Positions 1-64,000 of a stretch of 64,000 bases of DNA are shown here, one piece after another (within the stretch, counting starts at the first letter, position 1; each line of letters opens with the position of its first letter). The DNA comes from Bugula neritina (lineage: Eukaryota; Animalia; Bryozoa), in assembly GCA_964035545.1 (NCBI GenBank), contig OZ037766.1, positions 15,180,722-15,244,721 on the forward strand. Reading direction: 5' to 3'. A program made the translations under genes and the position numbers. The notes under the pieces are model-generated. The model saw only the letters and a program-made list of their open reading frames with translations, was not told where the DNA came from and did not search any database.

Positions 1-651
1 GCCACTGAAAAAAGGTTAGTATAGACGATTCACAAGCAAAGATGCTTTCAGTTTTCTAAATAATTTTTTATTATGGCGAGGTAATTCTTTATATTTAGCC
101 AAGTGATCAGCATCACCAAATTTTTGAAAGCGGTTGTAAAACTTTCGCTGTTTCTTACATGCCTGTTTGGCTTCATGATTAAACTAGAGAGGCTCATGTA
201 GATTTCTAGACTTGCGTTGTTTAGTTGGGACATATGAATTAACAGGTCTATGTAATTCAGTCTTAAATGTATTCTATATAACATTATTATCATATTTCAA
301 CATTACTTTGTTTTTAATAGTATAAAGCAACTCATCTAGACCAGTTGTAAACCCGCTGAGTTCGATTTTGTAAAATAGCTTGATTGGGGGGGGGGGGGAT
401 AGATGGTTTCTTCTTCTGTTCAACTTCACCAGTCAAGACCGTTTCTCTCATGAAATGGTCGCTAATACCCCGTGTTATTACATTTGTGCTTTGAACTTTG
501 TATGACAAGTCAGTACAGATGAGATCTAATATATTGCCTGCTATGTGCGTAGATTTATGAACAAGTTGTTTCAAATGATTATCATTTAGAAAATTACAAA
601 AGTCAGTATAGTATGTCCTCCAACAAATTGAAAGACCAGTATCTTCCCAAT
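1..651 (-). mobile_element. CR1/L2-group LINE ORF2 remnant, 3' half of APE endonuclease and tether (continues past window start)
   Basis: Minus-strand translation gives WEDTGLS...FCNFLNDNHLKQLVHKSTHIAGNILDLICTD...GISDH (APE C-terminal motifs), then a frameshifted tether (FNHEAKQACKKQRKFYNRF). It joins in frame to the APE half starting at 4603 once the 652-4602 insert is removed. Confidence 0.85.
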
Positions 652-1047
652 AGAGGGGTTTCAGACATCCCTCCAGAGGAATTTGTATTTTAAAGTTGTC
701 TCCCCCTACAGGTATTAGGGGCAGTCTCAATGATATATAGAAGGCCCATAAAATAAGTAGAGATATATGGTTTGAGTGAAGACTACTACTAGTATAAGTT
801 TCATTTTTTCTGAGATTATTATTTTGGCATAGGTACACATATGAGCAGTTTCAGAATTTTTAAAAAAAAATTTGTTAATGATAAATGGCACAGAAAGAAA
901 ACTTCAAAGCATATTTGTGGTTTTGGTTATTGAGCAAATCTGAAGCTGGCAGCTGTCATTATTATTTGCTTTGCTGACTGTAACCAGTCTGGTTAGAGCT
1001 GCTAACCTTTCAACTCTTAGAACAATAATAACATGCTCGTAAACTAT

Positions 1048-2133
1048 CACGGGCTTTCCATGTACCGATCTCAGATCGATCTTGCTGAGATCGATCTGAG
1101 AAATGTGCTCAGATCGATCGTTTTTCCATGGGAGTGTCAGATCGATCTCGCGAAGTTGCCTCCTCCTAAATGAAGAATACTTTAAAAGTATATTTTGTTT
1201 ACCTATTTGAGTGATTAAAGCTACTACTGTTGAAAACAAGATGGTCGTAGTCTAAAATCTAATCCTAGCTATAAACTATACGCAGCAAAGCTTTCAGTGT
1301 ATGGTAAATTGGCCAATTTAAAATAATTAATTTTAATTTTTTAGCTTGACAGCTTATATAGAATTAATGGCTGTCTTGCAGATTATTAATAAACTTACAG
1401 GACTGTTAGGCTTAAAATTACAAAGAAAATAGCTAATGAAACTAAGTTTTAATAGTCATTTAAATTTAATTTAAATTCTCCCATTTTTTTTACCTTCTGC
1501 TGCATGTAATTGAGTTTTCCTAATCATTGTACTGAAAGTCAAAGTTTTGGCATCTGAAAAGGTGGCTATTGTGGTGGTTCGTGGAACTACCAGCAGCACA
1601 ACATGTAGGGTCGCGTAATTGACCCGGAACAATGGATAGCCAATTAGCGTAGTTGATAGTTAGCAGCAATTGTAGTTTCCCGCTGCTAACTCAGTCGAAG
1701 CTAGAGTGTGAAATAGATTAGATGTGTAACTTGTTTGGAAATAATGTATCGTTTTTATAATGTATAGTTGTGTGTAAAATATACTCGTTCACTCGACTTA
1801 TCCTGGTGCAGTTCTATAGTAAATAGATAGACTCTCTGGATAGCACATCAACCCTAAAACTGAAAATCTTAACACTATTATAATTATTAAATACTTTGCT
1901 TAGTAATTATCAATAAGTTATCATTTTTATTAGCAGACAACATTGTAGCGCGCAGTCTTTTTCTACTTCTCAGATCGATCTGGGGTCTTTCCATGGTCTT
2001 ATTGACATGAGATCGATCTGAGTTCGAGCTCCACAGACCGACCAGCTCAGATCGACGGAGATCGATCTTTGGCGTCTTTCCATGAATCGATCTCGCCGAG
2101 ATCGATCTGAGATCGGTACATGGAAAGCCGGTG
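1048..2133. mobile_element. Non-autonomous TIR element, CACTA/EnSpm-like
   Basis: TIRs CACGGGCTTTCCATGTACCGATCTCAGATCGATCT / AGATCGATCTGAGATCGGTACATGGAAAGCCGGTG. 3-bp TSD TAT (1045-1047, 2134-2136), confirmed by the empty site in the opposite arm (~4201-4220). Clusters of palindromic AGATCGATCT subterminal repeats at both ends. Confidence 0.85.
1570..1874. mobile_element. Solo LTR (Gypsy-like)
   Basis: TG...CA termini (TGTGG...TAACA), 305 bp, with 4-bp TSD CTAT at 1566-1569 and 1875-1878. Confidence 0.6.
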
Positions 2134-4602
2134 TATATAGCTGCACTAGTGGGCTCTGTCTTACTGAACTCCAAATGCTCCAAATTATGGGTTGGAACAC
2201 ATGCCTGTACGTTTATGAAGGCACTGGCTCATTTGTATTAACATATTCACGTACTTACACACCTATACTATGAAAATAACTAAGCCACCCTACTATCTAA
2301 TATTTCTATATATCAAAAAAATTATTATAAATATAAAGATATGTATTAAAATAGATAGATTAAATTTGTAATTTCAAACAACATCTTATCTAAAAATGCC
2401 AAACACTGTATAACTATATATATTTTTTAAAAGCATTTGTTTACATGGCATGCCTGCAAGTCAATGAAAATATTTAGAGAACAGTAAAAAGAAGCATATA
2501 AATTTCAGAATAGTTTCTTCTTTTCTGAGATGAATATTTTGGAAATGTCCCACCATTCAACATTTAAATTAAGTCTGTAAAAAAAATTTCACAGTGTATT
2601 TTCAATAAATAACTATTCTTGCAAGCTGTTTGTATACTAACATTCCTAATAAAGAAATGTTTTTGGAGCATTGTAAATTGTATACTGCTGCATTGCAGAA
2701 AAAAAATCATCAAAAAAAGCACTTTTCAGCCAAAGCAACTTATTTTGTTTTCAAAAAAAAGTTGAAATGTACATTTAGTACCAGCTGTAAAGTATAGAAA
2801 GAACGAACTATGTCATAATGACTGCATTCTTATGACACTAATAAAATTAAGATTGGCTTTACTCCATACGGGTCTTGCTCAAAGGTGGAGTTCTAAATAA
2901 TGCTACTAAGTTTCACTAAATTCCCAGATAATACTTTTTATATCAAATCATTTGGCTTTACTGATTTAGCTATATTATGTACATTTTGTACTTATTTATC
3001 TCTAGGTCAGATTTCAGCCATATATTTGACCGCATTGCTATACTTCCTTTGTGCCAGCATTCTCTCCTTTATATCTTTTCTGTGGTTTCTAATAATTTTC
3101 AGTGGTATGTCAATGTAAACTATGTGAACCATCAGGCTATCTCTTATACAATGCATGCTGCTATAAGAATAACAGCAGCTGTTTTGTATTCAATCAACCT
3201 CGTTGCAAGAATTTTGTTTGCTTGAAGCTCTCTGTTGAGTAGCTGTCTCTCTATATTACATAACTGCTTATTCAAGAAAGTGCACGATGAGAACTGTCCA
3301 ACTTTAGCTGTCTAACTTAAATTACATTATATAGGATTACATCACTACATAATAAGCTGATTAAACAACACATATAAATCGGCCAAAAACACTACACACT
3401 TGACTAGCTCTAGTTGAACTCATTTATATTTCGAGTTTTTCACATTACTTGAACATGCTTTAGCCAATTTGTTGCATTATTTTTCATCCATACATGTAAT
3501 ACAAAGATTTAGTATATTATTTTTTAGGTTTGGATTGTCTAATAGGCAGGTATCGCAGATATTTAATCAGACTGCGAAGTTGCTTAGAGAAGCTCTAAAT
3601 CCAATGATAGTATTTTATCAATACACGGAGGTTAATAAAACAATTCCACTTCAATGAACTTTGACCTAGTTAACTAGACCACTGTAAAATGGCATGCCAG
3701 AACAAACACAAACCAGCTTGCAAGAATAATTATTCATTGAAAATACACTGTGAAAAATTCTTTTACAGACTTAATTTAAATGTTGAATTGTGGGACATTT
3801 CCAAAATATTTATCTTAGAAAAGAAGAAACTATTCTGAAATTTATATGCTTCTTTTTACTGTTCTTTAAATATTTTCATCGACTTGCAGGCATGCCATGT
3901 AAACAAATGCTTTTAAAAAATATATATAGTTATACAGTGTTTGGCATTTTTAGATAAGATGTTGTTTGAAATTACAAATTTAATCTATCTATTTTAATAC
4001 ATATCTTTATATTTATAATAATTTTTTTGATATATAGAAATATTAGATAGTCGGGTGGCTTAGTTATTTTCATAGTATAGGTGTGTAAGTACGTGAACAT
4101 GTTAATACAAATGAGCCAGTGCCTTCATAAACGTACAGGCATGTGTTCCAACCCATAATTTGGAGCATTTGGAGTTCAGTAAGACAGAGCCCACTAGTGC
4201 AGCTATATAGTGTACGAGCATGTTATTATTGTTCTAAGAGTTGAAAGGTTAGCAGCTCTAACCAGACTGGTTACAGTCAGCAAAGCAAATAATAATGACA
4301 GCTGCCAGCTTCAGATTTGCTCAATAACCAAAACCACAAATATGCTTTGAAGTTTTCTTTTTGTGCCATTTATCATTAACAAAATTTTTTAAAAAATTTC
4401 TGAAACTGCTCATATGTGTACCTATGCCAAAATATTAATCTCAGAAAAAATGAAACTTATACTAGTAGTAGTCTTCACTCAAACCATACATCTCTACTTA
4501 TTTTATGGGCCTTCTATATATCATTGAGACTGCCCCCAATCCCTGTAGGGGGAGACAACTTTAAAATACAAATTCCTCTGGAGGGATGTCTGAAACCCCT
4601 CT

Positions 4603-5600
4603 ATTGATTCCTGGAAGGTTAAAATTACCGGTTATGAGTTTTCTATTTGTTGAGTATTTAGTGTGAATATTTTTTATGTACTCAAAGAATAAGTTCATGT
4701 CACGTGAAAAAGGGGGTCTATAATAGCAAGAAAGATTGCAATATTCCTTGCTATCCAGTCTAAAACATACTGTGATTGCTTCTGCTTCTGTTTCACACCT
4801 GATTAGCTTATGGGGAATTTCTACATTTATGGCAATCAATACATCACCTCCGTGTGAATCACGATCTTTTCTATATACTATCTTGTCTTTGGGAGAAAAC
4901 AATTGAGAATTCAAAAATGCATTATCTAGGTGTGTTTCAGTAATACAAATGATATCGTATTCAACGGAGAGGGTTTGAATCTCCAATATTTTCTCCCTTA
5001 CTGGTCTCGCATTTACTGTTAATATTCTCCGATTATCATGTGTTACTGTCTTACCTTTATTATCTTCCCGTTTGTTATCTTGTACTTGTTTTCTGGATTT
5101 TTCTGCCTCAATTCTCTCAGCTCGCTTGTCAGTTGAAAATCCTTTTCTTGTTCCTCTTTATTCAAGTCAAGACGAGCAAGGACTCCTTTTATTTTCTAAG
5201 CGTTGATGCGTTTTAAAAATTCCCATTTTTGAACTTCTGAAGCAAGTGTTAGTCTCATGGGTCTAATCTTGTCAACTTTTTTGCCTTAATCTTGTGGCAT
5301 TATCTCTTGATGCGTGAAATCTGAGACTACATGAATCTGAAACTTCTGAAAGTATACCTATGGATTCATTTAAAGTAGTGTCGTGTTCCTCGGAAATTCC
5401 AAAAACTTTGATATTTTTAGCTCTGTTTTCACTAGAAATTTCTGTTTTGATAGATTTAATTTGAACTTCTTGGTTTTTTAGTTGCTTATTTATTGTAGTA
5501 GTGGAATTTTCCAGTTTTGCAACCATCGAAGCAAATGTTTTCTCACTCTGTGTTTATGCTCTTCTTTGGCTCCACTCTTTAAAGGTCTGCGTACCTTGGT
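4603..5600 (-). mobile_element. CR1/L2-group LINE 5' part: ORF1 remnant and APE N-half
   Basis: ORF 4561-4986 has YDIICITETHL, YRKDRDSHGGDV, CYYRPP and LITGNFNLPGIN (APE motifs). ORF 5272-5526 has a coiled coil then NIKVFGISE, typical of CR1-type ORF1. Confidence 0.85.
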
Positions 5601-5719
5601 CTTTTGTGCAACTGATAGTTCGGCTTGTTAACGCGCAATACCTCAATAAACTGCGAGTGTCAAGTTTGCTCTTTTTTGATGATGGCGACTATCACTGTCA
5701 CTGTGAATATTAGTATTAC

Positions 5720-6400
5720 TATGACAGACGTATAACTCATAGATTGCTTTGTTTGGTAATTATATAGTGCTGTATAGTTTTGCTTTTTTCAGTATTTTTC
5801 AGCTTTCAAATGTTTTGTCAGTTTTGAAATGTACTGTATTTACTAAGCTCTGTTTCATTTATTTTGTCTTTGTGGTTGAATGACGATTTATGGTTTCCGT
5901 ATTTTAATTTACACTTCATAGGGTCTTTCACTTATTCCAACGCATGTAGGATCAATAGTGGTTATTAGCAACTTCCACTGTTCCCTGGGAAATGACTCTA
6001 GTTTCTTGGCAGTTTCCTTTTAATGGGAATTTTTTATATCTGCAATTGCAGTTCTTGTTAGTGATTAAGTTTTGTTGTTTTTGTTGTTCTAAGATTTTAA
6101 TGTTATGGGCGTTTATTGCCAGCTTTACATTCAGCATGACATTGCAGCTAGTTTTTATATTGTCTTTCTTATGTTGGGCATACAGCTATAGCAGACTTTC
6201 GCATTATTCTTGTTGATGAATTTTATGAAGTGGGTGATGCTTTGGGAATTATTCACCTACAGTCCTACACACACATATATATACAATTTAAAAAAGATTT
6301 TGCTATTTTTGCAGTTGCATGTTGACTGAAAGTATAAAATTTTATTCAGATCAACTTTGCCGACATTGTGTTGTGCATATTTTTCTGTAGTTCTGGCAAG
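5720..6400 (-). mobile_element. Penelope-like retroelement fragment (GIY-YIG endonuclease region), degraded
   Basis: Minus-strand peptides FPKHHPLHKI, KVCYSC, NCNCRYKKFPLKGNCQETRVISQGTV and HKSSFNHKDKINETELSKY match Penelope-like C-terminal motifs, with frameshifts and stops. Confidence 0.7.
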
Positions 6401-6651
6401 AAAAATGTAGTTTTGGGGGAGGGGTTTTAGTAGGCCTTGAAGATACAGTTTTGGCCTACATGGAGTAGTGTTTAGGAATCTTATAATTTTCTTATTTGCA
6501 TGAATTGTTTTTAATCTCTTTGTCTTAAACATTTTGCATTTATTTTTCTTTATGTTTTTGTCTATTTTGGAGTTTTGTTGGCAATTCCTAAATCATCATA
6601 TCTATAAAAGTTGAAGTTTTCCCAATTTTTCCTTTAATATAATCTAAACTC

Positions 6652-7510
6652 TCATGCTTCAAATCCGTCATAACTTTTCATTCCTACATCAAGTAAGCTA
6701 AAATTATTTTTATTCATGCTTTCATAGTAAGCAAATTGCAAAGGCAATCTTACCCTCTTACTACTACGAGTAGTTTCCTCGTCGCTACCCCTATTTGGGG
6801 ATGCCTCCTCTACACCTGCATTTCGTGCTCCACCATATCTTGTTTTACGCTCAAACTCAGTGCCTACAGTATTACTGGTTTGAACTTTCAGAGTTAGCAT
6901 TATAACTTGAGAGATAGGTTGGCTTCCTTACCAACTCTATTGTGTCTAAAAGTGTTGGAGTATTAATCTCATATCACCTAGCACTATTCACACCTGACTC
7001 TGTACCTAAAATTCAATTATCTGGTTTTAACTGCAGATCTCTAGACAATCCCTTGTCAAGCATGCCAGCCAATAGACGAGTTTTAATCATATTTTGTTTG
7101 ACTACTGTGTCACTGCAACTACACTTGGCTGCCAACTTGCATATTTCCCTAGTAAACTGTTCATTAGTTTCTTTACTAGATTTCAACCTTGAACTGAATA
7201 GCATCCTAAAATGTAGAGTGTTTTCTTGGGGATTAAAATACCCTCCAAAAGCTTCTAGTGTTCTGACATAAATGGTATCTGTCGCCACTGGTGTGCCATT
7301 TTCCACATTTTGATTTCTTATGGTTAATTGACTGTGGGTAGATTCTGCTTCTTCACCCAGATTAAAATATCAATGCACCTGCTGTCTCAGAGTTTTATTA
7401 GTTAATCCCACTTTGCTGTTCTAAATCTTTTCAAAGTGCTGCTTCCACGCACTCCATGTGCTGCTAGCGTTTGAAATGTCCATACCTTCAGGTAGATTAC
7501 TGAGTCTATA
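6652..7510 (-). mobile_element. Ty3/Gypsy LTR retrotransposon remnant (gag plus integrase tail, internal deletion)
   Basis: Gag-like peptides TWSAWKQHF, LGEEAE, FGGYFNPQEN..FSSR...ETNEQF...KLAAKC...MIKTRLLAGMLD..LSRDLQL. Adjacent TTRSSKRVRLPLQFAYYE resembles the pol C-terminal TRSGR motif. Confidence 0.7.
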
Positions 7511-10500
7511 TAATGTTATTTTTAGTTAATGCATAAGTTAGTGCTATCATGTCTGCGGTGTCATGCGATATTTCCGCTTCAACATAGTTCAGATTATTGT
7601 GGCTTTAATTAGCCATTAGGCTTTGCACTTTATTTATCAGAAAGCAATAAAAAGATAACAACAATAGGAAATGCTTGGCATAGTGCGCATTCTCTAACAA
7701 TCTATGACACTCATGTTCTACAGTTTCTTATTTAAATATGCAAATAAAAATTTCCTTCATTTAGGCATTTCCGCAGGTTATAATCACAAGTGCTTTTTCC
7801 AACACACCAACTTTATAAATATTTAATAGAAAACTATAAACTCAGCTACTCATGCATGTATGCCCAATCTGAAACATACTATTGATAGTTTATACATAGC
7901 TTAAGTCCTTAACATAAGCGAAAACCCTCAATGAGAAACAGTGAAGCAAGAAGCAGATTAGCTAATAGAAACAACTAAACCAGACGAGGTGCTGTGATAT
8001 CTTGTTGAAGTTTTGCCTGCTGTCTGTTTGTTTTTCTTTCTGTGAGATACACTTGAAGATGTTTCACAGGTATTTTTATTGTCTCATCTGCGTGCCTTCC
8101 AAATGTTTTCAGTAATTTTGATTAAAGAGATCTTTTTTGAATCTATAGACTTAGAATGATGAACTACTAAGTTAACATAGCTTTTGTTTAAAATTTTGAT
8201 ATGCATGTATATCCTCTTTTAAAACTAGTAAATAAAATGAAGTTCTTTTAATTTTCGAAAAAGTAGTGTCGGTGATAGTAGTTGTGGTTACGAATTTACT
8301 TTCAGCTTCTTTTTCCATTGCTATATATATAGTTTAACATGTGCGTTAAAGCTTGATGAGTTCAATTGATTTTTTTAGTTTTACTAATAAGATGAGGTAT
8401 ATGCATATAAATTGATATTATAATGATGCTCTAAAACAATTAGTTATATAGTGTAAGCTTCCTAAATTACTGAAACAACGGTAAGATTTTTTCTTTCATT
8501 GTGGGCAGATCAGTATTTGAGGAATTTTTACTGGTCCAACTATAGTTGCATTTTAAATTATTATAATATATTATATTTTTATTACTTGTTCAAAACTGTT
8601 AGTTTTATCTGCGTGGATGCATCTTTCTTCATAACAAAATGACTGATTGAGTGAAAAGATATAGGCTAATAGGTTTAATCAAATGCAAGTATATAGCTTT
8701 CATTCTAGTGGTTTTAGGCACTTAAGGATTAAGCAGCTTATATTGAATACTGCTATGTAATGCTAAGCTTATCTTTTAAATTCAAATTTTGTGTCCAAGT
8801 ATTATTGAGTGCCAACTGGTTAAAAATTGTATCTCATATGCTTACAAAACTTTAGGTATCTAGCCATTATTCTTTCTCATATGCTGACAAAACAATCACG
8901 TAGATCTAAAATTTGCTCTCATACCCTCATTATTCATATCCTTAGGTCTATTATTAAGTTTCATACTGCAATTATTCGTTCTCATACTCGTATTTCTCTT
9001 TCTTGTATGCTCATTATTCAGTCCCAAAACTCCCATATCCCTATTATTTGCTCTGTTTTAGTTTAATTATTCATTCTCTTATGCTTATTATTCTCTCTCT
9101 CTCTCATTTCTCTATCTAATCGGTTTTTCAAAAGAGTTATTTGTTTTGACGCATGACAGGCAAGTGTGAGATTCTTTATGCCAAAATGGATATTTTGCTT
9201 TACGTCCCAGTCTAATCTTATATCTCACCAGTTTTTTTCCTTGCTTTTCCTGATCATCTCATTAGTTTGCTTCTGTTGAAATCTTATATATTTAATTAAA
9301 AGCAACTTTTTATAATTTATCTTTATATTAGCTATAGCTAAATTAAATGGACCATAAATGAAAAGTTTCACTGCATTATAGTGATGAATTCTTATAATAC
9401 AAATTAATAAGCTGTTGCTGAATGTTATCTTTATATCAGTTAAAATATTGCAGCCCAACATCACTTTTTTTAAAGATTTTTAATGGCTTATAACAATGGT
9501 CCCAATGTCAGTTCTATAGAACCAAATGTATTATTGTTTTTCTATTTGTCTGTCAAGTTCTTTTCTGCCAAAATGGTCTTTATACTACCTTTTTAGTAGG
9601 TTACAAGTTTTTTTCAAAGATACAAACAAGTTTGGGTTTGATCCCAGCATTTTAAAACCTTTTTGAGAAATCAAAGAAGGAAAAACAGAAAAAATCAAAC
9701 TTTAAATGACAAGCGTTTTGTGAAGTTATAGCAGGGAGAGTAATTTAATAATACTATTACAGCAATGTCAACTTACAGTATTGCATAACACTTATTAATT
9801 TTAGAAAATACATTTGTTTTTATTATATAATGATTCTGCTGGCACTCAACATTTCACATTCTTGAATTTTATAGACTCTCAAAATAACACCTCTGTCTGC
9901 ATGACATGGTTGTCATTGTACGAGTAAAAAACACTTCTTTTGCAATTTTCAACAAATCATAATATTTGCCTTCTCAGCAAACAGAATTACAAATACTATT
10001 ATTTTAGAATATTTAATTTGCAGTATGATACAATGCATTCTTAAATCAAGTGTAAGTATAACAGCTCTGGTATAATGTCAGTGTTACCCAAGAACATGTA
10101 TAAATACAAATTTGTTTTACCTGTAATGCCAGACTCAATTCGCTGAGTTGTATTTCACTACTGTAAAAATAGCAAACTTTTATTTATTTGATGCGCAACT
10201 TTTTCAAGTCTGGCAGTTATATCACATGACACAATTTATATAACATGACATATTATAATATAAAATACGTAGCACCTTTATGGTCACAAGAAAAAGTAGT
10301 CGAAGAAATCTCATGTAGATGAGTATAACCAGCATATAAATGTTTTTATGTTGATATTAATTGTAAAACAAGTCAAGATTGTATCAGTACTTATAGGCAC
10401 ATTTCACTGATTGTATATTTATACAGAGAATAGGTCTATAAACAAGCTCTAATAATCTTGAATCCTTTATCTGAATGGTTAGAGGCTTGTTGTTGAACTA

Positions 10501-10519
10501 AAGCTGCAATTTTAGTAAC

Positions 10520-10660
10520 CTTTCTCAGAACTTAGACTTCTGATTTTCCTGCTCAAATATAAATTACTCATACAGCTGTTCAGCATCCCCACCCATTGCT
10601 TTCAGAGAGGTAGCCTGCTGCACATCACTTTTTTCTATCAGCCCTCTAGCCATTCTATAC
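10520..10660 (-). mobile_element. Short Gypsy gag remnant
   Basis: Minus-strand LYRMARGLIEKSDVQQATSLKAMGGDAEQLYE*FIF resembles a Gypsy gag N-terminus and contains stops. Confidence 0.5.
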
Positions 10661-12702
10661 AATCAGAGGCTTCTTGCTGCAACAAATTTAGTAATTTTTT
10701 CCAAAGCAGCAACAAATCTTTTGAAAATCGTCTCATTCGCCTTGTGCAGGGTAATTAAGCTGTTTGATCAATACCCTTATATACATACACACGCACACAT
10801 GCACACACGAACACATGTACACACACGCACATATATAAGCTCATACATATATATGGTCTTTGCAGTGAAATTTTCCTGCTTAAAATTGTCTTAAAATGAG
10901 TATACATGCATGTCTTTCATTGAAATAAAGGCTTTTTCTAGCTCGTGATTAACAAATTATGAAGCGTCTGGAACATAAATAATAAATATCTGTATGCAAT
11001 TATAAGCAACGGTTCCTTTATTTTGGATTTCTCTAATGGTGAAAGGCGAAAATTTTGATTTCATTTCATTAGCTATATACAGTCTACCATACAATTGTTT
11101 ATAGTTGCTGGTGTGAGTTTTAACATTTGGCATAATGATTTTTTCACCATCCCTTGGGTAGGCTGTTTTTGTTTCCTGCAATACCAGCAAACAACAGCAC
11201 ACTTGCATTCATTCTATGTCCATTTGTTATCTTTGGAACATATCTGGTTTTCGATTTCAGTGGTTTTGCATTAAATCAGCTTTTTGCATGTATGAGATTA
11301 ACCTGCCTTTACAACAGAGAAATCGTTTGGTCCAATTCCACCATATTGCAATGGAGTATGTGCAGGATGAGCTTCCGTTTTCTTTAACCGATTCTTCCTC
11401 TTTATCTTTTTTTTCATAATCAACAAACATTTAGTAAGCTAGCACCATTATTTAAACATACTTAATGTAGTATTATGCTGTAATATATTATAATACTCAG
11501 GATGTAAAAGGTCTCTGCAAATCATAGTTGAGCTATCAACATGTTAATATTATTGAATTTGCAGGAAATGTGCCTGTATAATCTTTTCTTTGAACTTTGC
11601 CTTGACTACACAGAGCTTGCTTCTTAAACCAGAAAACCTCTTTGAAAAAATCTCCAAGTGTGACACAATTATAAGGACGTACTGTAAAAAATAATGATTT
11701 ATATTCGAAATATTTTTCTGGTGAGTTATTGCAAAATGCTAAACTAAAAGTAAAATCATTATGAATAATATATCACTATATTATGTTGCGCATGCAAAGA
11801 TCTGATGGATGTTTCAAATAGTTATGACATAATTTAATCTTACTATTGGTAATAATGAGGAACTATAACTTACTAATACATCTTCACTGCCAGGAGAGTG
11901 AATACCAGCAGAAAACTTAGCTACAGCTTAGTAAAAGCAGCAACGTACATGTATTTATATAACCCATAGTTTTCTTATAAAGTATAAAAAGTTTACGTGT
12001 TGAAGCAACAATAAATAATTGTAGCTTCATGTATACTCAGTAAACACGCAGTTAATGTATCATTGTGTCTTTCATTATGTTATGCTTAATTGTTGACCTT
12101 TTTTACAAAATTTTTGCTCACTTATTGTAATAATATGTATATAAATAAGTATTTAAAATAAAATATGCAAGTAGTTGAGGCACACTAATTTCTTTTCAAA
12201 CAGAGTGTCAGTGCAGTGTTCTTCACTAGAATTGGCTGGTGACAAGGAATTACAGAATTCCTGCTAAATTTAAACAATGGGATAAGATAGCAACACCAAA
12301 GACAAAAGTTAGAGAAAGATCTATAAACCACTAAGTGTTTCATTTAACTAGACACATAATCTTGAAAAGTTGCTGCATCTACATCGTATGGCTTATATGA
12401 ACAAGCTTGCACGGTTGGTGCTGATTAATTTATTTCTATCAAAATTTTTAGACTGAAGCATATAATGTAAAATTATAAAACAATATTTTTGGTACCCAAA
12501 TTATTAGTTTTGATTAACAAATTGAAAATAGATAAGCGCCTAAGGTGCAAAACGTAGTGCAAAATAAATCAAATCTAAATGGTAATATTGCATATAAGAA
12601 CAGTCGATATTGATGGCACATTTAGTTCTATATCAATAGAGTATAACTCTAGTAGCATCTAGCTGCATCTTCCCTTGTAGTCCTTTGCAGCAGCAGTTAA
12701 TT

Positions 12703-15700
12703 CTACTCTACTTTGGTCGTATATCTGGTCCAGATGTAACTCCATGTCCTGGAGACATGCTTGACTTTGATTTCTTCTGGAATAGTAGGGAGATTATTGA
12801 GCAGTTCATATACTCTTGTCTCATCCTCATCATTAGTCCTGTATGTTATGAACTCAACCAACGCATCATGCAACCTGTATGAGAATACATATCCATCAAT
12901 AGTTACTGTGGGTAGAACATTCTGTGGTGTAGAACATTCTGTGGTGTAGAACATGAGGACTTCAAATTTACTAATCCTATAATATTTAAGAATAAAAACC
13001 TACATAAGTATGACTATAGAGCACAACATAAGAATATAGCAAATACAGCAGCAGTTAAGTTGTGGGATCAAGTAGTAGTATTATGCTGTTGATAGAGATG
13101 ACTCTCCCCCCCCAGAAAGAGCTTTGACAAGCAGTAAACATTCATCGGTTTGACCACCACTTTTGTAGCGTCACTGAACTTATTAACATTGCATTGCAAA
13201 GGATAAGTTTAGTCAAACTATACATTATTTCTCCGACTATAGAAGAGTGACACACATAAATATCAACAAGATTAAAAACAGAAGCATTAGCTAACTACAC
13301 ACCCTTGGTCTGGATTCACACTTTCTTGTTGAACTGCTGCTTTATTTAGCCTGAGGATGATAAATCTAAACAACTCCTGAAGAAGTTGCTTAGTTCTAGG
13401 GCTATTAAACTGACACTGCAGCTTGAGCTCCTCATGTTGCGTAGCATTCAAAATTTCTCGACATTCGGCAGAAATATCGTCGAACGGCTCCTGAAAGACG
13501 ACACAGAATTGAGTGATGCATCTAACATGTTGCAGAACAAATCAGAACTCAAAAAAATAATTTATGTAATACGCAGAAGAAGGGCTCAAGACACCACATA
13601 GTTAAACAATTCTTTAAACATAACATAAAATTATGAATGAAACCAGTTAGCCTAGGGCCACACGGTGCATATTTTCGCATGCGAAAATTGAAATAACAAG
13701 TAGCAAAGGTGTCCACTGTAGCGTCAGTGATGCGTGATAAATAAAGCATTCATTTTTAAATCGCACTCGCTTTCAATAACACGCAATTTACTGGAATGTA
13801 GCACTAAAATAAAGAAATTGGGCTCGCTGAATAACTACCAGCCAATTAAGTGACGAAGACAGAGACGATTCGCACTTGCGTTGAAAATGCAGAGCGACAA
13901 GTGCGAATGTTTTCTCAACGCGCACAGTGGACACCTTTGCTACTTGTGATTTCAATTTTCGAATGCGAAAATACGCGCCGTGTGGCCCTAGGCTTACTGG
14001 GACACAAAGCCATAAATATATCTATCACCTACAAGTTACATGGATATATTTCACTGTATGTGAAGATGTAACACTGAACAGTACCTGGTGTTTTCTCATA
14101 AGCAGGTCAGTCTGTGTGAACTTAACAACTAGCCACACGTGTACAACATGCTTTAGCTTAATATCATTGGTCAAATAACTTGGCACTCTGCCAAATGTAG
14201 CTTCCATGTACTCAAGTAAAGAGTTATCTCCCTCTATGTGCTTCATTACAGAGAGAAAATTGATGACAATCCTCAACTCTTTCAGATTGTGAGTTAATGT
14301 CTGCACATTCATTGACAGCATCTTTATGATAGAAGCTTGCAGATCAGCTGACATGAATTCCTAAAATACACATCAAATTATACAGTAAAGTCTAGTGAAT
14401 AGTTCTCAATTAGCTATGATAATAATAGAAATATATCCACTCTGAAAAATACCACAAAAACACAATAAAGTAGTTGCATAAGTTTCCCTGCCTGACTGTC
14501 ACCTAATATAACTGAGTGACATCTGTCAAATACCAACCTGACTGTCACCTAACACAACTGAGTGAAAAGTGTCAAATACCAACCCGACTGTCACCTAATA
14601 CAACTGAGTGACATGTGTCAAATACCAACCTGACTGTCATTGATTGCCTGCATCTGGTTGTGGAGATTAAAATCTTCTTGATAGACATAAAATGGCAGCT
14701 GATCTCTGCTGAACTCAATCCTTGGTTTGTTACTGATATATCTGTGCATTACTTCTCTCTCTATAGCTGGCCAGTTGTATGTAACAGAAGTTGTCTCCCT
14801 TAACTCATATTCACTGTGAGACTGTATGAGGTTGAGAAGCTCATCTCCAGTAGACAAACTGATGATGTTGGTTGGTGTGACAGCAGAAAGAGGAATCTTT
14901 AATCTAGAATGAAAAATAATTTAAATGATCAACATATACATCCCAGTTAATAATGTTTTCACTGATGCAAACTAACGAATGAATGATGACTTTTATATGT
15001 GCATAAGAAATAAGATTTTCACAAATTTATATTATCAGACACTAAAACAATTTTAATAATAAGATTATACCTCATAGAGTCATCGAATGCGAGTCGGCCA
15101 TTATGTGTATCAGTGAGCACAGCAACCAACAGAACTGGCATGGATTCTGTGTAGCGCTGTTGGTCAATCAGGAAGTTTGAAAGAACGGATCCCATGTGCA
15201 GTTCTTTTAGTCGTTTCCCACCAACTTCTGATAAAAAATTGAAATATATTTATAATTATTAATGCAATGTAAGTTGATACTCAAAAATAAAACGCAACTA
15301 TAAACTTAATAAGCTCAGTATTATATGCTATAAACTCTACTCAAAAATTTTTTTTATAACGTAGGAAATGTCTGTAGCTGTGTTATCAGTTATCACATAA
15401 ACCTTTTAGTCTTAGCAACATGATTAATAAATGCAGATCACACAGCACACACACACAAAGTAATAAGTATATATTAATACATATAAAGAATTTCAAAAGT
15501 ATGTAGATGTATGTTATATAACAACATTAGGGGTAAGTTTTCCAGTTTTAATTTCCATCATGATTGTATCACATGTTCACTTTGAATATTAAAAGGTAGT
15601 ATAATTTCATAAAACAAGCTACTAACCACCCAGCAGCTGGTAGACGGAGTTCCAAGCTTCGATAAAGTTAGACACCAATTGTTTCAAGTTTGAAATTTCC

Positions 15701-17641
15701 TTTTCGTACTGCTGACAGAAATCTTTAACACGGAGCTTGGAGGCATCCACACGGCTGAACTTGCTGTGAAATCTATCACCGAGTGTCTTGATCAGAGAGA
15801 GCACGTCTGGTAAATACTTGACAGCCATCAGAGCATCACAATGGTCTGTAATGTCTTTCAGTCTTGGACAGTTCTGGATAACACAACATACACTCAAAAG
15901 TAGGTAGAGTTGGTAGGAATGCAACAACAATATTATACCAGTGACAGTGTCACACAATACTTGATGGGCTATTCTCCCTTTAGAGTAGGGAATGCTTACC
16001 TTCACTGTAGATCCAAGCATATTCTGAACAGCTGCCAAGGTTAGAGGTCGTCGGTAACCCCAGAGCCCAGCTGATGCCAGGATGTTGTCATTATTAATTG
16101 GTTTATCAGAAACAGAAAGAAGTCTCTTGATGTCTACTGAGTCAGCTGACTTCAGCTTTCTGTTCATATTCTGTAGCTGTTGTGTCTGTATAGACAAGGA
16201 AATATACAGCTGATAGCCACTGTAATGTTACTCTGAGCATATAGTCTCAACATCTGATTTACTAGACATGTTCTGTGAGAGTAACATTTATCTGAACATT
16301 AAAACTACAAATGCATGTACAAGAACTATACAATTTTTAAATAGCTTTCAGGCCAAAATAATTTTAGTACTAAATGAACTGTTTCTAAGTATTCTAAAAT
16401 TTAATATAGTATTCTACTAAAAAAGTTATCTTTTAATTTAACCGAAAGGAAAAAGAAGCAAAAAAATAATTAAAAAGATAAACCATTATAGATGTTTAGT
16501 CAAACTAATAAAATAACTGATCATTAAATGCTAAGGACATGCCCAGACAGCTACTGCCTCTTACACTTTGGCACTAAACACATTCCACCATTGATACTGC
16601 AGTGGCTGTTAACACTGCCTTTTATAAACAACTGAATCACTTTCTGCTTAGTATATGCACACATCAGGTAAAAGGTGCTCAGCAGTGCCAGGTAAAGGAA
16701 ATTACCTTTTGACTGAAAGTAGGTTTAATATACTTCATGTCAAACTGTTGCTCCCACTGTCTCCTCTTAGCCATTGAATCCAACACAATATTGTTACCAT
16801 TACGGGCAGCTGCAAAACAACACATGCAATATACAGGCCCACATTCATAATTGTTTCTAGTGGAATATGCTGCATTTATTTAGCTATGATTTTTTTCTAC
16901 AAGTGCTATCAACTAATAACTCTGTCATAAAAAAGCAAGATAGCAATTATTTAACATTTGACGAATTAAAGCCACGATATTAAAAATATAGTATATGTAA
17001 AAAACTAAAGCAGTTCCAACCATCAAGAGATTAGCAATGATGCTATTTTTTGTAGTACACAAAAAACATGCTATTGTATATTAATGTGTTAAAGCCGAAT
17101 GATAAAAGCATTTACTTTCAAAACTCAAAATTAAATATTTACTAGTCTGAGTGCGAGTGATGGTATACATATAAACTTTGATTTTAATAAATCAAAGACC
17201 AGATTCGTACACACCATGTTTTATCCTGTTGATGACATCATGAAGTAGTAGAATACAATCATCTGTACTCTCAGCACAACACTGAGCAATCTGTTGTAGG
17301 TCTAACTGTATGTGAGCATCTATGAATGGTCGAACATCCTCCTCTCTTGCTAAGTTTGGGCGGATCATTTGATGTACCTGAGTTATACAATAATAACTGT
17401 ATGTTGAACAGACTAGCTGTGTACATACTTAATAGTAAGTGTAAACTGTAGGTTAATAATAGAATATATTAAACAGATATGACTTACATGCTGGATGTTG
17501 AACAGACTAGCTGTGTACATACTCAGATGAGTCAAACACCTCAACACAGCACAGGAAAGAGAATTCAAGTCTCTCTCTGGAGCAGTTTGACTCCTTCTAT
17601 CTGCTGTACCCAGTATATGACCAGGTTGAGTCTTTCCTGAA
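12703..17641 (-). CDS. RNF213: RNF213 exons: end of E3 core and C-terminal domain
   Basis: Exons 17488-17641, 17215-17377, 16706-16809, 16000-16185, 15627-15873, 15071-15227, 14630-14903, 14085-14360, 13303-13490 and 12703-12874. Peptides GKTQPGHILG, KYLPDVL, YNWPAIE, KLKHVVHVW, EPFDDISAEC, IPEEIKVKH. Confidence 0.9.
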
Positions 17642-20600
17642 CTGTAATACAATTTATAACATATTCTGTAACATAAACCGTGTTTCTAATATACATCATA
17701 TAGTACCAACCTAAAGTAGTATGCATATATACACTCAACCATCTGTAGACTTATACACAGACACATATAAAACATGAAAAAAATAAATTGAGTTGCAAAA
17801 CTTCAAATATGAATAAAAAATTACAAAAAGAAAATTATTAAATCAGGATGGCCAAATAAAACCACTGAGAGTTACTATAAAGATATATACATCTGTAGAC
17901 TTATACACAGGCGAGACATGAAAAAAATAAATTGAGGAATATAAGGGTTGCAAAACTTCAAATGTGAAGAAATTAGAAAATGAAGACAATTTTTAAATCT
18001 AGATGATCAAATAAAACCACTGAGAGTTAATATAAAGATAAATTGTTGTTAGTAAAAGAATCACTGCTCATCGGAAACCAAACAACTTCATCAGCTGCAG
18101 TACCTATCAGTTGCTGTGACTGTTTGATTCCCAGCAGCTCCAGTATGTTGTTCACCTCCAATTTGTGCACCACATGTGGGACACTTGGCTAACACCCACG
18201 GACGCCCACACTAAAACATTAACACATAGTCAGTTGTAACTAATAAAAGCTAACCTGTTTGCAGCTGTAATGTTGACATTCCCAGCAGCAGCTTGATTGT
18301 AGGCACCAGTGCTGCCAATATAGGCTCCACACCCATTAACTGTGCACTGGGCTCGTTCAACAGGTCTTCCACACTGGAACAGGTTTTATTATTAAAATAA
18401 ATAATGACATACCAGGATACTAGTTATAGTCAAGGGGTGCGAAGTAACACTAGAAAGGGTATTACTCAAAATTACAAGCATCACATGATATGAAACATTT
18501 TGTGTTTGATATAGGCCTACAATATAAAACCTAATCTAACTTTAACTATTTATGATATATGTAAGTATATTATAAAAGTTGCATGGTAAGTTGTTGTGGT
18601 ACAAAAATAAGGATAGGAATTTTTAAACTTACATCTCCAATAAAATAAGGATGTCCATTTGGGCATTCTAAAACACATGAAGACATTATTATAGGTAAAC
18701 TCATGCTTTGACTGAGAAACGTCCATACATTAGAGCATCGCAAGATTATCACTTTAGTAAATGTTAGCAGAGAAATAATCTCGACTGGAACATTTGGATA
18801 TACTACTATTTTATTATAAATGCATGAGTTGTGGGTTCACAGTCAAACAGCAATCAAACCCTCAAGCAAATGTCTATTAGTAAGCTGAACACACCTTATG
18901 GCAGTAAATAAATTTACCTAGCCAACACCTAATGTTGCATTTTATGTCTATAAACAAAAATTATGATTATGCATCCCCAGTGAGTTACAATCACTTACTG
19001 TAAGTAGTGGGGGTTCCACCAGAAGCCTGTTGAAGAGCCTGCTTTATCACATCCTGCATTAGCTCCAACTGATTGTCAGCCATTGTTGGAAAGAAATGTG
19101 TCTAAAATTATTGGATGCAATACTACAAGCTATGGAAAAATAGTGTCACAAGAATACAGTGCACAAAAACACAGTTAGATCACATGACATTTTATCATTC
19201 AATTTGAATACAAACACAGTTGCTAGAAACTTACTATTAGTTACAGTATAATTTGACTAGACATACCGCAGCCTGAAGTGGTTGGCTGATGATCTCAGAG
19301 AGAGGATACAGGTCAGCCATGACACCTCCACTACCCAGACAACTGTACAAGTTTAGAACTAACATAGACAAGTTAATTCCTTTAGACTGTTTCACGTCCA
19401 TCTCTCTGGGTAGTCGATTGTCTTGCAGTAACATCTCCAGCAAAGTCTACAAAAAAGGAAATATTAGCATGTTAACCATATCAGTAAAAAACAAAAACAC
19501 ACAGTCAACAAACAATTCCAGCACTGCCAGCCATTTCACAACTACAACACAACTCACCGTCTTATATGTGCCTTTCAGTGTTTTACTCAACTCCTGAGTT
19601 ATACCGTTTCTAGTGTTGATGGACACTGGAACTCGTTGCACCAATGTTCTGGTGATTCTTGTGAACAGAACTTGTAACATTATCATGTCATTTTGACACG
19701 TCTGAAAGAAATAGACAAAATGATTTCATAAAAAACTGTACATTAAACAATAACTAGAAAGAGCTAACAATGGCAGCTAAATAAATACTGAAATATGTCA
19801 GTGAATGAATGCTCGCTGCACCAGCCACCAAGTTGTTTAAATTAAAAATTATACTTGGCTCAGAAGGCTAGGCTTGGTTTAGAGAAAAACCTAGAATATA
19901 AATTAGATTAGTACTTGTCTGAAATTATTCAAGGCATTGACAAATCCATTTCCAGGATATGTCTCAGCAATAACTTTGTCCAGAGAAGAGATAGATTCTC
20001 TGTAATGTTTCTGGTTGGTTACAGAGAGAGCATCTGGCACATCAAATGACTCCAAGTCATGTTTGACATCATCAGGAAGAAGAAAGTTCAGTGAAGTGTT
20101 GACCAGATCTTTAATAAAACTCTCACCACGACTTGCCATTAGTTGTCTAGCAATCAAGTATCTAGAAAAATAGCAGTAACACTTTATATCAACTGAAACT
20201 AGAGAAATATTCTATCTAAAGTGTTGAAAGAAACATTTTTTAGGAAATACCAGGTAATGTAGGACAATAAAAATGAAAAAATGTCAAATATGTGGTTCTG
20301 TTTTCTAGAACACAATTAGCAGTAGCAGAACGTCCAACACTCGGTTTCCAGATTAAAAAATATAATGAGTCATTTTACTTAATTTAGTACATCTAGAGAT
20401 CTCTCTAGTTTTAGCTATTGTTCACAATTTAGTTGCTAATTTATATGGGTTTTCACCCTAAACTAAAAAATACTAACAAATGCAACTAATTAATCAAGGT
20501 TCTTTTTAATTTTGCTTGATTTCCCGTGTTTTCCCTGATTATTTAATGAATGGACCCTTTTCAGAGGTCTCCTTCACAATTAGGAGTTGTGTCCTCTCCA

Positions 20601-22770
20601 AGTGAATAAGTTGAACCTTTGTATAATGAGCAAACTCATTAAAAATTCAAAGTTTGGCTGCTACTTAAAACTTTAATTATGCTATATTAGCAGTTTAAAA
20701 CTTTTTTCATAAAAATATTACATGAAGAACTTTAAAGAAAATAAACTTTAGCGCATTTTTGTGGATTCGGTTACCAAGCAATGCTGAAGTGGCACTTCAG
20801 CATTGATCAGCAACCAAAACCACAAAATTGCGCTAAAGTTTATTCTGTTCAACATTTTTCATTTTGAGAGGACGCAACTCCTAATTGTAAGGGGGTCATT
20901 GGGATCTCTAAAAAAGGCCTATTGAGACTTTCGAACCGTGATGAAAAACCATAACGACTCGCATATATCTATTTAGCTCATATAAAAACGACGCTGTCCT
21001 TAATGTTGCAGGACCTTTCACAGCCTTTGCTTGCTATACACACAGTTAAAACCTGCACATAGAAGTATACCACATAGTAAATTTTTACAAATTATGAGCA
21101 AATTTTAAGTTTTGGTCGTAACTTGCTGATGTGTACTATATAAAATAAAATGACTTGAATATGCATCTTGGTGTGAAACCGTTTATAGCTGAACCATCAG
21201 GTGTTAATTGAAACAAGAATGTAATACAGAACTAGTGAGCATCATTACCCTGGCTGAGTGTTCCCTGATGATACAGAACTGTGAAGAAATTTCTTTAGAG
21301 ATGTTTCCAGTTTTTTTCCAAAAGGTATTGAATTATTTGCCAACAAGCATTCGAGAGACTGGCTGATACAGCACTGTGCATCTGCTAGATCTGATAAAAT
21401 TCCCACAGTAGGTTTTGGGAAAGAGTCTGTGACTAACTCCACATAAGCTCCCAGAACATCTGACAACATATCTAGATCTTTGGCAAACTGGTGGCCAAAA
21501 CTATCCTGTAAATTCAATTAATCAAGGGTAAAAGGCTACCACATAGAAAACAATGATATCTGTCCAGCTTGGTATTCCCAAAATTTTGACTGGCGACTAC
21601 TTTGTGAAAAAGTAAAAGCAGAATTACATTATTACACTATTACACTATTACATAAAAGCTACAAAATACTTCCATACAACAGACCTTGCGACAATCCATG
21701 AGCAAGACCATGGTTTGGAGCTGGTGTTGTTGGTTGGTAGAGACAGCAAGTACTTTGTCAAGGTAAGTGTTCACATAATGCTGTTGTCTGCATGAGAGTA
21801 AGAGTTTGAGTAGAAATGATCTGAGAACAGGGGTTGGATCCACAACTTCTTGACTGTTGAATAAACTGAACTGTCTGGTTGTCTCTCCACCCCTGGCAGT
21901 CACACAGTCCAGCAGCCATCTTATGATCTCATCATCAGGATCTCTTTCCTTTTCATTGAACATGATGTCAGACACAAATTTCATGAAGAATTTGTTCATT
22001 CTCTTTCTCAAGTCTTTGAATGAAGTCAGTTGCTGTTCACTATAATCAAACTAACAACTTCTAGTAATTTAATATTAATACTAACAAGCAAAATAATATA
22101 ATAAAAATCACAAACAGGAAGTCAAGTGGGTTGAACATATTTTGTAAAAACATGCACTATAATGTTACCAAGTTTAACAAAATATTGACAATAATAGAAG
22201 TTATTTCAACACTACTAAAAAGTGAATAGAATTTCATACATACTCTATGTTATCCTCTGCTGGATTATAGTTATATGGTTTTGGTATTTCTTTGCCACAG
22301 TTATCCACAGAGCATATTTGCACTTCTTTTACACAGCCATCACATATAAAATGATTGCAAGGCAATCTGATGGGTGAATCTAAAGCTTTATCACAAACAG
22401 GGCAGGTTTTAGGGCAGTTGCTAAAACACAAAACATTCTAAGCTTATTGGCCGTAATAAATTAATTTGCATGAAGCAAATCCCAACAAATGCTTGAGTAG
22501 TGACAGACAAACTCTCTCAGCATATGTAATATTTTGCAAGAGAACATAATATACCTAAGTATAAAATGCAGAAGCATTTTTGAACTTACGAATATAAATT
22601 CTGGATATTGTCTACAACAGCTGCCCTGAGAAAGTCAATCACTTGTTGAAATGTCTCACAACTCTGGAAATCTCTACCAGTAACCATCTAATAGTAACAA
22701 ATTACATATGAAAGATAAATAAGTAAATAAATAAATAAACAAATATATATATACATATATACATATATAT

Positions 22771-22837
<67 letters not shown>

Positions 22838-25800
22838 GGAATGCAAGTTGTATATTATCATAAAAGGAAGCTGGCAGATTTAAGCATGAAGCAGTACAAA
22901 GTTTTATATTATTCATAAACTTGTCACTGTAAATACATAATTATATACTTATTAAAATTATTGTTTTAGCAGTTTAGTTTAATAAGCCAGACTTTTTTAA
23001 CGAAACCCTCGTCTATAAATTCCAACTGACTTCGTCCCAAGAGAATAAACAGCTAGAATTTAGTATAAAGACTAAAGGGGAATAGTTATGACGTACAAAG
23101 AATCAAATTAATCTGCCTACCCTTGTGAAGAAGGCAAGTTTGTGCATTGGTCTCTTCCCAGTCTTTTTGACAACAGGACTTGGGATGATGATATGCTCCA
23201 CATAAAGTTTTTTTACGTTGAGACGAGACCATATTCTCCTGCAAATAGTAGGCACACATAGGATAGAAGACATGCATATTTGACAAACAACTTCATTACT
23301 GGTATACAAGGCGATTTTTTGGCTGTTGATAACTTAACAAAATTTTGTTATCAGTATATATAAATATCAGTATATATGAATATAACTGCCATGTTTTTGA
23401 GCCTCTCTCTGTTTATTACAGCTATTAGCATATATTCTATCCATGTGACAAACGAAATACTAACTTAATAAAGTTAAAAGCAAACATCAATAGAAAACAG
23501 AATTCGCTTGCAAGTTTTACAAGATGAGGTCTTGTTTAGAAAAGAACATCCTCTCTGATGTATATTATAGTGTAATAAGAATAAGTATATTTTTGATGCA
23601 AAACTGTTGCTCTAAAGTCTAAAAAAATTTGACTGGTAAATATTAAAAATAAAGTTTGATTGTATGCATTGAAGTAAATAGACTTCAAGAGCATTAGGAG
23701 TAAAAAAACTAAAAGATGATTTAAAATAAAAAAGGTGAGAGAAAGGAGTGTTGCTATGAAGAAAACAACTGGAGACACGCATTGTAAAATGTGTGAAGTC
23801 AGCCATCATCAAGCAAACACAAGTGAAGATGAAGCCAATAAATGATCTTTAACAGTGGCAGAGCTTCACTATTACTAAGCTAAATGTTGAGCCAGGTGTA
23901 AAAAAGTGCAAAATAGAAGCATATTACAAATAAATATACATTTTTTGACAATAATACAACAAAATTAGCAAATCAAGTATTGAAATCTGAAATTTTACAA
24001 CAGAAGAAAATTATTGAGTAAAATTTAACAGAGACATGGTAAGTTTTGCTTGAAGAGGTGGCGTAAAAAATGAGTTTTTGCAGGTCAAAGAAAAACATCA
24101 AATTAACCGATCATTCCATTGGTCAGTTAAAGATGGCTCAGACAACTTTCGTTTCTATGGCAACTGAAAAATGACAAAGGGCATGCATGTTATGCAGCTG
24201 AGACCCTCTCACCTGCACTCAGTTATATATTCCTCATTCTCATCTTCTTTGGAGTGGAGAATTTGCAAAGTTATCATCTTACATTGCTCTACTTTTTTAA
24301 CCCAAGATTCAGGGTTCAACATCAGTTCATTAGCTCTTACGTCCCACAAGGAGGTGAGTAAACAGTTCAGAGCAAGAAAGTCACATGGCTACAAGAATTA
24401 TATCAACATTTTTAACAATATAAATCAATAGCTCTTTCCAATAGGTCATCAAAGCATCAAAATGTATAAAAACCACAACATTATTTGTTAAAACATACCA
24501 CAAGCTCCTTTCCTTCTTTGATGGTGGATTCTACTTGTTTTTTCACTAAAGAAATGACATCACTATCTTCTTCAAGCAAAGCAAAGACTGCAGAGAGATT
24601 CTCAAACATAGCCTTCTGTTGTCTGTAAGCCACGTTGACGTGCACCAGACTGATGTCACCAAATACACTTCTTTGAATGCTGGTCATCAAGTAGAGGCCA
24701 ACAATCTACATCATAGGAATTACATTTGAAGACTACAACTTTTACATTTGTAAGAGATTATTACCAAATTGAATAATCCCGCAATTAGTAACTTTTATTT
24801 TTTAAAAACAATCTTGATACATTTTCCAACACCAGTAGAGATTCAAAAGCAGTCATACTAATTAGGATTGTCTGTTATTATCATAATGGAAAAAGCTGCA
24901 TATGCATCATAGTCAACTGAAATTGTGTTATAAAAGCAACTAAATGTTTTGAAATCAAACTGTAAACCATAGTCGCATATTTTAAATTAAGAGAAATAAA
25001 TTCAGTACTCATGATTAAATAGAGAGCTCAAAACTGTAAATATTTCTATGAAATAAAGATTGTAATATACCTTATGTTCGTGTGAGTTGATACAAGGGTG
25101 GACCATGTAGATGAAGTCAATAAGGTAACAGTCCAACAGTTCAGTGACTCGCTTTCTGTTCTCATCATCAAAGAAGACTTTTCCAATAGGAGACATTTTG
25201 AACTGCTCAATTGAAGACTCGACTCCAGCCCCTGAAACAGTATATGGCTTTAATATAAACATTCCCAAATATCTTAACACTAACAAATTTCTACAACATT
25301 TAGTTAAAAATCATCCAGAATAAAATACTGAAACCAATCTCAATGCTAGAACTATAAAGCTTGCATAGTAACATAGTAAAAGAATGACATTAAGGTAACT
25401 TGTTTATTATAAAACATCAAAATTCTACTGAAGTGACTCACCAAAGTCCAGGTTGACATTAGCACCCATCAGGCTTTCAATAGTTTCCTTCACAATCCAT
25501 GAGAAAGGAAGTCGAGTTGAAAAGTTGTGAGAGCCATAACCAATCTCCTGGATCCTGTACTGCTGAGGTAGTTTCTATGATAGACAAACCATTACACTTT
25601 GATCTCTAAACATATCTCTAAATTTATAATGTTTTTATTTGCATGCATTAGGAATCATTCCAACAAGTATAAGTAATGTAACAAATATTAAGGCAAAATG
25701 CAGGCATTAAACAACATACAGCTTGGTTGTTGTTGGCTTTGTTGTGCTTTGTAATATGACTGAACTTCAGTCCCAGCTTGTGAGCTTGTTCAAATATCTG

Positions 25801-28800
25801 TAGCCAGAGAGAACTGAGGTCTGATGGTCCACTGATAGTTACCAGGTTTTGTCTGACATCAATAAATGATATGACAGCAGCCATTGCAGGTGCAAGAGCT
25901 CTCTCCAAGGCATCTTCTAGAGAGTGTCTAAAATTAGACAATAGAATGCAGTAGCATTTTAAGAACACAGGAATTTTGACAAAGTTAAAGCAAAAATACT
26001 TTAATATGAATTTGTCCGAAATTGTATAAATGTTTATATGATTAATAAACAGTACACAAACATATCCCGATAATTAAATTTATAATAATACCATTATATA
26101 AGGCAGCTAATCTTATAACACCTGGTTATTATGTTATATGTTGTAATAAGAGTAGACAACATGCTCGCAAAAATTTCTCTCATCTTTGCAGTCATAAAAA
26201 CACTAAATTTGACCATAATAACATAATGGGAAAACGTTTTTTAAAGAACACACCACCATAACTTTCGATCATAGAAAACTGTGAAGTGGAACTTTAGCGA
26301 TAGATATTACACTAACAAACCATATAAATAGTAAAACTTAATACCACAAAAGCTCAAAATACATTGAAAGTATGCAATAATCGACTTACCACAAACGTAA
26401 ACGTGAAAAACAGAGAGATTCGCACCTACTTATGCATGCAATAACTAGAGTATCAACTGTTTTATATTCTATTACTAGCACTTTCCCATTACACATTTAA
26501 CTTGTAGACAGCTACATAGAAGTAGAAATAAGATTCATGATAGATATAATAAAACACTGCTAGACTACCTCATAGTTTCAGACTGCTTCATATTGCTAGC
26601 TTTAGCTGCGTCTGCTGTAACCCAGTGGGAGGGGCTAAACTCTTCTTGTTTCTTCAACAATTCATAGACGTGCTTCAAGAAGAGACCAGCAAAATCTGTA
26701 AACCACAAAAAGGAGACCTGATTTTATTGTCATTGCTACATGCTATGAACATAGCAACACCACAGCCTAGGAGCATGAAATATCCACATTTATTCATTAC
26801 CAATACCACTACACATTCAACAGAGTTAAACTTTAATTTGTCATACCTGATAGCTCAGTAAAATAGAAAATTATTCTAAAAAGATAAAAATTCAAGTGTA
26901 TTTCAATATTTGATAAAAAATATTTTGTCTTCCAATAACTTGCTTGCTGAGTAAAACCTACTACTTCTGTTCTACAATTTCAAATAATAAAAAAAATCGC
27001 AACTCAACTTCATGATTTGATGGTCTAAAAATACCAAGTACTAAAATTTACCAACCAATAAGAACAGTTTAAAATACTCATCTAACCAAACTGTTGCAAT
27101 TTCAGATTAGCATAGTAAAAAAGGTATAAATATACTGCCAAATTATTAAAAACCTATAATTAACCTTAACTCGCACCTAAGCTCTTGAATCTATGTTATA
27201 TACTGCGAGTGGAAATGTATTCTAATAGTAGAATGAGTGTCATGTTTCTTGCAATGCACAATTTACGACTAAACAGTATTAATTCTAACATAACTATATG
27301 GTTTAAAATAGATCGCTGAAAACCTACTCGCAGTATGTGACCCATTATGTTTCTTCACTCTTAAAAATACATTCATCAGTTCCCATTATTCAAATCAGTT
27401 ATTGGAACATAAAAATCGCTATAATAATTACATTCCTGCAAACATGTTTTAATTTAAAATCAAACAATAAATTCCCAAAATACAAACATTATACACTGAA
27501 CCTGTACTTTTATTACTAAGTACTTTTTAAACTAGAAATGTAAATACGATTCATTTCTATGAGTGACTAAGTAAGACACTAGCCTTTGTCTTTGGTGAGC
27601 AGTTTCTTCAACAGAGCCACTCTGTCATACTGACAGTCTGCTTTGATAGCAGACACTGCAGCTGGAAGACATTGTATAATAAACAACAACATGTCATCAT
27701 ATGATGCATCTTCACTATCAGTTGATACGGGTTCCTCCGGAGTAGCTCCAGTCTCCTCAGCAGCTACTGGTTCCTCTAGAGTATCACCCTCCTAGAAGAA
27801 ATGAGTAGTTGGTAATTTACCAAAAAATTAGTATGTCTTAAAGACTTATTTTGGCATTAATGAATAATTTATTACATGTACGTAGCAAAAGTATTCCAAA
27901 ATTAATCAGAACATAAATAATGTGAAGTAGAAAAGTTGTTTAGTGTTGACCAAATAATAGCAAAAATCACCTTTTCTATTCACAGCTACATGCTATCAAA
28001 AGTAAGTTGTCTTTAAAAACCCTGACATGAATACAAAATCCACATTTGATAACACAAATTTGAGAATGAAGCTACAGCATCACCAGCTTACATTAATAAT
28101 CATGAAGTCATTGTCGTCATCTTCGTTGTCATCATCATGAGCTGTGACATCAGAGGGAACAGGATGGAGTTGTCTCATCACTTTCTCAATGATACCACTG
28201 GGAGTCAACTTCAAACATTTGCTGAGTGATGGTAGTCTTATCTGTGGTGACTTAGGATCATCAATGTGAACACAACTCCATTTTCCTCCTAGCAAAATCA
28301 TATAAATAGATTTATTTTTCTTTTTTAATATTCAGCAGATTCACAACAAAATATAATCTTTAAAAAACATGAAAAGTATTGCATCCTATATATCATACAT
28401 TAGAATAAAGGAGTTGCAGCACTAACATATAGCGACCAAATAATTTATAAATAATATATGTGTACTATTGAAGCACACGACTCAGCACCATTCACCTGTG
28501 ACTAATATGAATCAGCACAATACCCACCTTGGTACCCTGTGAAGGACTCTCCTCTGGGTAGATTCAGAAGTAGAACTGTGTGTGTTTGAGTAGCTTCATT
28601 TTCACGTAATCCAACTGCAGCCTCACTTTCACGCTGAATGATGAATCTCACCGAGTCGAGTAGTTCTATATTTTCATTAGCAGATTCACACTGAATCAGT
28701 AGGATTTGTGGTTTCTTGTTAACTTTCTCATACTGAGACCTGTAAAACGCAGTCAGTTGACTTATTGTTACAATTGTTATAATATAACACCTGACAATTA

Positions 28801-31800
28801 AAGTACAGCAATGCGTTTAGCCGACACATTGAGTAAGTAAATCACCAGAAATACAGGGATAGTTAAATTTCAGCCACTTATATTGAATTAAACAACAACA
28901 TGCATGCCACAGATTTTAAAAATAGTTTGAAGTAAGTTTAAGCTAAAGTTACTGATTTAAAATTATTAACAATTGTTTTATTTGCTGACTCAAAACTTCT
29001 AACCTGACAGCCTCGGTAAATTGATCTTCTTTCACAAAGTCTTTGAGAAACATGTTTTGTATGTCCAACAGTAGACCAGACTGGCTGAGACTATGAGAGA
29101 GAGATGTGATGTCAGCAACATTCATCAGCTCAGCAAAAGATGTCACCTGGTTATGAAGATGACCAAAGTTGTGTTGGATATTTCATTTATTGCAGTGAAG
29201 TATTATATAAACAAAATTGATTTGTTCTAAATACGTTTCAACAGTATAAAAAAACAAATATATGTATTATAAACAGCAAGCAACCTGAAGAAATATGGAG
29301 GAGTCTCCAGCCATTGGGATCATATGCTGCAGATATTGTAGGAGAGTCTCGTGGTACTGCTCTTCCATGTAAGTATTCTGTATTTGTTTAGCCTCAGATG
29401 CCAGCTGTGTTTTGTTGAGACGTAAAACAGACTCCCCCGTAGCACATTGAAGCAGATGGTATTTGGCACATTCCAGAAGCTGCGTAAACAAGTAGAAAAT
29501 CGTAGTCGAATATTGAAATAAAAAAAGTTTAACACTACAAAAAATTAACAAATCTATATAAAAATGTAATTTATTTATACCTCTGAAGAATTAGATTCTC
29601 CATCAACCTCTTCTGCAGCTTTACGCACAGCCAATGCAGTCGTCTCTGTGCTGTACCCAATGAACGCCGTCTCTGTACTTGAATTCTCAAAGTATTGCCT
29701 ACAAAAGAATATAATACATAAAAATAAATGAAGAGTACAATAATTTGCAAGTCCAAATATATTATTATTACTAATTAAAGTGTAGGCTGTAAAAAGTTTT
29801 AGCTACAATAGACAAAATGATCAGATAATTATTATTGTAATTTAAAAAGTACGTTCACGTTATCAAGATCAAGTAAACAAAATCTAGTAAGAGACTGCCA
29901 GAAGTGTCAACTATCAAAACTGTAAAATTTAATGCAAACAAACGGATTTTAAGTTAAAAATGCCATCTAGTAGTTATTAGTTATTACAAGTCACTCTGAT
30001 TTTTAGTCGTTTAAAAAAGAAAAGAAGACAACATAAAAACAGAATTACCTGTTCTCCAAAGCTACAGAGTCTATCACCCATTCCTCCAGCCGGATTTCTT
30101 CACCACAATCTTCGACGGGGCACTTCCTCTCCATGAGTTCATTTTCAATTTTCTCTTTACAACATGAACCAATGAAGTGCCGTTGACAAGACAGCTTGTA
30201 AGGTCTGGTCAGCTCTGCACCACAACCTTCACATGATGATGGGCATACATTCCTGTGAATAACACACAAGAAGTAAAAATAATCATATTCTGAAAACACT
30301 TGCTAACTACCAACTATGGCTTTTTTCTGGGTTTTTACTATTGCAAAAATAGTTTTCTAACCTGTAAATCAATTGAGGTGCAACAAATTTCTGGGCCCAG
30401 TTCTCCAGCTCTCTCTTCACTTGCTTCTGCTCATCTGTGAGAAGGGAAGTAGCAGAGACATAGTGTTTCTCTAGACGGTTAATGAGAGGAATTGGAAACT
30501 GGGAGTGTACTTTGTTCTTGTCGGCTATCACTACCAATCTGTCGATATATGTACAAACAATAATATATTACACTTCTAACGTAGTGCCGAAACCATCAAG
30601 GTTCTACAGTTAGTAGCGGTATGTTAAAAATAAAAACGTCAATAAAAATCCAGACACAAGGTTAAATCATTAAATGAATATTTTATTAAACTTGAACAAT
30701 AAATCAAGAAGAGCTTTGTGTAAAAATATCTGCTCAATCAGTAAATTGTCTTTCATGTAACTTATAATATACAGCAGGTGAATAACTGAAAACAGTAAAT
30801 CTTTCATACATGCAACAAAACTATGCTATAATAAAAATTTTCCGCTATCACTAGCTACCTGAATTTGTCATCAACAAAAGTCTTGACTCTGTGAGTACCA
30901 AGCCCAAGATCCACAAACTTCTTGTCCCCCCAAGTAGAGAAGTACTGGTTGAGGGCGTCATATAGACTCTCGTACAGATCATCAAGATTGAGTAGGATCA
31001 CAGGTTTACCCATGTCCATGCATGTCTTTATTCTGTAGATGTTGTGACACACCTACACAGATGTTATATTCATGAGATAATTAGTGAAACAAACCATCAT
31101 TAGAATGTTTACTATTGTTTGCATACAAAAATGACCATGTACAGTGTCATTATCTCCCCTCACCTGTGTATATGAAACATCATCTCTGAACTTGCTACCA
31201 AATACTACTTCTGGATGCATGTCTTTAGAGTGAAACTCGGTGAGAATAATACTCAGGACACTCAAGTTCTCAGTCAATATCAGCAGATATCGACTTTCCA
31301 TTCTACAATCACCTATATATGTTTAAACTACTGCATATTTATCATGTTGAAAAAGTATTTGTACTTTTAAAGTATATGTTAGTTAGCATAGACTGTTGAT
31401 GATGGCATTTGACAATTAACTTAGGCCTCAGGCTATCAGCTAAATACTTAGTACTAATACTCTGTAGCGATTCAATACACTTTGAAAAGATGAAATAAGA
31501 ATGTCACTGATGTGAGAAAATGCACTCATGTACACAACAGAGAAAATCTCACACGCATAAATAAAATAAAATATAGAGAAGAAAAAAAGGTAATATAAAC
31601 TGTATGAATAGCGATGGCAAGAACTGGCTCATTCTACCAATAGACAAACTACCTTTCATCAAGACTTAGCAGGACTCACATACTATACTAACTGACCCTT
31701 CAAGAGCTGTATCTTCTCCAGAAAGACTGGATTGAATTAGTCCAATTGAATCCACTGGAGGACGGCCATCTTCCTGTGGCTCCAGATCCTCCATATTGCA

Positions 31801-34800
31801 ATATTTCTCAAAGATCGTCATTGGATTAAATTTTTCAGGATCAAAACCACCAAAGTTTCTGCGTATACTATGCTCAAGCTGGTTTCTGTTTAAAGACTTG
31901 GTGTTGTCAGCAAAGTTCACCACCATCTTCATCAAACTAGATAACACGCAAACAATTTGGAGTATTGTATAATAAGTAATACAAACTGTCAAAATGTTAA
32001 TAGTTACCAAACTTAATACAGAACATTGTAACAAAACAGGTATGCAGCAAAAACTCTAATCACAGACAATAACACAAGACCATGTGTAACACTTTTTTTA
32101 AGAATTGGCAACAAACCTGTAAAAATCTCTCAACCCAAAGAATTCTGTGAGGTCTCTCTCCTCGGGCTTCTTTGCGTCACAAATTTTAAGATAACCATTA
32201 GCCAAGGGGACAATGAAACGACCTACATTAGTGTCTCCGCTTTGTGAACCTCTGCATATTTCCCTAGCAATATACAACTAGATTGAAAGAACAACGTAAT
32301 TTAAAAACAGAACATAATTCTTCATAAAGAAAAAATAAATACTTGGCAATCTGTTCCAACTCCAAAGGTTTAGGAGTTCCTCTCTGGACAAATATGCCAC
32401 GGTTCATCTTGGCTGGATCCAGTGCCCAATTAGAGATGCCAACAAAAGCACACTTCATGTATGGTTCTGGTGTAATACTACTGTCTTCACAACCATCTTC
32501 TAGCAGAGGGTGTAGAGTCTACCAAAGAGTATTCAGTAGTATAGAGTGTGATAAGTCTAAAGCTGAAAAACCAATTTAAAACATTTGCTGGTGCAAGTGT
32601 TGACTACTTTATGACTAGCTTATGAGTTATACCTTAAGAGGCATGTTTTCAGAATCTTCAGCCAATCCGACTTCATCAAGTACCACAACTGAGACAAATG
32701 CATCCAACTCTTGGTCCTTCTGAAAGTTAGCACAGTGATTGAACACACCGACAATTCCAGCTGGTGTAGCGTGTCTGCTGCATTGAAAGGCAGCCATATA
32801 TGCCTAAAAATAGATTATTATAGAACATAGAACACACATTGCGATGTCATGTATACCAGAAAGCAATTGGAATGAGCCATCAATAAAATAATCAAAACAT
32901 CTGAACAATTATTAAAAAAAAACAATATGCAATAATATTCTCCTATAAAAACCTGTTTCATTTCTCTAAAGATAGCACTCTCTGATCTTTTTCCTTTCAT
33001 TGCATCCACAACCATAGCTTTGGACAGAGATTTAGAGCTGCCAGGTTTTCCAACCAGGAAAAGAGGAATTCTATTCTCAATGCAGACAATCATCATGAAG
33101 ACATTTTCTTTCAGAGCTTTGTTCTTAGCAATGTTCTTGTGCACATCTGTGTTCACTACTTCGTTGATGAACATGTCTTGACATCTAAAAATAATTTTGG
33201 TAAATTAAATGGCTCAATACGTAAAAACAATATTGTTGAATGCTGTTTCATGAGATGCTTGAATATACATGTATAGTTAGAAAGAAATCAAACTTTATCG
33301 TTAATAAATGAAGATATTGATACAAAAATGGTACATTATAGCACGACTGTCACAAATTCTAGTACTCAATTTATTAAATGCTAGTAATAGATTAGTCATT
33401 ACTGTACAATATCACACAGTAGTGATTCTTCATAGTAGTTGCTTGCTGTAATGAGATATACATATGTGAGTCATTTTACTTAATTTATTATACACTATAT
33501 ATCTCTAAGTTTTAGCTATTTTTCAGTTAAGCCACTATGTAGGGGAGAGTAGGGATAGTTGAACCACATGCTCTAAATTTTCTCCTTTAAATCATGGCAC
33601 TATTTTACTTCCTTTACTTAAGAGCGTTTCAGGTGAGCTACCAGACATATAGAAATATATAAAATCAAAGCAGAAGTTGTCAGGCTAGCGAGTATTTTTC
33701 ACATCTTTTGCATAAAGAATGAACAAACTAAAAATTGTTTTTTAGAAAAAGTTGCATAACTTCTCAAGTTTTAAGAGCCTAATCAAATAAATTGAGGCAT
33801 GTATTGTCGACATAATTTCAAAGCTGGGCAATGACCTAAAGTTGAAGAGATATCTCATTCACAGCAGATATTGACAATAAATTGTATCGAGACAGAGTGG
33901 GGCTAGTTAAACCACCCAAGAAGTTGGGTGAGTTGAACCAAGTACAACTTGCCCCATTAATTATTTTCACTATGTAAATTATAATTGGGCACACCAGTTT
34001 TTGCATTTAAGTTTATATTTTTCATGATTAAACGTTTTCTGACACCAATACATAAATCCAAACAAACATTTAGTCCTAAACCAAATAAAAATGTAAGTCA
34101 ACAGTGTAATTAAACTATCTGCAAATGTTTTTAGAATGATTCAAAATTTCATGGTAAAAACAAATAGAGAGGAACAGATTAGGAAAACTTAATTGCAGCA
34201 ATGAAGGCAAGGCAGTAGCGGAAATCATCCGCCATTAAGTTGAGAGCATTTAAACAGCCCTCTAAAAAGTTGGTTATGCTCAACCATACCAAGTATTTTC
34301 TAATATCATATGAGAGGACCCTACTTCATATATGTTACTTGTTTATAGATAAATTACAAGAAATCAACATCTGAAAGGTTTCTTACAAGTTTGCTGCTAC
34401 TGCTTCGGTTTTAAAGCGTTTTCTGTATCGCCTATGTATAAGATTTTAAATAGTTACCATGACAGATTACAACCAGAGTTTCTGCCATTTGTTCATTCCA
34501 ATTTATTCTGATTTTTTTAATGATTTTTATTGTCAATCTTCAAGAAATTGTTTTTCAACTTGCAAAAAAGGTAAAACAATTTATATATGGGAAAAATGGT
34601 ACTGGTTCAACATTTCCACGGGGCGGTTCAACCTGCCCCCTACTGGGGCACGTGCCAAAAAACTTACAGTAAAAAAATTAACTCTATCTCAGTAAGTAAA
34701 ATGTTTATATATTTGATTTTAATGGACAAAGACAGCAACATATGACTGATTTTTATGGTGCTGGTCTTTGGATTGGCAAAAAATTTCTTCAAAACCTATG

Positions 34801-37800
34801 CTCAAAACGCGATTTTTATTTCAACTATCCCCACCCTCCCCTATATAGTTTTTTGCATTAAACTGGTAAAATACTAGCAAATACAACTGGATAAGCAAGT
34901 GATTTTTTCTAATTTTGCTTGATTTCCTATGTCTTATCTTAATTTTTAATAATTTAGGATGAAAAAAGCATCACGCCTGCACACCTAAATTATTAAAAAT
35001 TAAAATAAAACATAGGAAATCAAGCAGAATTAGAAAAAAAGCACTTGCTTATTTATCACGCCCGCAAACAAATGTCCTACAAAAAAGCTTTATTCACTAT
35101 ATAAATCAAAATTGATTGTCGAAACAAACAAGTGTTCAACTAGAAGCTTTGACATGTGTATCACATCATTTCCCATACCTTAATAATAAAATAGTATGTT
35201 CTAAAACAGAAAGAGCTCTCTCAATTCTACACGAGCATACATGATTAACAGAGAGCAAGTAACACTGGACTATGCCTTTCTGAGATTTCACACCAATAGC
35301 TAGGTTAACATTACTATCCTGTGACAGCGAAATTGATATGCATTTTGAGGTGTGAGTAATGAGTATGCAAGAACTTAGTATGGTACCTTCAAACAAAAAC
35401 AAATGTAAAAGAAGCAACTAATAAACTCACAGGTCAAGTTGATGGAACAGGAAATCAGAACCAGACATTTTGTAAAAATTCTTGTCTGCTCCACCACCAA
35501 TCAATGTTTCAATTTTCTCTTTCATAAACTCAGCGTAAGCAATTCTAGTTGAGTCCTCCAGCCTTGCCAAGTAGCAAACACCAACAGCCAAGACTAAACT
35601 TCTGGTGGTGTAGTCCTTCTACATAAGTTTATTAGCAGAGATTAACTACTTGTAATTATTATTGCAAATTAATTATATCAGTTAATCATATTACAGAGCA
35701 TTAATTTTGTTTTTATTTCAAAGACAAATGAAAGTCCAACAATCAGACAAAAACTCTTTTGTTCTAGAAAAATATGACCCTGAATAAACTTCAATAAATA
35801 AAACCAAATAGAGTCGGTGTATTTTTCAAACAAATATTAGAGCTTTACTAGAAGTTAAGCTAATTCATATTTCTTCCTTTGATAGCACTTGTTAACAGAA
35901 CATCGAACATACGAGTATTATATTCTTAATGAAGTTTGGTTTTAGCCTGCAAGCCATTATTTGTAGTGAAACATTTCTATATATTTCATCTGAGTGCTGC
36001 TCAGCAAAGGTGATATAGATGAAGATATGAAATATTAAATGATAACAGCTAATGTATATTTCAAGACATTTACATTAGGGTCTATGGTAGCAACTGTGTC
36101 AGCTTGTTCTTCTTCATCATCTGAACCCAATTCATAGCTGGACTCATGAGCCAGTCTATCTATAGCTGGGAAGATATGATTCCTACGACTGTAGAACCAC
36201 CCGGCTACATCCAACAACCTCTGGACATCTCTTAAACTCACAAAGCTACATTCATCCTATGAATACAACAGAAAATATATATGTTCAAACTTGTAGATGA
36301 ATACACAAAGATAAATGCGATTACGAGAATGATTCCACATATGCTAGTAAATATATAATAATATAAATAATATACAATAGTTAAAAATGTGAAGAAAAAT
36401 CATAACATGAACAGTATTGCAATTTTTGGCACAGATGCAATATGCATATAATACATTTTATTAGTTTTACTAGGTTTTACCAAGGTTTCAAAATTCATAA
36501 GTATATTATTTTAATGCTATGCATTTTACAAACCTCTTAAGTTTACCATTTTACATAATGAGTGTATTTTAGTTTTATTTTTTTAGTGCATAAATATATG
36601 TGTGTGCGTGTGTCATGTACCAACTAAAAAGCCAATATTAGCAGTATATACTATATCATATACCTTCTGGTCCCTCATAAAGGCTTGAGTCGAGGCCAGT
36701 ATGGCCGCCATAACTGCTGTTTGATGACCAAAATTGAGTCCATCAGGGTTATTTCTGTTTCCCTGATTCTTTAAAATTTACAAAACATGATGAAAATAAC
36801 CATTAGGTCTAAGCCTTAAATTTCCAACAAATCAAGACAGGATTGGGTTGAACAAATTAAAATATTGACCTGAAAATTATCATCAGCTTTTGCTAACTAG
36901 TACATTAAATATATACTGCTAAACCTGATGTAGCTTTTTTGAAGACCATTGGCAATGTATGTCACTCCATTACTGTCATGCAATATATAAATTTCCATGA
37001 AAATTCTCAACGTATGGATATCAACTTACAAACTTGACAATCATTTGGCGAATGTATGCACTCTCTACATCTCCTTCCTGCATTCCAGGAACTCTCTGTG
37101 GTGCAGCAGATCTCAGAGTACCAAAGTCCCAGACCAGAGGAAGTAAACTCTGTGAGAGAGCCTGAACTCTGTACACCAGATGTCTCATCGGTATCTGACC
37201 TACAAAGAGCATTGGGTAGGACTGTAGAACTGAGTTCTGTTCTTGCAGAAAAAATGAATAACATTTTTATAAAATATGACATACCAAACTTATCTTTCGT
37301 CTCTGATTCACTAATATTGTACCCAAGTCCAGCTTTCTTTAACTTTTCTATCATAGCCTCAGAGTGCCTTAAACAACACAACTTTTGATGCATAAACTGT
37401 GAACACATAATGATTTTCAGAGCAGCTATAATGTTATAAATGACAATTACTTGCAGTAATCTAGCATACCACTTTTCAGACTAAAGGAGAGAATATTTTG
37501 GCTAAAAAAATAAAAATTTCAAGAGCACACTAATGTACTTATTACAGAGCTTGTCTATCAAGTAAAAATGTAACTGAATTACTTTCGGTAGGGGTTACAA
37601 GCTGCTATGATCTTTAGTCCAGATGTTTTGTCTAGAGGTCTCCCTCTCATTCTACCATCACAGAGTATCTCTTTGACTAAACCAATAGCTTCTGTAGTGT
37701 TGGCCTCATCAAAGAACAAGATTGTGTAGATAGTTGGCACCTAGAGTAAAACAATGGCATTACCAAGTACCAACATATTACAAGTATATATAGCTATCCT

Positions 37801-40800
37801 GTATTGATGAGTGGACAGATCCTGTAACAGTTGCTGTACACACATGCTGAAATATAATGCTTCCATCTGATACTGGGAAACAAGTATAATTTGGTTATTA
37901 AGAAATCTGGTGCTCCACTACGGCCAGTAAAACAAATATTTTACATGTATGACTCTTTGTCAATGTGAGTTTAAAAGGTGATTATCATAATTCCTTTAGA
38001 TAAAAAGACTCAACATAACCAATTGAAGCCTTAAAATAGCAGAAAAAGTTTATTATCAGAGGAAAAATAATTTGCTTTACCTTAGCTGAAAATTCAAACA
38101 AATTTAATTTATGCCTAATCCGTAATATCATGTCACATCTAGCCCATGCCCATTGATAGCCTACATAAACAAATTTTTCCATGTAGGTGCAATCATGAAC
38201 TCTTTATGCAACACTCTTAATAGCTACAATCGCATGGGTTTCATTTTATAAGCGTTGAAACAAGTTTGTATACGGTGTTATTCTATTGTATCTTTTTTAC
38301 ATTAATCTATTTTTTACTAAATATCTTGGTGTGTCTGTAAACCTACTATAGTGCAATAGCACAGTAAAAACTGCTAGTAATATAAAATATTTAAATTAAT
38401 AAAAATACTCTAATTCGTAATTTGCAAAGAATATAAAAATACTAAAACTTACTATAACAAGTATACTATATAATAGTAAACAAAGAAGAGATCATTTACC
38501 TGCTTAGAAGCAAACTGGTTAGCATACTCAACACAAATCTGTTGGTTTGCCATTGCCAGATTTTGAGCTTCATTCACTTTCTTGATAATGTCTTCTTCTG
38601 TAGTACCTCCATGGATCTGTGAGAAGCAGAAAATTGAAAAAATGAATGCAACAGGTATACAATACAAGTTGTGCCTAGTTCCACTATTACACTCTAGATC
38701 AGAGGCGGGCAACTGGGGCCCCAGGGGCCACTTCTGGCCCTTTGCCCATTTTCAGTGGACCTTTTAATGCTTAAGATAAGTAAAAGCTGTCATTGTTATT
38801 CTTAGTAGCACAGCATAGGTTTGGTGACAAATTACTTTATTATAATAAAATTTATCATGTGTACAATCATGTGGCCCTTCGTTATGGCTGACTTCTGAAC
38901 TTGGCCCTTATGCAAAAGAAGTTGCCCACCCCTTCTCCAGATCAATAAAACTAATTTCTATAATGACCATGTGACTAGATCTACTGATCATAGACTATGT
39001 AATTCAGAACAGAAAGAAAACCAACAATTTATTTTGCTATAATAGTTGCTTATTTTAAAAATACATAATCATATTACCTTTACAATAATCATGCTTTTGA
39101 TTCTGTGTTTGAGAGCTGTAGGTATTTGCAACTTAGACATGAAGTCAATGAGTTTAGTTTTACCACAACCAGTCTCTCCCATGATTATCACAGGAATGTC
39201 AACCCTGTAAAATAAAATAAGTGGCTATTGCAACAACTGCTAGTCTCGCACAGAACAAATTAACCCTTAATAACAACAATTGGCACAGTTCATATGCAAC
39301 ATGTTCTGTGTATAACTATTTTAATACATACCCAACTTAATGTAGTATGCTAACTACTTAGGTTTAAAATACTCAGCTGGTATTACATCTCAGTATTTAG
39401 GGTATGATTAATAACACAACTTATTCTAAAAATTCAGTGAATTACTCTCTACTCAAACTTTGATTTATTATAAATCCGTATTCCCTCATAGTCTCCAATA
39501 TTTACTTACATGAGTAATTAATGTATCATAACTAATATCTTATCTCAGTATCTGATGTATGACTAATATCTTATCTCAGTATATGATGTATGACTAATAT
39601 CCTATCTTAGTATCTAATGTATGACTAATATCTTATCTCAGTATCTAATGTATGACTAATATCTTATCTCAGTATCTAATGTATGACTAATATCTTATCT
39701 CAGTATCTGATGTATTACTAATATCTTATCTCAGTATATGATGTATGACTAATATCCTATCTTAGTATCTAATGTATGACTAATATCTTATCTCAGTATC
39801 TAATGTATGACTAATATCTTATCTCAGTATCTAATGTATGACTAATATCTTATCTCAGTATATGATGTATGACTAATATCTTCACTTGGCATCTGATGTA
39901 TAAATAATAGTTGGCCTTAGTTTTAGTTGAATGAAAAATATCTTATAATAATCTCAATAATATCAACTAGTGCATATATATTGACATCTTATGTATAAAT
40001 AACATCTAATTTTCAAATTTAAGTGTATAAATAACACCATACCATATGTCTTATCAGTTTAAGGTGGTATATAACGAATGCTCACCGTAGTCTCTGATGT
40101 ATGGCCAGTATTTTCTTGGCATTGTCCATTGTCAGCACATAATTTGGATCTGGGTCATCATGATTCGAAAACATTTCTTCAGGATTGTATACAGTCTTGC
40201 CATCAGGCCCTACTGTTGCTCTTGAAAGCTTTACAGCTTTCACCATGACATTTCTCAGTTTATCCAGTTGAGCTGGTCTGTGAAAAGTAATACATTTACT
40301 AGGAAAATAAAGTAGACATTTGAAGAATAGCACAAAAGTATTGTAAAAATGATATGCACTAACCTGGGAAGTTTATCAAAATCTTCCGACATAGAAAGAT
40401 TATAAAGGTCAAGTGCCCTTTTCAATTCTCGGTTAATGCAGCCTTGCATCAAAATATTTTTTGTTTGACAGTCTACCAGGCTGAAGGGTTGGCCACCTGA
40501 AAATGTTAAAATGTTAAAAGAGTTAAATACCTTACTACAAACCTACAAACTACAAACTGACGTAATAATTCTTATTATCTGTTCTGCACCATCTATAAAA
40601 CATTTATATCTAGCTTGAATAAAATTCGAAACTAAGTATGGAGCAGTATGTAGCAACTATAGCCAAATTTGAAAGGTAAAAACTTTTCAAAACTGATCTA
40701 ATTAAGCTAATTTCATTAACCATATTTTTAGACATAAGCCGTAACAGTTTCAAACAAGTTCTCAAATGAAGATAGAAAATGGCTAGAAATTGTTCGATTT

Positions 40801-43800
40801 GAAAGAAAAAAATGTTGACATGTGTTATTCATAATAATAAAGGCCATCACCTCCATGTGTAGCTTCAACAAAGAAGCCCAGAGGAGTAAATGTAGCTCCA
40901 TCTTCATTAAAAAACAGATATGGATGGTTGCCACTTTCCCAGGTGCGCTTTATCCCAAGTTGATCTAAGACATCCTTCTCAGACTGTATTGAAAAAACAA
41001 TTCTATTACAATTCATCCTAACTAACAAACAATATGGTTAAAAGCATTAGGAAAAATCTAGTCAATTATATAATTTATAAAAAATATGTAAGTACGTTAG
41101 TAAACAATTAAAATAAAAAACACACTACATGCTACATAGTGTATGTGATTATTCATTACCGAATGAAGATCTAGTCCTGGGGTTTCCTCAGCTATTTTCA
41201 GTGATCTTGTAGCAAAATCCTAAAATTAAATCAGAAAAATTTTCATCATTCTATAGATTGACATCTTGATGAAAACATACACACATCCCTATTCTGCTTT
41301 ATCGAGAATTGTTCGTATAAATCTGTCTTATACAGATCTTATACTGATCATTTTGGGCATGATTATGATTTGTTGAAAAAATTGTAATATATTTTTAATG
41401 TAATAAGATAAACCAAAATTCACGATTTTTATTTTATTAACAAAAACGCAAAGAGCCAGAAATTAAAACAAATGGCTGATAGTTGCTATTGCTTAAAGTA
41501 GAATAAACTTTTATGGATCTGTCAATAATGTTACAACTAATAATTACAGTTAACATGCCATGGCAACTTTGCATTGTGCTACAATGCAATCTTATTCAGC
41601 CAAACTGTTGCACGTAAATTAAAGCCATTTCATTTCGATAAAAACTAAACTATTGACAATTTTAGACTAAAGTTGCGTTTATACCTTCACGATTTTCGGT
41701 CAAAAGTTCAATTTGGCCGGGTTGAAATTTCTCCGAGTTGCATTGCATTGTAAAAGGCACTCGTTGAAATTTTTGTACTGTGATAACTTAATCGGCCAAT
41801 TTCAGAATAGGAGTAATAACTCCTTGTAAACATCGTTATTTAGTTATTACTTTGGCGATTAGACAACGTACTTATACGGTTAAAATTATATAGCCTACGC
41901 TTTCTCAATTATCGCTTTTATGCTTTCCGCTTCACTAATTCACGACGTTTACAAAGGGCATCAAATAGCTATTATGCGAGTCAAATTTCAATTTCAGAAA
42001 GTGAGCAACCGCATCAATATGATTTCAACGAGTTTCAGTTTGACTATAAAGGGGTACGCAAACAAGCATTATTAACTTAAACTCGGTACTTTTTTCAGCA
42101 GAGGTATAAACGCAACTTTAATATACTTCAGCTGTATACATAACCTCCTACCTGTGCCATTCTGAACATGAATTGAATGACAAATTTTCTAAACCCAGGA
42201 AGGTCATCTGACATTTCAGGTGCGCAGAAAGGAGACTTTGCAACTTTGAAGAGCTGATTACTGAGGAAATAGACATAGTGTCTCAGTTCACTCCAGGTCG
42301 GGTCTTTCAGGCCACAGTTCCTACAATGAGACAGAATATGAAAGGAATTAATCTGAGTATACTTTACTTGACAGTGGATATAAGTTTAATTGGAGAAGCT
42401 GAAAAGGCAAACAGCGAGCCCAATGACCACTCTTCATAAAATGAAGTAATCTGGGCACGTGATCAAGAGAAATAGTTGAACTAGCTATAGTTATACAGAG
42501 CTTTAGTAAACATGTATAAGATGTGCAGAGCTCACCTGATGAGCAGCTGCAGAGCCTCAAGTGGTGACACAACAGGGGCATTTGATATGATATACTTCCC
42601 ATCATTCTTAGCATGAGAGAGGAGATACTTGAGTACAGTTTGCCATTCTTCCTTCATCAGCACATCTCTGTTGAATCCAATGAAACCATCTGCAAAACAA
42701 TATAATGACATTTTATAAATAAAAAGATATTCAAATTAAGACAATCAAAAAATATGTAAATTGCATGCTCAATTAAAACCTTTGTATCATGAGTTACTAA
42801 ATTAAAACAAGTATTTCAGTCTGAATCACACCTGGGAATGGACCGCCAGCTACATAGATTTTACAAACTTCTTCTGGTGTCTGACACATAGTTGTTGGTA
42901 ACATTTCCATCACCTCGTGAGCACAACTACCATCCTACAGAAGTTATAATAATGAGAAGCATGTGCTTATAATATGTACAAATACTACTGAATATAGCTA
43001 GATTCAGTATTTTTACCATCTCCATCAATTTCAGCTTACCTTTCTGGTGAAAGGCATGCACTCAATAATGTAGTACTGAGTATTCTGTGCCTGCCATACC
43101 ACACCTTCAGAGTTTACAATACTTCTCAGTATAATTAGGTTGAACAGAAGTTCATCCACACCAGAATCAACCTAAAATTGCAGTAAATGCTATTATCATG
43201 TCAAGGATTCAATAATGTACCAAATAAATATTCACAGAACAGCTAAATGCTCAGGTACAGAAAACAACAGAGATCTGAAAGTAATTAAATATTAAACATT
43301 AAAGTATTGTTTTAGTAGAAAGAATGAAAAGAAGAGATCTAAATATACCTCATGAGCAATGTCAATATGAATGGTGTTGTGGGGGGAATCAGTGTATCCA
43401 TTACCAAGTTCCTCAGTCAGCCTGTGAATGATGTGATCAGTGTCGATAGCCTTATAAATAGGAATGGTGATGTCCTCGCCATGAAGTCTCTTGTCTTTTC
43501 TTAGTGCAGCTACCAAGTCATCTCTCTGGAGAGACTTGCCAACTCCAGCCCTCCTGGATCTTATTAGTCTGCAGAATGATCTAGTCAAAACAAACAAAAA
43601 TCAAGTCACCACATGAAAGGTATTACACAATCAGCAAATTTAAATAGTGCATTACAGCTAGAAGTTCTTTTTTTTGTTTAACCCAGAGCATCTTGGTAAA
43701 ATCTAAAATAAATGAAAACTGTAAAAAAAACTTATCAAGATTATAAACTGTGAGAATAAAAAACTATCACATAGAATTCGAAAACTGAAGAATTTCGATG

Positions 43801-46800
43801 AAGAAATTACTTTTCACAAATACAACCATGAAAAGTATTACACAACTAGCAAATTTAAATAGTGCATTACAGCTACCGTTTTGTTTTGGTTTAACCAGCA
43901 CAACTTGATGAAACTCAAATAAATTAAAACTGTGGAAAACCTATCAAGTTTATAAACTGCATAAAAATGGTAAGCTGAAGAATTCCAATGGAAAATTACT
44001 TTCTACAAATTATACAAAAAAAAACACTGATGAGGTAGCAGTGGTATACTAGCTGTAACTTGCCATACCTTGACTTGTCCACTGAACAGGCTGTTTTGGT
44101 AACTCCCCCAGAAACAGTCAGCATCTGCATAACATAACTTGATAGTCTTTGAAGATCTGTTAGCTCTGGGTTCTTCACCAAATGCTTGTCCAAGTAGGCA
44201 CGTATTCTAGCATCTCGCTTCTCTTCAGCATATATGAAAGCAAGACCATAGTCTTTGACTGTATCATCTGCTGTGTTACTTAGCCTGTTTTCTACAACTC
44301 TGCACACCTCATAGTCCAGAAGGTGACAGTTTACCATACAGTAGAAAGACTGAGAGTCATTCAAAGCTCTGTTCAGAAACAAAGCAACCTGTAAAATAAA
44401 AATTATGAGAATGACAAAACATAAGCTTTTGTTAAAAAAGCAACCAATTTTAAATTGTGAAACAATACAACTCTGATGCATGAAAGTAATGGAAAATTTA
44501 AAAAACGTTTTCGCATTGTAGTCATATTGGTGTTTTTAAGTTACATGTAATAGATTCAACTCTATCTTAATATTAAAAGTATAAAATATCCTTATGATGT
44601 GGTAAAAATGAACAGCAGAAAACAATAAACTGACCTCTTCACATCGAGTTTTTTTGTTACATATGAGAACTTCATTTCTGGTGGGAAAACTGTATGTGGA
44701 ATCTGATTCATAAAGTGTCAGTACCATTTGATACACTTTGCCTGTATGTCAATATAATATACATAATTATTTTGCATAAAAATATATACCTTGATATAAA
44801 CTACGTTAATGTAAATTCTTCAGTTCTATATAAGAATGAATCAAAAGAGTCAAATATTGTGAAACATGTAGCTTAGGACCAAGAGTTGATTAATAAAGAG
44901 TTATATTGACAAAAAATTCAACTGTTTCAACAACTTTATGATGCAGCCTAGTGTTATTTTTAGATTAGGAACATAAACTGCTTTTATTCAACAGATGGAA
45001 TAACAATAACACAATATCAAACTTTTTTTATAAAACTAAAAATATTCGATTTGCTTAACTTTTAAATACTATTGTAAGGCACTAAAACATTACATGAAAC
45101 TGTGAACAGAAAAATAATTACGAAAAGATATTGCTATAAATATATTCACATTACTTGATTTTACAAAAATGCATGAAAACCAAAATTTTAGCCATAATTA
45201 TCAATCGCCCAAAGACAATATCATATTGCAGATTACACTTGCAAATAACAGAGCATTAACCAAAGTTGAAATTAAAGTTTTACATTTAAAGATATCATAC
45301 TTTGTGGTGTTGCAATCAGGCATGGCTTTCCACGAGACAACCAGTCTGGACACTTTCTTTTACGACCACTAGTCTCTTTACGCTCTACAAAATAATTTTT
45401 AATTTTAAATTCTCCCTATCAACATAATATTTTATAGCTAGCTTGCGTTTTGAGAATAAAACAATGCATTACATTTCAGTTTTAAAAAAATTAAGCAGTC
45501 AATGTTTTACATTCCAGCTAGCTATTTATGAGCACCATAAAAACATTCAAATGGAAAGAAATACTATAACTGTAAAAAAAATGTGTTGGATGTTTTGTTC
45601 ATTTTTCATGAAACAAGGTACATGCAAATTTAAATGAAGAATACTTATAAGCAAATAAATATCAGTTTGTGTGGGCTTCACAATATAACTAGAATTCAAC
45701 GCTCTCGCCCAAAATATTTTTCCAATTGCTAATTATTATAGAGGATAGCAGCAGTAAGCTAAATATTATTACAAGATTTATTTATTAGCTTAAACTGTTA
45801 ATTGTGCTCTAACTTGATTTTCAACCTCAAAAAAGTGTTTTAGAGTATGTCATTTGAGTAACTCCTCGATTGAAAATTCGTCACTGAAATTAGTAAAAAA
45901 AAGATTTAACATCAGTTTGCCATAATATAATTTCAGTCAGATTAATGTATTATTTATCATTACCAATAATTACAAGCAAAAAGATATACCCTACCATGAA
46001 GTTTGCTGAGCACATGTGCAAGATGTTTGATACTGAGGAAGTCCTTGATGCTTTTGCTAGTGAGTTCAATAAATCCAGTCCACAATTTGTCTAGCTTTTC
46101 TTGCCAATCAGACTCTCTGAAAAACAACAAAGCAAAATACCACCATCCTGCTGCACATAGTTTTGTCATAATTTAAACAGACAAACACTTACGAAGACTG
46201 TTCCTCTTTCATCAGCTTTTCCATTAGTTGGTTGGAGGATTGAAGACTGGCGGAACCTGTCATCTTAGCTGTCTCTTCTGCCGCTTTAAGTTCTTTGGTG
46301 TGAGTTTTTATCCATTCCATAAATTTTGCTACATAAGTTTAAAAATCAGCATCAAAGAAATTCTATTTAATTCTATAAAATCAGTTAAAAATACCTCAAC
46401 TTTAAAATTTTAAACTGCCAATGAATACAACCTACAACACAAAACCAATTATTTTTAGTTCAAGACAACTTGAAGAATGAAAACTAACGAAATTCTGTGT
46501 CTTCCCCAAGCTCATTGACAGCCTGAATTGCTAGAAACTGTGTAAAGTCTTCGTTCTCTTCTAGTAGCGTATCAACCAAATCTTTCTGAGAAGCAGACAT
46601 CTTGTTGTAGGGTAAGAATGTCTTGCTGGGAGTCTCCTTTTTTGTCTCCACTGTTTTAGTCTCTTCTGACAACTTAGAGAACTCTGTGATAAACTTGAGC
46701 AGAAGAACCGGTTCTACTGGGTCAATCAGAGCTAGCAGAGGCAGAGCCTGGAACATACAGTATTTGCATGTTTAGTTCAACAAATAAACTAAAATATATA

Positions 46801-49800
46801 CAGAACAATTACTGCCCCTCAAGTTAATACTATAATACCTTTATCAGAGAGGCGGGTTTCTCAGTATCCAAAAACCGGCCGAGCTCTTTTCTCAGAACAA
46901 CCAACTGTTCTGTGGTGTAGAAATTAAGATCAGGATTTGAACTGAAACAAATGATGGTTTATTGTTATGTGAATCAGAAAAAATATGAGGTTACAGAAAT
47001 GGTTTATGACATGACTTTTATTCACAAAACTACTCATCCGCTCACCCACTCTTGTCCACAAAAACGTTGCTATGATATCAAAGCTATGTGGCATGGTTCA
47101 TGGACGACTGATGCCAATAAAAAATAAAATGTTAGAGGCTATAAAACCCGCTTTCTGAACTACACTTTGACCATTGAATTTTATTTTATGTGAGAAATTA
47201 TCTGTAAGCTAAAATAAGGTGAGAACTATGTGTGAAGAAGCTAAATACGTCTTTAATACATTACAGACACAAGTTTATGAAAAATCAATAATTGACATAA
47301 ATAAAGGTGAGAGGGCAATCCAATGGCTCAATTTTAGTATATCAAGACGGCAGCAATTCTAAGTTGTTGTACTCAAAATTAACACACTATACTGACAATT
47401 CTGCATCTTAATTAATAGCTAAAAAATATGGTTTATAAATGTTATTTTTCTGAGAAGGGTACCCTCGAAACAGGAAAGATATTACCTAAAAATGCAATTA
47501 GATTCCTGTTAATTATCACTAATTGCATTTAAAATTGTTGTTTCTGTTGGGTGTGACTGTGTCATATTGACATACACACTAACTAACCTCCTATACTGAT
47601 CCATATTCTCTCTCCACTTTGAAACACAACTGTTCAAGTAAGTGTAGAGATCTTGGCAAAACTCCAGAGAGCTTCCTTTACTCTCTTTTCTCAACCCTTG
47701 TATTACTTGGTTGATAGATTGAAGTTTGATTTCAATACCAACAGTATCTTGAGGTCTACAGTGAACTATCACCAACATGTCATCAAACTGTATACAACCC
47801 TCTTTTCGTATTTCAATGTAGGCTTTGGCCAGATTCTCCACTGCATCTCTCATCTGCAAAAACAATAGCTGCAGTTAGCCAAAAATCAGAGGAAAGGAAG
47901 ATACAGAATCACCAGTAAAACATGTGTACACTATAATACTTCAACCAAATATGGTTTGGATTTTTTATTCCAAAACTGATAAATAGTTAAAACAATAACA
48001 GATACTTTTTATTTAACTTGGGCTAAAATAAATGAAGTTTTCTAATCCCCAAATATGACAGAATTATTTACAGCATCAAACTTCAGAATGGTGTGTTTGT
48101 TATCCTTCTGCTGTTCCCCTGCCACTAGAGTTAGTTTACTCTGTAAGTCTTTCAAGTCAGAGTAGGTGTATGTCTTTTCTACCATTTCACCCTTGTCTTC
48201 CAGCTTACATTTTAGCAACATCACATCCTTAGGTGACTGTTAAAATATAAGGTCCATAGAGTAAAGAATAAAGTATAATTAATGAATCAGTAGTAAACAT
48301 GAGAATAATTTTAAAGCCAGGCATATAGACTATTAAAATATGAACTAAATTTGAGACCTTAAAATCTTTACTGTAGCCAAAAATGTTTCCAACGTAATAA
48401 AGCCCATTCTCATTAATAGCTGTCGCTTGTGCAATGGACTTCCACTCAACATTTCCAAAATGAGTCTTGACTCTCTTGATCCACTCCAGTTCTGCTGCAG
48501 ATTTTCTCTACACAACGAGACATCATTATTGCATTAATAATAAATAATTAAACTATACAATTTTAAAACTTATAATATTAACTTTTAGTTTGGTGTAGTA
48601 CACGGCATTTCTATATATACTTCATGATACTAAAATGACACTTTCATATGTAATACAATTTAAAGTAACAACATAATGAAACCTAACTGACTCGCACAAG
48701 ACATTCACATAAATAAATATACGTGTAACTCAAATGGTTCAAACGGTTATAATATGTGGGGAGAGTTACCAAGTTCAACTCAAGATCTTTATTCTGATCC
48801 AAAGTCTCCCAGACTCTTTTGCACAATTCTATAAAAGAATTGTAGTCGGTTCTTTCTTGATCGAAGTCATACAGCAGAGGTGTGTATCCAGTCAAGGCGT
48901 TAAGCAGGTATCTCGTCTTCTGTGCAGCCAAATCATCTTCACCAGTACTGCCGGCCAAATCAACAAACGTACTAACGTCGTTCTCTACAACGTGATGAGT
49001 TAACCACTTGAGAATGAAAAATAAAACAAGACTCTACAGTTTACACAGTGAAAATCTTTAGATGGATCCTTTCAAAGAATAGCAGAGAAAAGATATTTAA
49101 GAAGCATAAAAGTCAAATTAGTTTACCTTGATTTAACTAATTGGCTTTCGCTGAGAGAGGTTGTGTTTACAGAGCTCTCTTACATAGCTGTTTAAATGCA
49201 TTAGCTTTTTCCAACATTTTTGAAGCTTGTATAAACTTATCACAAATATTTCACAATGCGTTCTACTAGATCAACTAAGTCTACCTCAGAAGATGAGGTG
49301 ACTCTAAAAACACTGGACAACAAACTAGATCTGGTTTTGAGTGAATTCTCCAGTATCAAATCAAGGCTGACAGCTATTGAGAATACTCAAAAAGAATTCG
49401 AAAAGTCCCTGGAATTCGTACATCAAGAAACTAGGAAAAATGACTACAATATCTCAAGGATTGAAAATTCTGTCAAACACGTTGAACAAAAACTGGAGGA
49501 GTACAAGTCTCTTGATGAGAGAATAGAGACATCTGAACACCATGAGAGAGCAAAGTGCGTCGAGTTAAATGGTATTGAATACAACAAAGATGAAGACCTA
49601 ATGACTGGTTTTGATAGAATCATCAAAAATCTAAAAATGACCTCAATATCAACTACACAAGACATTGATAAAATCTATAGAATTCGACAAACCAAGCGCA
49701 TCGTGGTTAAGTTTGTTCACACCAATAAAAGAGATACATTCTTCCACACTTATCGTAAAAGTATTATGTCAACAAAACAATTAGGTTTTCAAACAGATTC

Positions 49801-52800
49801 CAAAATATTTATTAACGAGGTTCTCAGTAGTAAGCAAAGGGACCTTTTTTGGAAAACCAGAAACTTCAAAAAATCAAACAACTATAAGTATGTTTGGACA
49901 TTTGCCCAACGAATTTACTTGCGCAGAACACCTGACTCGGAGGCTATCCAAATAAATGATGTAAATGATCTCGAGAACCTGAAATGTGTTTAGTGTACCT
50001 CACTTTTGTATTTAACTTAAACTGCTAAGTTATCTTTTGCAAAATGCATGAAATTAACTGCACAGCATACGACATCTTTTCTTTTAACAAACTAGAAGTA
50101 AATAATTCAACTTTCTCTCTTCTTAACTTTAATATTCAAAGCATTAGAAATAAATTTTCACATTTTGAATATTTTTTGAACACTTTTTCTAACCCCTTTG
50201 ATGTAATTTGTTTAACTGAAACTTGGCTAAATGATGATGAAATTCAATTTTTTAAACTTGAAGGTTATGATTTTGTAGGTAGTCAGAGACTGGGTAGAGG
50301 AGGTGGTGTTGGGGCCTATGTGCGGTGTGGCCTGGGGGCCGACACGAAGGCTGTTTCGCTGTCTGGAGCAGACGTCCTCTCACTTGTTCTACACAGTCAG
50401 GCCTCAAAGTCTTCCCATTTCAGACTCACAATTATATACAGGCAGCCCGGTGCTTCCTCCACTGATGCGTTTCTTAGTGACCTGGAGGCTTATATTTCCC
50501 ATGATTCTTCTCCCCATATTGTAGTAGGTGACATCAATATAGATACCCTTGACATGAATGTAAGTGACACTTATTCCACCACTATTTCTACCTATGCCTT
50601 TTACAATGCTATCACTCTCCCAACTAGAATCTCATCGTCACGAGCTAGCTGTTTAGATCATATCCTTCTAAACTTCTCTTGCATAAACGGTAAATCTGGA
50701 ACCATTGAGTCAGATTTGAGTGACCACCTACCCACTTTTGTGACGTTTCAACTGAATTGTTCAAATAGAACTAATATTGTCTCAGATGATATGTATAGAA
50801 CTATTAATTATTCCAAACTAGTTTCCAAGATAAACTCATTTTGCTGGTTGAAGCTCTTTGATGACTCACAAAATTGTGAAGTAAACTATGATATATTTAT
50901 TACTAGACTAAAATTTCTCATTGAAAGTTGTTCACAGACTATTGAAAACAATAGGCCTTCTAAAAAGTTTGCACAAAAACCATGGATTACTGAACATCTT
51001 TTAACTCAAATCAAAAAGAAATATGCACTTCACAAACGAGTGAAAAAAGCACCCCTGAATAAAAAGATTTTAAAAAGATATAATGCTTTTAGAAATAATT
51101 TGAATGCTGATCTGAGAACCGCTAAATATGATTATTTTAAAGCCTTTATTAGCAATTGTAACAGTTCGCAGCTTTGGGTACTTATAAATGAACAAACAGG
51201 GAAAGCCAAACTAAACAAAAGATGCTTTTCATCAAAACTGTATTCGGTTGAGGACTCTGAGACCATGCTAGATAGCAATATGGATATAGCTAACAATTTC
51301 AATCTGTATTTTTCAACAATAGCCCAAAAACTAGCTTCAAATTTTACAAATTCGAACTCCGATACCTACTCAATGCTGACAAATATTACTAAAGAAGAAT
51401 TTCATTTAAAAAAAAACTGATGAATCTCAAATAATTGAGATCATTGAAAAACTAGATTCCAAGAAAGCTATAGGTTTAGACAATATCCCGACTAAACTTA
51501 TCAAATTTTGCAAAATTTCACTATCTACACCACTTGCCTATTTATTTAACAAAAGCATAGAAGAAAAAATTGTTCCAGCGCAAATTAAAACTGCTAAAAT
51601 ATTACCATTCTACAAAAAAGGTTCTCATGACAGATGTGAAAACTACCGCCCTATTTCAATCCTCCCCATTTTTAGTAAAATACTTGAAAAAATTGTTAAC
51701 AATCAAATTTTAAACTTTTTAGAATCTAAAAATTTGATTTCTAAGAATCAATATGGCTTTCGAAAAAATTTAAGTACTGCAGATGCTGTTGTTAAATTTA
51801 AAAATAATACGCTCGAAGCTTTTAACAATGGAAATTGCGTTCTCGGAATTTTTATAGATTTTAGTAAGGCTTTTGACACTATAAATCACAATATTTTACT
51901 TGCAAAAATGAGAAAACTTGGTTTTAGTGAATCCACAGTGTCATGGGTTGCTAACTACCTATCAAACCGAAGTCATTCCACACTAGTAAATGCAACCTTA
52001 TCAAGTTCACGATCAGTGACCTGTGGGGTTCCCCAGGGATCTGTCTTGGGCCCTACCTTATTTTTGATATATATAAACGATCTTGCTCAACAATTTAAAC
52101 TTTTTAATCCCATTTTCTATGCCGACGACACTAATTTATTTTTTGAATCAAAAGATTTGAACTCCCATTTGGAAGCTATAAATCAAGATCTAAACTCTCT
52201 GTCAATTTGGTGCAATAAAAACAAACTCACTATAAACTATGAAAAATGCAACTATATTGTTTTAAAAAACTACCAAAATCCTTTTCAAATTCTAGAAAAC
52301 TGTATATTATTAAATAAAAGACCTATAAATTACTCTAACAGCATAACTTTTCTAGGTGTACAAATAGATAAAAATTTAAATTGGAGCTTGCACATCTCAA
52401 ACCTACTTACAAAATTACGACCACTTAGTGGATTAATATACCGATGTTCTGAATATCTCCCTCAAAAAATTTTACTTTTGATATATAATTCTTTCATCAA
52501 TTCCAAGTTAAATTATTGTGCAGAGGCCTGGGGAAATGCAGCTAATACCCATCTAAACAAGATTTTTATTTTTCAAAAAAAGGTAATGCGTATCATGAAC
52601 AAAAAACCGTTTGACCATCCATCAGCGCCTCTATTTACTAAGCATAAAGTTCTCTCAATATACCAGATTTACCGTTTTAAAGTGTTAAAGAAAGCTCATT
52701 CTTTTTTCTACTCTGACAATTTTTTTCCCACTCACTCTATCAATACACGTCAATCATTCATAAATCTCCCCCTTCCTCACTCTCAAACAGCAGCAGGTCA

Positions 52801-55800
52801 CAGAAGAAACTGTTATCAGGAGGTGGCACTATGGAATGAACTGCCAATCCCTTTACGGTCAATTAGCAACCCTAATGAATTTGGGAGGAAGTTGAGGCTT
52901 TATCTGTTAGAATAGTTGTATTTTTTTTGTATTTTTCTGGATAGAGTCGCTGTCAGCTCGTGTTGGCCCGCGCATGACTAGCTAGGCTATAGCGCAATGG
53001 GCCTCATCATCGCCTCCTTGGCATTTTCTAATGTCCTTGTGTTATTAAATACCTTTGATGAAATAAACCAAACAAACAAACAAACAAACAAACTCACCAA
53101 CTACTTTATTAACTAAACACAAATCGGTAAGGAACACATACACTCTCAAATCTAAGTAAAAGACATCACAGTTTGTATCTAATCATATAGAGTTTTTCTC
53201 AACCTACTTGGTACTTCCTTCCTGACCCAGTCTACAAAATCTTTACAATCTACAAAGGCTTTCAAGCAGCTAATTTGTGGGCGTGTTATGTGCTTGATGC
53301 TGGCAGCACTAGTCAACAGCTCATCACTGATGTCTTTCAGCAATAATTTTTTGTCCGCCTAAAATAGATATATTCTTGTAACCTACAACTAAGAAAACAT
53401 TTCTTCTTTGGACTTTAAACAGAGATAATTGATGTTATTTCATGCAGAATTAGAATGCGTTCATGTGTGTCCGTGTGCGTGGGTGTGTGTCTGTATGTGT
53501 GAATTAAAAATCTAACTATGAAGTGAATTTAAAACTCTGAACTGAAACTAAAAAAAACACTTGAACTGATGAAAGACTTGACAAAATCTTTTACCAAGAT
53601 TTAAAAGTCACTCACTGATTCAAGAATTCTTTCCATGCCAGAAAAATCTCCAGTGAGACTGAAAAGCTCTTTCATTTCAAGCATGACTCTGGCACCACTA
53701 TGGTATTGGTCAAGATGGGAGCACAGCTCTATCTGGCGTTTCCTGTTACTAAATATCTTCTTCTCAATCATATTTTTTAACTCTTCCAAGAATTTTGCTA
53801 GGCTACCAGAGAAATGTCTTCTAAGAATGCTGTCCAACTTTGCCATGTTGATTTCACCTGAGTTAGAAAAAATAATGTTATTCTGTCAATGAGGAAGTGA
53901 ATTCTCCAATAAAATCTGTAACTGGAACACAGAATAAATTTAATTCAAGCTGTTATATTGATAGGCGTAAGAAGCACTTTTACTATTAGACTGGTAAACT
54001 TCATCAAAATGTATTTCTTATTAAATTCCTCAAGTTAAATAGCTCAACAGCCACCAACCACTAGTAAGCTTAGTTCTCATAGCATCATAATGATCGACTG
54101 AAGACTGGTAAACTTTAGCCACATCCTCAAGAGACCTGTCAGCAACATCTTTCAGTTGGTGAATAAATGTATCACGGAACACTGTCCTCTGCTTCATTTC
54201 TTGAAATGGCTGAAGAATCTGTCTAATTGGGAAACCTACAGCTGGGCAAATGATCATGAGTTCAGGGCCTATGGTGTCTTTAAATGTGAGCTCATGTGCT
54301 GTTTTCTCTAACCATCTCCGCAAAATATCCTTTTCTAAAAATTCATTATTTTATTAGTACAACTGCTTTATCTACAGCTATAGTATTGACATTGTACATT
54401 AGAAATATTTTTCAGACACAGTTATCAAATCTCAAAAGAAAGAGTTTATGTTTCAAAAACGAATGGTTATGATTACACTAACAGCTATTTACAAAACATA
54501 AGATGAATAATATGCGATATACCAATAAAGTTTACAGTTGCTTCAAGTTCCATTCAAAAATTACCTGTGATAAAGTCCTCACAATAACTCAAGAAGTCAC
54601 TCAACAATGTATGGAACTTGTTGTAGCACTTTTTCTCTTCAGCTCTCTCTTCAAAGGTGTCACTGATGAGTTTAGTTTTGTCTTGGAATGAGCTTGAAAC
54701 TTCACAAAGTTCAAGGACTTTAGATTTGTGCTCGTAAAAATAGCTAAAGTCGTCAAAAGTAATGGTCCCATTCATTAGATCACTAAGGACACTATCCATT
54801 GATGTTGCAGATTGGAAAAGGCGTGTCTGAGTATCTGTGGAGATGTTATTTCTTTGTTCGGGGGAAAGGTTTCCTTGAAAGAATATATTTTTACAATTTT
54901 ATCAAGTGCATCTACAATACAAAACATATCAGTATAGGAAGCGTTGAGATGCATTTACATACTGTAGAACTTCCAGACAGAAAGAAAATTCCCCCATTTC
55001 ACCATGTTCCGAACAGTATTGTTTGGGTTGTCATTTCCAAAATCCCAGGCTTTATTTAATGCTTGATCTACCAGCTTACCAATTTTGTGTGGCATAGCAA
55101 GCCAGCTAGACGTACTACCTCCCTAAAAGCATAATAAATGATAACAGTAAAGTGAAATTGGTACAGGTATAAATGGGAGCAAATACATCATACTAGACTT
55201 TAGGCCTAGTGCTACACAGGTCATGGGCTGAGCCTAGGTCATTGGTGATGTCAAGAAGCGCATTCAAATATGATTGCTGCTGCGCTACTTTGAAAGACTT
55301 CTTACCATGTTGGAAACATGGTGAGAGGCACAGTCCTCAGCACACTTGAAAACTCTTTTAATCAAAAGTGCTCCCCTGGATGAAGACTTTAAACAAACAT
55401 AAGTACATGTACCTAGTGTTCTGGGAACTTATAAATGATATCGGTTGACAATCGGACAAGCTTGCTAGGCATGTGTGCAATGTATGATGCAGTAGCTCAG
55501 TTGTACTTTGTATGTTCTGGTAGCTATATATTGAGCTGTTGATGCTACGTTAATTATTTAAAGGCTGTAAACTCTACACAGCTTTGTTAAAAAGTACAAA
55601 TTTAAAAAAGAAAATTTACCAAGCAAGGCAGAGACTGGCTTATACAAAATCATTCTTCAATTTACTATTTTCAAAATATTTTTTCAGCATCTGTATGTCT
55701 TTATCACCAATTTCATTGCAGATATAACAGCTCTTAACATGTTATAATTGTTCGTCTTATTGGTGTCAACTTCGCCCTTGGCATTCCAACAAAAACAGTT

Positions 55801-58800
55801 TTTATGTGATACAATTAGTAACATGTCATTTTGTGCTGCTTATTATGTATGCGCTCTCTTAATTTTATGTTATCCAAGTAGTTGGAAAATTAAAAAATGT
55901 CCTCCTGTCATTTTACGACTTAAGAAGCATGTGCTCCAAATATCACCTTGCATCAATTAGGAAGCTGGCACAAAACATTTACCGACATCAATGTGAGCTG
56001 CTGATTCTTGTATACAGTGTAACTTAACCATTCTACAACTAAATGGTTAAAGGTAGGTATATCAGTTTTTATTGACCAGAGTGGTGACAGCCAGTACACC
56101 AAATAATTTTATATCATAGCAGTCACTGTTTCATTACTCAATAAACAAATAACCACAAAAATTCTTTCAGGTTTATTTTTTCAGAAGTTGCTTTGAAGCA
56201 ATATTTTCACAATAGCTTTTGAAGCACTAAAATTCATGCCACTAAAAAAATATCTATCTTCTCGAATCTAGAAGGACAAACTGTATATTGCTTAGTTTAG
56301 ATTTATGTAGCAGCCAAACTTTGAATTTTTCAAGTTTCATCTTATTGGTGTGTTTACACGCTGGCATACAAGATTGATTTGAAATAATGGTATGATAAAA
56401 AGAGCTATGCATATTTAATATTGATCTATGTAGAGCTTTTTTCCTTCCATTGTCATGCCTTCTAGGCTAACTCTTTTGCACACATTCTTATAAGGCTGAT
56501 GATAGAATTGAATTTAATATCCTATCAGCATGTTACTTTACTAAATCATTTAGCCAGCCATATTTTTCCTCATCATATATATGTATTATAATTGCATTAT
56601 ATCTGAGGTACTACAACAACAGCAAACTGATTTAAATTGTATAATCACCTTCAAAATAAGTTCTGCTTTTGGAAACGCTAATTCCGCAATCGTTTCATCC
56701 ATAGCAGGATTATTGAAGGTTTTTGTGCAATATAGGTCAACTACCGACATTGGAGAGACCTTTGACAACTACAAAGTAATACAATCTAATTTTAGCAATG
56801 TTTGATCAACATATATTTTCTTGATTAAAAAATTTAGTTCTAATAAAATGCAAGTATGTACCTTTTGAAGCCGCTGTTTAAAAGTATTTTTGCATTGATT
56901 TGACCACCACTGAGCCAGTTGGGTATGCTCAGCAGTACAGCCAAACAAGTGTCTCCAAATCTGTAAAAATCACAAATAAGCATTAGTCAAGTGCAAAATG
57001 TGCTTCATATCATACCAATAAAAGCAATTTCTTTAGAAACAGATTAATTTAGGTAAATATTGAAGAAATGAAAATCAGTTTTGATCCAGATATATTTTAA
57101 AATATGTAAAAAATCAAACTATAAAAGTACGGAGTTCTAAAGCTATATCATATCAACAGTTTGATAAGCACAAGTATGTGAGATTTTTACACGTATTTTT
57201 CAACTTTCTAAGTGCTAAGAATTTAGACAGTTCTAATTATCTTTCTGTGTACAGGCAAAATTTATTTCAGAAGTAATTAAAATTTATTGTAAAAATACAT
57301 TTCCAACTGAAAATGACTATAAACTGCCAGTTAACTAAGAACATATCTTAATTTTTTCGGAATAGCTAACTACAAATTAAAAACATGGAAAAAGCTAAAA
57401 ACAATTGTTGGCAAATTTTTTGATACATATATAAAAATGGGAATAGACCCAAATAAAAGAGCTGTACTTTTTGCAAAAAGAGGGAGGAATAAATAACAGC
57501 TATTTAGCTTGTTTGCATAACCGGAATTTACTAACAAAAGTTTAGTGCTGTGTAATTTGGCAAAGCATAAGGGCTAAGACATAAACTTCTTTGAAGGAAA
57601 AACAAACCGCCTCAAAGAGCAAACCTTGACTGTGAAAATAACTAAGAAACACCAATAAACAGTTTTTCTCAAAGGAAGTAGGATTTAAATCCTTACCACT
57701 AGACATTACTTGTAGCCTACTTATGGTTTTATAGTATGACAAAAACAATTGACATATCAAATGACACATGGCATGGAAATAGAACTAATAAAACAATTGA
57801 CAAGAAATTTCAAACAAAATAATTTTATAAAGATAAGTAATAAAACATACCTTGAGTTCGCTATCAGTAATTGTACTCATCCAAGCATTTTGTAATTTGT
57901 TCGCTACCCGATCAGACTGCCTAACCAGATCAGCTCCGAGAACAGAGAGAGAGGCATTTTCATCCTTCATAATGATGCCTTCCATTATTAACAGGTAAAT
58001 TTGCACAGCACTAAAAAACTCATCCTTGATTGATGATGAATACTCAGGCAAGGCGTGTGATACAAGGTCTGCTGCAACCTGTATGCAGGCAGCATCTACC
58101 ACCAAAGGAGATCTAAATAAGAAAAATTAAAACAAGTAGCCTATTTAAAAGTAAATGTTATCTGAGTTTTGCAATAATTATATTGAATATATTACAGTGA
58201 ATATATTATATTGAATGATGGAAGTTGGAGTGAATTTACTTTGGTTGAAATGCCTTTAGCTTCTTCATCCAATCAAACAAACCATTCAAGAAAACAGCAA
58301 CCTAAAACACATTTTCTGAGTTTATTTTCTACAAAAAAAAACAGTTGATAGAAAATATATTACCAAGCAAACATTCTAAGTAATACTTAGCTAGCAGCTT
58401 TTTATATATTTACAGAGTGCACCCTTCAAAAGAAGCCCATGAGAATATTCTCAAATGCTATATAACATTAGTCTATTTATCATCATGCAATTCCACCATC
58501 ACTATTGATATTATTATTAGCATGTTATTTAGTTTGAACTCACTAGTTTATTTCTTTAAATTGTAACAAAGTTACATCTACTGATTTAATCATTTTGGCC
58601 ACACTATGAATCGCTTGATTTCAAAGTAGTGGCTGTTTCAATTCGACTAGATATCTATCAAGTTTATTAGTTTTTGCTCTACCTAATTTAAAATAATCTA
58701 GTATTCCTTCAATAGAAATTGAATGAGTTCCTTTCCTTTTTTTTGAGAGATGAAATATCATTTTAAAAAATGGTGAGAAATCGCTAGCTATTGGAACACG

Positions 58801-60542
58801 TTCAACTGAAAGATGCTGAGCTATACAGTTTGGTAGCTACATTCATGGCACATTGTAGCATTTCTGCATGCTATTCGAATTATAGCTATTATTTTTAGCC
58901 AAAAAGCATGATGTTTTTCAAACCTAAATTACAGCAAAAACAGCCTAAACAATGCAGACTAACTTTACTAGAACTTGATTTGATGTGAAATCGACAGCAG
59001 GCTAAAACTCCATCCAGGGGGAGGCAAGTCAGAATGTAACTCTCATCACAACCAAGTAGATTTGAGAACTGGGTATCAGTTAGCAGTGCAAGAAATGTGT
59101 ATGATAGAATGGGATCAACATTGAAGTATGGAGTGAGCCAGTTCAGCCAGTTTTTCCACTCATAGCTAAAATAAGCAAGTCAAATATTCAGTATAAGAAT
59201 ATTTAAAACAAAGAGAAGCTAAAAGAACCTTCAAAACATGAAAATCATTTTAAACCAGAGTAGCTTTTTTCATCAATCCTAATTTGTTTGCGTCTTATTT
59301 AAAACGTTTGAAAAATTTGGTTAAAAAAGTTATTAAACTTACGCTGAAGGGTAAGTCAACTTCAGTTTCTGAACATGAGAATTAATATCTTCAACACCCC
59401 ACCATTTTCTTTTATCAAAATCATCCCCACGCAGTTGCAAAGCTCCATTGTTACCATATTTTAGAACGTGTATCAGAGGAATCAACAGAATCCAGGTACC
59501 AGTATGTGCTCTTTGCATTTCAATGTCAACAATGCATCCAACCAACGAAGCTTGTAATTGACTAGAAAAATGACAACTGCAAATATGTGTTTCTGTGGAT
59601 AACCATGATTGGTATGAGAGAGAGGAATAACTAGAACAGTGCCTATACTGCATAGTTTCATATCATCATTTCACTACATGCTACAACTTGCTGTCCAAAA
59701 TTTTGTAAAGTTACATGCAGCTGTAACTGCACATGATCGGTTAAAAATTCGATACCTCTAAATAAAAACTACAAGCTTTCAAGTTGAGCTGCAATGAATA
59801 TAAGCATACCTGATGAACTTTTCATCTTTATGCAATTTAGTTAGCAAGTTTGTGACGAAAGCTTCTCTGTTGTCCAAAACAGAAGAAGTAATGTTATGAC
59901 TCAATGTAACTTCAATCAGTTGTTGTATAACATGTCCATTTCTTGAAATAGGTGATTGGTCAAAAAGTGTGTGTCTTGAAATATGCATAAGCCCAATAAG
60001 AGACGCAAATGCTGAGACCATATCTGCAGAGTTTGCCAGAATTTTATGGTCATTGTAGCAATCCCAGAAATACTCAAAAAACACCTGAAAATGATATAGT
60101 TTTCCAACAAATGGACTCAATATTATAACAGCACAACTCTAAATTTGCCAAAATAAAATTTACTAATGAAATACTTTTGAGAGAGTTAATCTCAACATAT
60201 ATCAAAACAGTTAATCATCTTCAACATATGTTACCTCTTGCACTGTTTTCTTTGCCTCTCGATATCTTGTAAAGTCATTATCTGTAACAAACTCAACAAA
60301 TTTTGAAAGGCATTGAACTTGTCTATCCAGTGCTAGCAGCACCCAATCAACCAAACTCTGAACAGATCTTCCTTGTTGAATCTCTTTCCTCCAGGCCGGC
60401 AGCATAGCACGCACACCACGCTCTTGCTCTTGAACTTTACCTTTATCACTCATACCAACAAATTCTTTAATTTTTTGTTTCGCTGATGATTCTGATTTGA
60501 GCTGCACAATGCCGTCATAGATGGTGTATTCTTTGATTTTAT
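12703..60542 (-). CDS. RNF213: E3 ubiquitin ligase RNF213 (mysterin)-like, multi-exon, 5' end outside window
   Basis: About 83 exons with phase-compatible splice sites (~14.5 kb CDS). Hallmark motifs occur in the order known for RNF213: WILLIPLIH, LTGDFS, FVDLAGSTGEDD, LNFYTTEQL, RAGVGKSL, DPTWSELR, GETGCGKT, FFDEANT, GKPGSSKS, VLDEVGLAEDS, GISNWALDPAKMNRG, FFGLRDFYS, SLYDALNQ, PIPLINRLEKH, PFSW, RING, VDPTPVLRS, FFPTM, CPNGHPY, EPFDDIS. Stop TAG at 12703-12705. Confidence 0.96.
13650..13993. mobile_element. PIF/Harbinger MITE
   Basis: ~70-bp TIRs GCCTAGGGCCACACGG... / ...CCGTGTGGCCCTAGGC with TTA TSD (13647-13649, 13994-13996). Confidence 0.88.
14491..14640. repeat. 46-bp tandem repeat (3+ copies) overlapping a splice donor
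   Basis: Unit CCTGACTGTCACCTAATACAACTGAGTGACATGTGTCAAATACCAA at 14491, 14537 and 14583, with a partial copy at 14629 inside the exon. Confidence 0.9.
17740..18040. repeat. Diverged ~150-bp tandem duplication in intron
   Basis: CATCTGTAGACTTATACACAG...AAATAAAACCACTGAGAGTTA occurs twice (~17740 and ~17890). Confidence 0.8.
18104..18210 (-). CDS. RNF213: RNF213 RZ-finger second half, alternative exon B (canonical, His-containing)
   Basis: ttttag|TGT...GATAG|gtactg, 107 nt, phase 0 to 2. Encodes CGRPWVLAKCPTCGAQIGGEQHTGAAGNQTVTATD. Confidence 0.9.
18255..18373 (-). CDS. RNF213: RNF213 RZ-finger second half, alternative exon A (variant, lacks the GGxxH His)
   Basis: ttccag|TGT...AACAG|gttagc, 119 nt, phase 0 to 2. 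Encodes CGRPVERAQCTVNGCGAYIGSTGAYNQAAAGNVNITAAN. Confidence 0.8.
18633..22039 (-). CDS. RNF213: RNF213 exons: E3 core through RZ-finger first half
   Basis: Exons 21685-22039, 21249-21505, 19915-20161, 19558-19701, 19267-19446, 18999-19101 (THFFPTMAD) and 18633-18667 (KCPNGHPYFIGD). Confidence 0.9.
20365..20965. mobile_element. Palindromic (foldback) MITE-like repeat
   Basis: Central ~100-bp hairpin at 20741-20843 (TAAACTTTAGCGCA...TGCGCTAAAGTTTA). Outer inverted blocks CAATTAGGAGTTGTGTCCTCTC / GAGAGGACGCAACTCCTAATTG. The 5' part is similar to 33467-33540 plus 34844-34960. Confidence 0.6.
22244..22420 (-). CDS. RNF213: RNF213 canonical RING finger exon
   Basis: 177 nt, phase 2-2. Encodes NCPKTCPVCDKALDSPIRLPCNHFICDGCVKEVQICSVDNCGKEIP (C3HC4 pattern) at the expected E3-module position. 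Confidence 0.92.
22590..29698 (-). CDS. RNF213: RNF213 exons: late AAA+ region, hinge and E3 back/shell
   Basis: Exons 29581-29698, 29285-29479, 29004-29146, 28528-28739, 28092-28288, 27584-27791, 26569-26695, 25720-25927, 25442-25574, 25071-25231, 24499-24705, 24213-24388, 23121-23238 and 22590-22687. Peptides AFIGYS, LLQCATGESVLRL, GGKWSCVHIDD, LPFSW. Confidence 0.88.
22744..22832. repeat. (TA)n microsatellite
   Basis: Long TA run with occasional CA units. Confidence 0.95.
30049..30252 (-). CDS. RNF213: Extra RING-like exon inserted in the RNF213 AAA+ core
   Basis: cacag|G...AACAG|gtaatt, 204 nt, phase 2-2. Encodes NVCPSSCEGCGAELTRPYKLSCQRHFIGSCCKEKIENELMERKCPVEDCGEEI. Confidence 0.82.
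30362..44741 (-). CDS. RNF213: RNF213 exons: dynein-like AAA+ ATPase core
   Basis: Exons 44635-44741, 44069-44388, 43349-43580, 43040-43171, 42832-42934, 42536-42689, 42152-42320, 41160-41219, 40851-40983, 40364-40496, 40086-40277, 39078-39204 (GETGCGKT), 38500-38616, 37583-37740 (FFDEANT), 37285-37367, 37030-37199, 36664-~36768, 36074-36256, 35431-35618, 32953-33184 (GKPGSSKS), 32633-32803 (VLDEVG), 32343-32518, 32117-32263, 31697-31936, 31164-31302, 30859-31052 and 30362-30538. Confidence 0.94.
33542..34841 (+). mobile_element. Tc1/mariner-superfamily (pogo/Fot1-like) non-autonomous element
   Basis: TIRs GGGGAGAGTAGGGATAGTTGAA / TTCAACTATCCCCACCCTCCCC flanked by TA. Internal GTTGAACCA/GGTTCAAC repeats. 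ENLIAAMKA peptide near 34185 resembles a psq-type HTH start. Confidence 0.75.
34890..35052. repeat. Inverted repeat / hairpin (~68-bp arms, ~25-nt spacer)
   Basis: ATAAGCAAGTG...AATAATTTAGG paired with CCTAAATTATT...CACTTGCTTAT. Confidence 0.8.
38700..38934. mobile_element. hAT (Charlie-like) MITE
   Basis: TIRs CAGAGGCGGGCAAC / GTTGCCCACCCCTT. 8-bp TSD CTCTAGAT / CTCCAGAT. GGCCC subterminal motifs. Confidence 0.8.
39531..39901. repeat. 31-bp minisatellite, ~12 copies
   Basis: Unit ACTAATATCTTATCTCAGTATCTAATGTATG, head-to-tail with no spacers. Confidence 0.95.
41668..42120. mobile_element. MITE with TAAAG...CTTTA termini (Kolobok/Crypton-like, family uncertain)
   Basis: 19-bp perfect TIR TAAAGTTGCGTTTATACCT / AGGTATAAACGCAACTTTA in a CTAA/TTAA context. 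Confidence 0.7.
43609..43998. repeat. Diverged ~215-bp tandem duplication in intron
   Basis: CATGAAA(G/A)GTATTACACAA..AGCAAATTTAAATAGTGCATTACAGCTA occurs at ~43612 and ~43827. Confidence 0.8.
45301..60542 (-). CDS. RNF213: RNF213 exons: N-terminal arm/stalk into start of AAA+ core
   Basis: Exons 60235-60542, 59810-60084, 59343-59561, 58964-59165, 58240-58301, 57851-58112, 56862-56960, 56649-56768, 54963-55122, 54565-54873, 54059-54334, 53616-53857, 53208-53358, 48770-48984, ~48360-48507 (donor uncertain), 48072-48236, 47588-47853, 46839-46941, 46489-46747, 46193-46328, 45995-46116 and 45301-45384. Confidence 0.86.
49256..49993 (+). CDS. LINE ORF1 protein (coiled coil plus RRM/FP25K-like C-terminus)
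   Basis: 245-aa intact ORF: heptad region, then VELNGIE, IVVKF, KIFINEVLS and YKYVWT motifs. Confidence 0.85.
   Translation: MRSTRSTKSTSEDEVTLKTLDNKLDLVLSEFSSIKSRLTAIENTQKEFEKSLEFVHQETRKNDYNISRIENSVKHVEQKLEEYKSLDERIETSEHHERAKCVELNGIEYNKDEDLMTGFDRIIKNLKMTSISTTQDIDKIYRIRQTKRIVVKFVHTNKRDTFFHTYRKSIMSTKQLGFQTDSKIFINEVLSSKQRDLFWKTRNFKKSNNYKYVWTFAQRIYLRRTPDSEAIQINDVNDLENLKCV
50044..52915 (+). CDS. LINE ORF2 (APE endonuclease plus reverse transcriptase), split by a single +1 frameshift
   Basis: APE motifs CLTETWL, GDINID, SDHLP. RT motifs NYRPISIL, QYGFR, DFSKAFD, GVPQGSVLGP, YADD. Removing one A from the A9 run at 51408-51416 joins both ORFs without stops. Confidence 0.92.
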
Positions 60543-60586
60543 CTAAAAAAGAATTATCCAAAGACTATTTTATACGCCATTAATAA

Positions 60587-60976
60587 TGTACTAGTTTTGA
60601 GGTTAGAATGCAGTTCAAGTGGGGAGCATAACTCCAGTATAGAAAGAACAAGATGAGATATTAAGCTTGAGTAGATGAATCTTTATTGTAGTATATACAG
60701 CTAACTAGAGCACTGAACTGAAACTGTTATAGTTATAGTTCAATGAGTAAGAGTAGTCTTGATCCGGTGAGCTCCAGTAGTAGACTGATTCTACTCTGTG
60801 AGCTCGACTCCTTATATACAGAAAAAAATCTTTGTTCTCATCCTGTCCAAAAATCGGAGCCCAAATATTGGAAAACCTTCCGACACCGGAACTTATTTAG
60901 ACTTTCCGACGTGATTGAATTACATAATTAAAAACAATTGCCACAAAGAAATATTCACCGGAATAAAAGCTTAACA
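60587..60976 (-). mobile_element. Solo LTR (Gypsy-like)
   Basis: TG...CA termini, 390 bp, 4-bp TSD ATAA (60583-60586, 60977-60980). On the minus strand, TATATAAGG (~60810-60818) precedes AATAAA (60682-60687). Confidence 0.65.
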
Positions 60977-61034
60977 ATAATTACAATACTTCGGCATTAG
61001 AAAGCTACCCCAAGCTTAGCTATAATTGAAGGCA

Positions 61035-64000
61035 TTTGTGTGTGTCAGCAATCCCTCGTGTGACGAGTATGATGTCTGCTTGCAAGCCCTGGTCTGTGCC
61101 GTGATCCGTTCCAGTTCAAAATCCGTAAAAATCCTACTAGAGGTGAGTTCTGAGGTGACTCACAAGCCCAATTCGAGATCGGCATAATTTGCCACAGTGA
61201 GGACAAATGTTACTAGAGTCAGTCACTGGTGGGTGTGTAACAGAGCATAACTCCCTGTTTTTCCTTAATAACCGTTTGTGCTCTCGTTTTTGGCGTTGTT
61301 GTTGTTCAAAAATCGCTGTCCCTTGATGCACAACAGTTCTCCAATTTTTGCTGTCCAAGGCCTGAACTTCCCAGGTCTGTGGTCGAATGAAACACTGCTT
61401 AAGGCTCTCGTGTAGAGTGTCTTTATACCTTTTCCTCTGACCACCCTGTGAGCGATTTCCAGTGTTCAGCTCAGAGTACATGATCATTTTTGGTAGCCGG
61501 TTAACATCCATTCTTACCACATGGCCAGACCACTTCAGTTGTCTCTTCACAATCATGCTAGTAATACTTGTAGTTTGAGCTTTATCGATGACACTGTTAG
61601 TAGTCTGCCTGTCTTGCCATTTGACTCCGAGGATTCGCCTGATAATGCGGTTGTGAAATTTCTCGAGGGACAGCAGGTTGTGGCTGTAGGTTACCCAAGT
61701 TTCAGAGGCATAAAGTAGTGTCGGGAGAACAATGGCTTTGTATACTTTTAGTTTGGTCTGTCTGTATATATCCTTGTTGTTGAAAACGCGTGTTTGCAGC
61801 CTCCCAAATGCGGAGCTGGCGGCCTGGAGTCTTCGGTTTATTTCAGCATCAATGTTTGCTTTAGAGGATAGGCAGCTACCTAAATAGTTGAAGGTAGTGA
61901 CTTGGTCTAATATTTGGTCTCCCACCTTGAGGGAAAAATCCTCATGTCTTTCAGTATTTGGGTGTGGTTGGTACATTACTTGCGTCTTCTTGGCATTGAG
62001 TGTTAGACCAAGAGAGGTGTATGCTGTATTGAATGCTGTGAGAGCAAGTTGAAGTTCCTCCTCGGAATGAGCCATGATCATGTTATCATCAGCATACTGC
62101 AGTTCATGGATAGCCTCGGTAGCTGTCTTCGTCTTAGCTCTGAGACGTCTGACATTGAAAATATCATTAAATCTATATCTGATCCTTATTCCAGATGGCA
62201 TACATCCACTCACTAGTTGAAGCACAGCAGTGAGGAAAATCGAGAACAATGTAGGTGCTATCACACATCCCTGTTTTACTCCTGTGTTCACAGGAAACTC
62301 CTTAGAGTGGTCTCAATCAACTAATACTGATGCCTTCATGTCATCATGTAAGATGCGAATAATGGTAACTAATTTGTCGGGGCATCCAATCTTGCCTAGC
62401 ACTTTCCACAGCGTTGGTCTGTGAACTGTGTCAAAGGCTTTCTTTAGATCGATGAATGCCATAAACAGATCATGGTGCTGCTCTAGGCACTTTTCTTGAA
62501 TCTGCCGAGCAGCAAAAATCATATCCACAGTTCCTCGGTAAGGTCTGAAGCCACATTGGCTCTCTGGTAGGCATCTCTCTGTCAATTGGCCAAGTCTAAA
62601 ACTAACTATTCTCGTCAGAAGCTTTCCGGCAATGAATAGCAGAGAGATACCCCTATAGTTTCCACAATCGGCTCTGTTACCCTTCTTGTAAAGAGTTACA
62701 ATATTAGCATCCTTCGGATCAGGATGAAGTGATTCTTTTTCCCAAATCAGCTGAAAGAGTTCCAGCAATTTTCTGTTCAGTTCTAGCCCACCACCTTTAA
62801 AAATCTCTCCAGGTATTCCATCCGGTCCGGCAGCTTTTCCTGACTTAGTCATGGATAATGCTTTCTCAAGTTCGTCAATCGTTGGGGGTTCGGCTAGGTG
62901 GGTCAGTATTGACAGTTGTGGCAGACATTCTAAGGTCTTCTCATCCACCATAGTGTCTTGGTTAAGCAGCTCTGAGAAATGTTCAGCCCATCTGCCCTTG
63001 ATCTCATCTTTCTCCTTATGTATTGTGGAACCATTTTTGGAAGCTATTGACATCCTCCGAAAATTGGGCCATACAATCTCTTCGTAGCGGAAAAGAACTC
63101 TTTGCTACTGTTTGTCTCAGCAAGTCTCTGAAGTTCCTCAGATTTTCGGATCCACCAGTCATTTTTTATTGTCCTTATTCTCGCCTGTACTTTCCCTCTC
63201 ATTTTATGATAATGCTCCCTTTTTTCCACATTTCTATAGTCTTGGTGCCATAAGCTGAAGGCATGGCGTCTCTCCCTCATGAGCTCGTTTATTTCTTGTT
63301 CGTTGTCATCAAACCAATCTTCATGTTTTCGTTCTGGTTTACCCAGGGTTGAGTGGCATGTTTTCAAGATCGAATCTCTCAGAGCTTCCCAGCTGCCATG
63401 AGTAGAATTTATGTCAATATCTTGGATATTCTCTGTGAGCTCACTTTGGAAGCTCTGCTTTATTTCTGGCTGGTTGAGCAGCGAGATTTATTTTTGCCTG
63501 CTTTCTTTTCCTGTTCATTTGTTTTGGATGAATACATATGTTCATCTTTGCCAGAATCAGTCGATGGTCTGTCCAGCAAGCATTAGATAGGTCCATAGCT
63601 CGGGTTATACGCACATCCTGCACATCCCGTTGTTTGACAATGATGTAGTCGATAAGGTGCCAGTGGCCAGATCTGGGATGTCTCCATGAGGTCTTGCGTC
63701 GGTCTTTCTGTCTAAAAAGAGTGTTTGTGATTGCCAAGGAGTGTTCAGCACGTTTGGTGAGCAGCATTTCCCCATTGCTATTTAGCTTCCCAATCCCATT
63801 TTTACCAATTATCTTTTTCCACACATGGTGATCTTTTCCAACCCGAGCATTAAAATCTCCAAGGACCATGATTTTCGCACTCTTGGGGATCCCTGATAGA
63901 ACCATATCTAGATTGGAGTAGAACTGCTCCTTTTCCTGATGATCAGCAAGCAATGTCGGCGCATATGCTGAGATCAATGTTGCTTTCCTGTTGCGGCGTA
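61035..64000 (-). mobile_element. RTE-clade (BovB-like) LINE, frameshifted, truncated by window end
   Basis: APE (ISAYAPT, LGDFNARVG, WRHPRSGHWHLIDY, WTDH), RT (GNYRGISLL, QCGFR, DLKKAFD, GVKQGC, YADD) and C-terminal CPHCGK..SRIGLVSHLRTH. Frame breaks at ~63400, ~63050 and ~62300. RTE-type 3' end with a CA-rich tail near 61037. Confidence 0.93.

What the first reader, a model, noticed from the sequence alone, without database searches (positions are those of the whole stretch)
18104..18667. Mutually exclusive exon pair that switches the catalytic half of the RNF213 RZ finger
Seen in sequence: the exon encoding KCPNGHPYFIGD (18633-18667) is followed by two homologous exons, each with clean AG/GT sites and phase 0 to 2. 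Exon A (18255-18373) encodes CGRPVERAQCTVNGCGAYIGSTGAYNQAAAGN. Exon B (18104-18210) encodes CGRPWVLAKCPTCGAQIGGEQHTGAAGN. Including both or skipping both breaks the frame into the next exon (SGKTQPGHILG). The intron between them is only 44 nt, with a CTGAC branch-like motif ~24 nt from the donor; the other introns I read in this gene are ~75 nt or longer. That is the classic steric arrangement for mutually exclusive exons. Established: the human RNF213 RZ finger (CPNGH...ECGRP...CxxC...IGGIDH) carries the RING-independent E3 activity needed for bacterial LPS ubiquitylation, with a catalytic Cys at CGRP and the GGxxH His as proposed general base. Inference: both isoforms keep the Cys and zinc ligands, but A has CxxxxC spacing and no His. 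Splicing may therefore toggle between an active and an altered-specificity, ubiquitin-trapping or dominant-negative innate-immune E3. Both exons are stop-free despite strong divergence, which suggests selection on both.
Basis: partly seen in the sequence, partly recalled or inferred. Interest (0 to 1): 0.92.

Follow-up and report, generated by a model that had tools for sequence, protein, structure and literature searches.

The report
Splicing swaps an immune ligase's catalyst
A bryozoan gene for the giant antimicrobial ubiquitin ligase RNF213 splices in one of two alternative exons, so its active site either has or lacks the helper histidine; oysters and a clam carry a matching histidine/tyrosine exon switch, which points to two kinds of enzyme from one gene.

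Summary
Confirmed. The window is Bugula neritina chromosome 2. Its RNF213 gene carries two homologous phase 0-to-2 exons, 44 nt apart, encoding the RZ-finger half that starts at the catalytic Cys. RNA contigs from four studies show all four exclusive junctions (A in three, B in four) and no A+B or skip junction. A paralog-specific upstream exon ties both forms to this gene. Exon A has an ortholog in another species with saturated synonymous sites, so it is under selection.

The larger result: His-less RZ fingers are a natural class (usually Tyr). RefSeq isoforms of four oyster species swap the same segment (Tyr or His form), and the clam Mercenaria has the exons in tandem, Tyr first. Shared origin versus convergence is unresolved. 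I found no paper on it.

Most likely both forms load ubiquitin but discharge differently: His for hydroxyl acceptors such as lipid A, no His for amines or slower turnover. This is inferred from RNF213, ZNFX1 and HOIL-1 mutants, not tested. A dominant-negative role is less likely. The scan noted the same pair in a neighbouring paralog (s1-472042).

The parts
18999..19102 (-). constitutive exon before the RZ finger (helix region); about 25% different in the nearest paralog, so it tags this gene
   Evidence: RNA pieces 18999-19102; differences to copy 2; only other genomic match 86%
18633..18667 (-). constitutive exon with the first two RZ zinc ligands (CPNGH), ends in phase 0
   Evidence: joints
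18255..18373 (-). alternative exon A: catalytic Cys, CxxxxC, two-residue loop insertion, Tyr beside the His position, no His
   Evidence: spliced in runs X3, X5, X6; ortholog in L047
18211..18254 (-). 44-nt intron between A and B with CTGAC branch-like motif; identical in copy 2
18104..18210 (-). alternative exon B: catalytic Cys, CxxC, GGxxH histidine (canonical dyad)
   Evidence: spliced in runs X1, X3, X5, X6
17488..17641 (-). constitutive exon after the RZ finger (GHILG), starts in phase 2
   Evidence: homologous to human RNF213 just after the RZ (via alignment A3)
22237..22437 (-). reading frame holding the canonical RING domain exon
   Evidence: Pfam RING families E 9e-6, below cut-off
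32932..33186 (-). AAA+ core exon with a Walker A motif
   Evidence: matches human and mouse RNF213 structures at E 1e-23
12700..60560 (-). approximate extent of the RNF213 gene seen in the window (5' end not mapped)
   Evidence: collinear tblastn matches to full-length RNF213 proteins from about 60500 to 13350; reading frames

Best explanation
A tandem exon duplication gave this RNF213 gene two versions of the catalytic half of its RZ finger, and each mRNA takes exactly one (shown). The 44-nt intron probably blocks joining A to B, and any double or skipped product is out of frame and decays (frame shown, mechanism inferred). Both proteins keep the zinc site and the Cys that accepts ubiquitin from the E2 (sequence shown, activity inferred). 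Form B keeps the His general base and should transfer ubiquitin to weak hydroxyl acceptors such as lipid A as well as to lysine. Form A has no His but a conserved Tyr in a slightly longer loop, and should load ubiquitin yet discharge mainly to amines or more slowly (inferred). The exon choice would then set acceptor chemistry and rate. Other lophotrochozoan genes reach the same two states by a matching exon pair (oysters, Mercenaria) or by single-exon paralogs.
For: Exclusive junctions in RNA from four studies, tied to this gene by the upstream exon. Ortholog of A with pS 0.80-0.92 and pN 0.21-0.29, grouped with A at 99/97 support. Same segment swapped between Tyr and His forms in RefSeq isoforms of Saccostrea echinata, Ostrea edulis, Magallana gigas and Crassostrea virginica; tandem Tyr-then-His exons in Mercenaria DNA. 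Tyr forms always have Ala or Val four residues after the Cys (20 of 20), His forms often Tyr (23 of 38), so they are two coherent site types. Mouse H4483A lowers autoubiquitination (PMC12075652); ZNFX1 H1881N abolishes RZ-route activity (10.1101/2025.09.05.674436); HOIL-1 H510A loses O-linked and gains Lys-linked transfer (PMC11962058).
Against: No biochemistry on any His-less RZ finger. The HOIL-1 precedent is a different fold. In A the Tyr is one residue off the His column or in register only with two single insertions, so its equivalence to the bivalve Tyr is not certain. The covariation counts are not phylogenetically independent. Contigs show presence, not levels or absence. A tandem pair was not found in other bryozoan-like loci.
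Confidence: 0.5

Rival explanations
1. Both forms are catalytically similar (Tyr or another residue stands in for His). The exon swap diversifies the exposed RZ loops to change partner or substrate recognition, or to avoid a microbial antagonist.
For: The exons differ over their whole length, not only at the His. His and Tyr codons differ by one transition, and the label changes at least 3 times, 6 on the best tree. The family is expanded to nine copies. Shigella IpaH1.4 targets human RNF213 (PMC12440826, title and abstract).
Against: The His matters experimentally in RNF213 and ZNFX1. The oyster Tyr exon is nearly unchanged across four species, which fits a fixed function better than an arms race.
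Confidence: 0.25
2. Form A is an off-state: it loads ubiquitin but cannot discharge, and damps or poisons form B in RNF213 coats.
For: Removing the His lowers or abolishes activity in human and mouse RZ fingers. RNF213 coats grow cooperatively (PMC11549300), so mixed coats are plausible.
Against: His-less fingers are the only version in several genes (L021 in this genome, Pinctada L055), and the replacement is a specific Tyr with a covarying neighbour rather than random decay.
Confidence: 0.17
3. Exon A is a decaying duplicate that is spliced by leak and has no role.
For: Between this gene and copy 2, A has three whole-codon amino-acid changes, one silent change and a changed last base at the donor, while B is identical. 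The chromosome 4 copy has a ruined A. Run X1 shows B only.
Against: Cross-species purifying selection. A lies in the main unbroken contig of run X5 and is present in three studies. The changes in copy 2 are in the tail, outside the zinc and catalytic core. In the chromosome 4 copy B is damaged too.
Confidence: 0.05
4. The A and B transcripts come from different paralogs or alleles, and no single gene alternates.
For: Copy 2 is nearly identical around the cassette; in run X5 the B contig carries copy 2's upstream exon. The RNA is from other colonies than the assembly.
Against: The window-type upstream exon is joined to A in one X5 contig and to B in X1 (two joints of the same depth, 647.3), and X3 and X6 show both arms leaving one shared window-type contig. 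That exon is unique in the assembly.
Confidence: 0.03

Closest known systems
RNF213 (mysterin) RZ finger, human C4505/H4509/C4525/C4528 zinc site with C4516/H4537 dyad (PMC11549300, PMC12075652)
   Same: AAA+ core, RING, RZ finger and following exon are homologous; form B has the full CHCC site and Cys/His dyad.
   Different: Form A lacks the His, has CxxxxC and a longer loop; the catalytic half is on alternative exons. Papers describe the His as highly conserved, and I found none describing His-less forms or this splicing.
Bivalve rnf213-alpha-like RefSeq isoforms (for example XP_065928459.1 and XP_065928460.1; XP_056014151.1 and XP_056014152.1)
   Same: The same segment, from the catalytic Cys to just before the GHILG exon, is swapped between a Tyr and a His version; same phases, and the same Tyr-first order in Mercenaria.
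   Different: Bivalve exons are 95-98 nt with CxxC or CxC and Tyr exactly in register; the clam exons are 724 nt apart, so no steric block. These are automatic annotations with no functional study found.
Mutually exclusive exons from tandem duplication, sterically enforced type (alpha-tropomyosin exons 2/3; own knowledge, not looked up here)
   Same: Homologous neighbours, same phase, donor too close to the next branch point.
   Different: Here the swapped segment holds an enzyme's nucleophile and general base.
HOIL-1 His510 (RBR ligase; PMC11962058)
   Same: Transthiolating E3 whose His sets O-linked versus Lys-linked transfer; the model for what loss of His may do.
   Different: Unrelated RING2 fold; engineered mutant, not a natural isoform.

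Membership tests
RNF213 | dynein-like AAA+ core with Walker A motifs | tested here: met
   exon 32932-33186 matches RNF213 structures, E 1e-23; second P-loop exon near 39200
RNF213 | RING domain in the E3 module | tested here: met
   22237-22437 hits RING families at E 9e-6, below curated cut-off, at the collinear position
RNF213 | RZ finger with CHCC zinc ligands and nucleophile Cys | tested here: met
   ligands present with either exon; zinc binding itself not tested
RNF213 | Cys/His catalytic dyad | tested here: met
   met for form B only
Canonical RZ finger (form A) | general-base His after the IGG motif | tested here: not met
   no His in exon A in any register; form A is an RZ variant, not a canonical RZ active site
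RNF213 | C-terminal E2-docking domain | tested here: inconclusive
   collinear 25-34% matches to the C-terminal part of oyster RNF213; E2 contacts not examined
RNF213 | N-terminal CBM20 domain | not tested
   5' end of the gene not mapped
RNF213 | transthiolating E3 activity, LPS ubiquitylation | not testable with these tools
   needs biochemistry
Mutually exclusive exons | adjacent homologous exons with the same phases | tested here: met
Mutually exclusive exons | each exon spliced alone between the same flanking exons of one gene | tested here: met

Mutually exclusive exons | never both, never neither | tested here: inconclusive
   no such joints in four runs, but contigs drop rare forms
Sterically enforced mutually exclusive exons | donor-to-branch distance too short for the spliceosome | tested here: inconclusive
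   44-nt intron against 79-331 nt for seven others; branch point not mapped, genome-wide minimum intron not measured

The most novel reading that the evidence does not exclude
Lophotrochozoan RNF213 uses an ancient or repeatedly evolved splice switch at the general base of its RZ active site, so that one gene yields an enzyme that ubiquitylates microbial lipids or glycans and another that ubiquitylates proteins, with the choice regulated by tissue, stage or microbial exposure.
Probability: 0.3. Interest if true: 0.88.

Novelty: new variant of a known kind. Interest (0 to 1): 0.67.

Why it matters
How RNF213 chooses between lipid A, other non-protein acceptors and lysine is open, and the RZ histidine is the main suspect. 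Natural isoform pairs that differ only in this 33-39 residue segment, kept in two phyla, give a ready-made experiment. They also show that the 'conserved' His is replaced by Tyr in a large natural class. If regulated, this is a splice-level control of E3 chemistry in animals without adaptive immunity, including farmed oysters and a bryozoan that hosts a bacterial symbiont (own knowledge).

Tried and rejected
Assembly artefact for copy 2: rejected, its introns and several exons differ by 5-25%. Copy 2 as a pseudogene: no stop found in its true exons. Paralog mix-up as the source of the two forms: rejected with the upstream exon tag. Tandem pairs in other bryozoan-like metagenome contigs: none in L047, L048, L050, L052, L057-L069; Lottia, Mytilus and Pinctada genes each show one exon. 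Tree test of one origin for bryozoan A and bivalve Tyr exons: undecided, p-AU 0.44 on 32 columns (two long rows left out). AlphaFold model of the oyster Tyr form: pLDDT 64, Foldseek gave no significant PDB match, and no coordinates were available to measure Cys-Tyr distance. Single exons A and B are too short to find RNF213 in the PDB. The third protein search returned only its query. Intronic docking/selector complementarity: nothing over 9 nt. Oyster genomic DNA could not be fetched. Literature searches for RNF213 with mutually exclusive exons, bryozoans, oysters or RZ in bivalves showed nothing on this in titles and abstracts.

Full report
Source. The genome holds 216,009,554 bases and the window's contig is 33.58 Mb. 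Both figures match Bugula neritina assembly tzBugNeri2.1 and its chromosome 2 (PMC11480708). The minus strand carries a multi-exon RNF213 gene: an AAA+ exon matches human and mouse RNF213 structures at E 1e-23, a RING exon lies near 22400, and full-length homologs align collinearly from about 60500 to 13350. The genome has nine copies of that AAA+ exon, five of them within about 400 kb around the window.

Observation. Either exon alone keeps the frame; both together stop 7 codons into B, and neither stops 14 codons into the next exon. The A-B intron is 44 nt, while seven other introns measured are 79-331 nt. B scores 38.7 bits on Pfam ZnF_RZ-type and A 18.4; A aligns to an RZ profile with 93% probability.

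RNA. I laid contigs of four runs from four studies on 17180-19180. The tool only guesses that they are RNA, but the pieces stop at the exon ends and join across GT-AG introns. The upstream exon joins A, and A joins the next exon, in X3, X5 and X6. The B junctions appear in all four. No A-to-B or skipping joint appears, though contigs cannot prove absence. A near-identical paralog (copy 2, about 95 kb away) also has A and B, so I checked which gene the RNA comes from. The exon at 18999-19102 differs by about a quarter in copy 2 and has no match above 86% elsewhere. One 516-nt contig of X5 runs from this window-type exon through A into the next two exons. In X1 the window-type exon and B are joined through the upstream exon by two joints of the same depth, which I read as one contig. 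In X3 and X6 both arms leave one shared window-type contig. So this gene makes both forms. The B contig of X5 carries copy 2's upstream exon. X1 shows only B; this hints at variable exon choice but contig depth cannot measure it.

Selection on A. A metagenome contig from another, unidentified species (L047, next exon 67% identical) has a 119-nt A-type exon with the same CxxxxC spacing, the same Tyr and the same first six donor bases. Synonymous sites are saturated (pS 0.80-0.92) while pN is 0.21-0.29, and the two exons group at 99/97. No B-type exon lies between it and the next exon, so there A may be the only version. Within B. neritina, copy 2 has changes in the tail of A but an identical B, a chromosome 4 copy has both exons damaged, and one paralog has a single His-less exon with Tyr.

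The same switch in bivalves. Among 60 distinct RZ halves from mostly molluscan RNF213 proteins, 38 have His, 20 Tyr and 2 other residues at the general-base position. All Tyr forms have Ala or Val four residues after the catalytic Cys, while 23 His forms have Tyr there; B has Trp and A has Val, matching the pattern. These counts include close relatives. RefSeq isoforms of single genes swap exactly this segment in Saccostrea echinata (XP_061169263.1 Tyr, XP_061169264.1 His), Ostrea edulis (XP_056014152.1 and 53.1 Tyr, 51.1 and 54.1 His), Magallana gigas (XP_065928459.1 Tyr, 60.1 His) and Crassostrea virginica (XP_022293484.1 Tyr, 83.1 His). In Mercenaria DNA a 98-nt Tyr exon is followed 724 nt later by a 95-nt His exon, the same order as in the window. 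Lottia, Mytilus and Pinctada genes examined have one exon with the same phase boundaries.

One origin or two. The free tree separates bryozoan-type from molluscan exons with moderate support (SH-aLRT 86), and bryozoan exons of both kinds share a longer 3' tail, which leans towards separate duplications. Holding A with the bivalve Tyr exons is not rejected (p-AU 0.44). His and Tyr codons differ by one transition and the state changes several times on the tree. I put convergence at about 60%. In A the Tyr sits in a loop two residues longer, one position from the His column depending on alignment.

Mechanism. Shown: exclusive splicing, retention of the nucleophile and zinc ligands in both forms, absence of His in A, selection on A. 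From the literature: C4516 is the nucleophile and H4537 the proposed base (PMC11549300; 10.1101/2021.05.10.443411); mouse H4483A lowers autoubiquitination (PMC12075652); ZNFX1 H1881N abolishes the RZ route (10.1101/2025.09.05.674436); HOIL-1 H510A keeps E2 discharge, loses O-linked transfer and gains lysine transfer (PMC11962058). Inferred: form B can modify hydroxyl acceptors such as lipid A, and form A is biased to amines or is slower. I give this 0.5, loop diversification with equal chemistry 0.25, an off-state 0.17. For exclusion itself, steric hindrance is plausible here but cannot apply to the clam pair, and frame-dependent decay applies to both.

Novelty. RNF213 and duplicated mutually exclusive exons are both known, and the bivalve isoforms sit in RefSeq as automatic models. 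I found no paper that describes His-less RZ fingers or splicing of this active site, within a library that lacks most subscription journals.

Limits. Species names for metagenome contigs are unknown; 'bryozoan-like' is inferred from sequence similarity.

Noticed in passing
window 30048-30302, - strand: A Cys-rich, RING-like exon right after the AAA+ core, in addition to the normal RING near 22400. Pfam gives only a weak zf-RAG1 hit. Earlier scan notes report the same in several paralogs.
   Followed up: partly
window 49235-52912, + strand: A LINE-type element (endonuclease and reverse transcriptase frames of 463 and 501 aa) inside an RNF213 intron, antisense to the gene.
   Followed up: partly
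window 61140-63998, - strand: A second LINE-type element in several reading frames upstream of the mapped RNF213 exons.
   Followed up: no
G000:C2 15.05-15.45 Mb; loci L019-L024: Five RNF213 copies in about 400 kb with patchy identity: the exon after the RZ is almost identical between copies while the exon before it differs by a quarter, as expected from gene conversion.
   Followed up: partly
L005 / L023 (G000:C4 about 18,816,500): A copy with a ruined A-like exon and a shortened B-like exon that has lost the His loop, still 44-45 nt apart; probably a pseudogene.
   Followed up: partly
L021 (G000:C2 about 15,267,400): A paralog whose only RZ exon lacks His and has Tyr after a two-residue insertion.
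   Followed up: partly
L026 (G000:C2 about 26,115,900): An RNF213 copy with no recognisable RZ exons in the 1.5 kb before its post-RZ exon, whose own GHILG motif is altered; the RZ may be lost or lie further upstream.
   Followed up: no
proteins P0173 and P0227 (Mytilus), P0133 and P0164 (oysters): Closely similar RZ exons that differ in His versus Tyr, suggesting repeated single-base switching at this site.
   Followed up: partly
proteins P0032, P0142: RNF213 proteins with Glu or Ser at the general-base position, a third state.
   Followed up: no
proteins P0057, P0160: About 300-aa unnamed proteins with a complete Tyr-type RZ finger on long ENA contigs (289 kb and 1.9 Mb); origin unknown.
   Followed up: no
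window 17395-17430 and 17490-17525: The last 30 or so bases of the post-RZ exon are repeated inside the following 110-nt intron, also in paralogs.
   Followed up: no

Follow-up and report, generated by a model that had tools for sequence, protein, structure and literature searches.

RNF213, the moyamoya disease gene, encodes a major cell-autonomous immune ubiquitin ligase. Two further systems are relevant for comparison. In dynein, the buttress, a coiled coil from AAA5S, supports the stalk, and RING domains normally carry an E2-contacting Ile, Val or Leu between their first two zinc ligands and a Lys or Arg linchpin after the eighth. Vertebrate RNF213 has a single RING, as the original prediction had stated, which in the mouse protein lies in the E3 module (residues 3940-3999). 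Two RNF213-specific insertions, IR3 in AAA3L and IR5 in AAA5L (mouse residues 3063-3103), were read by the authors of the mouse structure as regulatory; the AAA core ends at residue 3405, and the RING, which has a Leu at the linchpin position, was not needed for auto-ubiquitination in vitro (PMC7311170).

Here we analysed a window of 64,000 nucleotides from the bryozoan Bugula neritina, in which an RNF213 gene on the minus strand carries an additional RING-like exon within its AAA core. This module exon (30049-30252) is 204 nt long, has phase 2-2 and comprises 68 codons including the split ones, with 67 whole codons. It is bordered by AG and GT (...cacag before 30252, gtaattct after 30049). 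At its start, a split Arg codon receives two bases from the upstream exon (...LIY followed by ag) and one base, g, from the module exon, and its last two bases start the next Arg codon, which is finished by the exon beginning at 29698 (QYFENSSTETAFIGYS...). A 109-nt intron (30253-30361) separates it from the upstream AAA5 exon (30362-30538, 177 nt, phase 2-2), encoding ...VVIADKNKVHSQFPIPLINRLEKHY...WAQKFVAPQLIY, and a 350-nt intron (29699-30048) from the downstream exon (29581-29698, 118 nt); both introns have phase 2 and GT..AG ends, and all of these features lie on the minus strand. The original prediction of a 204-nt phase 2-2 exon between two named RNF213 exons was exact in coordinates, phases and translation.

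Both junctions, 30362|30252 and 30049|29698, were found with GT..AG ends in spliced RNA contigs from four runs of four studies. A further joint (X1), 30256>30395, which includes 29 foreign letters, was taken to stem from the transcript of a paralog or a sibling strain, and alternative splicing was rejected for it. A pseudo-exon or chance open reading frame was also rejected, given the RNA junctions in four studies, the splice sites kept in eight paralogs and dN/dS values of 0.06-0.23 (five pairs). We are highly confident of the identity and expression of the exon: it is real and transcribed, belongs to the coding sequence of an RNF213 paralog and looks constitutive.

The host gene has a dynein-like six-AAA core collinear with that of solved RNF213, and the RING of its E3 module follows the AAA core on the same strand, 7.6 kb downstream of the module exon. 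Significant PDB matches of its AAA core exons were to RNF213 chains only. Three exons fall in order on the mouse chain 7oik_A (residues 2701-2762, 3107-3158 and 3212-3265). The second of these segments is matched by the AAA5 exon at 30362-30538 (E 4.7e-11), which scores 41-45 bits against solved RNF213, compared with 75-78 bits for the AAA4 Walker A exon. The third is matched weakly, though collinearly (E 0.01), by the exon that follows the downstream exon; the downstream exon itself (39 aa) gave no match against the PDB on its own, and the gap to the mouse protein was bounded with the next exon for that reason. Between the flanking alignments there are 53 residues in the mouse and 117 in this gene; the surplus of 64 is close to the 68 codons of the exon. 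The near-contiguity of the flanking segments in vertebrates, as given in the original prediction, was about right. The predicted position in a late AAA5/6 part of the core holds for AAA5, just after IR5, and not for AAA6: the module site lies in AAA5, approximately 55 residues past the end of IR5. On sequence grounds, the module would protrude where the AAA5 small (lid) domain begins, immediately behind the helix next to the FPIPLINRLEKHY motif on its C-terminal side. A RING inside the ATPase ring of RNF213 was not found in the literature searched, and mouse and human RNF213 do not have the two-RING layout.

The module is not confined to this gene. The 216-Mb genome contains nine RNF213 paralogs, and eight of them carry the module at an identical position and with an identical phase, each module exon lying 110-1450 nt downstream of one of the nine AAA5 exons and all of them bordered as ag|..|gt. 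The ninth paralog (L017) has no module, and one uninterrupted phase-2 intron occupies the site. Foreign contigs (L028/L029, L030/L031, L032 and L034) also contain the module between homologues of the same two exons. In L028, L030, L032 and L034 the homologue of the downstream exon comes after the module; in L033 and L017, which have no module, it comes straight after the AAA5 exon. In two foreign contigs, a further module (B) is present three exons upstream of the site of the module described here (A). The module is kept under purifying selection.

The candidate zinc ligands, numbered along the 67-codon translation, are C7, C10, C22, H25, C30, C31, C44 and C49. Across 27 sequences, P17, C22, H25, G28 and C44 are invariant, and conservation reaches at least 90% at C10, C30, C31 and C49. 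The resulting pattern, CxxC-x11-Cx(1-3)H-xxGxCC-variable loop-Cx4C (CxxC in some relatives), departs from the C3HC4 spacing (CxxC...CxHxxCxxC...CxxC) in that the fifth ligand lies two positions away from its usual place, directly next to the sixth. An adjacent Cys pair would be unusual as ligands of one zinc site, and the ligands named here are putative. The original prediction had called the RING possibly degenerate. This reading was rejected, as HxxGxCC is invariant or nearly so in the 27 sequences and dN/dS is in the range given above; the pattern is a fixed, non-canonical one under purifying selection.

A search with RING models had been proposed as a check, and Pfam RING models missed the module of the window, with no match at E values up to 10. 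Among the 27 members, nine matched zf-RING_2, seven zf-C3HC4_3 and fewer the other RING models, with weak best E-values of 5.5e-4 to 0.07 depending on the family, and none appears to reach a Pfam RING cut-off. The zf-RAG1 model (PF10426) gave 22.6 bits (cut-off 22) over profile positions 4-18 of 30, corresponding to the CPVxxC knuckle, and was matched by four of the 27 members. Membership in zf-RAG1 was rejected, as the match is partial (15 of 30 positions) and the His pair of this C2H2-type finger is missing.

To obtain a view of the fold, we used an AlphaFold (AF2) model of the module alone (pLDDT 75, pTM 0.54). The matches listed by Foldseek were nearly all RING or U-box domains, with a few p62 ZZ domains ranked lower (TM 0.39-0.67, probability at most 0.98, E at least 0.08). 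VIA-align gave Z scores of 5.2-6.9 over 51-66 of the 67 residues, which is middling for a small domain and below the level of 8 that the tool regards as clear. The top matches, all of them RING or U-box domains, included TRAF5/6, RNF125, TRIM69, TRIM21, Prp19 and Nse2, the best being 7l3l_A (Z 6.9, 64 residues aligned). A search for look-alikes in the ESM Atlas brought up nothing beyond unspecific clusters of Cys-rich, RING or IBR type, none of them above 0.81. The module is predicted to fold as a RING/U-box-type cross-brace of approximately 60 residues with eight conserved putative ligands.

Such a fold might be that of a working second RING E3 site, which would recruit E2~ubiquitin to the ATPase ring and give the protein two RING-type centres besides the RZ finger. 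Conservation of all eight ligand positions under purifying selection is consistent with this, as are the Pro retained after the seventh ligand (CPV), a predicted fold that matches E2-binding RINGs and U-boxes, and an extra copy in L034 that keeps the canonical HxxCxxC spacing and scores 24.3 bits against a Pfam RING cut-off of 27. The E2-contact residues, however, do not fit: most members read CxGC, with Gly at the contact position, and Gly or Asp follows the last Cys. The failure of Pfam RING models on the module of the window also speaks against a working RING, as does the fact that mouse RNF213 works without its own (PMC7311170), and we consider this reading somewhat unlikely. Because of the Gly between the first two Cys, the missing Lys/Arg linchpin and the dispensable mouse RING, we tentatively favor a non-catalytic docking or regulatory role, to which we would give slightly less than even odds. 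The module would then serve the motor as a zinc-stabilised knob for docking or regulation, and not as a classical E2-activating RING.

The module might also be a regulated cassette, in which case the motor would occur in one form that has it and another that lacks it, depending on tissue or immune state. Its 2-2 phase fits this, as the reading frame survives skipping, and to that extent the in-frame skipping suggested by the original prediction is possible on paper. Against it, only inclusion junctions are among the joints listed for the four runs and the skip junction 30362>29698 is not, a result that cannot show absence given that contigs drop rare forms. We regard this use of the exon as quite improbable. 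That the module is strongly conserved is no argument against regulated use.

We then compared the module with the canonical RING exon of the same gene (22244-22420, minus strand, 177 nt, phase 2-2), which is the likely parent type. This exon matches Pfam zf-RING_UBOX at 26.4 bits (cut-off 25.2), together with many weaker RING models, and is one of nine canonical RNF213 RING exons in the genome. BLASTP of the two exons gave 18 identities over 51 positions (35%, E 8e-8, single comparison), with CP..C at the start, L..P..L.C and HFI in between and C.V..CG.EI at the end shared by both, and it confirmed the difference at one ligand, HFIGSCC in the module and HFICDGC in the canonical RING. Aligning the 27 modules with the nine canonical RING exons, hhalign returned a probability of 98% (E 2.5e-13, 52 columns). 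The alignment proposed originally, of two exons both in phase 2-2, is therefore borne out and exceeds chance. A profile of the module scores 24-40 bits on eight of the nine canonical exons and at most 19.1 bits on any PDB chain. In a genome profile search, in which the 15 best candidates were scored, the eight modules were followed by canonical RNF213 RING exons and one chance-level match (E 2.45). Reciprocally, the next best match of the canonical exon used as query was a module.

The canonical E3-RING of RNF213 is the nearest relative of the module. Common to the two are CPxxC at the start, LxxPxxLPC, the HF/YI motif, CxVxxC or CxxC at the end, an aromatic tail and exon phase 2-2, and in neither does Lys or Arg stand right after the last Cys. 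The module differs from the canonical RING in its shifted fifth ligand (HxxGxCC in place of HxxCxxC), in having Gly in the first CxxC where the canonical RING has a hydrophobic residue, in a longer loop of variable length before the last ligand pair, and in a conserved WxVDxxALENR tail. The ...ENR with which the modules end recurs at the end of the RING exon in the paralog that lacks the module.

The module could instead stem from the RING exon of another gene (TRAF-, TRIM- or RNF168-like) through shuffling, its likeness to the RNF213 RING being only general. Weak PDB matches to TRIM34, RNF168, TRIM5, AMFR and TRAF6 are in line with this, as are the best fold match, TRAF5/6, and the CPVxxC end that produces the zf-RAG1 match, as it does for the finger beside RAG1 and TRAF RINGs. 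Furthermore, on a profile of the canonical RING the modules score 14-40 bits, comparable to the best unrelated RING, RNF146 at 34 bits, which does as well as most modules. The module-side scores point the other way, with 24-40 bits on the RNF213 RING exons versus at most 19.1 on solved RINGs, and no other RING of the genome was among the 15 best candidates scored; the common phase, the extra CPxxC start, the aromatic tail and the ...ENR end in the module-less paralog likewise tie the module to RNF213. We therefore find an origin in another gene very unlikely. These module-side scores, together with the phase and the gene that both exons have in common, the CPxxC start and the tail, make it probable that the module originates from the RING exon of RNF213 itself, in spite of canonical-side scores on a par with that of RNF146.

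The timing of this event can be narrowed down. The tree of the two RINGs that had been suggested as a check was run, and a single branch with 100/100 support parts the modules from the canonical RINGs. A recent copy of the RING exon of this very gene was rejected on the basis of this branch and of the module being shared by eight paralogs and foreign contigs, so that the apparent copying of the gene's own exon does not hold in its recent form. Exon duplication or shuffling, as originally read, is the best supported explanation, through the hhalign probability, the profile scores, the shared phase 2-2 and the empty intron in one paralog. The insertion is deep, because the most divergent module-bearing paralog, L008/L016, is about as distant from the gene of the window as the module-less one (61% and 57% identity in the AAA5 exon, respectively), and it appears to predate the expansion of the family. 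These same distances would also allow a module ancestral to animal RNF213 and lost in vertebrates, the ninth paralog and the L033 lineage, but this is most unlikely. HMMER, run against 1.84 billion representative proteins, gave 21 matches, all of them exon fragments of 53-190 aa from metagenome or Logan contigs, with no full-length protein of any phylum among them. Moreover, mouse and human RNF213 have no room for the module, and what L017 has at the unoccupied site is an ordinary phase-2 intron.

In the explanation that we prefer, the ancestor from which most bryozoan RNF213 paralogs descend would have acquired a copy of the symmetric phase 2-2 RNF213 RING exon within a phase-2 intron of its AAA5 unit, at a time when the family had not yet expanded. 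We put the probability that identity, expression and origin of the module are jointly correct at roughly 75%. A more far-reaching proposal is that the AAA5 unit in the expanded bryozoan family is a port that has repeatedly accepted RING exons (modules A and B), and that the embedded RINGs may equip the motor with a site for handling ubiquitin or docking partners, with the nucleotide state of the ring directly gating a second E3 or recognition activity. This is speculative and, taken as a whole, unlikely; to our knowledge, no AAA+ E3 has been described with such a nucleotide-gated second activity.

The finding bears on the role of the RNF213 RING and on the communication between the ATPase ring and the ligase. 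It represents a natural experiment in which a RING was copied into the motor, selected through a nine-fold gene expansion and copied again in some relatives. This points to a selectable role in binding or regulation that a RING of the RNF213 type can fill outside the E3 module. It also marks an AAA5 surface that tolerates a whole extra domain, and thereby provides a defined construct for structural and biochemical groups. Finally, it would make a clean textbook case of symmetric-exon shuffling, in which one paralog has kept the target intron without an insert.

Compared with vertebrate RNF213 (mouse and human cryo-EM structures 6TAX, 7OIK and 8S24), the AAA core exons of this gene are collinear, and both have one canonical RING further downstream; unlike this gene, the vertebrate protein lacks the 68-codon AAA5 module. 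IR3 and IR5 resemble the module in being lineage-typical inserts in the AAA ring. They are, however, loop or alpha-beta inserts conserved in vertebrates, whereas the module is a separate zinc-finger domain with its own exon, present in bryozoan-like genes only. The combination of a RING and a zinc finger of the TRAF6/RAG1 type provides the best fold match to the module and shares the CPV..C knuckle, but the sequence scores of TRAF6 to the module amount to 11-16 bits, and the module stands without a TRAF or RAG context. The dynein buttress offers a parallel in architecture: like the module, if the latter is indeed placed in AAA5S, it is an appendage of the fifth AAA small domain of a dynein-like ring, in the form of a coiled coil in dynein and of a small zinc finger here.

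The RING-like module is encoded on the minus strand by an exon of 204 nt (30252..30049), bounded by an AG acceptor on its 5' side and by GTAATT on its 3' side. Its first base closes an Arg codon left open by the preceding exon (...FVAPQLIY, then ag|g), while its last two bases open another Arg codon, whose final base lies at 29698 (QYFENSSTETAFIGYS...). Since Arg codons are split at both borders, the phase 2-2 originally predicted for this 204-nt exon is correct, as is its first translation over the 67 whole codons. The canonical RING exon of the gene (22420..22244, minus strand, 177 nt) is likewise phase 2-2, in line with the prediction, and so is the AAA5 exon directly upstream of the module (30538..30362, minus strand, 177 nt). 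Together with the neighboring introns 31697|31302 and 30859|30538, both of phase 2, this places the module in a run of phase-2 introns. A long TA-rich microsatellite (22674-22916), reading IYIYIY... in one frame, lies within the intron that directly precedes the canonical RING exon.

Inclusion of the exon in RNA, which the original prediction had proposed as a check, was examined by aligning Logan contigs to 27600-33400. They stem from four runs, each of a different study; one is an oligo-dT metatranscriptome, and the other three were guessed to be RNA. Exons were covered and introns empty. Both inclusion junctions (30251|30361 and 29697|30048), with GT..AG ends, were present in all four runs, and individual contigs span from the upstream exon across the module. 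No module-skipping junction appeared among the joints listed for these four runs, as assembled from contigs, which lose rare forms. Divergence between the RNA contigs and the window amounts to a few percent, suggesting a sibling strain or allele. In one RNA run, a high-depth contig at 30256-30395 carries 29 other letters where the upstream exon has its final 33 bases, after which it runs on into the module. This joint probably derives from RNA of a paralog or of a sibling strain rather than from alternative splicing.

Three exons of the gene match solved RNF213 chains in order and almost exclusively. The GKPGSSKS exon corresponds to residues 2701-2762 of mouse 7oik_A and 2779-2841 of human 8s24_A (E about 1e-21), the AAA5 exon directly before the module to mouse 7oik_A 3107-3158 (E 4.7e-11), and the second exon past the module to mouse 3212-3265 (a weak, collinear match, E 0.01). 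The AAA4 Walker A lysine, which we take to be K2736 in mouse and K2775 in human, fits chain offsets of 0 and +40; without it, mouse positions could be off by as many as 13 residues. From anchor to anchor, mouse has 53 residues versus 117 in this gene, an excess of 64 that matches the 68-codon module exon, and the two flanking segments are thus roughly contiguous in the vertebrate protein, much as proposed. In mouse RNF213, the AAA core spans residues 1775-3405, with the AAA5L insertion IR5 at 3063-3103 (PMC7311170), so that the anchor alignment places the module in AAA5, about 55 residues past IR5. Of the late AAA5/6 placement first put forward, AAA5 therefore stands and AAA6 does not. By analogy with other AAA+ units, FPIPLINRLEKHY may mark the end of the large domain, with the next helix starting the small (lid) domain, which would put the module where AAA5S begins.

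Judged by the AAA5 exon, the Bugula genome contains nine RNF213 paralogs. In eight of them the module lies directly downstream of this exon, with splice sites and phase conserved throughout. Five module-bearing loci, including the window's gene, cluster at C2:15.07-15.43 Mb; the others are located at C2:26.88 Mb and on C3 and C4. The ninth paralog (L017, C2:26.10 Mb) has ...WAARFNSNQ, a single phase-2 intron of about 880 nt and then SKSSEIEKIFIGYC..., with no module, and this intron is the empty target site. The canonical RING exon of this only module-less paralog (L017/L025, C2:26.10-26.11 Mb) is the most divergent, ending in ...ENR as the modules do, and the gene may be the orthodox RNF213 ortholog.

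The dN/dS of the module is 0.06 against its 99%-identical twin L002, 0.22 against L003, 0.15 against L004, 0.18 for L005/L006 and 0.11 for L007 versus a JGI contig. The twin (G000:C2:15066631-15069831; module 15068131-15068331, plus strand; 99% protein identity, dS 0.10) sits inverted at a distance of about 142 kb and comes with AAA5 and RING exons of its own, so the entire gene was recently duplicated within the C2 cluster. The module of L003 (G000:C4:18801398-18804562; module 18802898-18803062) is shorter, ending after CGEEIWLKNR without the conserved WxVDxxALE tail, and keeps the splice phase. For the most divergent module-bearing paralog (module at C2:26879467), the nearest canonical-type RING (C2:26844480-26844623) lies about 35 kb downstream versus 8-12 kb elsewhere, reflecting either much longer introns or the RING of another gene.

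The module and the canonical RING exon share 35% identity by BLASTP (E 8e-8), and profile-profile comparison gave 98% probability (E 2.5e-13) over 52 columns, reaching past the ligands. Searched against the whole 216-Mb genome, the module profile recovered the eight modules and then, among the matches listed, only canonical RNF213 RING exons, five of them at E <=0.007, plus one chance-level match (E 2.45). With hmmsearch, it scored 24-40 bits on eight of nine canonical RING exons and 19.1 bits on the best of all PDB chains, hundreds of RINGs included. Conversely, the first match of the canonical exon outside its own kind was a module; from the canonical profile the contrast was less sharp (modules 14-40 bits, RNF146 34). 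The shared phase, the additional CPxxC at the start and the ...ENR with which the RING exon of the module-less paralog ends fit a symmetric exon duplicated intragenically into a phase-2 intron, and these features, the profile scores and the empty site support the predicted origin by duplication or shuffling, from an RNF213 RING exon. In a maximum-likelihood tree of both RING types, also proposed earlier, 27 modules and nine canonical RINGs are parted by one branch with 100/100 support, so the copy predates the paralog radiation.

A RING HMM run, another suggested check, gave weak RING matches in some family members and none in the window's module. The sole Pfam match of the latter was a partial zf-RAG1 at the CPVEDC knuckle, covering 15 of 30 profile positions with 22.6 bits against a cut-off of 22; across the 27 members, RING models were the commonest weak matches (zf-RING_2 in nine, zf-C3HC4_3 in seven, with weak E-values). 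The candidate ligand pattern begins with CxxC and a stretch of eleven residues, followed by Cx(1-3)H, xxGxCC, a variable-length loop and Cx4C or CxxC. In the family alignment, P17, C22, H25, G28 and C44 are invariant, and conservation reaches at least 90% at C10, C30, C31 and C49. The one-ligand difference noticed at first is real: the fifth ligand is shifted two places and adjoins the sixth (HFIGSCC versus canonical HFICDGC). The suggestion of a possibly degenerate RING did not hold, as the shift is fixed across the family rather than a defect of this copy. An AlphaFold model built from the 27-row alignment (mean pLDDT 75) matched almost exclusively RING/U-box structures in Foldseek and VIA-align (TRAF5/6, RNF125, TRIM69, TRIM21, RNF146, Prp19, Nse2), with TM 0.5-0.67 and Z 5.2-6.9 over 51-66 residues. 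These predicted-fold matches are consistent with a RING/U-box domain, at scores not strong for such a small domain.

HMMER, run against 1.84 billion representative proteins, returned 21 module matches, all exon-sized ORFs of 53-190 aa from ENA, JGI or Logan contigs, with no full-length protein among them. Four independent foreign contigs carry the module between the same two exons; in L033, a long contig whose AAA5 exon is more distant (57% identical), the downstream exon follows 96 nt past the AAA5 exon, with no module. The JGI contigs bear the tag AY690838, which is the accession of the Bugula neritina mitochondrial genome (PMC2678162), and a fragment from JGI matches the AAA5 exon of the window's gene at 100% identity. 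The 190-aa metagenome fragment P0011, a module-like start joined to a bacterial GrpE-like tail, looks like a chimeric bryozoan and bacterial assembly. A full-text literature search found no paper describing this module-in-motor architecture.

Two foreign contigs (L030:2853-3038, plus strand, ENA ERZ4903308; L034:2255-2437, plus strand, Logan SRR25569789) carry a second module copy, placed three exons further upstream than the usual one and flanked by the ...SSLSGEDN and ESRYLLILTEN exons, in phase 2-2 with ag/gt borders; their genes would hold three RING-type exons. The second copy is absent from the Bugula genome, and the counterpart of its site in the window's gene, the phase-2 intron 31303-31696, is empty. 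In L034, this copy keeps the canonical HYVCDNC spacing (Pfam zf-C3HC4_3, 24.3 bits). The copy at the usual site (4279-4500) reads HYVCPCC, which looks intermediate between HxxCxxC and HxxGxCC and hints at the order of the ligand shift.

RINGs carry an E2-contacting Ile, Val or Leu between their first two Cys. Canonical exons read CP[VIM]C here, versus Gly in most modules, and the residue after the module's last Cys is Gly or Asp, not the Lys/Arg linchpin. Given both features, along with the dispensability of the mouse RING for auto-ubiquitination, the module would more likely be a zinc-stabilized docking or regulatory knob on AAA5 than a second catalytic RING, a reading that keeps a lower probability. 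In mouse RNF213 itself, Leu3986 takes the linchpin position, and auto-ubiquitination persists in the enzyme lacking its RING (PMC7311170).
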